In this document: piece by piece, positions 1 to 64,000 of the stretch
Numbering within the stretch: the first letter of the stretch is position 1
Layout of the letters: every line of letters starts with the position of its first letter
Origin: Anthoceros angustus
Lineage: Eukaryota > Plantae > Anthocerotophyta
Assembly: GCA_010909165.1 (NCBI GenBank)
Contig: MU008167.1
Span: 558,001-622,000 of the forward strand
Direction: 5' to 3'
DNA: 64,000 nucleotides
Notes under the pieces: generated by a model
Database searches by the model: none
The model's input: the letters and a program-made list of their open reading frames with translations, nothing else
What the model was told of the DNA's origin: nothing
Program-made: the position numbers and the translations under genes

Positions 1-619
1 GTTGCCACTAGGACAAGAAGGAGCAAGGGGAATATTAATCCCTAGACTAGTAAGCTTCTCCAAATATGTAGGTAAAACTTGTTTCGTTGAAGTGAAATGA
101 TTTTCCAAATTTATGGCTTTCTCCTCTATGGTCCGTGAAAAAACTTCATTTTGTAACCCTTGCTCCACCAACCTTTCCGAGAGTCTTCCAACCTGATCAT
201 CCAAACCTTGCAACTTTTTGGCCATATAACTGTGCATTTCTTCCCTCTGAATAAACTCGAGAATAACCTTCTTGTAGCCTTCTAAACTAGGTGCCAGATC
301 TGCCTTCGACAAGCAACCCACACAAGGAACAGGAATTTGTAAGGCATTGACTTGCAAAAGCAAAGAATCAAACTTGACCTAGAAAGACGCCTCAAAATCT
401 TTAGCTCATGAGCTTGCCGATTCAAGATCCTGTTGCAATTTTCTAATGATAACATCCTAACTATTAAATCTCTTATCTATAGGTTCATCCATTGCGGAAT
501 TGTATTCATCCCCCTCGTCCTCCTGGCCCTCCTCACCCCCTTCGTCCTCCAAGTCTCATGCCTAAGATTGGTGCTTAGCCAAAAGAGACTCATATTTTTC
601 CCTTAAGGAAATATTCTCC

Positions 620-870
620 GCCTCAATATTAAGTATTCTAGTCTCCAATATAGATACCACGTTGTGTTCATATTTCCAATACAGATACCACGTTGTCTTC
701 ATATTTCCAATACAGATACCACGTTGTCTTCATATTTGTTCTCAATACTACGTAATCTAGTCTCCAATACAGATATCGCGTTGTCTTCATATTTGTTCTC
801 AATACTACGTAATCTAGTCTCCAATATTGATACCCTGTTGTCTACATATTTAACTGTTTTACGCTTACGA
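620..870. repeat. Tandem array of related ~30-bp and ~60-bp units (ccaatacagataccacgttgtcttcatattt core)
   Basis: Unit recurs at about 645, 676, 706, 765 and 825; later copies carry an extra gttctcaatactacgtaatctagtct block. Confidence 0.85.
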
Positions 871-918
871 CAATAGAAGCCATAACCTCAAAAAATCAAC
901 AAAAATAAAAATAACTGT

Positions 919-1058
919 GACCTCCTCCACACCACCCACCACAGCCGCCGCACCAAAAACCCTAAATCATGTCCTCACCAAGACCTCCTCCACACCACCC
1001 ATCACAGCCGCCGCACCAAAAACCCTAAATCATGTCCTCACCAAGACCTCCTCCACCC
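919..1058. repeat. 63-bp tandem repeat, ~2.2 copies, each containing aaaccctaaa
   Basis: gacctcctccacaccaccc...atgtcctcaccaa starts at 919 and 982, with a partial third copy at 1045. Confidence 0.9.
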
Positions 1059-1239
1059 CATGCTCACCGCAATATCAACCCCAACGCCCCATGCTCCAGA
1101 GCCACATAGGCCACCACAAAGCAAGCCCTAAATCCTGGGACATGCCCCACCGCACACGGCACCGCACCGCACATTGCAAGAAGGAAGGAAGAATATACGA
1201 TCTGGGATCACTCTAGATCACATTCCGGTGCGCGACTTC

Positions 1240-1445
1240 GACGACCACTTAGAAATATCCAGATCTTCATTGAATACTTCGAAATATCCAGATCTTCGAT
1301 GAAATACTTAGAAATGTCCAGATCTTCGATGAATACTTAGAAATATCCAATCTTGGACGAATACTTAGAAATATCCAGATCTTGGATGAATACTTAAAAT
1401 ATCCTGTTCAAATTCCAGCTTCGGACTTCGATGAATACTTAAAAA
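1240..1445. repeat. Degenerate ~29-bp tandem array (gaaatatccagatcttcgatgaatactta)
   Basis: About 6-7 imperfect copies are visible directly. Confidence 0.85.
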
Positions 1446-1963
1446 GGTCTATAAAGTCTCCAAATTCAGTAAAAAAGAGAAATCGGAGAGATTTGATAAA
1501 CGTATGTAAATGGTGGGCACGCAGGGAGCACTGGATGGTTAGCGCCGCTTTCCATGCAGCCGAAACAAAACCAAAACTACTAAAAACAGTGTATTCCGCT
1601 TTTGGTGGGAGGAAAGATTCCCAATTTCGTTTTGGCCCTCCTCCTCTCGCCAACATTCTTACACATACATTCGGCCCTTCACCAAGACATCCGTCACTTT
1701 GAGACCACATTGTTTCTTCTTCGTCGCAGAGATTGTCGTGACACCGAGGTCATGCAAGACACCGAGCCACGTAATCGAAATGGCATTGGCATTTGGTTCC
1801 CGATTCCCAGCAACCTCCTCTTCAATGGCAGCAATTTTTTATGCCTTCCTCTCAGCGACATCATGATGAGAGGTCTCCATTGCCTTCTGTAGTTCCACAT
1901 AGACCTCCTCCTCCCTTTGGTCCATTGCCTCCACCTCCACCAATGCGAATATCCTAGAAAAAC

Positions 1964-2300
1964 AACGATTGTCTTGTGCTTCAGGCAGCTGTGAGAATCG
2001 AAGAGGAGAAACGGGCATTTGGTGGCGTAAAGGAGAAGATGAAGTCCGCAATAGTGAGGTGGGATGCAATTGCCGCTCATTGTGTGAAGCATGGCACCAA
2101 TGCTTCCCCTAACCAGTGCAGATCCAAGTGGGAGCTGTTACGGCAATAGTGGAAGAAGATTTCTGACTATAGTCGGCATGGAATGCGAAGTGGTCACCCG
2201 GACTATTGGAGAATGACTTCATCAGATAGGAAAGATAAAAAACCTGCCTGTGGACTTCAACCATGAATTGTATGAAACCATTGCGGCCTGGATGGTGGTT
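1964..2300 (+). pseudogene. Myb/SANT-like (trihelix) DNA-binding domain, probably the Harbinger partner gene; disrupted
   Basis: Plus-strand translation LVLQAAVRIEEEK...RWDAIAAHCVKHG...QCRSKWELLRQ*WKKISDY...YWRM...(fs)LPVDFNHELYETIAAW fits the Myb_DNA-bind_4 pattern; one stop and one frameshift. Confidence 0.7.
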
Positions 2301-2304
2301 GTGT

Positions 2305-2881
2305 GGTCAAAGTAGGCTGTTGAGGTCACACCTGGAGGCAATTCTAGCTCACTGTGGGTGACATCAATAGCTCCTCTGCAATTTGGTAATCCACGGTGAT
2401 TCCGGAAACCCATCTCCACCTCACTTGCCTCGACTTCTGTTGGCCACTTCACATGGTGGGCTGCACGAGAGGTGAGTGACCGCACAGACCTCCACACCAC
2501 CTTAGACAAGGTTGACTCAGCTACACCAAACAATTCAGCAACTACTCTGAGAGAATCTTCAGTCCCCATTCTAGTGAGAACCATAGCCACCTGTTTTGCA
2601 ACATACAACTTACGGTTTGGCAAGGTAATGAGACCTGGAGGAGGACGTCTATTCAAGTCAGGAGCAACAACACTACAGATGTAATTGAATGTGGTTGGGG
2701 AGACTTTGATCATCTCTCTCCATCGGTCAGGATCTCCACTTGGAACAATTGTCATGAACCTTGCCCACCAATGAAGTGACCGTGGCTTGATGTAGTACAT
2801 GCCTACCCTTCTCAGAGGCTTCCAAGATAATCGAGTCATGCATACCTGCCCACATTGTGGTGAGGAGGGTGTCCTCCTCAT
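2305..2881 (-). mobile_element. PIF/Harbinger transposase, 3'-truncated
   Basis: WREMIKVSPTTFNYICSVV, VAELFGVAESTLSKVV and GLPNCRGAIDVTH are typical HARBI1/DDE_Tnp_4 N-terminal motifs; similarity stops after the first catalytic D region. Confidence 0.85.
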
Positions 2882-3616
2882 CTGCCATTCTCGTGGAGGA
2901 AGGAGAACACAAACCTACACATTTCGTAGGCAATAAGCTCGCTTGTAGATGTAGCTGCGACGCCGTATGTTGTGCGCTTGGGATTGTGACCACAATGGCC
3001 ATCATAGGTACGAGAATCGGGTGCCCTTGACGATCAGCCATGATCGCGCCAACATCGAAGTACCACTTGTAAAGTGCATCACCGGGAGCAGCGTTTCGTC
3101 CCGGTGAGGGCCCTTAAAATCCGGCACTTTTTGGCCAGGTGCATAGTTTTATGTGAACATGGAAAGTGCCCTAAAACGTATTTGTCCAAATCGGTTTGGG
3201 TACACATGGAAAGCGACCCTTACAGACCTACTACATACAGTCCACCCCCCCCTAATTGGGACGGGTTCGGAGTGCCTTTAGAGGTCCCATTAAGGGAGGT
3301 GTCCCGATTATATTTTCCCTATTTAACAATAATAAAAAATACCCAAAAAAGGAAAAATTAAATTTTGATTGTAAGTTTCACTAAAAATAACTCTTACCAC
3401 TTCTCTATATAGTTGTTTGAAAGCTACCACTCTCTCTAAGCAACATCAAAAAACCTCTACCTATCATAAAGGAAAAAGCTTAGCTTAAGAGTCTTCAATC
3501 ACACCTAAAAGTCTATTGTGCTCTGAAATAATCGATTCTTTTTTCTTTCTTTTTTAAAAATCCCATTTAGGGAGATGAAACTAACATGAATGTATGTTTC
3601 AAAAGGTCCAATTACC

Positions 3617-3745
3617 ATTTAGAGAAAAGTCCCATTTGTTACATTGTAAACTAAAGGGAGTAGAAGAAGAAGAAAAAGAATTTTATTCCCATTTGTTAGA
3701 TTGTAAACTAAAAGGAGTAGAAGAAGAAGAAGAAGAATTTTATTT
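3617..3745. repeat. ~57-bp tandem duplication containing a (GAA)n tract
   Basis: cccatttgtt...gtaaactaaa.ggagtagaagaagaagaa...ttttatt occurs twice. Confidence 0.8.
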
Positions 3746-4415
3746 AAGTCCACTAAGAACGGATTTCCGTCATAGGACTTGGTACTTAATAACTTGTACC
3801 ATGGTGTGCCTAAGCTACTTGCACCAAGGGCATCCACTCCCTTTAATCACGGCGTTCTTATAAATGTGTGGCCATTGGCCTAGGCATAGTAGGATGGGAG
3901 GAGTAGGATGGGAGGTCCCATTTAGAGAGGAATCCCATTTATAGAGTTCCCAATTAGTGGGGGCCGACTGTATGTGTTTAAGACGAGACGGGAGACGAAT
4001 CATGGAGTTTCCAGAAGTCACGTGAAACGCAATGTTTCCCCCTTGCATGCGAAGGCAGGGCGCAGGCTTTGAGATGGCAGATGCGCACAGATAGAGTAGG
4101 ACGAGTACAAGTGGGTGCAAGCTGCTTCTTTCTTGTGCAATTCTGGAAAGCAGTTGTTGCTGCAGCCTGGTGTCTTGAGCCCGTACGCAATGGAAGCTGG
4201 CATTAAGGGGAGTTCAGGGTGCTGTGTTTGCCTCGTGTAGCGGGCTTGGTATTGAGGGGAAGTGGATCGGGGTCAGGGTCTTCTCTTGGCGAATGCGCAG
4301 AGGCGGGAAGGCGGGTGCGAGAAATTGAACTTGTGAGGCGGCTGTATGAGCGGATGCAGATACGGAGGAGCAGGTAGGTCGGGAAGGGAAAGGAATCGAA
4401 GAGAGCTTGTTGAGG

Positions 4416-5757
4416 ATGAACACCATGAGTGCTTGGCCCGGTCAGGGCCAGGGCCAGGGGCATGGCAAGCGGAAGGAGCCGGATGATTTTGTGTCGGACT
4501 TGCTCAGCAGCTTCACGCTCTCCCCGCCTAAACGACCACGTACTGTGAGTGCCAGCTCCAAGCAGACTCTTGCGTCTTGTGCGCTGCCTTGTGGATTCGA
4601 TTAGGGAATTGAGTGCCAACAAGTAAGCAAACAGGAAACAAACAAGCAAACAAGCAGTGTGATTGTTGTTGTGTTGATGCGGTCATGGTTTTTGGCTGCA
4701 GGCGGTGGCAGGGCTTCGGGTGGACGGAGGCCTAGGTCCGGGCGTTCCTGTGGCCTCGGCATTGCTTCCCACGGTGCCTGAGAACGCAGTGGCAGCTCCT
4801 GTGTTTGTGCCAGCGGCAGGGGCACAAGCTGTGCCCGCTTCTCCTCCCTTTGTTCAAGTGCCGGTTCCAGCTCCGACTCCTGCTCCTGCACCACTTTCTG
4901 TTTCGGTTCCTGTTGCTGCTCCTCTTCCTGCTCCCTCGGAGGAGAGGGCTATAGTGCTGTACAGACCGGTGAATCCTCCTCTGTTTCCTGGCGGCCCTCC
5001 GGCAGGATCTTCGGAGCTGCCTATTCAGTTCAACACCAGCTTTATTGCTTCCAAGGGTATCATCGATGGCTGTGCTTCCAGCTGCCTCTCTCCTTTCTCT
5101 GTTTGTAATATGCCTGGGCTGTTGAAAGGTAGCTTAGATTGTTTCTTGTTTTGCATGTAGGGAGTCGGGAGAACGCAAATGTGAACTGCTCTCCTCCCCT
5201 CTCCGCCCTGCTCCTTCTGCGGGTGCTCTTTTCCCGTTCCTCCTTTCCCCTCCTCCTGTCCATCCTCATACTTAACGCTGGCTGGGCGAGCCGGGGTCAT
5301 GTGAATTGAATGTGATGGGTGTGTGCGTACTCTGTAGACCCGTAAGGCTGGGAGATGCTTGTCTTTGGATTTCATACTCATTGTGCGCTTCTTCGTGCGT
5401 GTAGCCTTTGATCTTTCAGGTACAGTGGGCGGGTTACCTCAGCGGCTGTCGAGAGTCTCGTCTAGCTCATCTCTTCCCTACTTGCCCTCTTGCTTCGGCG
5501 GCCAAGCTATGTCCATCGACAGGGACGACAAGGCGGATTCCACCGTAAACAACGACATGGCCGTCATTCCCTGGGTTCCCCTGCAACTTCCTGTTGACAA
5601 CGCGTCTGCTCGGGAGGTGGATATCGACGTGGATTATCAGGAAATTGACTCCATGGATGTTGCCATGGAGGAGGCTCCAAATTATTCGGATGCTGGATTT
5701 AACCTTTCCTTTGGCAGTGTTCTTCATCCACAAGTTTACGGATCGTCAGATTCGTGA
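4416..5757 (+). CDS. Conserved plant protein of unknown function (At5g35320-like), 3 exons
   Basis: Exons 4416(or 4425)-4544, 4702-5056 and 5420-5757 splice in frame at GT-AG. Family motifs KRK...SFTLSPPKRPR, EERAIVLYRPVNP and MAVIPWVP are present. Confidence 0.75.
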
Positions 5758-6117
5758 CCTGAGAGGTGTTAATTGCTCGCGAATTTGTAGAATCTGTGTA
5801 TATGAGACTCAATTTTGAACAAAAACAATTTTCGGACCGACATAGCTGTTGCCTACTTTCTAACCTTCTACCTACAGCTTACATCGCGATTATCTACAAT
5901 CTCATGTGGCTTTGACAGTTTCATCCGTGAAGAGCGCATTAGACCTCAATCCCATATGAATAAATCAAATAAGGGAAGATATAGATACATCTCGGACATT
6001 TAATCGATAGTAAGGTTCTACTTACTGTGATTAATAGACAGGACAGACAAAAAAGTATTATCACTCTGCATTCAAACTACAACTCAAAATTTACTCATCC
6101 CAGCCGATCAATGTTCA

Positions 6118-13691
<7,574 letters not shown>

Positions 13692-14693
13692 GGCCACGCC
13701 CTCTCCCTCCTCCCCGTCCTCGGCCGCCGCCGCTGCAGCCCCCCCTCCTACTCCGGTTCCTACTCCTGCTCCTGCGGCCTGAGCCTCAGCGGCACCTCCC
13801 GCTACACCCGGAATTCTGCACATAAGCAAGCCTACGATTCCCGCAGGCAGCGATCTAGCGGCCCGGAACTGTTGCAGCCGCTACCATCGCCGCAGGCGCA
13901 TGCGGTGCGGCATCTGGCTGCTGCCGGCGATGGAGCTCGAGCCGGCCACCCGCGCCGCGCCGGAATGACGACGCTAAGTGACCAGAGAGCGCGCAACAAT
14001 CCGCTTGCTGCGCGTCTGCTGCTGCTGCTGCTCCTCTTGTTGCGTGTGTGCCAAATGTTCCAAAGGCTGAGGGGAAAAGGGAACGCCACAGCAAGGCCAA
14101 GCCAGGACGGGCAGGTTCATCTCAGACGCCTCGCCATTTACTAATTATTATAAGATCGTCACACTGGAAATGAACGAAATTTGCAAACCTTTTGCGTTAT
14201 TTATCTGCGGATTTTTTCTAGGTCTTTCCCATTGACCAGTGGAGTAAGTGTCGTTAAATCTCAAGATTTATTTTCAAAAGAAATCCCTACACACCTATAT
14301 TACAACCCCCGAAAACAATAAGGATCGAGGTAGACAATTTTATCCTTATTTAATCTTATGATATTTTTAAACAAGGATAAAATAAAATACAACACACATA
14401 TATATAAGAGCTTTTTTTTCAATAGCGTCACCAATGAGTTCTGCACGGGGACTTGTGCGAACGAACGTCGCTGGCTATATGGCTATTGATGCAATGTGTC
14501 AACCAGGTCACCAAGGTGTGCCCTCAACCAAAGCATGGCCACGTCAGAAGGAAGGAATACATAGAATAGATTAGCCATATCACAGGGCACAAGAGACTAA
14601 GCGACATCTCAACGCGAGGCCTCCAATCTTAGATTGGACAAGCTAAGTAGCAAACTACTAGAGACGAATCTGCGTTGGATCTCCAAAGGCTTG

Positions 14694-15254
14694 TGTCATG
14701 GCAAGACGGGTGCTGATACATATGATGTCTGTAAGTACATGCGGATGATTGTGAGCGTATGCTCATATGCATGGGCATGGGGGGTGATGGGCATGCACAG
14801 ACTCACACCCGCCATGAACGGGCATAGCGGCAGTCAGGTTTGAGGAGCCGGACTGTGATCACGGCGGAGTTATGGCTTCCGCCGAGAACACCGATGGAGT
14901 CATGCGCCCTAAGCAAGTTGCCCGTGACTGGCGTATGCGACGCCGAGCGGAAGGGGATAAAAGGGACAGCAATCCGGAAGAAATGATTCTTGATGTTTTG
15001 TAAACGGATGACAGCCACTCCCATGTGGGCGGTGAATGTAGGGCTTTGGGAGTGAGAAGGGATAGCGGTGAGAAGGTTTTTTGACGGCTATTGCGCAGAT
15101 GTGTGTTGTGAGTCTGGCCGAATGAGTTTTGCACATCAGCAATCCTCTTCTTTGTTCTCTGGAGCTCCACATTGCAACCGCCAACGTCGTGAGGCACGCG
15201 GAGCGCCCAAGCACCACAAGCAACGTAGCCAAAGGGGCCCACGGATGCCAGACA
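14694..15254 (+). repeat. 5' LTR of the DNMT-gypsy element
   Basis: Begins tgtcatggcaag and ends gccagaca; the first ~440 bp align with 26000-26440. A TGGTGGA PBS-like motif follows at 15266. Confidence 0.8.
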
Positions 15255-15499
15255 AGATAAGTAGATGGTGGACCGTAAGGAGAATACTGTGGACTTTTCC
15301 TTGCTGTTTTATGCTGATCATTCCATCGCTGAGTTGGCCGCTTTGGCAGAACTAGAGCCTGCCTATCTATGGCGAAGATTGTGGGAGGAGGTGATTGATA
15401 AGTTGGCCTGGCTAGCGGATTGGACCAGTGAAGGGACCAATACTGACTTTGACACAATGCCGTACATAGTGTCACGCAGGGGGCGGGATTGATGCGGTG

Positions 15500-16700
15500 A
15501 TGGTGCTCCTGCGCTCAGGTTGGACGAACGAGAGTACTCCGGTGCAGGAAGCTCGTAGCCCCGTCGTCCAACACCCTCCAGCGCGCAGGAGCGGTGGACA
15601 ATTTGAGTGGAATCAGAGTCCTATTCGCACCATAGCATTCGAAGAAAACGGAGGTGAGGTCAGAATGGAGTATGAACCAGCACCAAGCAAGAATGACGTG
15701 TTCACAGGTCGGCACGGCAGCATGTCGCTTGCTGATTTTGAAGAAAAATTCAGATGGGCCATTGATGAGATGGTGCTCAAGTACAAGTCGGAGTTTACCC
15801 CGGAGATGGCTTTGAGGAAGATGAGCACGTTCCTGGCCGGAGAAGCCCTTACATGTTATCGTGATTGCAAGGATCAAATTTTGCAAGATGCCCGATCCTT
15901 GGCACGGACAGACAGAGCAAAAAGGACTTTGAAAGGAGACGAAGAGGGAACATCGTCCAGTGCAACCCAAGCAGCTGCCATCACATTTCTAGTGGATGAA
16001 ATGTTCAGCAGGTTTGCGAAGATGTTCCCGGTGTCCTCTATCGAAAAGATCCAGGAACTGTCTAGGTTCACCATCAAGCCCAATGAGCCTCTTAGATCAG
16101 CATATTTGAGGCTAAGACAGCTGGTGAAAGACACACGAGTGAAGACCATGCGGGAGGCCGCACAGATTTACATAGCCGCTCTTCCAGGGAGACAGAGAAG
16201 GGTAATTGCCAACTTCCTACACATGCTACATGGCGCAGACTATGAGCTGGAGCAGGCTTATGAAATGGCGGAGAGAGTCATGAGAGGAGATGCTGTGACC
16301 AGTGCGTATTGGGAGGAACACAACCTCGTCAAAGGGCAGCAGCACAATACGCAATCGCAAAGAGCACAAGGGAGGAGTTCCCATCGTGACCAGACACAAG
16401 GGAACGTTGTGCGAAGGCACTCACCTGCCAAGGAGCGCTCGGCCAATAGTGCAATCGGTGCCAAGGCGCGTTAAACAAGGTGTGGGTTCTCACAAAGCCT
16501 TTGAATGCGAGTTTCGCGTCGGCGGGGCTAAGGAAAAGGAGGTGTGTAGGACCTGCGCCAAGACGGGCCATACAGAGGCAGCATGTTGGCAAGCACACCC
16601 CGAGTTCAGGCCCAAAGGGGTTGGAGAACGAGTGGGCGACAAACTGAAGCCAACCACGGGTTACACACGAAAGGCGCTTCTAAGTGAGGTACATCGGTTG
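15500..16700 (+). CDS. gag-like ORF with CCHC zinc knuckle (frameshifted near 16470)
   Basis: 325-aa ORF 15497-16474, then CRTCAKTGHTEAAC (CX2CX4HX4C) in the overlapping 16302 frame; cut at the inversion breakpoint. Confidence 0.8.
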
Positions 16701-18064
16701 AGTTTGTGTCTTCTTCGGAACACAGGTTCATTGGTGGTGGTTGTGATCTTGAACTTGATACGGTCATACCGCCCTAGTTCGGCCCAACTGAACGCGAAAG
16801 TACCACGATTTTTGAATAACATGTCTCGAATCCTCTGTCGCTCAGCTGGTTGCAAATCTTCACATATCTGCCAATCATCGACCGCATTCTCATAGTTCCT
16901 TTCTCGTGGCAAAGTAGCAGAGGCTGCTGTATTGGCGGCCTGTTCTTGTTTCTCCGACGCGGAGGTAAGTTCACTTTCACAGATCACAAAACGCCCATCC
17001 CCATTCTCACGGCTCATGGCTATCTGTATCGCCAAACCTGCAGTGATCAACCATTGCATGCAGGTCATGTCAAAAGCTTGTCCGATCAACCTGCATCGGG
17101 CCGATTCCGACACACCAGGTGTGCAAGTGCCATCTGTATCAAATCCCATGGCACGTTCTCGCTCTGTTATCGTTGGCTCCCCTACTTCATTTCCCTTTGT
17201 GTCCAGCACCATGCCTTCTCCCCCTTTCCTAAACGCATAGGATTGCACGGTCTTGACGAGTGTGGGCCACGCCCTTCTCGGCTTTCCCACCTCGTTCACT
17301 GGATAATGGGGTACCTTATCTCCCTTGCGTACCGCTTGTGGCCTTCGTCCTGGACCCAGAATGTCCTTTACATAGCGCGACGCGGGCACCGTCAACCGCC
17401 GGTGATGCCTCAGGGATGTCACACTGCCAACATTGGTCCAGAAGCTTCGCACTCGATGTGCATATGAACCGGTCTGCACGGCGTCCACAATGAATTCTTC
17501 TCCCAGCCAGTCTCTGAGTTGCCCGTATTGTTTCCGGACGTCTTCACGTCTATCGAATGCACCACACACGTTTTCGAGTAGGTACCAACAGGAAGGGTTG
17601 GTCGTTTGCACTTCCCTCAGAATCCGGATGACTTCCGATGCCAATTCCAGGCCATCGCCTGAGCCACGGCCAGCTCTGGAAAAGTTCCTGCATTCCCAAC
17701 CTGCAACCAACATATCTACCTTGCATCCAAGGGCATCAATTTGGCGCTTTCCCACTAACAAGATGTCTGCAGGCAACCGGCTTTGGCATCCCTTGATCGC
17801 TTCTCTACTAATCATCGCGGCGTGTTCCCTTTGCATCCGCATAATTCTAGTCCTGGCCACCGCACGCGCCCTTTCATCCAGTTCGACACATGTGTATTTC
17901 TTTATCCGAATGCCGCTTCTCAACACCGCCTCCAACCCACTGCTGATCCCGGAGCACAGTTCCATGAGATGAATGCCCCGTCCTCCCACCTTCCATCGGA
18001 TCACCTTGTTGTTGACCCACTTGGCGGATTCAAAACTAGCTTTGTGAGGCCTGTTTTCAGGCAC
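16701..18064 (-). CDS. DNMT3-like C5 cytosine DNA methyltransferase (core ~17048-17974) fused in frame to the N-terminus of RT; part of pol, now inverted
   Basis: All main motifs are in order: I LMELCSGISSG, II YTCVELDE, III PADI, IV MLVAGWECRNFS (catalytic Cys kept), VI YLLENV, VIII HRVRSFWTN, IX EPTITERERAMGF, X RLIGQAFD. The ORF then runs into WQICEDL...FAFSWAELG...EPVFRRRHKL, the gypsy pre-RT region. Confidence 0.93.
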
Positions 18065-18249
18065 TCACGGGTTAAGGAACACTCCTGAACTACTCTCTGC
18101 CGGAGATGTTCCCGTGTTAGCGCTTGAGTCAATTGCCTTGTGCTCCTGACATACAAGCAAGCATCCGCCTCTTAGTCCGAATTTCCTCCCTTGTTAGTTC
18201 TTGGTTTCTTCCCACACCTCATACATGAACACTTCCCGCTCACACGCGG

Positions 18250-18431
18250 TCACGTGTCACCTGTTCTCCCAGTTCTCCTCATACTAAGCGGGATTCGGGC
18301 CATGTGTGAGAAGTCCCGTCTCGCCATCGTGTCAGAATGCCACCGAGTGCGTGGATCTACTCCCATTCTTTGGTCCATGTGTGGCGTCGGCCAAAGCAGC
18401 ACATCATAGTTCCTTGCATTGGACACCAAGC
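18250..18431 (-). pseudogene. C-terminal half of the gypsy aspartic protease
   Basis: CLVSNARNYDVLL continues the frame LEVHC from 20921 once the TIR insert and one AAGC copy are removed. Confidence 0.75.
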
Positions 18432-20920
18432 AACACGATAATTTTTGAAGGGGGGGATATCCTTCGCCGAGACAAGACCCCTTGTCACGAAGAACACCTT
18501 TCCTAGAACGACATGCCCTACTTTGATAATGCACACACCCTTTACGAGGTCATATCTTTGATAAAAGATGCACTTTCAAGTCTACACCGAGCTGGAGCAC
18601 AATAGGGTGTGGGCCCGTCTGCGTTTTGTAGAATGCATAGAGGGCTGCCATTTTCATATGTTTATTACAACCGAAAACTTTTACTTTCAAGTGGTGGAAC
18701 ACAATGAAAACAATCTTGTACTAGCGGGAGTCTTATTTCAATGGTCGTGAGAACATTGCAACAAACAACTGCTAAAGGAAGAAGTGGTCATCAGCATCGA
18801 CAATAGTCATTCAAGAGTGCGGCCCGACGACTCATCCATGCCTTGCGCCGAAACTGAGTCAAGTACCACCGCCATATTCCGGAGGCGGTCCATATCCTCC
18901 GCCTCGAAGTTGTCGTTCTCCTCCATTGCTTGCTCGTCTTCAATAGTACCATTCTTGGGCCCAGCGTCCGACGGTGTCGACTGCCACACAGCATCTAGCA
19001 TCTGCTGACCCTCATCCAAAAGGTCGCCAGTCGTGGTCTTCAACCTTCTGGCACTCAATGCAACCACTTGGGCTTTAAGGCAATGCTAGCGTCCTTAAAA
19101 TGAACAAAGTTAGTTGCCCATGCGCCCATGCAAGCATCCTTAAAATCAACAAAATTGAGTTGTTAGGAAGATACAGGTTTTTCATTATTACACTTTTTTC
19201 CCAAACACTTGACCAACAATCCCAAGTTGCAACTCTTGAGGCGCTAAATATATATTTTTGAAGACAGCCTATGAGGAGGGGGGGCGCCGGCCGGCCGGCG
19301 CCCATGGGTGGGCAGGTGTGCTAGGGGAGGCGCCGGCCGGCCGCCCATGGGCGGTGTGCTAGGGGAGGCGCCGGCCGCCCATGGGCGGTGTGCTAGGGGA
19401 GGCGCCGGCCGGCGCCCATGGGCGGTGCTAGGGGAGGCGCCGGCCGGCGCCATGGGCGGTGTGCTAGGGGAGGCGCCGGCCATGGTGGTGTGCTAGGGGA
19501 GGCGCCGGCCGGCGCCCATGGGCGTGGTGGAGGCGCCGGCGCCCATGGGCGTGGCGCAGAGGGGCGCCGGCCGCCCATGGGTGGTGTTAGGGGAGGCGCC
19601 GGCCGGCCGCCCATGGGCGGTGTGCTAGGGGAGGCGCCGGCCGCCCATGGGCGGTGCTAGGGGAGGCGCCGGCGCCTCCTTAGCACCATCCTACGGTGCA
19701 TGCGGGTGAAGCTAGGGGGGGGACAAGAAGGGAACGGCAGGTATCCTATCACCGATGGAAGGTGTGGCCCATTTGCAGGAAGGGTTAAAAGATTTGCGTC
19801 CATAGGTGACTGTTGAAGAGTACAAGTGGTGGGAAGCCTTTTGGGTGGACCGGAAGGAGATTGCTATCATTGTGGAGAATAACATTGGGCTAGTGCTACA
19901 GCGTCCTTGGAAGTGGTTTTCACGTGTAGAAGTGGATCATACAGCCTGACCACTTCAAGTGCCGGATGAAGCTTTGCTAGATGAGGCATTATTGAGGGAC
20001 CTCCACAGTGATATGTACTTGGGGCATATCAAAATGCGGGAAGGCAACTGGAAATGGCACGGATGAATGGGGACATAACGGAACCGAGAGGGATGTTTCG
20101 CGGCTGCAATACGGACACGCATAGGCCATTACGGATTGGGAGGTCATTGACGTGAAGCTAAACGCACCACGACCTCACTTTCTTCTCCACTGGTATCGGA
20201 CCGACCGCACAGATGCGTATGAAGGGAGATATGTGCAGGAATACATAGTCCGCCAGGGTGGTAACCCATCTGGTCCAATGCAGAGGAAAAAAGGGAATAA
20301 GGTCCATTACCTGAAAAACATACAAGAGGTATTTGTGAATGAAACAGTCATCCTGTACTATGGGTTTGTGTTGAACGCACGGAAACATCTATATGCGGTG
20401 GACAAAAAAGCGATAAGGGATAAGCTCTGCGAGTTGCGTGGCTTCATACAACTGCAGTCAAAGTGTCAAGATAGTGATGACAATGGAGGAGAAGTCGGAC
20501 CAAGTGATGACGATGGATTGAACTCGGGATGAGTGAAACGAAATCTCGTTTTCGGGGTCCCGAGTTAATGTTGTAAGTCCGGTCGATGTTTACGTGTTAG
20601 GAAATACCACTGTCGTGGCTTTTGTGGTGTCATAACAAAACCACATTTCCATCCCAAAGCGAGTTCTGATCGTCCTGCGGCGAACGGCCTTCCTCACCGT
20701 TCCTACTTTGCATCATTCCCTAGGTTCGAGTTTGCGACCACCATTCGACACAAACATTCTTTGGATGGAAAGTAGTAACTTTCTTGGTGACACCTTTTTT
20801 CGAGTCGCTTTTCCAATGCCTTCAAAACGCTATTTTAGGGCCCATCAAAAACCCCCTTCAGAGATTATTTGCGGAAAACCCCCTTCGAGATTATTAACCC
20901 CCTTCAAAAATTATCGTGTT
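18432..20920. mobile_element. Unclassified 2.5-kb TIR element inserted in the protease
   Basis: Perfect 23-bp TIR aacacgataatttttgaaggggg at both ends and a 4-bp TSD AAGC (18428-18431 and 20921-20924). Subterminal cccccttc..gattatt repeats at 20850-20905. Confidence 0.88.
19270..19680. repeat. GC-rich ~38-bp minisatellite (ggcgccggccg.ccgcccatgggcggtgtgctagggga)
   Basis: About 10 imperfect copies inside the TIR element. Confidence 0.92.
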
Positions 20921-21616
20921 AAGCAATGAACTTCAAGAACCGTCGCATCCTTGGTACCTGGCTTAAGCTCTATGCGAACCGGATCCCTCGTGATCCCCAT
21001 TACTTGCTCCCTGGTGCCCGCGGACGTGGTGATACGTACTTCACATGGCCTCAGTCTGTCGCCATAGAGCTGAAGTGCCTTCGCACACGGATCCCAAGTA
21101 GCACTGGGTCCGCGCCTGTGTCTACCAAGACACATTCCGGGGCGAAGCCATTCACGGTGACTTCTCGGCTTCGATTGTCCACCATGGCGACTCCCCCTTT
21201 TCCCCGAGCCGCTGGTTTCAGATGTTCCCCGCATAGGCTGGTGAAGCCAGACATCGCGTCAGCTTCTGGGCATGCACCTTTCATCCATGCCTGCATCGCC
21301 TGCCTGAATGGCTGCAGCTTCACTCCTGTGTCAGCCCAGTGGGCACGCCCATTGCCTTTCCAAGAAGAGCTCCATGTTGGGCGGCTTCCCTTCGCGGAGT
21401 TCATGTGCTCGGGATCCTCCACCTGCCGGAAGGATCTGGGCATCTTGGGTTGGCTCCTTGTCCCGATCCTTTTGCTTTTGACAGCTTCCCCCATGTCAGC
21501 ACCGCCTTGGGTCACCCCCACGGTCATTAGCGCATACACTTCTTGGTCCGAGTCGTACTCTTCCAGGGCCGCGTCAGTGGCCCTTGATGTGCTTACACTC
21601 ATCGCCAATTGTTCCT
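20921..21616 (-). pseudogene. gag-pol linker and N-terminal half of the aspartic protease (inverted block)
   Basis: Minus-strand ORF with VLVDTGA active site (ECVLVDTGADPVLLG), frameshifting to ...DPVRIELKPGTKDATVLEVHC. Confidence 0.85.
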
Positions 21617-24553
21617 AGTCCCATGGAATGGGACATCGTAGACAAACGGTGCAAGGAACTAGCTGCGGCTGGGCTAATCAGGAAGTCAACATCGCAATAT
21701 GCCGCAGCTACCGTGCTGCCACTCAAGAAGGATGAACATGGGGAATGGAAGGATAGGAGAATGTGTGGGGACTACCGGGCTCTGAATGAAATAACGCCCA
21801 TGGAGCGGTATCCCATGCCCACGATGAGATCTTTGGCGCCATTGGTGAAGCCAAGTACTTCACCACTGACTTTCGATCCGGATTCAATCGGATAGTGATT
21901 GAGGAGGAAGACAAGTGCAAGACAGTTTTGGGGCAAAGAGCTATGGGAATGGGAGACCATGCCATTCGATGAAGAATGCATCCATATATTTTCAACGTGT
22001 GGTGACTTGGAATTGCAAGGGTGGCGTTGTCAAGTGTTACATCGATGACATTCGTGTTCGAACAACTGGAGGAACACATTGAGCACTTAGAGGTCTTCAG
22101 CCAAAACTGGATTGAAGGCCCATCCCAAGAAATGCAAGTTCGCATACAGGGAGATTGAATACCTAGGGCACAAGATTGTGCCAGGGGGCGTGATGCCACA
22201 GTTGGCCAAAGTACAAGCGATGAGTCTCATGCCCAGACCAAAGGATGTGGCTGCCTTGAGGGCATTCCTGGGCTTGGTGAATTATTATCGTCGGTTTGTA
22301 AGGGACATGAGCAGAACCTGCAAGCCACTATATGAGCTACTCAAAAGGGAAACTGGCAGGGGTGGAGCAAGAGCAAGCGTGGCAGGAGTTGAAAGAGCAG
22401 CTGGCAGAGAGGCCAATGCTTAAGCGGCCCAACTTCGACAGGCCCTTCGTCCTATACACGGATTGGAGTGCTGTAGGCATTGGTGCCGTGCTTGCCCAGG
22501 CAGATGAGGAAGGAAGAGAGCGGGTTGTGGCGTATGCGAGCAGGTCGAACAACACCGCGGAGGCCAACTATTCGTCCTATGAAGGGGAGTGCCTTGCCGC
22601 TGTGTGGGCCGTCTTACACTTCAGAGTATATCTATTTGGTCGAAGTTTTCAATTAGTCACGGATCACCAGCCATTGCACTGGCTGATGACCAACATGAAG
22701 CTGAGCGGGAAGCTTGCCAGGTGGGCTCTCCTGCTATCTGAGTATGATATGCAAATTGTGCACCGCGCTGGGAAGGTACACCTCAACGCTGATGGGCTCA
22801 GCCGGAACCCGATGTGTGGGGCCGAAGATACCACTGGGGCGAGACAAGACTTCGGATCTGTGCAACATTTGCCCAGTGGGTATTTGGCGATGCTGTCCTT
22901 GGAGCCAGTGTGATCAGACGTCAGAAGGAGGTCGAGACATATGGAAACTCAAGCATGCCATTCAGCTGTTAAGGGATGGGCATGTGGCTGATGTGGACAC
23001 AATGTCACTCCAGAAGCTGCAGCGACGGATTGCTCGCTATACATACAAAGACGGCAAGGTGTATGTGGAAGATCGAGGGGTGCGTAAGGAGGTGCCACCT
23101 GTCGGAGAACGAAGATCACTAGTGACCAAGATACACAGAACGTTGGGACATTTTGGTGTCAAGAGGACACACCATATGTTGAAAAGCACATACTTTTGGT
23201 CAGGTATGTATGCGGATGTAGAGCAGGTGGTGGCGCGATGCGCTGCATGTGATGCAGTGAAGGCAAGGTTCAACAGCCAGGATGTGGTGCTACATTCGCC
23301 CATCGTGGACTATTCTTTCGATGGTCAGTTGATTTGATGCCAGAATTGCCAGTGACCAAGCAAGGCAACAAGCACTGCATGTTGATGATAGAGCACTTTT
23401 CGAAGTGGGTGGAACTAGCCTTTCTCCCGGTCAGAAGCTCCACGTACACAGCCCGCGCATTTCTGCAGTGTGTCCTCAGCAGATATGGAAGTTGCGCGGA
23501 GGTGTTGACGGACCAAGGCAATGAGTTCCGCGGTGAGTTCCAAGCGTTGCTGGATCGGAGTTTGATAGACCACCGCCGCACATCTCGAGATCATCCTCAA
23601 GCTGACGGATTGGCAGAACGGCTAGTGCAAACTTTTAAGGACGCTCTTCGCAAATACTGTACTGAGGTTGAGACCAGTTGCTGGGATGAGTTGTTACCAT
23701 ATGTTGCATTAGGATACAGGATCAGTGTGCAGGCTGCTTTGGGCAACTTCAGCCCATATTTCATCATGTTGGGCGGAATCTTTGTCATGCCAAACATTGT
23801 GGCGTATGCCTATTCTAAACCGAGATTGGGCACGTAATCCGGAGGAATGTTTCAGAATTACAAAATCGCGCCAAGTTGTTTCAGCGGGTAATTCCCATGG
23901 CCATGGATAACTTGGCCGTTGCCCAACATCGGGACCAACTTCGATATGCCTTTACGCGCGGTGGCTCATGGAAACCCAAGGCGAGGAAATTCGAAGTAGG
24001 GGACTTTGTGTATTTACAACACCGACCATCAGGCACGTTGGTTGTAAGCACTGGGCGCTTGATTTTGCGGGTGGTGAATGTGGGTGAGCAGGGAGTCATT
24101 GAATTGGAAGGTCAGGACGGACGACGCTGCAAGGAACACATGCGTCACTTGGCACCTTGTCACCTGCCAAACTTGGACACAAGGACTCAGCCACAGGCAT
24201 GGAAACCACCACTTGACCTGCCTTGCGAACTTTGCGGCCACATTACAGACCCGGAGCTCATGATTCTTTGCGACCAGTGCAATCGGGGGTATCATGTGTT
24301 TTGCCTACGACCCCCTCTCACGATGATTCCCGATGGTGAATGGTACACATCGCGTTTTCCGCGACTCAAGACAAGGGTCAGCGGACGACGGCTGCCGCGA
24401 AGCTATCGAAGGATAAATACCTTAGGGCAAAAACGGTGCATAAGGCCGTCGGCGCTCATTCAGAGCAGAAGAGAGAAGGGCGTGAGCGGCGAAGATATCC
24501 GAGCGTGGCGGTGGCGCACGCATGCGGGAGGCAAGACAATCAAAGGCCCGTGA
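21617..24553 (+). pseudogene. pol: reverse transcriptase, RNase H, integrase and C-terminal PHD finger; several frameshifts and stops
   Basis: RT: GLIRKSTSQYAAATV, RMCGDYRALN, YIDD at 22038. RH: FVLYTDWSAVGIGAVL, LVTDHQPL. INT: HRTLGHFG...CAAC, VLTDQGNEF, HPQADGLAER. PHD at 24224-24350. Confidence 0.93.
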
Positions 24554-24942
24554 GCAAAAACAAGCTCATGAGCGGGCTTGTGTGAGTTGCAGGTGCCAAG
24601 TGTAGCGGGAGGCCTAACCGGGCTCCAGCCGTTGGAAGCTGTGTGAGATAGGGAGGAATTGACTGCGAGCTCTCACCATCACTCCTGACATCAGGGTTGG
24701 TCAGCTCGCGACTTGAGGACAGTGCAACTACGGATCACCCTCAAGCCGCACGACTGCTACGTCACCCAATCCGCGTGTCATAGACTACGACGCTGGTGAG
24801 CGATTTGCGCACAGTACTTCCTATGGTTTGAGCTGACGATTAGCCATCATAGTGGTGACGTTAGGCGGTGGTGGTCTCGGAGGGTGACTGGCGCCAGCGG
24901 TGTGGGCACGCTAACCCGATGTCAGCAGGTTGCTAGGACAAC

Positions 24943-25766
24943 ATGGATCTGGAGGCGGACCATACCTGCAAAACGTGCTTTCGAAGGCTGCATCATAGTA
25001 TTCCGCAATTTCCTGACCGGCCGTGGGAGGACAAGTGGCGCACTCCTTTGATACGGAAGTATCAACCTGGCAAGCCTGAACGACCGGAGACCTTCCTGGA
25101 GTTGCAAGCCTTCTTGCTTTACATGGAATCTCATCATGAAACATGTTCAGTTGAAAACTTCTCATATGACCACAAGGACCTCTTTGAGCTTGCAGGGCGG
25201 GGCATGAACCGACAGACCTTTGTTTGGACAAGCTATTGTGAAGGTGCCTTTCGGAAGTTGGAGCATCACTTGTTTATGCACCAGGTCTTTGACCACTGGC
25301 CCAAAGAAGGGTTTTTGATGTACAGGCAGCAGGAGAAACCAGCGGATGTGCGCAGTTTGAAAGTCTGGCTCAGCCATTTTCATCGGGAGAAGGCGGGGCG
25401 GTATGCCATCGGTTACCCTAGAGCATTTTACTGCTTGCATGTTTGCATGATGGCTCGGAATGGGATGAACCAACAAATTTGAATCGGTATTTGCTTAACG
25501 ACAATGTGGGGGAGTTCTTGCGTGCTCAGTGCATTGAGAAACAATTTTATGTCAATGGTTTGAATGGCCCACAATTGCCTAGGGTCAAAACTGAGTTGGA
25601 CGGATTTGACGAAGAGGAGGAAATCATGGCTCGACATCGTGCCAGGGAGAGGCAGCGGTTAAGCAAAGCTCAAGTTGATGAGTACTTTGATCCCGAGGAA
25701 CGGCGGGTGGCAGCCCGCCACAGGAGTTTTGGAGTCCGACAAACCATCAGAGCCTCAATTGCGTGA
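24943..25766 (+). CDS. Extra ORF of unknown function between pol and the 3' LTR (one frameshift near 25460)
   Basis: Overlapping 179-aa and 107-aa ORFs with protein-like composition; no family recognised. Confidence 0.5.
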
Positions 25767-25999
25767 CAGTATGTTTAGACGATTCTATAGGCGGTTTCTG
25801 ATTCCGACGTGCCAAGTCTTGCCACACCTCGCACGATTGGTGGCGAATCGGGGCCATTTTGGTGTTTACCACCCACTTTTTGCTTAGCATAGGACATTGT
25901 TGTTATGCTGTGTTCAGGGGAGAGTGTGTGAGGGTAAATTGAGGTTTAGAGATAAACCCGATCAGTGCCATGCCGACCATGCAGCCATGGCGCGACAGC

Positions 26000-26582
26000 T
26001 GTCATGGCAAGACGGGTGCTGATACATATGATGTCTGTAAGTACATGCGGATGATTGTTAGCGTATGCTCATATGCATGGGCATGGGGGGTGATGGGCAT
26101 GCACAGACTCACACCCGCCATGAACGGGCATAGCGGCAGGTTTTGAGGAGCCGGTGTGATCACGGAGTTATGGTTTCCGCCGAGAACACCGATGGAGTCA
26201 TGCGCCCAAGCAAGTTGCCCGTGACTGGCGTATACGACGCCGAGCGGAAGGGGATAAAAGGGACAGCAATCCGCGAGAAGAGACGGATTGCTGATGTTTG
26301 TTCGTAGACAGGACAGCCATACAGTTCCCATGTGGGTGGTGAATGTAGGGCTTTGGGAGTGAGAAGGGATAGCGGTGAGAAGGTTTTTTGACGGCTATCG
26401 CGCAGATGTGTGTTGTGAGTCTGGCCGAATGAGTTTTGCCATTTTGGTGTTTACCACCCACTTTTTGCTTAGCATAGGACATTGTTGTTATGCTGTGTTC
26501 AGGGGAGAGTGTGTGAGGGTAAATTGAGGTTTAGAGATAAACCCGATCAGTGCCATGCCGACCATGCAGCCATGGCGCGACA
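26000..26582 (+). repeat. 3' LTR of the DNMT-gypsy element
   Basis: Begins tgtcatggcaag, ends catggcgcgaca and is followed by the TSD CTTG. Its last ~145 bp differ from the 5' LTR but duplicate 25854-25997. Confidence 0.8.
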
Positions 26583-28318
26583 CTTGCCTCATTGGGCTAA
26601 GGGCTTGAAAAACCTTCAAGGGGGGATCTCCGACACTCAACTACCATGTCTCCCTATCTCTCGCTTCTCACTCCCCCTCTAGCCCTCTCCCAAGCTCCTC
26701 GACATCGATTTGTACTCCTTGCTTGAAAGGGGCGCCCGCGCCTCGATGATGAATCAGAGTCTTTGCTCGAAAAATAGATGAACGCCTCAACCTTGAGAGA
26801 GAACCATCGAAACATCCTCCTGCCTCCCGCTAACAAAGCTATAGGGGTCCCAGAAGTAGATCAAAACGAAGCAAAACTAGAGAAAAACGGTCCCAACGAA
26901 GAGCAGGAAAGAGCACTTGATTTCCCTGCAGCATATCCAAGCTAGGTTCTCAAGACTAGCACAAGGATCAAACCCTAGGTTTCTATTCAAAACGCACACC
27001 CAATGCCAAAACTGTCTAACTGACATACCAGTTCACGAGAGGGAGGCTTACATTTCTTAATGATCGAACCAACATGTCATTCGGGTATAACCTACCAATA
27101 CTAACAAATGAGCCTAACTCGCCTGTCTTACACCTTCAAATGAGCGAGGGTTTAGTAACTTCCATAGGCAGACCGTTTGCAATTGATGCTCCCATGAAGG
27201 AGAAGTTGAGTGATCTCTATAGAGCTTTGGAATCTTGTCATCGCCCTCTAAGACGTTCAACTTCGGTCGGATGACTTGTAACTCTTGCAACCTCCTTGAA
27301 ACCTTCATTGGAACTTCGGAATATCCAAGTTGCAACAACGTATAAATTTGAGACTGCAGGCTAGGCAGACCACGTTGTCACTCTTCCCACTAGTAAATCA
27401 GTGGACAGAGTCCATTAAATCATGACCAAATGGAGATTAAGAGTGTGTAGGTCGATTAGCCTAAATCATGCATTGAATTGGTGGAAGTAAAAGTGATTTT
27501 AGTTGAGCAAGTAAGAAGGGGCGAAGAGCTCTAAGGATTTGGTGGAGCTTTGGTAGCTTGTGGATGCTGTGGAGAAGTTAGGGTCGGAGCAATTCAAGGA
27601 CCTGCATAATCTGAAAGAGGATTTCGAGCGGGTGCGCAAAATTTCTAGCAAAGCCTTAGATATGCAAATGAAGATATTGGATGTCTAAGAGAAACAGCAC
27701 GAACATTCCTCGTAGAATTCAACGTCTTCCCTTTCATGAAGCAAACATGGGGATACTAGTTCGCATCACTCGCAACCAGCGAATATCCATAATGCCACTG
27801 TCAACCAACTGCAAAGTAAACTTAGGGAATCATAGCATATCAACACACACACACATGACAATAGGTTTTTGAAAGCACACTAACATGCTCTTGTTCTTCC
27901 TGGTGCCAACTCGCAATGGCTTGCTGGCAATGTACGGCAGAAATGTGAGCTGGTATTGGTATACCATTGCCGATCGACACACTCCGGGCATGGACAGACT
28001 ATGTACATCTCCTGGCTTATCCGTGGCATGTTGGCAGAATAGAATGTAATTCAAATGGAGGTTTTGAATTCGGGGAACCCAATTTGAACTGAGCTTGCAA
28101 AACTGTAGTCTGCAATGAATTTGCCGTGCCATAAGTGATCACGCACCTCATGATGGACTACCTTCACTGCACTACCTTCACCACACTATCTTCACCGTTC
28201 ATTGCGGAAGGCTGGTTTTGCATCAAAAAATGCCGAGGCATAGATCTTGGAGTGAGAACTCAAAACGTTGAGTGCCCGAGCACAATAGTTGGAAGTGCCG
28301 GGTCTTCTACAAATGAAG

Positions 28319-29380
28319 TGTTAGGAATAACGATCCATTAGCATAAGCCAGCCTAGCTTGAACAGACACAACGTTTCCTGAACAGGCTTCTTATGCTTGG
28401 ACGATGTCCTTTCTCTACACACTGTTTTCAATTTAACGTCTTCCCTTTCATGGTATCAAAGCCAAGAAATCTGAATTCCATGATTCTGACCACGTCCTTC
28501 TAGAAGCCACCATCATGGACAGGAGAAGATCTCATCCTTCTCATAATTGTCCAAGTGCTTCTAGAGGCAGAAAACATAAAACTATCAAAGCACCACAAAT
28601 AGGTCTGTCTGAATTCCAAGTGGGTCTGTCTGAATTCCAAGTGGGTCTGTCTGAATTCCAAGTGGGTCTGTCTCACCAGAAAACTACTCATACACTTCTG
28701 AGGCAATTATTCAGCCATCATCAAGCAAGGTCTCATGACCATGCTTCTCAATTAAATAGTATTTTAAGTTACTTAGATGCCATTCACAGACAACAGTACG
28801 AAATACATGTTGCTCTCAACCATATTCTAAACCTTTCCTCCTAGATTTCTCTATCTACCGTCATTGCTCTACCTACGAATCGAGCATACCAAATAGATAA
28901 ACTGACCAGTACAAATTTTCATACATGGTCTACTAGGATAGAAATGTTACTTCTCCGGAATTCTTTGTGAGAAATTGTAGATGGCACCATTACTCAACCG
29001 GTTAAGGGCCATGCTGACTTACCTGACTGGCTAGCCAAAGACGCACAAGTTAGGTCAGATATTTTATTGCATGTAGGTGATCGATTGATCCCCATCATCA
29101 AAAGGTTACCTACTTCTAAAGATATATGGGACAAACTTTCAAGTACTTACTAAGAGTCGAGCATGGCTTCACGGTTACATGCTCAAGATATGCTTTTTGC
29201 CTGCAAGCTAGGTGAAAACCAACCTGTATTAGAATTAGAATCATGGCAAGGATTTCTAGATGCTGCAATTTCTACTGGTCTTAAGTTAGATGAAGAGACT
29301 CAAGTCATGCACCTCCTTAAGGCTCTCCCCCCTTCTTGGAGTCCCTTTATTTCTACTCAAGCGAGTACTTCTAATAAATA
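28319..29380 (+). mobile_element. Ty1/copia 5' portion: 132-bp LTR (28319-28450), tRNA-Met PBS, leader and truncated gag
   Basis: TG...CA LTR, tggtatcaaagcc at 28451, and UBN2-type gag (DWLAKDAQVRSDILLHV...IWDKLSSTY...LLKALPPSWSPFISTQ). Confidence 0.88.
28602..28673. repeat. 21-bp tandem repeat x3.4 in the copia leader
   Basis: ggtctgtctgaattccaagtg is repeated exactly. Confidence 0.95.
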
Positions 29381-30399
29381 GTTTATGAATTTTAAAATCT
29401 GAGTCCAAATTTTCATAGAAAAGATTGTTGTCTACGGACGCGCTTAGAATTCCTTCCAAAAGACTCGATCGAATATCCCGCAATGTGTTTGCGTATGTAC
29501 CGTGCCTGGCAGGATCATGTCGAGAGGTCGAACAAAGCGGTTTTGTAATGATGATCTTGTTTGAACAATCGCCCACAACCGGGTACAAGTGGATGTTGTA
29601 GCGGTAGATTTTTGATGTGAAGTATTGCCTTGACACCGCCAATAATTCTGGATCAATTGATCCCGCCTTTGTCTCGACCCCCACCCGAGGATGCCGGTTG
29701 GAATACACGAGGAGGTCTTAGAAAACCTCGGCCTTGAGAAGGTCTTTGCAAATCCTCCTCTTCCACCGAATCCACAATTCGATTTATTCCTCGGCATTGC
29801 AACTACAAAGATGTTCACCGCATGTGCTCGATACCATATGAAAACCGAGGCGGATTTAAGTCAAGAAAGCTTGACATGATGTGGTGTCACGAAGAACAAG
29901 TGCAAGCAGTAATGCTTAGATAAAATAAAATAAATGAGCATACATAAACGTAATTGTAGTTTAAATAGTGTAAACCTAATGAACCCCATACGCCTAGGTT
30001 ACACATATACTTAATGTATATTTTCATATCCTCCTTGCTCTTGTCCTGCTTGGTTTGTCCATACCTTGCTTGGAGCATTCTCAAAGAGTCTTCCTCCCCA
30101 ATTGTTGGCGATGTTCCCACTAAATTCTTGGCCCTTTTGCGTTGTCCTCGCCCCGGCTCTTCCTTATCTGGGGTGAGGGAACTTCTCACCCCTCCCCTTC
30201 GGTCCTAATTCCGCTCTTGCTCTCCTCCTGGGGCGTTTCCCCACCACCTCATCCGCTCCTCTAGGGGTATACTACCGGACCCCGGCTCCTTCATCCGCAA
30301 CAGCCCCGCGGCCCGACTCTAACAGCTGCCACTGCAGCACTACCCCGGTAGTGCGACTACAGGGGTAGTGGGCACCACCAGAGTCCGGGACTCACAGTG

Positions 30400-32144
30400 G
30401 TCACCACCTGGTAGGGTGACCGGGAGGGCTGTTCCCCTCCTTGCTCTCCGCCATCCTCCACCTTGGCGCCTCCTCCATCTCTTGTCTCCTCGGACTCCTG
30501 AGTCCATATCACTTGTGGCCTCATCAAACGGAGGCCTCGCCGCACTGCAGCCTCCTTCTCATCATCATGAGGACCCAATGTCCTCCTCTTGGCCAATCGC
30601 AATACTTGTTGGCCTTCAAGATCTGTTGTGAGATGGGCCCTGTGTTATGATATTGCATTTGGAGATCATCAATCTCCGTGGGCCACTCTCCATCCTCACA
30701 CCTACCCTTGTAGGCGTCCCTTGCAGTGGTCAATTCTCCCAACGTGACATGGAGGGTCACATTCTCCTCCCTTGCGTCCCTCAACTGGCTGGCCAATTTT
30801 TCTTGAAGGGCATAATCCGCCCAAAACCTTCGCTTTCTCACCACCAGCATCTTGTGCACCACCTTCTTGTGGTGCTCCTCCTCTTGGAACCCCCTTTGTT
30901 CCAGCTCGGCCATTTGCTTGGCAAGTCTCTCCCTCTCCTCCTGCCAAGCAACCTTTTCGCGCTCCAACTCTTGCAGTTGTAGGTCCTGAGCTTCCAGCTC
31001 CGAGCGCTTCTCCTCCAAATTGTACCGGGTTCTTCGCAATTCCTCTTCCATGTCCCGGATTTTGATGGCTTGGGTAGCTATCACTGCCTCAAGGCGTCCA
31101 TTTGGGACCGCCACTTTCTCCCTTCCTAGAGCCTCCTTTTGCCCTTCCGCTCTTGCTCTAATTGGGCAAATGCTCCTCATCTTCTGCTCCATGAGTCCTT
31201 GGGTAGTTGCTCGAGCCTCTTTGGTTTGAGCCAACCTTGCCTCAAGACCTTCTCCACGCCGCTGATCCATAAGGTTCTGGAGCTTCTCTACACTTATCCG
31301 CTTGGCTGCCTTCTCGTCGGGACCCATGGCCTCCAATTGCCATTTGGTCCTTGCTCTCCTCTCCGTCATCTCTTGGGCCTTATTCGCCTCGGACTTCCTC
31401 TTGGCACAAGGAGGCTTAGTTCCCCTAGCCCCTTCAAATCCACATGGTCGAGTGCTTCAAGCACTCAAGTCTCTAGGGGCCCAAATTCTACCCCCCTGGC
31501 CTCTTGGGAAATCTCCAGCTCCTCAGACACATGCCAAGGTGGTCCCTCACATGCCCCATCCGCTCTCCCACCTGGGTGATGATGGCTCCTGGGCGCCGCC
31601 TGGGCGCCTTCCCCTTCCCTACCGCCAGTGCTGACCGACGTGGGGTGCACGCCTACGGTGGTCGCTCCCCACCGGTAGTCTACCTACCTACCTGGGTAGG
31701 GCATCACCATGGTAGTCTCGCCTACCTCCTCAGCCTCACCGGGTGTGGTGCCTCTTCTCTAGGCACCCACGAGATGGTGGGGACTCCTCCCACCCTTGGG
31801 GCTGTCACCCCTATCGTGGTAGTCCTCCTCTCATAGACTACCACTTGGCCCTCCTTGGCCGGATCTTGCTCTTCTCCTCCTCTTTGCTCCTGTGGGGGAA
31901 AGGCCTCCCACTCCGGCAACCTTGTTGCCTCCACTTCCTCTGCTCTCGGTCCGGGTGTGCTTGTGGAGGTCTGTCCTCCCATGGTCTTCCTCAGCGCAAA
32001 GGGTAGAGGCCTCTCTAAGCTTGGCTGGAGGTGGATGACCTCAAAAGGATGCCAAGCATCCTCAAGCTCTTTTTGGTCAAGGCCCTCCATCTCCCACAAA
32101 TGCACCAAATAGGGGCCGAGGTAGCATGGCCTTGGCCCCTTCAT
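30400..32144 (-). pseudogene. Long coiled-coil accessory ORF, probably from an LTR or CACTA element; frameshifted
   Basis: N-terminal YLGPYLVHLW...WHPF block, a low-complexity middle, and a 281-aa E/K/R/Q-rich heptad region (30524-31369). No introns seen. Confidence 0.5.
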
Positions 32145-32242
32145 CCACGGAATTTCCCAAGGAGCTTCTCCTGATGGATGGGCCTACATGATGGTCCCCA
32201 ATCCCAGCTTATTCCCCGAGAAATCTTCCACAAAAATTTGGA

Positions 32243-33657
32243 CCCTACTAGAAATGGGCACCCTATGTTACACTTTATGTTAAGATTTGGACCCCGGATG
32301 TAACACTCATGTTGCAATTTTGGGGTCATGTAACACTTTTGGGCCCCTTGTTACACTTTGGCTTGGAAACCATACCACGGCCGTTGTTGCAATCATGTTG
32401 CAATAGTGTTGCAATTATGAATGAAGAGAGGTGGTTTTGCCATCTCTCAAAATTGCAACATGATTGCAACATCTAAAGTGTTACAAGAGAGGTCTTGTAA
32501 CACTTTTGGAGGCTTGGTACCGAACCTCCTCCCCATCCACTATTCCTTTTACTTTTGCCCTTGTAATACCACGTTTACTTGGTAGTTACCGCCAATACGC
32601 CCAATACGACCATATATAAATACTGCATTTAATACATCCTTGTACTATACGCATGTAGTCACTATGATAAATGTAATGTATTATTCTAAGTGCTATACGG
32701 CGTATTCAATTTCATATAAAATAAGTTTGTATATTACGTATATACGACATCGGTCCGTATATTCATGGTACGATACTTTGTATTTACTATACGTGTAAAT
32801 AGCGACGGCCCTTTATACCCCTACTTTATAGCATGCCGGCTTGGTTTGTCCTTCCACCACCAATAGCCAACGGCTTCCGCCATGGCTATTGTCCCCACCT
32901 ATCACCTTATTGTGACGCATCACGTGAGGTTATGCCCCTACAAGATTGTCTTGTGCGGAGGAGATTTGGTATGCGGCTTATGCTTTTACGCCTCCATGTA
33001 AGGCACTTCCTACTCGTCATCGTATGCACTGTGAAACTTCCGCCTCCTGCTCGATTCGCAATTTTCTTCTTCCCACTCGCGTTTGGCCGAGGCAAGCTTT
33101 GCCACTTCCTCCGCTTCCTCCTCGCCTGCAGTACACATTGCACATACAAACCAGCATGGCCGTCATGAGTTATCCAAATTTATGCCAAGCTGTCCATTTG
33201 CCTTACCTTCCTCCTCCCTCTTTCTTCTTCCGCCTTCTTGCTGGACATTTTCCTCTTCCTCCTTCTTCCGGCCGCAGCCTGTCTCACCTTGCCCACCGCC
33301 ACCGCCTCCTCTACTCCTCCTCCCGTTTTCCTCTTCGGCCTCCACCCTTTATCATGTGGTGATCGATTGATCCCCATCATCAAAAGGTTACTACTTCTAA
33401 AGATATATGGGACAAACTTTCAAGTACTTACTAAGAGTCGAGCATGGTCACTTCTACATGCTCAAGATATGCTTTTTGCCTGCAAGCTAGGTGTGAAAAC
33501 CAACCCTTTGTATTAAATTAAGAATCATGGCAAGGATTTCTAGATGCCGCAATTTCTACGGTCTTAAGTTAGATGAAGAGACTCAAGTCATGCACCTCCA
33601 AGGCTCTCCCCCTTCTTGAGTCCCTTTGTTTCTACTCAAGCGAGTACTTCTAATAAA
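32243..33657. repeat. Chimeric duplication: copy of the CACTA end (32243-33355, matching 33823-34930) fused to a copy of copia gag (33355-33657, matching 29065-29380)
   Basis: Direct alignment by eye; both parts are similar with scattered indels. Confidence 0.85.
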
Positions 33658-35599
33658 AGCAAGGTGTAGAGAAAAGACATTGTCGGGCATAGAAGCGTTG
33701 TGTGAAACGTGGTATCCGCCATTGCTAGGCTGGCTTATGCTATCTGGATCGTATTCTAACACGCCCCTTAAGCTAGACTATGGATGAGCTATGAACCATC
33801 ACCTAATGTCATCCCCAATCCACCTACTAGAAAAGGGCACCCTATGTTACACTTTATGTTAAGATTTGGACCCTGGATGTAACACTCATGTTGCAATTTT
33901 GGGGTCATGTAACACTTTTGGGCCCCTTGTTACACTTTGGCTTGGAAACCATACCACGGCCGTTGTTGCAATCATGTTGCAATGGTGTTGCAATTATGTT
34001 AAGATGAAGTGAGAGGTGGTTTTGCATCTCTCAAAATTGCAACATGATTGTAATCTTCAAAGTGTTACAAGAGAGGTCTTGTAACACTTTTGGAGGCTTG
34101 GTACCGAACCTCCTCCCCATCCACTATTTTCCTTTTACTTTTGCCCTTGTAATACCACGTTTACTTGGTAGTTACCGCCAATACGCCCAATACGACCATA
34201 TATAAATACTGCAAATACATCCTTATACTATACACATGTAGTCTACGATAAATGTAATATATTATTCTAAGTGCTATAAGGGCGTATTCAATTTCATATA
34301 AAATAAGTTTGTATACTATGCGTATTCCATACGTACATCGTCATATATATTCATGGTATATGTATTTACTATACGTGTAAATAGCGCTCTTTCTACCCCT
34401 ACTTTATAGCATGCCGTGCGGTTTGTCCTTCCCGTCACCAATAGCCAACGCCCACCATGGCCCCAGTCCCCACCTATCACCTTATTGTGACGCATCGTGA
34501 GGTTATGCCCCTACAAGATTGTCTGCGGAGGAGTTTTGGTATGCTCGCTTATGCTTTTACGCCTCCATGTAAGGCACTTCCTACTCCATCGTATGCACCT
34601 CGAAACTTCCGCCTCCTGCTTCGATTCCCAATTTTCTTCTTCCTCCCGCTTGCTCTGAGGCAAGCTTTGCCACTTCTACCGCTTCCTCTCGCCCCTGGCA
34701 CACGTTGCACATACAAACCAACATGGCCATCATGAGTTACCCAACGCGTTAATGGGTGTACCAATCACCATAGCTGACCATTTGCCTTACCTTCCGGTCC
34801 ACCCCTCCTCGTACCGCCTGGGGATGGGCCCGTCTTTCCGGTTCCGCAGCCGTGCCCTTGTCACACTGCCCACCGCCGCCGCCTACTCCTCCTCCTCTTT
34901 TCCTCTTCGCCCGCCACCCTTTATCGCAGGTGGCGTTGCCTCAACTGGGCTCCACTATGTAGGTCCATGCTCTCGATCGGAGGCGCAAGATATGTGTCCG
35001 AAAAATTAGGCACATCGTCCTCAAGACTGCCTCGGAGTCCATATCCGCAGCGCCCCCCCACGTCGTCCCCTTGCCTCGCATCTGCAATCGCCTTTGCCCA
35101 TATCAAAGGCGCGCATGATGCCCTCTTGACCTCCTTCATTCTCTCTCTCGACATCTCTCATGCTAGTGACGCGCCTTTTGGCCCCCGCCAGCATGGATGC
35201 CGGGGTGATCCACTGCTGCCCGCCCCCGCCACCCGCCTCCTCCCCTCCCTGCTTTTTTGCCCACCGTGCACACAAGTGTGTTTCCTCACAGTGACGGATC
35301 GGTTGCCCCTCCGTGGTCCACCACCCGACTCCCCGCCCACACTCATTGTTCGCCATTCAAGCGTCGTCAATCCATCGATCCCAACGGCCTCCACCCTCCG
35401 CAAACATGGCGTCACCTTCCGTCTGGGCACTCCTCCACCTCTTCTCCAGGCTTGCTGCCCACGTGACGCCCCTCGCCTCCAATCACACCATTCCGGGCAT
35501 GCGCTTCCACCAAACTCGGCGATCGTGGTGTCGCGGGCACCACAATTTCGGCCCATACTGCTGCCGCCTCCCCTCCTGCCTGACGCGTGGCCCGTCTCC

Positions 35600-37200
35600 A
35601 CTTCACCGCTCTTGTTTCGCCGCCTTCCCCCTTCCAATACCCAGCCTCGCCTCCTCCTCCTCCCCCAAGCCCCTTCCGTGCCATGCATTCCTTCCTAGCC
35701 TCTCCACGCCCACATCGCCACCACGTGCACGCCTCCCCACCCCTTCCTTCCGTCGCCTCGGAAGGCCACCATATCGGGATCCATCTCCAATTCAATGTCA
35801 TTAAGCAAAATGGTCATTTCCTTGTTCTCCTTGCAATGGCTGAATCTACGGTGTCTTGTCATACACTGCCTTACCATTGTAGGAACTCGCAGAACCCCAC
35901 TATCGCGGACCGCCCACAGAGGCGCATGGAAATCGTCCTCTTCAACCTCCCATACCGCCTTCTTCCGTTGGAAACCGCCCATCCGATTCTCAAACCTCAC
36001 CACCCAAAGACGCCCCTTTCCCCATGGGTTTGGACCCATCCCCGTTTTGGCTAGCCTCTCTTTTGCTGCGATTTCGTATTGATGGCTCAAACTTCCGTTC
36101 CTCTTCAACTCCATCCGAGCCCATGCAAGTGCATCTTCCCACTCTTCGTCATCCACCATGCTCGGTTTCTTCCCATGTCCTCCCCTCTACCATTTCCTCT
36201 AGCGCTGCAGCCTTCCACACATCGAGTGCGTGTCGCGTCATGCGAGAAGTGTCGGCTTATCCGGACTTGACCACAGTGCAGGAATGCTTGACAGTTTCAC
36301 TAACCGTGCTTTCTCTTCTTCGAACGTCCGCCATCTTGCGTACCCGAGTTCATTCACAACCTTCGTCCTCACTAAGATACCAGTTCTGCTTGCCTTTCAC
36401 CAACAACACGGAGTCCCTCCCCGCTTCATGTGGTTGCATGGCCTCCTTGACCATTTCACCCCATGCTTGTTTATCAAGGCTTTAACGGCATCGTTGTCCA
36501 CCGCACTCACCGCGCAAGATCCGCCTACTGGCCATCATCACCGCGGGTTAGAACACCACCCCTTGCGAAATTGATTGCGCCATTCGAGATCAAGTGCTGC
36601 GGCGCTTGGCTGCCTCCGCACCTCTTCCCCTTCCACGATTCCACTTTCCCTTCTTGCAATCGCTGCCACCGCCCGGCCCTCGAAAGGTTGCCTCCCTTGT
36701 CCCCATGCTTAAACACCGCCAAGATGCGGTGCTCTGTGTTACCCGTTGTCCACCATGCCCACTCACCGCCCGCAAACTTGAGCGTGTGCACACTTTGCGG
36801 CGTTGCGGCAAAGTGTGCACTTGTGCACACTTGCCGCATCACTTGCCGTTAAATCGACTCGCGACAACCAACCTCATCCGACGTAAATAGCTCCTCCTCT
36901 ATGTCGCTCAATTCTTGCACGCAATGCTCCAACTCCGCATCCGTGGGAGGTTCCAGATCTCGGCGTCGTCAAAATCAACTCCTGTTCACAGCCATCTCGC
37001 CTCGCCTCTTACCGACTGGCCTCGATGAGGAGGCCGCTTCTTGGTCGCGATGTCGAATGAAGACCGCACTGGTGCGGGGATGAGCGACATACCCCGAGGC
37101 CGGTTGCCCCCATCCTCCCCACCCGGATCGGTCCATCGTCGGCGCCGGGCGACGCCGCCCGACCGTGGTGTTCGAGCACCGACGCCAGAAGCCTCACCGC
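35600..37200 (-). pseudogene. Probable second CACTA ORF (TnpA/Ptta-like), degenerate
   Basis: Minus-strand fragments (35695-36159, 36525-36842) with a plausible Transposase_24-like pattern, downstream of TnpD; weak recognition. Confidence 0.4.
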
Positions 37201-37299
37201 CATACTCTCCACCTTAGAACTTGTCCACCGCCTTCGTCCATCAAGGCAATGGCTTCCCTCTCGGGCGCGGGGCCATGAGTCCCTACCGTCGCATTCAAG

Positions 37300-40200
37300 A
37301 CCATTTTGAAAAAGCTTGTTTGCAAAGGCCGGCGGTGGTCATTTCTTGCTATCGGGGACCCGGTATGTGCACTGCTACTTGCCCATAATCACAACATTTT
37401 CGACCACAACCTCGTGTGTGGAGCAATTTCATGTCCCATTGGTTACGTTGTAGCTTACTCGTGATGTATGATATTGCCCAAATGGCGCAGCTCTCAATGC
37501 CCCCATTACTCCATTTTAACGAATCATCGACTTCCTCGACCATTCCCACACGTCACTTGGGTATTGGCACATTCCGCCATTGGAATCGCGTGCTTGTTTG
37601 TTTGGAAATACTTTAATGCCCACTTGGCATGCTGGTTTTGCCCCATCCGTTCAGCTACTCAAACGACATGCCACAATCTATGTGCCAGCGCGCATGGGTT
37701 CCTCCTCTCTCCATCCCCTCGCCGGAGTAGGCACGGCCAAGGCCCACCCCCTGTTTCCATCCACTGTCTCCGGATGCATCATGCACTGAGTTACCTGCGA
37801 TGGCCACACAAATGGACCATCGATGGAGTGCACCCTGTACACGGAAACCTTCTCAGGATTCACAAGGTCAAACCTTGCACGACTTCCGCAGCGATGGCCT
37901 TGTCCCTCTGGCCGACACTCGTACCATCAACCTTCAGAATGGATTATACTCCGAGAAGTGCATCCGCAGATTGCTCTATGTGGCCGTAGAAGGCGCGCTC
38001 CTCTTGAGCTCCAGCCTGTCCCACCATGATAAACTTTGCTTTGCTATCTTTTGTGCTCCGCCGCCGTTGTCCGCCTCACTGCCCGAGGTGGCGCCTTTGT
38101 TCCACATGTGACTATGTGCGTTGCAACGGGGCCATCCATTATAGCCCTCACTGGGTCATAGCAGGATGCCCCCTCCCAAGCGCTCACCGCCCTTCTTCTG
38201 CACCCACCTCTTGAAACTTCGTGCTCCTCATGTGCACCGTACATCCTCACCTCTTCGTACATGTCCAAAACGGCTGCATCACCTTCGTGTGATACAGACA
38301 TAAGTATGGGCTGGCGCACCTCAAGCATCCATTGTGTCAGACGGCGACACCCAGACTTTTCTCTCCCACACGGTCCTCGGGACTCCATGATCCACCGACG
38401 TGACCATAGTAACGCGGAGGAATGACATCAAATGCATACTCTCCTCTCTCATATACCCCACGGCTATCTTGGACTGGTTGGCACAAGCCGTCTGCTGGAT
38501 CCTAAGTATCTCTCCACCGGGTACATCCACAGTGTGCACTGGCCCAATGCACCACCTCGTCCACTAAATGTATTATGAGGTGGGTTGATATATCAAAGAC
38601 CTTTGGAGGAATTGCTTTTCGAGAGCACATCACCCGCATGACCTCTTCTCGTTGTGCTTGAATTTCATGGCTATTGTCCATTGGCAAATCCATCCTGATC
38701 ACCCAATTTCACAACCGCCTTGTACACCTCGGGTCTATGCACCCCGAAGGACGATGGGAAGATGATTTCCAGCATGATGTGCGATCATGGCACTTCTGCC
38801 GCCCACTTTGCCCCCTCTAATTTCGCTCCTATGTTAGACCCATATGTGGGCTTTATGCGTTTAATTCTCTATGACTTGGAGGTCGTCTTTCGCCAAAGCG
38901 TAAGGCGCCTCGGGGCAATGGCGCCCTCTCCGCCACAACCACCTTTTCCCTCCATTGGCTTCCATGTCCATCCTTGATGCTAGGTCGTCTCGCTCTCAAA
39001 GTGTGCCATATGGCCTCTGCATTGTTCTTTTCCACGTGCATGACATCCTTTGGCGCCATCACAAGAAGGCTGACGCCATGGGAGCACCCTAAGCAGAAGA
39101 CATCCGCGTTCCAAAATTTCCTCACGCGGATCTCGGCGGGTGGCGCACCTTCTCTGCGTACCATATCTGTCACCACATCATCAAACGTTGGTGGCCTGGG
39201 TGGGGGACGGAGTTCCGCCCGTCCATCGTACCAGTCCATGTCTTCCCACCGTCCGCTATCCCTTCGGGCAACCACCTCCTGCCAACATAAACTGCTTTTT
39301 AATTGATGAGAATAGCGGGAATCCAGTCCGCCCAGCAATCCACACGCCGGGTCCCTTTCACTTGCAATCCGGTCGGTGCCCAACCACAGGTAGTCGGCAA
39401 TGACGTCAAAGACCGCCGCACCCTAAAATGCCTCCTAGGATCGTTCACGGTATTGAAAAGTCTTCCATGTCCACCCCTCTCCACAACTCTTCCGGTTCTT
39501 CTACCGGGCGCCATATAAACATCAAAATTTTTACCATGCCCGGTCCGGTACAATGAGAGGCATGATGACATGGGCGTCCTTTGTGCAAGCCGGAGGCATG
39601 TTGTGAGCGAATAGCATAAGCGGCCATATGGACGTGTTGACAGACTGTGACCAAAGGGGTTGAAGCCGTCATGCATAATGCCAACCTCAAGTTGCGAGGT
39701 TCATCCCCGAACCCTTCAACTGCATCAAATACTCTCCATGTTGGGGTGTCTGCCATCATGGACATGTCCCCATTCTCGCTTTGCCTCCCGACGTACCAAG
39801 TCATCATCTGTGCTATTTCCGGCATTCTGAACATGCGTTTCAATCGCGTCTTAAGAGGGAAATGCCAGAGGACCTTGGGGAATGATCTCGCTCATCAAAC
39901 CCTTCCTTGTACTGCGCGTGCAATGGGCAATGGACGCCCCGTACTCACCCCCCGAATAGAATACAATCTTTTCACAAGCATGGATTTTCACGTATCTTGG
40001 CCCAAACATGTGCAACATGACTTTGCCTCGTACATGTCCTTGACTTGTTCGAATCGCAAAATATCCACACTTAAGAGCTTTAAAAGTGCGTCACGCGACG
40101 CCATCGATGTCATACATCGTTTGCCAAGACAAAGAATAATGGTTGCGCTTAGCCCGCTTTCGATTGGACTTCCTCTTCAATGTGGTATAACGCGTTTCGC

Positions 40201-41200
40201 CAGCTCGCAAGCCGCCTCGACTCCATCCGCCCATCGCAACATCCGTGGCTTCCAAAGAACTCGCCACGTGCGCACTTGGGCATATCATCACCTCCGAACC
40301 CTCATCCATACTTTCGTCGTCGGAACTACTAGTGTGGTCGGTAGGATGGCCACCGCTCGTTCCTGTCGGACCCATCGAGCCGTATCCGAATCCGTCTGCG
40401 GAGACGCTCCAAGACGGCCGCTCTTCTATGCCACCGTGTCTCGCCGACCGCAAAAAGCCACCTTAAAGCTAGAATTGGAGTGCATTTGCTGGCCATTGAT
40501 GCGAGAGAACTCACGGCCACTGGGTTCGGAGGCGGGCGCAGAGGAATTCTTGAAATGTGTGCTTAATACGAGCTGCGAGCTCGCGACACCTGGCGGGGAC
40601 AATACATGTACACCGTGCATTTCGTGGCATCCTCCCGTCGTGATCGTAGGCACGGCAACCACAAAGACAAAGAAAGGTACATCCGTTATCCGAACGCCCC
40701 CCCCCGTGCAATCATGACTTCATGACCCATAAACACACGACACGTAGGACTGGAACGCTGCTTGCGAAACCATGGACGGAAGCACAAACGCGTCACACCT
40801 TATGGAGATCCCGCCGTCCGTGATGACCGGCGGTAAGTCGACCGACGATCGGGGCAAAGCGCCGAGGCGATGCACGCATCGAGATCTCGGACAAGAACCT
40901 CGCGCCTCGGACATGAGCAGAATTTGCGCGAGGAGCCACCACCGTCTTCCAATCCCAACTCGGTGACGGAGCACGGTTGGCGAGCACGCCCGGATGCACG
41001 CAATGCGCGATATACGGCACAAGCGGCGCGGGAAGCGCGTTATGTCAGCGTGGTAGCCGACTCTTCCGACGGGGCCGGAGCTTGGGCGTAGTGTAGGGGT
41101 GACACTTGCAATGGAAAGGGAGGATGTGCGCGCTGGCTAGCTTGGTGGTCGGCACCAACGGTCGGGGATGGTTGACACGCGTATCAGTCATTGCATTTGG
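37300..41200 (-). pseudogene. CACTA TnpD transposase (Transposase_21/DUF4218/DUF4216 regions), heavily frameshifted
   Basis: DTPTWRVFD...EPRNLRLAL, DGFNPFG, DVMHVEKN and PPKVFDISTHLIIHLVDEV. Outer boundaries approximate. Confidence 0.85.
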
Positions 41201-43879
41201 GGATGCGTGTTTTGATTTAAAGTTGATTACACACAATCCGCAAAGTTCGACAACGGCCTTGATCGTCCTAAGCTTGCAAGCATATGCAGAACAAAGCGTT
41301 CGAGGAGGCGCCTTCCCCTTGGTGTAAACAACCTCCTTCATGTCCACTTCTCACGGCAAGGAATAGTGTTGAGCTCATTGTCTCAAAGTCTCGTGACAGC
41401 TCCCATGTTGCGTCGCCATTCTGTGAAAGGGCATCAACCCGCCGCAGAGTGCGTTCCATGCCGCCTCGTCCAACGCATCCCAATTCCATTCTGTGAAGTG
41501 TGTAGCTTGAGCCCACGGTGGCGCGGACGTGAAGCCCCACATCCAGCTTTGTTCTATCCGAAGCAGGCGACTCAATTTGCAACCTCCTCCTTGGATCGTG
41601 GCCTCTGCAAATTGTAGCTAATGCGTTCGCCTTCTTCCCATGGAGGAAATGTGGCTTGACCGCTGGCACTCCGAGCGCCCGGATGCGTCGCCGCCAGCGA
41701 TTGCTCCTCCACTTTCCTCTTGCCCTTCGCATCACCCGGGGCGGATCGGTCCCTACGGGAGGGTGGCGTGTACATCCGCCTTACCCTTCTCTCTCAATCT
41801 CCCTCGCCTTCAACTTCCGAGGCTTGAGCGACCGCAATCCTTGCCAATTCTCTCCATCGAGGTATGCAATGGACCGGAATCTAGAGAATGCCTTGTGCAT
41901 CTAGGAGGAGAAGGCAAAGAGCTATAGCACCAATCACCATACTTTGTTTATTACGCGTGACTCGGAAGGGGCGTGCGCGGTGACTTGTCATGTCGGTCAG
42001 CGGTATGAGCGGGCACCAAACCATACCCATCCATTCCGCCAAGCGCATGTGAGTCATCGAGTTTTATTGGGTGACGATGAGAAGTACACGTAGTGATCAA
42101 AGAAGAAGGACTTTCCCATCCCAGTTTAATTACGGTAATCATATACCCACATTGTGAGGTATAAACCGTCCCTAGTCACACGACGCGTGATCCGAGACAA
42201 GAGCCAAGGGCGGGCGGCACTCCATACCAGGTCCTTGATGGCCGACAAGAGGAGAGCAACCTCCGTCCATCATCCTTGATGGCCGACAAGAGGAGAGCAA
42301 CCTCCGTCCATCATCCTTGATGGGCATCGTCGGTTTCCGGCACGAGCAACAACGATGTGCAAACACGCAATGATCCACAAATGAGGGTGAGGAGCGGAAT
42401 GTTGCGGGTTCGTCAAATGCGGATTCCACAACACCTTCACACCGCAGTATGAACTGGGTTGGAGAAAAGGGCCAAACAAAAGTGTTCACATGCGGCGCCT
42501 CCGAGCACCCAATCCATACCGTGTGCGGTCACCAACACCATGCCCGCACGTAGAAGGGACCACCTCGCTAGAGAAGGAACCACCTCGCCACCGACGGCAA
42601 GACGCCGTGAGGGATAGCAAGAGGAGACAGCCCACGCCGTGAAGGCGGGGACACCGCCCAACATTCCCATATGATCCTTGATGGCCATCGGCGGTATTTC
42701 CAGTTGGGCAAGATGGAGACATGCACACACGCCTCGTCTGCGAGCTACCGGATACCCACGGTGGTTTCGACTAAGCTCGTGCGGCATACTTGCACATGTC
42801 CGTCATAGGCGGCACAAGGTAGAGCGACGCGGAGGCGTGTTTCACTGGAAGACAAGCTCGCCTCGGATGCGAAGATGACCAAAACAAAGGTAGTAGCGTG
42901 AAGCGAGGGCAAGGTGGTGACATTTAAAGCGGAACACGACCTTAGGCAGCCTCTTGTCCTCCAGGCCACATCGGGTTGCGGATGAGAGGATCTTGAATTT
43001 CAGCCGTTCCTTACATGTGAGAAAAGGAGACATGGCGGTGGCATGGCCGGCCATCGAACAGGACGTTGGCGGTAAATTCATGGAGGCGGTGGCGCGGGGG
43101 CAAAGCGAGCGCGGAACACGAAGGTAGATGTCATGTCTCCCAAGGTCCGGATATCCTTATGCGGCACACGCCAGAGTGACGCCGTGAGTCATGGCGCCCC
43201 GCCAAGGTGTGAATACATGACACGCTCGCCATGTGACGCGTTGATTGGTGGGTACTGGGAGTCTCGAGCGATGCACATCATTATATGGGAGAACGCGAAT
43301 TGGCATATATATGGCAAATTCACATACACGGTCCTTCATTCATGGCATAATGAATGGGGGCATTTAGTTTGCTTGAATGGCTCTCACGTGCCACCTACCG
43401 TCCTTGCACAATGGTGTAGAAGAAGCGGATCAAATAGAGAACGGGCCGTCAATAATGCACACGATTTCGACATGGCATGTTTTCTACCATGCCCCGGCTT
43501 TTCAAATATTAAAATGGCTTCACCACACCTTTCTTGGACAACGGTGGAGAAGACAAGTTTATGCGAGATAGGGAGCCATTGTCTTTGGTTCATGGCATTG
43601 TCAAGGCCATGACATTGTCATGGCCTTCAACATAGGGACCATACATGGCATGCATGGAGGAATGGCAAGCCAGGTTGCGGTGGCATAGCGCATAAGTCTC
43701 CTCCTCTCTCCTCTTTCCTCCCTCCCCCACTGCACCGCGCCCACGCACCACCACTCCCCACACCATGGCCACCGCCATACCGTCACCACGGCTCCTCGGA
43801 ATGTGGTCGCGACATCGTCGCATCGCGGCTGGATCGGTAGGCAATGTGGTATGCGAGAACGGGCAAAGCATAAAAATAG

Positions 43880-44440
43880 CAAATTAACACATGCATGGTC
43901 CGTGGAGCATGGCAGGTTCTAAGCTGGTCTTGCCCTTGAAATGGCATGCTACATCTGTGGGCATTACCCAGACGAAATGGCATTGTGAACACTTGTCCAC
44001 AAAGGGCAAATTCTGTCCTTGGCTCTCGAAATGGTCATCCAGAATGGCCAAAAATTGACATGAGGCAAAGACATGGTCATGACGAATGAGGAACATTTGT
44101 CCTTGGGTCACGAAGTGATCATGCATGATGGGAATGTATTGTCCTTGGACCACGCAACGGTAATGAACAATGGCAAATTAGTGTCCGTCGATCGAAAATG
44201 ATCTTCCATAATGGAAACATTTGTCCTTGGCTTTGAAATGGTCATCCGAATGGCCAAAATTGACATGAGGCAAAGACATGGTCATGACAAATGAGGAACA
44301 TTTGTCCTTGGGTCACGAAATGACCATACATAACGGAATGTTTTGTCCTTGGACCACGAAATGCGCATGAGCAAAGGGAAATTATTTTCCTTCGATGCGA
44401 TATGGTAATCCATAATGGGCTAAATTTGTCCTTGGATGAC
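43880..44440. repeat. Internal repeat array in the CACTA element (atttgtccttgg core; ~90-bp block repeated at ~44027 and ~44235)
   Basis: gaaatggtcatcc...ttgacatgaggcaaagacatggtcatgac...ggaacatttgtccttgggtcacgaa occurs twice, plus shorter tgtccttgg copies. Confidence 0.8.
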
Positions 44441-46167
44441 GAAAATCGTATAAACACGGATGCCTATATATGCCAAACATGCATGGATGCCATATGCGCG
44501 AATGGTGTGGTGGACAATCGCCGGTTGCGCGGTGTTTTAGGCATGTGAATGCCACATGTACACATATAGGTGGTGGGCAAACTCCGAGTTTGTGCCCGCG
44601 AAATCGGCATGCATGGCACATGAGCCACCGGCATGCCCTAGGACTTCGCCTCGCCTCCCCCTCTTCTCCTCTTGCCCCTCTTCCCCATCACCAGGTTACC
44701 TCACCGCCTTTGTCGCCATCGCCACCGGAGTTCCTGCTCACTTTGTCGTTATCGGTTGTGCATGCGTGCAGTGACTCGGTTGGCCTTCCTCGACCATGGT
44801 TTGGGACGTTGACTTTGAGGATTTGTTGCTCGCTTAAGCTCGAACAACGCCGCCAATCCGCGGATGTCGGTGCCCATAACGCCGCCAATCCGGCCGGATG
44901 TCCGTGCCCATAACGCGCCGGAAGGAGGAGGTTGGGGGCCCATCGACAGCGCGCCATCGTCCGAGAGGGAGAGGCCGGAAGCCGGAAAATGGTCCACAAA
45001 GGGACTTGGCGCAGGAGCGACGCCCCAACCGGATGGAAGCACGGCGCGGATGGTGGAAGCGGCAAGTGAGGTGGGCGCGGTCGTGGAGAAAGCCGATTCC
45101 AAGTGGAGAGGTGGATGCCCATGGCGTGGAGCGGAAGCGGCGAGAGAGGTGGAGGTGCCGAGGGAGAACCTTCATACAGAGTGGAGTCTGCCGGCCAAGA
45201 GGCGGGCGATGCTCGGCGGCCGGAAGTGGAGTGGGTGTCTCCAATGTGGGGAGCTAACGCCACACTGCTTCTGCAGGAGAGATTCCAAAGCCGCTGAGGA
45301 GGGATCGCCAGGCGACATCCGGAGGGAACGAGGACATTGGCCTTAGTCTGGAGCTTGAGGGCTGTGTCCAACTTGAGGAGCATGGTGGTGGTGCACAAGA
45401 GGGTGACCCTGTGGCTGCCGATAGAGATGGCATACGTTTTGTGGACCTTCTGATCGGTGGCGACGGACAACCCCCAACAACGTGGCAGGAGGGAGCCTTT
45501 GGAGGGGAGGAGACTCCTGCAGTGGGAGTGGAGACTGGTATGCTGGTGGACGCGGTTGCGGAGGAGGGCCAAGGAGCGCATGCCTATGATGGTGAGGAGG
45601 GCGGTGACGAGGAGGACACCAGCGGTAGCGAGGATGGGGAGAGCGGAGCGAGGAGGAAGATGTGGAGATGGCGGATCGAGGTCGAGGAAGACATGCCGAC
45701 TACATTGCCACATGAAATTGGAGAATTGAGAGCACTGGCCGGTAAGCCATTAGACGATGTCATAGCCGTGTTGTGGGCTACATGGCGTGGTGGCGTGTAC
45801 ATGGCCGTGAGCCATGCGATGGAGGGTGGATAGAGAATGAGGAGGAGGATGAAGAGTCGTCCGATGAGGAAGGACGAGTGAGGAAGGCCTTCCACCGCGG
45901 TGTTGGAGCTAGTGTGTGCAAAATGGAGTGATGGTGCCATGGTCGAGCCACGACGAAAGTTTGCGAAAGGCGGTGAGGAAGGTAGAGTATGAGTTTGCAA
46001 GTATAGAGCGCGAGGATATTGTGGCCGTTTGCGGTGCATCGCGGACAAGGAACCACAATGTGGGCAAGAAGGTGCGGCGCAATTCGTGGAGGGAGAAGGG
46101 AAGGATGCAAAATGGTTGCATCCGCCTAATGTGAGCACGAAGGCATGGAGAAAGGCCGTGCAGCAAG

Positions 46168-46810
46168 CCGTGGTGACGTTGCAAGCATGGGGTGTGTGGC
46201 CAACACCACGAAGTCGCCGCAACGCGCAAGAATTGCGCACGAGCATGGGACGAATCCCTTTGGTCCAAGAGGAGCAAAGGAGTTCGAGAAACGGTATGTC
46301 CAACGGGAGGAGCGCAACCTGGATGAGTTGAAGTGGGCAGCAAGGCATGGATTGGACTGATCGAGTAATCGAGTGGTAAAATAGTCGTTGTGATTAATGG
46401 AATGCTTGGTTGTGATATGTAGGTTTCGCTATGTAGGACGGGAGCGTGGGGTGATGCGTGTGCATGACTGCAGGGAAGAAGGGAAGGAAAAGCGGTGGAA
46501 GGTGAAGGCCGTCGTGAAGGAAGGCATGGAGAAAGGCATGCGGCAAGCCGTGGTGACGTTGCACAAGCATGGGGTGTGTGGCCAACACCACAGCCGCCGC
46601 GCGTCGGCAAGAATTAGCACGAGCATGGGACGAATCCCTTTGGTCCAAGAGGAGCAAAGGAGTTCGAGAAACGTATGTCCAACGGGGAGCGCAACCTGGA
46701 TGAGTTGAAGTGGGCAGCAAGGCATGGATTGGACTGATCGAGTAATCGAGTGGTAAAATAGTCGTTGTGATTAATGGAATGCTTGGTTGTGATATGTAGG
46801 TTTCGCTATA
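46168..46810. repeat. Tandem duplication (~380-bp period) inside the CACTA element
   Basis: gccgtggtgacgttgca...taggtttcgctat occurs at ~46168-46430 and ~46546-46810. Confidence 0.88.
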
Positions 46811-49800
46811 GGGGCGTGTGAGCTGTGTGATGCGTGTGCATGACTGCAGGGAAGAAGGGAAGGAAAACGGTGGAAGGTGAAGGCCGTCGTGAAGGAAGGC
46901 AGAACCCGGTGGAGAGAAGGAAGATGGAGGGAAGGTGCCAAGCAGGAGCGCCACCGGTGATGCCGGAGGCAACGTGGATGGTGGGGATCCGGAGGTGTGA
47001 TGGCGCACCGACAAGGCGTATCACGATCCGTGTCAAAAGCGTGAGTAGGGTGGCAACCCGCATCGAGAGATTGAATGCTATTCGCTTGCCGTCTGTAATT
47101 GTGGAAGTGGTGATTTGGCAGCCTATGGGGCCGGAGTGAAGGGCTAGCCATTGAGGCTAGTGGGTCGAATGCCGCACGTAAGGTGGACCACACCAGACGA
47201 AACGAGGAGGTGCCGAGAAGAGGGTCAAGCAAAAGACAACGGTGTTGAAGCCGCAAGAGGAGTCCGAGTCGGACGGTGGCGAAGGGGTGTAGGCGCAAGT
47301 GACATAGGAATGGTTGGTACCATCTATGGGTAGGGGCCGTTTGTGGAGGGGAATGTAAATGGTCGAGATGTTTTCTGCGGACGATGGAGTCGCGCATGGG
47401 TGGACCGGTGATGGTCAATTAGCAACAAACAAGAGGGAATTGGTCGCCCACCTTTGTAGCCTGGCATTGACATGTCCTCTGTAATTGTGAAAGTGGTTAT
47501 AGAGGTCATTTGGATAGGTGTAGGAAGATGTGGAGGAACCACGAAACCATTGGTGTTGGTCCAAGAGTCACCAAGTGACGCCGTGGCCGCCCGCCTGAGG
47601 CACATGTTGGTGGTGCACGCGACGCATATGCCCATATCACGTGGAGTTCGTATTGCATCGGTGGAAACAAAGGTGCAAGGGATAGAGGACGATTGAAGTG
47701 TCCAAAAATTTGATTTAAATTGTCAATAAAATCAAACACTTAGATATGTAAGGTATGAGAGTGACGTAAGGGTTAGCACATATATATTATTATATAAACA
47801 AGTCTTGATGCCTATATACGACGTACATACGTATACAAAGAGGCAAATATACACTAATATAATAGAAGTATAATGATGGATGTGTACATATAAAGCGTAC
47901 ATACTTATGTCTTGAAGCCTACAAACATATATATGTATATTGAGTATATGCAAAGGAGGTAAAAGGAAGGAAGGACAGCCCAAGAGAGAGGTCATTGTAA
48001 CAAGCAAGTTGAAAGAGGAATAGTGGAAGAGTATAAAATGGTCGTGATAGGGGAGGTCCTTCTCACGGTCATGAAGGAGGAGGAGAAGTGAAAGAGTATA
48101 AAAGGGTGTGATAAGGGGCAATAAATAGGAGGGTGAGGTGAGAGGAGAGAGACCAAGTATTGTGTTAAGATGGGGTGAGAAGTGGATAAGAAAAGGACAC
48201 CTTGAACACCAAGCCACCATAAAGTGTTGCAATATTGAAGTGGTACATGAAGTGAGAGACCAAGCATTGTGTTAGGATGGTGGGAGAAGGAAGAGAAAGA
48301 ATGGACCAACTTAACACCAAGCCATCAAACCATGCCGGAAGTTGGAAGTGGAAATTATTAACAATGCTTGTGAGAGAGGGTGTACCCGAGGAGGGAGGGA
48401 AGAGATAGTGTCGTTCGTGTTAAGATGGTCGCACCAAACGGGAGAACTAACAAACTTAATACCAACCCTCCAAAACATGTTGCAATGTGGAAGTGTAACA
48501 AAAAATTGCAACATCCACTGTAACATAGGGTGCCCTTTTCTAGTAGGGCCACTACAGCAGATTTCGTGCTTGGGCTTCGGCAAGGCTTTAGTAAGAACAT
48601 CAGCCCACTGATCACTCGTAGGAGTGTAAGCTAAAGACAATTCACCACTTTCCACCTTTTCACGAAGGAAGTGAAAGTGCATCTCGATGTGTTTCGACCG
48701 ATCGTGAAATCTTGAGTTTTGAGAAAGCGCAATTGTGGATTGATTGTCACACATCAATCCACCGGGACCATCATGAGGAAAACCAATCTCACGAAGAAGA
48801 CGACAGAGCCACCTTAGCAAATGGAGCTAGCTATATACTTTATCTTGGCCGAACTCGAGCAACGTGGTCTGCTGGATCGCTAACTATCAGCCCACTAACT
48901 TGAAAGCAAAACCCGTATAGGACTTTCGAGAATCAAGATCCCCGGCCCAATCTGCATCAGCCCAGCCACAAAGGTTAGAAGCTGAATGCTTTCCATGGTA
49001 ACAGATGCCTCGGCGTCGAGTAGCTTGGAGATATCTTAATATTCTTTTCACAGAGGACCAATGAGTAGGACCAGGGTCAGACATAAACTGAGAAGTGCGA
49101 GAAGCCGAGAAAGCAATATCAGGGCGAGAATTCTGCACTAGGTGCTGAATAGAGCATGTAGCTTGACAATAAGGTTGAGCTCTCATTTCAGCCCTAGCAG
49201 CATCGTCTTAAGGTGACATAGCCTTGGTCAGCTTTGCACCAGCTTGTAAAGGAGTATCAATTGGCTTGCGATTCTCCATGTGCAACGTGGTGAGAACATC
49301 ATCGACATACTTGGCTTGATGAATGGTGATGGTCTGATTTTCTGCATCATGTTTAACTTGAACACCAAGACAATATTCTAGGATGCCATTGTCAGTCATG
49401 TGGAACTCGGAGCTCAGCTCTGACTTGGCATGCTTGAGAACCTCTAGATCGTCAGAAAAGATGGCTAGATCGTCGACATAAAGAGCTATGATAACAAGAC
49501 CTAAAGGTGAGCGTCTAACATAGACGTTCGTATCAGCCGAAGTCTTATGATAGCCAACCTTAATCATGTATTCATCAAAACGATCATACCACGCTCGGGG
49601 CGATTATTTCAGCCCATAGCTTGTGCGTTGCAATTTACAAACCTTCTTTTCCTGTCCAGGAGTGATATAACCTTCAGGCTGAGACATGAAGGCTTCTTCC
49701 TTAAGGACTCCATTAAGAAATGCTGTTTGGACATCCATCTGATGGACATGCCAATGATAGATAGCTGCCAAAGCCAGCAGCACACGCAAGGAGGTAAGCT

Positions 49801-52052
49801 TGACAACAGGGCTGAAGACACCCTCTTCAAAGTAATCAATACCCTTCCGTTGAGTAAAGCCACGGGCCACAAGCCGAGCCTTGTAACGAGCAAGAGTACC
49901 ATCTGCTCGGTATTTTTTTCTTGTACACCCATTTACAGGTGATGAGATTCTTACCTGGAGGAAGATTTGTGACTATCCATGTTTTATTGGAGATGAGTGA
50001 AGCATATTCTTGATCAGTGGCTATCTTCCATTGAGCAGCTTCGGGCCCGGATAGAGCCTCTGAAATAGACGCTGGTTCACCCCCTTGAGGACGACGGGCC
50101 CGAGCACCATATCCATGAGAAAAGTCCAAGTCCGAAAACCTAGTGGCTAGCACCCCTTGGGTGGAACGAGAAGAACGACGTAAAACAGGACCAGGAGGAG
50201 GGCCCAGTATGCCGAGAGAGAGGTTAAGAGGAGGTGAAGCAGCTAAATCAAAAGATCCAAGGGAGTCACCAGGTAAAGGAGGGCCCTCAAGTGCTGCACG
50301 ATGAGGAGAAGAAGGAGGAGAATCGGGGAAGAGACCGGCAGACCAACCCCAATCATCCTCAGAGCCAACTGTCTAAGTGGGAGAAGAAGGGTCTGGAGCA
50401 AGGACCAAGTTGGTAGGTGGAGTGGGAAGAGAAACTGGTGGAGGAACAACAACAGGGTTAGAAGCTACAAGAATAGAGGTAGACGAAGGGGAGGGCACCG
50501 GCATAAGAGAGTCCTCATCATAAGAGATGACATTAGAATCTGAAGAGAAATTGTCAGATAGAGGGGCACCTCTAGGATCGGAAGTAAGAAGCAAAGGTTC
50601 TCATCAAATATCACGTCACGGCTCACAGTACCGCGCCTGGTAGCCCTATCAAGCAATCTGTAGCCTTTGATACCCTCATCTTCACCATATCCAATGAAAG
50701 TCAGCTTCTTTGGGTCAAATTTCTTACGTAGCTTGGAAGGAATATGTTGATAGGCATCACAGCCAAAGATGCATAAGTGCGTGAGGGAAGGCTTCCTCCC
50801 AGTCCAGCACTCATACAGTGTTTGAGTTGGGAGCGAGGCAGCACTGCGGTGGCATTTGCCCAGAGAAAGTTAGGCAGTTTGGCAGCAAGCAGGTTAGTGC
50901 GGCAACCCGTTAGTGCGGCAACCTGTGACTACTCCTTTTATGTGATTCTCAGCTTTACTGTTCTGCTACTGGGAATAAGGAGTGGCCATTTGATGTTGAA
51001 TACCCACAGCAAGGAGAAAGGGCTTGAAGGCGATAAACTCTTCACCACCGTCAGTTTGCAAAACTTTGATGGTGTGGCCTGTGAGATTTTCAACAAGGGC
51101 CTTGTACGTGCGAAAGGCAGTTAGGGCTTTGTGCTTGTGCCGAAGAAAATAGAGGTGAGTGTAATGGCTGTAATCGTCCAAAAGCAGAAAGAGATACGAA
51201 TGGCCACCCAAGGAGACAATTTGCATCGGACCACTCAGATTGGCATGTATGAGTTCGAGAACCTTGGAGGTGCGACTCAAAGAGTGGGGATAAGGGTGAA
51301 CCTTATGCTTTCCAAGAACGCAGCCACTACAGAGAGGTACGTCTCTAATGGACTTAGGAAGGCTAAGAACCATGTCCTCCTTAGACATTCTTTTGATGTC
51401 GTTGAGGTAATGATGGGCTAACCGTAAATGCCAAAGCTTCGATTCTAATTCCACAGGCAAGTAGGTAGCACTAAAACTGAGAACAAGAGCCGATGGGCTA
51501 GGAAGTATGCCACGAGCTACAGGATACAATCTGCTTGAGGGAGGACACGTAAAGGTCAGAACGTCACCCCCTCGTGAAAAGGTATGTATGGTACAACCTT
51601 GTTGAGTGAAAGAAATCCTACTTTGATCATGTGAGAGGCACCTGAATACAGAAAGCAGATTGATTACCAAGCAAGGGACATGAAGAACGTCCCTGCTCAC
51701 AACCACTTGATTTGTAGGTAGTTGAACTTGGACCACGCCCATGCCAGTGGCTTGCAGAGTGGTAGCACTGCCAACTTGAACAGGGAAAGGTGCTGGTAAG
51801 TCTTCAAGAGTGAGAAACCACTCACGGCGTGAGGTCATGTGCTCAGTGGCTCCAGAATCCATAAGCCATTCATCATTGGCTTGGGACAAAGGCAAAGTAC
51901 GAGCCATGAAGAGAAAAGCGGACTTAGTAGCATGAGCAGACGACTTAGTTGTGGAACTCGAAGAAGGTAGGTCAACACCATAGCTGCGGCGCACAAGCCC
52001 GGGCAAGTCCTGTGTAGAGAACCACTCAAGGGCATCACAAACACACACATAG

Positions 52053-52326
52053 TGTCACGACAATGCTTTTTAGTTGTACAGAGGAGTGGTAGTTTGATGC
52101 GTGGTTTATAACGGGTTAGGTTAATTCAAGACTCCAGTTTAGTAACCATGTGCTAGTTACGGGATTACAGTCCCTTATCCACAATCTGTAATCACTGCCG
52201 TTGATACGGATCATGGTGTGTACTTAACTCGGTCTGAAGATCTAATCAGGCAGAGTGTCCATATGCACGGTCTCAAGTCTTCTATGCGGATGCCTTTTCC
52301 ATGCCTATCACTATTGGTATCAGAGC
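52053..52326 (+). mobile_element. 5' LTR (52053-52310) and tRNA-Met PBS of another LTR element, abutting the copia zinc knuckle
   Basis: tgtcacga...cctatca, followed by tggtatcagagc at 52315. No partner LTR or pol seen in the window. Confidence 0.7.
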
Positions 52327-54369
52327 CAGCCTGATCATCGCAGGTGATCATGGAGAGGGGCATGAATCTGTTGTATCTGGGCTTGCCGACACTTCCTGTT
52401 GATCAGGTCAGACCAGTGGAGCGATTTAAGGTTTTCTCCGCTCGGTTTCCACTGATAGATCAGGACTTGCAGTGGGCACTGGCTTTCAGCGTCTGGATCA
52501 CAGAACATCTAGCATCTGGACACTACGTCGGATGATGTGGGGAGGGCTTTGCGTAGAACGCTTGTACGAGTAACTTGAAGGGCCTGTCATTGTTGTGTGG
52601 AGCAAGAATCAGCAGGTAGTTGAGGTCGAGGCATGCCTTGGGTTGGCAGCACAAGGTTTTGATCGGTACTTTGGTGCCATTGTTACAAGATTTGGCGGAG
52701 AGTCGGTCACCGCGATTTTGAGGCGCGACCAGATTCCGCTACTATGAGCCATCACTAACACCGCAACTACGCAACACGGGTGCGAAGGTGTTTTGATTTT
52801 TCCGGGATAGCCTCGCGGACGGACATAGCGCACGACGTCTTGAGGCAGGGGCAGTGCACACGGCTTAGAGCTGTAGGCAATTTTACTTTTTGCAAGCTCT
52901 CCTGGGGGATATCACGATGGATGCGGCTCAGCTCGCTCAAATGCTGACCAAGGCGCATCAACAAATGCCCCTGAAGGAGGCTCATTGTGCAGAGATAGAG
53001 CAGCGTGCAGACGCACATGCATGCGGACTTTGGACAATTGCAATCAACCCAATTTCTCAAGCAGGATAAGCCTATGAGTCCCCTTCTCCCCCTTGTGGAT
53101 AAACCCTACGTAGCAAAAGGTAATTCGTCTCAAGACCGCAATCTAAGCGAAGAAAAAAAAAACCAAGATGAAATGTCTCTATCGAGGGTATGACTCCGAG
53201 CTCAAAGTTAGATTATAGATGAGCGACTGCCAAAGCACAACACAGAAAGCTTGCCTTGGTATGTCTCACGACGGTCTAACCCAACTGATGTTCCCTATTG
53301 GTGGGTGATTGGTGCTGCTTCACGCTTCCTGCTACGAAACTACTGTGAATCATTAAATTTACCAAGTGCTATAGGAATGTTTCCACCTAGAGGGGCCTTG
53401 TTTATAATGACCATGATGGCCTTAAGCTACATAGGCATAAAGTTTTGAGTCTAAATGCCGTGGCTTTTGTCAAGGTAAGCAACATAGAGGAGCGCGCTTG
53501 GGTTATGTCTCGCTTCCCCTAAGGTCTCATGGAATTTCCTCCCTACCCTACCCACATCCCGTAGAAGTTTATTCTTCATAAGTATGAGGGTACTAGATAA
53601 ATGGGAAGGAGGTGAACATGCCCTAATTTTACGAGATTGAAAATGGACTCCTTCAAGGAAAGGAAAAAAAAATGGAAGGACCATCAATTCCATTTCTGGA
53701 AAATAATAATGAGCAAGCCGATCATTATGGGGTTGAAGAATTTATGACCTACATCTTTGCCATGGGTTCTAAACTATTACACATATACGCAGAGTGAGAT
53801 AAAAAGAAATTTAAATGTTTAACTACTTTAAATTTCTTAATTAATCTTATCCTTATAAAGGCACATAGGGCACAATGACTAAGTAGGTATATCACAATTC
53901 AGTTGAAGATCATGTGATTATTTTAATATATTTTGTCTTTACCATGTTCAATCATTGTACTTTTTATTATCTTATTTATTGCACATGATCCGATCGGGAG
54001 GAAGAAAAAGGAAGAGAAAAGATAAAGGCCGACCAAGGATCAGAAACGAGAGAAGTATAAATTTCTTTTACACCATGGCCAGTCGTCGAAGGGAATCACA
54101 AGGAACGGGGGTGTGTACATACGTATGTAGTGCACAAAGACCTAACAATAAAAGACTGCGCACGACGGTGCTTTCCTTCGAGTTGACAAATGCACAATTG
54201 GCCAAACCTAGGATTCGATGATCTCATTGGCTGATGGAATTTTCCGGGTTCGATGAGCAAACACGAAATCGCCCATTTCAGTACTGGATTGACTGGGAGT
54301 CCTCCATCCAACCAGCAACTCGGACCTGTGATCGAAAACTCCCTTTCCCAGAGGCAAAAAGTGTTCGGA

Positions 54370-55842
54370 TCAAAGGACGGCGGGCACATGTATGGCAAAC
54401 CGGAAAGCATGCTCCTTCCAGTCCCCAGCTTCCAAGTACCTTTCATAGAAGGTGACGTTGCCATTCTTCCGAACTGCCAGAACTGCCATGTTCCTTGTGC
54501 CAAATCTGCCCTGAGCAAGACACGCCGCAGGGCAGAGCAACAGCAGCATGGGCAACATTGATGGGAGCCGTTGTGACCTAACCCTAACATCATTCAGGCA
54601 ATTCAGGCATGGCAACAACATCTGACAGGGAGCTGCTTGAGACCTATACATGAGATCATTCAGCCATAGCAGCAACATCTGATAAGAAAATGCTGTGACC
54701 TTAACATGAGATCGCTCATTCCGGCATGGCAACAACATCTTATTTGGAGCTGCTGTGACCTAAGCATGCTATCATTCAGGCATAGCACCACGAATTGATA
54801 GGGAGAAGCTGTGCAATACACACGGGGTCATGAAGCCATGGCAGCAACATTTGTTCAGGAGCTGCTGTGACCTAAACACGACATCATCCAGCCATGGCAA
54901 CAACGCTTGACAGGGAGCTGTTGCAACGCACACATTCGATCACTCAACCATGGCAACAACACAGGTAGGGAGCTGTGGTGACCTGCGGTGTGAGACAATC
55001 CACAAAGATGGAGCTCATCTCGAACTCCACGTCTGCTCCATATCCGGTGACGGGAAGCCGGCTGCGGTCGGCCTTCTGCGTGTCCATCAGCACGTCCTGC
55101 ATCAACTTGGGAGCGGGCACCTCCTCACCCCGTGCATCCTCAAGCAGAGCTCGAAGCGTTTGCAGCCCTAGCTCCACCTGCACTGAAGAAGGCCGGATCC
55201 GTGAGCTCCATGGCCATGGCAGATGCAGGGAGGAGGATTTTGCGCTAACCTTGGGCCAGGGGGAGTCGAGGAAGCCGTTGCTCATGGCGTGCATTCCCGC
55301 AGCCACCTGCTGGACGTGCACTGCGAAGCCGGCAGGCTCAGCCCTGGAGCGGTTGGTGCAATACACCATCTGCCCGGTGCGGAGGTCGGCGACCAGGAGG
55401 TTGAAGCCGTTGTACCGATGGGCGTCCGCGGCCACCTCTTCCGCGTATTCTTGCGGGCTCTTGGAGCTGCGGAGGAAGCGATCGGGGAGCTCCCCCCGGC
55501 TCTGGGCCTGGGGCTGGGCGCCGGGAGCCCGGAAGTTGGTGAGCAGGGCGAGGCGTCCCGTTGTGGAGCAGGCCAGCCATGTCCCTCCCGCCCGGAGATC
55601 CTTTCCCCCCAGTATCCGGCCGCCCGGGCTCTCGCCGTCCACCTCGTCCCACCAGTGTGCCGGCAGCGTCGGTCTGCGACAATTCCATGATTCGCGAATT
55701 CCAGAATTCGGCAGTTCCAAGTCCAATTCGAAGGCGTGGACATGAGATGGTGGATTCACCTGGACAGTAACTCGTCACGGTTGGAGATGAGCAGCAGCGA
55801 GTACAAGGGATGGCAGTCCTGCGCCCAGAAGGAGATACACAT
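54370..55842 (-). CDS. TANGO2: TANGO2/NRDE-family protein (DUF833), 4 exons
   Basis: Exon 1 (55842-55760) MCISFWAQDCHPLYSLLLISNRDE; exon 2 from 55673 with GGKDLRAGGTWL, SRGELP, YNGFNL, SNGFLDSPWPK; then SSIFV (exon ends 54983); last exon from 54510 FGTRNMAVL...*. Confidence 0.93.
54511..54982 (-). repeat. TANGO2 last intron built largely from ~6-7 degenerate ~60-65-bp repeats
   Basis: Minus-strand unit taggtcacagcagctcc...tgttgttgccatggctgaatgat recurs through the intron. Confidence 0.8.
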
Positions 55843-55959
55843 GTCGGAAGACGTTTTCCTGCTCAAATGCATCTCATCAGAATCTCCTTTAATTTACAAG
55901 ACCTACCTACTGAGCTTCTTGTTCGTTAAAACACATATCGGCCGCAACAACGAGGTAGG

Positions 55960-56200
55960 TGTCCCTCCTTCCCTTGTAGTGGCTTTCTTTCGGCAACGAG
56001 TTTGCAATGGCTTTTTTTCGGCAACGAGTTTGCAATGGCTTTCTTTCGGCAACGGGTTTGCAATGGCTTTCTTTCGGCAACGGGTTTGCAATGGCTTTTT
56101 TTCGGCAACGAGTTTGCAATGGCTTTCTTTAGGCAATGATTATGCATTGCAAAGAGAATGGCGTTTGCAAACATAGTTTTCAGGACCGCTTGGAACTTGG
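55960..56200 (+). mobile_element. 3' tail fragment of a CRE-like non-LTR element with an internal ~30-bp unit amplified ~5x
   Basis: NNEVGVPPSLVVAFFRQRV resembles NNGVNLPLSCVVAFFQQRVSIALQR at ~58905-58980; ttcggcaacg(a/g)gtttgcaatggcttt is tandemly repeated. Confidence 0.65.
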
Positions 56201-56599
56201 AGACGCATTATCTTCAACCTTTGGAGCTAAGTAGGCTCTTCCGTATTCCAGACTTCGGTGGTAAGTAGGCTCTTCTTTATTCTAGATTATTATTTGAGAG
56301 TAGCAAGTAGCTTCATGTAGACAATAGATAATTGGGGGCTCGTTCGTGTTAGCCTAACCCCCTTAGAGATTATTGCCATCGCCTTGGTGTGGATGGGACT
56401 TCCCACCTTTGCATATTTATAAAGCCTCCACGTTCGTCGATATATATCGATCTCCTCTTAGTACATAATTAAGACTAGCGTAAGAAATTGACCAGTTAGA
56501 ACTTTAAACCTCCTCCTTCAGTGTTTAGTATTTACACATGTTGGCTTCCTTTTGATTAGGACCAGCGTGGTAATGGACCCCAATATTTAGAATTCAGAA

Positions 56600-56995
56600 C
56601 CCGATACTTAAGAGTCCTACATACATAGTGTAGCGTTCTTTGTTCTTTCTCCCATACTTAGGAGTCCTACGTACATAGTGTAGTGTTCTTTCTCCCGATA
56701 CTTAGGAGTCCTACGTACATAGTGTAGTGTTCTTTCTCCCGATACTTAGCATTCCTACGTACATAGTGTAGTGTTCTCTCTCCCTATGCTAAGGAGTCCT
56801 ACGTACATAGTGTAGCGTTCTTTCTTCATTACACTTAGAGAACATGTTGGCTTCTCATCTTGAGTGATAACATCACTTTTCTTGTTAGGACCTCATAGCA
56901 TAGTTCTTTCTTCATTACACTTAGAGAACATGTTGGCTTCTCATCTTGAGTGATAACATCACTTTTTCTTGTTAGGACCTCATAGCATAGTTCTA
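56600..56995. repeat. 44-bp tandem array (~5 copies) followed by an ~87-bp tandem duplication
   Basis: ccgatacttaggagtcctacgtacatagtgtagtgttctttctc repeats over 56600-56825; tttcttcattacacttagagaac...gcatagttct occurs twice over 56820-56995. Confidence 0.9.
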
Positions 56996-58289
56996 CCTTT
57001 TGTCTGCCACTTAGCGAATTGAACTATGCTAGCTAACCATCTATGGGTGCCATAAACTGATAGCTTTCAATTCTAATGTGGTAAATCATAGTTCACTTTA
57101 GGTTAAACTGACCGTGAATTATTTACAAATCCTCAATAGTTCACATGAACTGACCTTAAAAATGATATTTTATTTTGAATAATTTATTTCATCTCACTCT
57201 CTTCCATGTTTTATTCCGTCCTCCCGTTTCCAAGCTTTCCCTTTTCACTCTTTCCGCCCCATCCCGCCTGTTCCATCTTCCCCGTTTGAAGTTTTCGCTT
57301 TGGGTTGCCACGGCCTTGCAAAGGCGGCAAAAATGTTGAGAGGATCTCTTCCTGAAAACGCGAAGATAGCACCAACTTGCTTGTCAAGAATGTGGCTCAT
57401 TTGCCTTTTTGCTCATAAGTTTATGGCTCCTTGATGAAGGGTTGCCATTTTTTGCCACTGTAAGCTACATCTTTTGGTGCACGTTCGCTGGTATACAAGT
57501 TTGGTTATTCAAGCATCAGATTCGTGGGGACATGAGCCTTTGAAAGATGTCTTGTGCCACAATCATGGATATGAAATGAGCTCTAACCAAGTTTAGAAGC
57601 TTTTCCATCATCATTGCAAGTGGACTACAATTATGGCTTCATACGTGGTCCATTCAGGGCATGAGTTGTTCAAATCGCCTTCTTTAGTTCCATCTTTTTC
57701 TAATTTCTCAAAAAAATCTAGACAAAGAAACGGTAGAGCAATCCAGCCAAAACGTCACACTACAATTTACACTTCTCAAAGTCATGGCCTTCTCTTTTTT
57801 GAATGCCCTGACAATAGAGAGCCGAGACGAAGCAACGCTCAAACAGTACGAGGTTAGAAGAAAATCAAAATTACCTTATAGTTCTTTGCAGTTTGTCCAA
57901 AGGCGTTTAGTTAAATATCTACAGCTCACGCTTCGTAGATCATCCATTTCAATGATGATTGAACCATTTCAAGGCACTAGAAATGACCACATTGTAAAGT
58001 AACAACAGAGAGGGACCTTGTCTAATCAAGCTCATATATATGTATACGTGCTTAGATACCATCGCAGGTTATGTAAGAATTGGGAAGAACTCTTGTATTC
58101 ACTAAACCTCGTCTACCTACTTTTGCTCGAAATTACGAGCTTCATACATTGATATATCGTTTCCAATAAAACTGCCATCTTGATTGTTATTGGCAAAATT
58201 CGATAAAGACATATGCTTGGCACAAAGCGAGGTGTGGTCTTCACTGTCCTTATGAATACATATATTATATAAAAGAATACATGTGTCTC

Positions 58290-59180
58290 ATGAAGGCAGA
58301 GCATGGTACATGCTCTCTCTTATCTTGCCATCTACTACTAATGTCCGCTAATGCTTTTGGCCCGACCTTATATCCAAGCTTTCCAAATCGTACCGGCTTG
58401 AGTTTCTACAACGATGAGGTTTTGCTTGGGTTTGGTCCAACCTGTGGCCTGCTCTCTCTTGTCTTGCACCTGTGTAGGCCCCCTCAACGACTTTGGGACC
58501 CACTTGGCTAGTTGCCCCGCTGGCGAGTAGCGCATCACTACGCATAACGCCGTCCGCGATGTCATGTATGGCGAAGGACAGTGGGTTCCTGCCAAATAGG
58601 GAGCGCACAAATACTTTGCTCAACAGCATTTCCCTCAGGGCTGATCTGTTTTTGGCTTAGGGGGACTAGGTTTTGCTTGCGGATGTGATTGTAACAGATC
58701 CTACTTGGGACACTATCTGTGTGCAAGTTATCATCAACCCTCCGGATTGAGTGGCGAAGGGATGCGCGACAATAAAGGTTCACAAGTACTCACCCATGCA
58801 GGAAGGTCATGCATTCATCCCCCTTGCCATGAAGACCCATGGGGCCATGGGCAAGGATTTCTCCAAGTTCATCAAAGCCTGTACCAAGGCATTTCACAGT
58901 CACAATAATGGGGTTAATCTCCCCCTTTCTTGTGTGGTTGCCTTCTTCCAGCAACGGGTGTCGATCGCTCTGCAGAGGACGGCAGCAAACACGGAGGATG
59001 TGGCATCTTCGGCACCAGTGGTAGGTAGGCCTTTTCATATCCCAGACCATGACATTCTCAGAGCAGCATGTAATTTCAAAATGGGCTATCATGGGGGCTA
59101 GTCCCCCTTGGCTTGGTGCCCCATGCTATTGAGTTTCTGGGGACTAGCCCATTGGCTTGGTGCGCCATGCTATTCCGTTT
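58290..59180 (+). mobile_element. 5'-truncated non-LTR retrotransposon with zinc knuckle and restriction-like endonuclease (CRE/R2-superclade type), pseudogenised
   Basis: CTCVGPLNDFGTHLASC, RITTHNAVRD, RADL, LADVIVTDP, KVHKY, FIPLAMKTHGAMG, FFQQRVSIALQR; four in-frame TAG stops. Duplicated 3' UTR motif at 59095-59176. Confidence 0.8.
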
Positions 59181-59638
59181 CTCGATACCTATTTTGAGTT
59201 ATTTATAGAATTAATAAATATGTGTTTAGTAATTCCGTCTACCTACCGAGTTGAAAATTTAAACCTAATTAGGTTTATTTGCCCAAATACCATCAGCGAA
59301 AAAGTCCCATTTACTCTTTCACATTTTGAAGGGAGCAAGATCGGACGTGGCAATAAGAGGGGTCGTATTTAGAGAGTTCCCAAGTGGAGAGGTAAAGAGA
59401 CGGGTGGTCTGACCACTCTTCGGACTTCCGCTGGCTGCTGTAAAGGGGATTGCGGAGTCGGGAATCGGGATTGAAAAGCTCGCGTTTTTTAAGGTCGTTG
59501 TTTCAATGTTTCTCCTAAGATACATATGATAACACTAATGCCAGACATGAAGAGAAATTGTCGTTTGAATTAAGAGCCACAGTGATGGCACGGTACAGAA
59601 TTCCCGGAATCTGGCCGGGGCCGGAAAACGGGCATCTT

Positions 59639-61108
59639 CTAGAACAGAGTCCCGGCACGCTTGTCGGCCTCGGGGGCGATAGGACTCCGGTCGGGCCTGC
59701 CCAACTGAAAGGCGACCTTCTGGTGCAGCAGCTCGCCGTCCTCGCGCATGTGGATGGGTATGCGGAGAGATCGCTGGATGTTGTTGTCCATGGCCGAGTA
59801 GAATCCCGCGCAGTTCCGGTACATCTCGAACACCATTCCCAGCTGGAAGCAGTTGGTGAAGCTGTGTGCGAATGCGGCCAGCACGCTGAGCCCGGCGGCA
59901 GAGGAAGCCAGCACCATCTGCTGCTCCGATTCGGCTCCCGAGGCGAGGCTGGCAGCTGCGGCCATGGCGGCCAAAGCCGGACTGGCCACAGCGAGCACCT
60001 TGTTGTAACCGAGGTACTCTTTCATTAGATCCAGGTACTCCTGCACATCTCCGTTTTGGAGCCGCTGGGACACCTCCTTCAGGTCCTTGGCGATGGCGGG
60101 AGTCCAGCCGTTTAGGGTTACGGTTTCCGGGACCGGGATCTCTGGCAGACTGGTGTCGACCGTGCCCGTCATCGCTGAGGGTTCGAGCTTGGATGGGAAC
60201 TTGGGGAGAACCACGGGGAGGAGCGGGAGAGGGAAGGCCTTGTCCAGAGCGTGGAGGCGGGAGATGTTGTCGTTGAGGAATAAGGTTGCTTCCTCTCGCA
60301 GTCGGGGGTCCAGGCGGAGGGTGCTTTGAATCTCCTTTTCCAGTTTGCGGAAGAATCTTGCGGCCGTGCGCTGCTCCTCTGCTAGCTGGGCTGGTTGGAG
60401 GAAGTTGATTCCCGCCATGACTGTGGATGCCCCGGCGTTGAGGAGGAAGGATGAAAAGGCGATGCTCGGGGCGTGCAGGGCGCCTTGGACGGCGGACAGA
60501 GAGGCTGCGGAGACTGTGGCCAGACCCAGGGTGACGTTGAAGAGATGGTTCCAGTTGTCCCTCTGCACGGCCAGGACGGCGTGCATCTCGGCGCGGTCGG
60601 CTGCCATGGCGGCCAGGTTGTGGAGCTTGGCCACCACCCGGTGGTTGGTGCTGCCGTCCCGGAGGAGCCATCCCTTGTACTGCACTGCGGGGTCGGAGGA
60701 TGTGGGGAGGGCCGTGGTCGGGGTGGTGCCGCCGGGGCTCGAGAGGTAGGCGTTCTCCAGGACCTGCCACTTGTGGTCCTTGCAAGGGGACTTGCCGGGG
60801 GAGGAAGTCTGGCAGCGCACCACACCTGCAGCAGCAACAGAAGTCAGAGATGTTAGTCACTTGGCGCCTCAGAGCGTGTAGGGAAAGGAATGACCAGGCA
60901 GAAATTGCAGAGAAGAGCAGTTTTTGGTGGTGGGTTACCGACCTGGAGGAAGCTGAGGGTGGGACTTGGCGGTGAAGAGGGTGGATGGCCTCTTGCAGGA
61001 GAATCCGCCACGGACAGCGCCGCTGCTGAGTTTGTCTGACCCTGAGGTGCTGGCGACCGCCGCAGTCAGAGACTCTGTCCCGCACCTGAAAGTCATTGTT
61101 GTTGCCAT
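59639..61108 (-). CDS. PF14476 'petal formation-expressed'/At4g22030-like protein, 2 exons, with a transit-peptide-like N-terminus
   Basis: Exons 61108-60943 and 60825-59639 join in phase 1. Motifs VQRDNWNHLF, QPAQLAEEQRTAARFF, LDKAFPLPLLP...KFP, NGWT, GMVFEMYRNCAGF and REDGELLHQKVAFQLGR. Confidence 0.9.
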
Positions 61109-61850
61109 GGATGATGCGAAAAGGGGAATGAAATGGGCGGGTGAAGTGGAGTGGAGTGGAGTGGGGGTGGAGTTGGGCGGGGCGGATGAGCAGCAGGATG
61201 ATGATCTTTGATGAGAGGTGGAATCTGCGAGTCCGGGTGGACGTGATGGAGGACTGCAGACGGCGGGGCGAGTCGAGTGTTGTTGGGCGGAGAAGGTTGT
61301 GACTGTGACGAATCGCTGCTGCAGTCAGAGTCTTTCGGTGCCTCTTTATATTGCTGCTGGGCAGTGGCAGGATGCATGGTGTGGGAGGAATCCTGAGAGC
61401 AAGAGAGAGGGGGGCACACAGAGGCCAGTCAAGTCAAAACTCCGCTACATTCCAATAGACAGGTTGATGGCGCTTCATGAGAGGTCAAGTCATCAAGCAT
61501 GGCAACTTCTCACCAAGCTTCGTCCCCTAAACTTACCAACAGCGTCTCTTACCTCATAAAACTTGTTGATCCATCTCGCACCTTTACAGACATCTACAGC
61601 TTCTCATGTCCGCACATCTGTGTGGTCTGATCCAAGGAGACAGCGAGTGAAATGGTTGCGTACATGCTTGTCAGGCGCTTTGGCTACTTGTCAGAGTCGT
61701 CAGCTAGCACGTGGTCCTTGAGTGGGCTGTGCCCACATAATTAAACACGGATCTACATATGTGGAGTACATAGACTTTTCTTCCGGTCAGGATTTACGTC
61801 GCCTAGGAAGCTTCGCATCATCACAGATTTGCCAAACCAGAGCACAGAGA

Positions 61851-62788
61851 TCATTGTGCGCAAGCGCAAGTGGATGCGTGCTTGCACCTCTTAATGCCGA
61901 AAATGGTGTCGTTGTCGTTTCTGGAGATGGCGTGCGCAAGGATGCTGCCAATAGCCTGCGAACACGGCATCGGTTTGTCAGCTCCAGCCAGAAAGGGGAA
62001 GGGAGCTCCTCCCTTTAGGTCATCTGCCGAAGTCTGTTCATACCTCGTCTTTGTCAGCCAGCTTGTGGGCGGCTACTGCTTGCTCCAGATAAGCATCGTG
62101 CTGCGGAAGAGACATGGAGAAGTACCAGCAACCCATAAGACAAGTTGAGAATCAGAAGCCGATTTGATTTCATGTCAAAAGAACCAGAGCCTGTCCGCTC
62201 ACCTCCTTATCCAGCAAGATATCTTCCTTCACCACATTCTTCACAATGTTTTTCCCAGGCTTGCCTAAGACCTGCAGATGATGCATGATCAGTTTCACAA
62301 GGGAATTCCCAAATTCATTCGAGGAGGAGGCAGCACCGACCTTCTCAAAGATTTCCTGGTCATTTCTCTGTTGCTTGGCGTAAAGGATGACGATTCGCAG
62401 AGCCTTGCCTGCGGCAAACCAGATGGGTTTCAGCAACCCGTTTAGCATATTGCAAGGAATCACTCAGGGCGAGGCATCGGAGGCTGACCCATTACCTAGT
62501 GTAGGCAGGTCATACTTGTCAGTCATCTCCTGCAGCCAATCGCGATGGGCTGTGTCCAGATTGAAAGCGACCTCTTTCTTGCCATCGCTCCTAACAATCG
62601 TTGAAGGTCTCTGTGGGATGCAGGCACCAAACCCATGAGCAGCTGGATTCACAGATCGCTGGAACCCGCAAAGTAAATCAGGATGCGCATACCGCAGTCG
62701 GATCCATGAACATTCTGTAACAGGCGTACGTGAAGGCTCCTGCAGTTGCAGTGGACGCAAGCACGACCGCAAGCCTTTTCCAATCCAT
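61851..62788 (-). CDS. 169-aa unknown protein: N-terminal hydrophobic anchor, two ribbon-helix-helix-like repeats, Cys-rich tail; 6 exons
   Basis: Exons 62788-62693, 62610-62496, 62408-62341, 62271-62203, 62100-62044 and 61955-61851 all have GT-AG boundaries and total 510 nt in frame. Confidence 0.8.
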
Positions 62789-62966
62789 CGTGTGTTGGTC
62801 ACTAGCTAGAGAGAGAGGCGATTCGGTGATTCTGCGCGTTTTACAATTCGGCAGCCATGGAGGGGAGGTGCTGCTCGAGGCGCATGCATCTTTTGTCATA
62901 CAGCTTAAAAAATACACAGCCAATTTGTGGCAACACTTCGTCTATATTCTGGCTGCATGAAGTTTG

Positions 62967-64000
62967 TCAAGCATTGGCAGCAGAGCTGCACTCCACATCT
63001 ACTACAATATGGCGGATGTGTGGTGCATACCACTTCACTCTTTCCACATGGGAGGCTGAGATCTGCCAGTCAAGTCCTGTTTCATCAGACGGGCCAGGCG
63101 ATATCAGTGAAGAAGGAAGATTGTAGGCTCTCTGCCAATGATGCAGGCTATCAAATGTGCATAGCAAACCTTGACTGGATGCGAGATTCCTCAAGGACTC
63201 GAGAAGATAATCAATCCACTCTCCTTCAGCGGTGTCCTTGACATTCTCGTGGACATGCAGAGTGCCACCTTTATGCCTGCAGAACTCATGATGATTTGCA
63301 ACACCGACTGGACCAGGTCAGTCTTCTGTACCTCATCTCTGAGTTATGTCAGGCACAAACATGCAGATACTGTACATGGTGGTGGGCTTACTTGAGAGCT
63401 TTCACAGCTGTGCTCCAACTGCCCTCACTGCTCGGTAAGAGTCCTAGGCACACCCTGTCTGCAATTCTCTGAGAAAAGACGGCCACTGAGTCCAGAAATC
63501 TTAAGTTCCATTTCCACTTGGCACAACCTTGCTTCAGGCATGACAGCTCAAATTCCAGATACCTCTGGTGCCATTATGCGATTGTCCCCCTCGATTACAG
63601 TGCAACGCTCCTCCACTGAGTTGACCTTGATGTTGTAGCGAAGTGCATGCAGTGCGTGAGAATTCCACTCACACGCATACGCATGCCTTGCACCTGCTCT
63701 GGTAACATACCCGAAGGAATGAGTGTTTTGATTTCCAAACAAACATGCATGAAGATGAAAATGACGTGGGTGCCATGGCAGCGCAATGGACAGAGGTAGC
63801 GAGAATGAAGAGGCGAACTCACTTGATGAGAAAAGGCAAGACGAAGTATCCGATTCCAGCAAACAAGTCCACCACTACTTCGCCATGGCAGTCCATGCTC
63901 GCAACTCGTAGCTTTTCAGACACGTTTCCAGAGGAGAACATGCACTTGGTGGCATCAAAACAGTACAGGATTCCATTCTCACGGTGCTCTATCCATCCAT
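62967..64000 (-). CDS. TYW2: 3' part of a TYW2/Met-10+-type SAM-dependent tRNA-modifying enzyme (probably the plant wybutosine TYW3/4/2 fusion); runs off the window
   Basis: FDATKCMFSSGNVSEKLR, VVVDLFAGIGYF, YACEWN..ALHALRYN, RVCLGLLPSSE, LHVHENV and VERVKWYAPHIRHIVVD. Confidence 0.88.

Follow-up and report, generated by a model that had tools for sequence, protein, structure and literature searches.

The closest described system is KnitGypsy-Dnmt3 of the alga Klebsormidium nitens, a Gypsy retrotransposon with DIRS-like repeats in the order A-coding-B-A-B (Fig. 4c legend, PMC5890265). Its enzyme gave no methylation in yeast, a result that the authors call inconclusive, DNMT3B having failed too, and the SymbioDIRS-Dnmt3 enzymes of Symbiodinium methylate CG de novo in the same organism. 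According to the available sections of that paper, methylation of cDNA by a packaged enzyme is the authors' proposal for the DIRS elements, and self-limiting and other roles of the DNMT are listed as open (PMC5890265). The study is cited for 'streptophytes' in the accessible text of PMC12344493 and of a preprint (bioRxiv 10.64898/2026.05.21.726589), the latter treating the streptophyte Gypsy-DNMT3 as a separate capture. A PHD finger was proposed to guide insertion of Gypsy-7a_cRei, a chlorophyte Gypsy element (available text of PMC9940879).

The reading favoured here, with fair rather than high confidence, is that the locus holds a broken Gypsy element of the KnitGypsy-Dnmt3 type, likely in a hornwort, whose DNMT3-like Pol domain is predicted to be packaged with reverse transcriptase (RT) and to methylate the element's own cDNA before integration. 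Its repeats run A-coding-B-A-B as published, and it is for this reason placed as a land-plant member of that kind. The earlier note on this DNA had proposed an extension of DNMT retrotransposons to land plants. The bryophyte-type flank supports the extension, but the novelty was overstated, the KnitGypsy-Dnmt3 kind being already known down to the repeat layout. A literature search, with most subscription papers outside it, found no paper on land-plant Gypsy-DNMT3 elements or on the formation of split repeats, and the accessible part of PMC10952607, on Anthoceros chromatin, makes no mention of such elements.

Architecture of the element

The window, meaning the whole stretch of 64,000 nucleotides that was analysed, contains one full-length Gypsy insertion of 11.9 kb (14694-26582) with TG...CA ends and a 4-bp target duplication. 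Because it starts with TGTC, ends with GACA and has CTTG on both sides, it is a single complete insertion of the integrase type. Its features are the following (no strand is given where none applies):

14690..14693: left target-site duplication CTTG, the same 4 bases as at 26583-26586
14694..15132, plus strand: repeat A1, opening with the TGTC start of the element and holding a TATA-like GATAAAAG near 14957; probably the distal U3-R-U5
15133..15145, plus strand: primer-binding-site position, likely self-priming; 13/13 complementary to A2 26285-26297 (chance about 6e-6)
15470..16699, plus strand: gag; PF03732 weak, E 0.0033, below cut-off; Closterium P0018 E 4e-8
about 16515-16590, plus strand: CCHC knuckle of gag, in a second frame
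16700..21617, minus strand: inverted segment with protease, nested TIR element, DNMT and pre-RT region; relatives change strand at both points with no residues lost
16700..17029, minus strand: linker plus N-terminal pre-RT region, continuing the DNMT reading frame; best matches are protease-DNMT-RT relatives, E 2e-11
17030..17977, minus strand: C5 cytosine methyltransferase domain of DNMT3-like type, its catalytic Cys encoded at 17692-17690
18065..18431, minus strand: C-terminal part of protease (YDVLL motif) and linker to DNMT; frame-broken, from a six-frame reading and not mapped by the aligner
18432..20920: nested TIR element with perfect terminal inverted repeats of 23 bp and AAGC as its 4-bp duplication
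20921..21614, minus strand: linker between gag and pol, and aspartic protease (DTGA), with two frameshifts; ORF without Pfam match
21617..22850, plus strand: reverse transcriptase, with YIDD and six frameshifts, and RNase H
22900..24200, plus strand: integrase with H2C2 zinc finger, DDE core and C-terminal domain; PF17921 E 3e-17, PF00665 E 9e-11; three frameshifts
24218..24365, plus strand: PHD finger at the integrase end; PF00628 E 2.9e-10; last Cys pair absent in the studied copy
24937..25766, plus strand: possible extra ORF in two pieces (181 + 114 codons), between pol and B1
25853..25997, plus strand: repeat B1, ending GACA; likely proximal U3; 145/145 identical to B2
25994..26003: GACA-GC-TGTC palindrome where B1 meets A2, each half equal to one of the two insertion ends
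26000..26439, plus strand: repeat A2
26438..26582, plus strand: repeat B2, the element ending GACA
26583..26586: right target-site duplication CTTG

The inversion, 4.9 kb long, is real as sequence. Residues 65-478 of relative P0125 align to 17974-16700 (minus) and its residue 479 onward from 21617 (plus), and Closterium P0018 shows the same strand switch at its residue 1087. Undoing the inversion gives the domain order gag-protease-DNMT-RT-RNaseH-integrase-PHD. The DNMT had earlier been placed between protease and RT and described as fused in one ORF to the pre-RT region; both statements hold, as relatives cross the two breakpoints without a gap and the DNMT is in frame with a pre-RT region on which they align across the inversion. 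Absent from that description was the nested TIR element, 2.5 kb long, which lies between protease and DNMT with short ORF remnants and a GC-rich tandem array (19270-19690, units of 28-42 bp).

Assignment to Gypsy is likewise sound, RT, RNase H and an integrase with H2C2 and DDE motifs following each other in Gypsy order. The DIRS/tyrosine-recombinase class was rejected on the presence of rve and H2C2, on the 4-bp duplication and on finding no recombinase family among the 14 ORFs scanned. Membership of the chromoviruses (Tcn1, Chlamyvir) was also rejected, the integrase end having a PHD only and no chromodomain. The nearest solved relatives of this PHD are those of ATXR5, WSTF, DPF3, Lid/KDM5, BAZ2B and UHRF1; the PHD fingers of ATXR5, WSTF, DPF3, Lid/KDM5, BAZ2 and UHRF1 are readers of unmodified H3 tails. 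The possible extra ORF at 24937-25766 has no match in Pfam, in the Atlas or among the fetched relatives.

The methyltransferase domain

The DNMT is encoded by an intronless stop-to-stop ORF of 467 codons on the minus strand (16661-18064), whose final ~11 codons fall beyond the inversion breakpoint. The search with PF00145 proposed in the earlier note gave 25.3 bits (gathering score 22; E 1.3e-5). Reading of the ORF by the usual DNMT motif numbering finds the motifs in the canonical order I to X, with catalytic Cys, ENV and RxR present as that note had reported: motif I ELCSGISSG at residues 35-43, II E61, III P98-D100, IV AGWEC125, VI E164-N-V, VIII R204-V-R206-S-F-W-T-N, IX ERERAMG and X G328...D332. 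The first Met of the ORF is residue 34, within the first strand of the structural model.

Conservation was assessed in 168 aligned DNMT relatives, the set after 20 short rows were dropped. The catalytic C125 is conserved in 166/168, E164 in 168/168, and R204 and R206 in 166/168 each. Motif IV has E-C instead of P-C; among the relatives E occurs in 101/168 and P in 55/168. Motif I carries C at a site where 125/168 relatives carry F.

The domain is of the DNMT3 class, closest to DNMT3A/B by profile and fold, as had been suggested. A profile of 35 sequences (the window DNMT and 34 relatives) searched against solved structures ranks DNMT3A (E 7e-25) above DNMT3B (5e-22) and DRM-type enzymes (3e-15 to 6e-12), with weaker matches to M.HhaI (1e-9), DNMT2 (4e-5) and DNMT1 (0.53). 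The window DNMT alone, searched against the PDB as a single sequence, has 0 matches and thus no DNMT3 at E<=0.001. The predicted model has a pLDDT of 92.8, and all 32 of the Foldseek matches listed are DNMT3A/B/C (best E 1e-18, ~20% identity). In the Atlas the best-matching PF00145 cluster is eukaryotic, has 57 members and is commonest in Streptophyta (0.97); viral clusters take the next two places. DRM enzymes have circularly rearranged motifs, VI-X before I-V. A plant DRM identity or origin was rejected, the motifs here running I to X and DRM scoring below DNMT3A/B.

The open DNMT frame had been noted as contrasting with the broken pol domains around it. The contrast is there, since the remaining 5043 coding bases of the element have 14 breaks (11 taken from alignments; 3, in gag and the tail of the protease, judged by eye) and the DNMT ORF has none, but special preservation of this frame is not borne out. 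The probability of no break in the DNMT ORF is 0.035 if that ORF is named beforehand, and the probability that the longest unbroken gap reaches its length is 0.48; the open frame is poor evidence of selection, and selective preservation was rejected. Unbroken runs of ~1 kb occur also in gag and in the RNase H-integrase stretch. The 11 aligned frameshifts (20921-24365) are all deletions of 1-2 bases, and the aligned stretches contain no stop codon. The assembly may for this reason overstate the decay, such short deletions possibly being long-read consensus or assembly errors. As assembled, the studied copy cannot make the polyprotein.

Relatives of the element

The search for DNMT relatives gave 1087 clusters at E<=0.001 and 522 at 1e-10; cluster relatives were taken from the best 150 of the 1087, and word searches added 9 and 34. 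Retrotransposon domains are carried by 124 of the 188 DNMT-bearing proteins fetched (some near-duplicates), with the DNMT before RT in 18 and after RNase H or before integrase in 106. The other 64 are fragments, 8 of which were reassigned to the before-RT type by protease or pre-RT motifs. Named proteins with the DNMT before RT are from K. nitens (GAQ93235.1, CCHC-protease-DNMT, presumably a copy of KnitGypsy-Dnmt3) and Closterium (GJP34393.1, CAI7733511.1, CAI7921020.1); those with the DNMT after RNase H are from Haematococcus lacustris (KAJ9527864.1, KAJ9525462.1) and Monoraphidium neglectum (KIY99053.1). In the set used here P0022, P0090 and P0043 are named chlorophyte proteins with the latter arrangement, and chlorophyte Gypsy-DNMT3 elements are not mentioned in the accessible text of the literature examined. 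Among the 29 proteins whose names were looked up, no land-plant relative of the DNMT occurs. Identity to the window DNMT is 36% over 327 residues for K. nitens, 37-38% for Closterium and 41% for the nearest full-length relative; these values therefore indicate deep divergence and no close donor.

An IQ-TREE analysis of the DNMT used 52 rows: the window, 23 before-RT, 10 unassigned and 18 of the 51 eligible after-RNase-H sequences. The 18 form one clade (98) with the window outside, and the window falls in a 13-row group with GAQ93235.1 at a weak SH-aLRT of 84. In the RNase H tree (36 rows, 30 of them sampled from 68 after-RNase-H relatives) the window and all 5 before-RT relatives separate from the 30 after-RNase-H rows with SH-aLRT 99. 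The Pol backbone thus agrees with the DNMT slot, before RT or after RNase H; both trees are unrooted, hold no host DNMT3 or DRM rows, and do not give the direction or number of captures. A position of the window DNMT beside two divergent rows, one of them DIRS-like, was obtained with FastTree (169 rows, long branch) and was discarded, as it was not repeated by IQ-TREE on the 52 rows. A PHD match is found in 66/86 after-RNase-H relatives and 1/5 before-RT relatives that have an integrase.

Two outcomes named in advance as fatal to the earlier proposal are not borne out. The DNMT is no one-off capture, being present in many related elements, and it is probably no recent processed copy of a host DNMT3/DRM gene, its nearest relatives among those fetched, in trees without host DNMT3/DRM rows, being retrotransposon-borne. 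The DNMT is very probably an old inherited part of a retrotransposon lineage rather than a recent host capture.

In metagenomes, contigs with the DNMT context numbered 0 of 110 candidates for the window DNMT and 0 of 18 for relative P0091; in viral contigs the counts were 0/8 and 0/40. Scanning of genome contigs yielded a single locus, L001. It carries an element of the after-RNase-H type, and no terminal repeats are visible on its 10.4-kb contig. Positions 3595-9516 of L001 hold a eukaryote-type Gypsy gene for RT-RNaseH-DNMT-integrase-PHD, and the contig, filed in a bacterial metagenome-assembled genome, is likely algal contamination. Protein P0215 starts with a related DNMT, followed by a stretch that looks, judged by eye, like DIRS-type RT, RNase H and an adenine-methylase-like end.

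The flanking host locus

An intronless PF14476 gene (At4g22030-like; 59639-60856, minus) lies 33 kb from the element. The best of its 23 matches is in the hornwort Nothoceros aenigmaticus (63%) and the next rows are at 46-49%; identity is 45% with Sphagnum, 38-42% with Marchantia and 33-40% with angiosperms, and no named alga is among the 23. A 25-row tree places it beside Nothoceros and one other row (89/97) inside a bryophyte set (100/100). Judged from one gene and one hornwort reference species, the host is probably a hornwort, though of another genus than Nothoceros. The flanking-gene check called for in the earlier note thus points to a land plant; the suspicion of an algal or contaminant contig did not hold for the host gene tested, which is bryophyte-type, and a Chara-type or other algal host was rejected on the 23 matches.

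An intron-rich gene for an FHA and AAA ATPase protein (6400-13900, minus) starts less than 1 kb from the insertion. The window also holds a TANGO2 host gene (54944-55774, minus), a broken Copia element (48311-52054, minus), a weak Transposase_21 (CACTA-type) fragment (39445-39891, minus) and a pair of direct repeats of ~300 bp, 94-98% identical and 1.58 kb apart (32244-32544 and 33823-34128), whose first 45 bases recur inverted at 48503-48548. The CpG observed/expected ratio is higher in the element (0.62-0.91) than in the Copia nearby (0.54) or the region of the host AAA gene (0.47), and thus gives no hint of additional CG erosion. GC is about 0.52 in the element and 0.50 in the window.

Repeats, primer site and insertion ends

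The repeats run A-coding-B-A-B in this one copy. A1 and A2 are 91.8% identical over 451 columns, with 12 substitutions and 11 gaps; a single 58-column patch holds 6 substitutions and 7 gaps, leaving 6 substitutions and 4 gaps elsewhere. The insertion is young, because B1 equals B2 and A1 and A2 differ little outside that patch. The diverged patch (14976-15018, 26276-26325) coincides exactly with the part of A to which the primer site is complementary, and may reflect conversion, mutation or consensus error.

The primer site directly behind A1 has the self-priming geometry of Tf1/Sushi-type elements, and its partner in A2 lies some 25 bases below a TATA-like box. With the primer site in this position U5 would end where A ends; the natural LTR would therefore be B+A, and the insertion would start and stop inside an LTR. 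The palindrome GACA-GC-TGTC occurs once in the window; the element has 30 perfect 10-bp palindromes, 19 of them in the tandem array. Integrase processing of a joined site leaves ends two bases apart. Here the palindrome halves are the insertion ends and stand two bases apart, which suggests that the integrase opens a two-LTR circle.

Proposed mechanism and alternatives

The RNA would start in A and prime itself at the site behind A1, yielding a cDNA whose LTR is B+A. This cDNA would close into a two-LTR circle, and the DDE integrase would cut the CA-GC-TG palindrome in the upstream LTR and insert the circle as A-coding-B-A-B. This part of the model is probable, though A1, the expected transcription start, pairs with the primer site at only 10/13 positions (14984-14996). 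The part that concerns the enzyme has about an even chance of being right. The DNMT, made within Gag-Pol, would enter the particle with RT and be freed there by the protease; it would methylate linear or circular cDNA, the new copy arriving pre-marked, and the integrase PHD would direct insertion to chromatin with unmodified H3 tails. Against PHD steering stand the missing last Cys pair of the studied copy and the 4/5 before-RT relatives with integrase that have no PHD match.

Against cDNA methylation stand the Glu for Pro in motif IV, the lack of CG erosion and the inactivity of the K. nitens enzyme in yeast (PMC5890265). The same points, E-C replacing P-C in 101/168 relatives, together with the self-limiting roles left open in the available text of that paper, favour a DNMT that acts mainly outside the particle or without catalysis, binding or shielding cDNA, or methylating host or element chromatin after nuclear entry as a self-restraint that lowers the copy rate. 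Such a role is unlikely, if far from negligible: the catalytic Cys and Glu and the two Arg persist in 166-168 of 168 relatives although overall identity is just 30-40%, which argues for chemistry, and the SymbioDIRS-Dnmt3 enzymes do methylate CG de novo in yeast (PMC5890265). Doubtful but possible is an origin of the A-coding-B-A-B layout during reverse transcription of a read-through RNA, with A1 made from A2 and B2 from B1, so that a linear TG...CA cDNA was integrated and no circle was necessary. A linear substrate of the integrase would give such ends and such a 4-bp duplication, and the published legend likens the repeats to those of DIRS (Fig. 4c, PMC5890265), but the primer complement behind A1 and the TATA-like box in A put the cDNA ends at B and the end of A rather than at the insertion ends, which instead correspond to the two halves of a single palindrome within B+A, separated by two bases. 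Rebuilding of A1 from A2 and B2 from B1 has been proposed for split-repeat tyrosine-recombinase elements.

An algal source is improbable, whether through sequence of an epiphyte or contaminant that was mis-joined to a hornwort scaffold or through recent horizontal arrival. All named DNMT relatives retrieved are algal, and the 11/11 aligned frameshifts that are 1-2-base deletions without stops may be long-read consensus error. However, the 4-bp duplication brackets the element less than 1 kb from the start of the FHA-AAA host gene, so that it was inserted in the studied locus; identity over the DNMT is no more than 41% even to the nearest full-length relative, with no close algal donor on record, and the GC content is like that of the window. 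It is very improbable that the inversion split the DNMT from the element and that the host keeps it as a domesticated gene. The 467-codon frame with all catalytic residues and the location on the same strand as the FHA-AAA gene ~3 kb downstream would fit, but the open frame is not significant as longest gap (P 0.48), gag and RNase H-integrase have unbroken runs of ~1 kb as well, the first Met lies inside the model's first strand, and the near-identical repeats (B 145/145) mark the insertion as young.

The preferred reading, a cDNA-methylating Gypsy element, can be carried further, tentatively and with considerable doubt, to an ancient green-plant-wide Gypsy-DNMT3 lineage that came onto land via bryophytes, with the DNMT after RNase H in chlorophytes and before RT in streptophytes. 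In such a lineage the integrase would open a DNMT3-methylated two-LTR circle at a palindrome in one LTR, and the PHD would replace the ADD domain, which in DNMT3 reads unmodified H3 tails. If true, circle opening inside one LTR would be an integration mode not shown for any LTR element.

Comparison with known systems

SymbioDIRS-Dnmt3 shares with the hornwort element a Dnmt3-type domain in Pol and split repeats, and differs by a tyrosine recombinase in place of the DDE integrase and by its dinoflagellate host. Gypsy-7a_cRei has likewise a PHD-bearing Gypsy polyprotein, but no methyltransferase is among its listed domains and its LTRs are nearly ordinary, the left one without its last 8 bp (available text of PMC9940879). 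Tf1/Sushi and the plant Tcn1 chromoviruses share a primer site complementary to their own terminal repeat; they differ by their chromodomains, and the accessible text of the survey does not contain 'methyltransferase', 'PHD' or 'hornwort' (PMC6317226). EpiLTRs and DAM-LTRs are also LTR elements with a methyltransferase and a chromatin-reader domain, but their DNMT is described as sister to DNMT4 and is accompanied by an adenine methylase (available text of bioRxiv 10.64898/2026.05.21.726589).

With KnitGypsy-Dnmt3 the likeness extends to an intronless, unrearranged Dnmt3-related domain inside a Gypsy Pol, in the same ORF as RT, to the set and order of RT, RNase H and DDE integrase, and to the A-coding-B-A-B repeats. 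The hornwort copy differs in its likely host, in being inverted, interrupted and frameshifted, and in its broken protease-DNMT linker; its PHD, self-priming site, 4-bp duplication and palindrome have no mention for KnitGypsy-Dnmt3 in the available text of PMC5890265.

Hornworts are transformable (PMC10952725), and Anthoceros vegetative tissue has CG and CHG methylation with almost no CHH according to the accessible part of PMC10952607; the activity of the DNMT and its effect on the host methylome are therefore testable in a land plant. The kind was published for one alga, and a young, likely hornwort copy together with Closterium and chlorophyte relatives makes it a much wider and older lineage, one that would have kept a predicted de novo methylase while shifting the DNMT between two Pol slots. 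Beyond the published system, sequence comparison of a single broken copy and its relatives would add a broader range of hosts, a second Pol slot for the DNMT and a circle-cutting model. New in detail are a primer site of the self-priming type, which would make B+A the true LTR, and a palindrome that matches the insertion ends; with this anatomy the split repeats described in 2018 gain a concrete model that can be tested.
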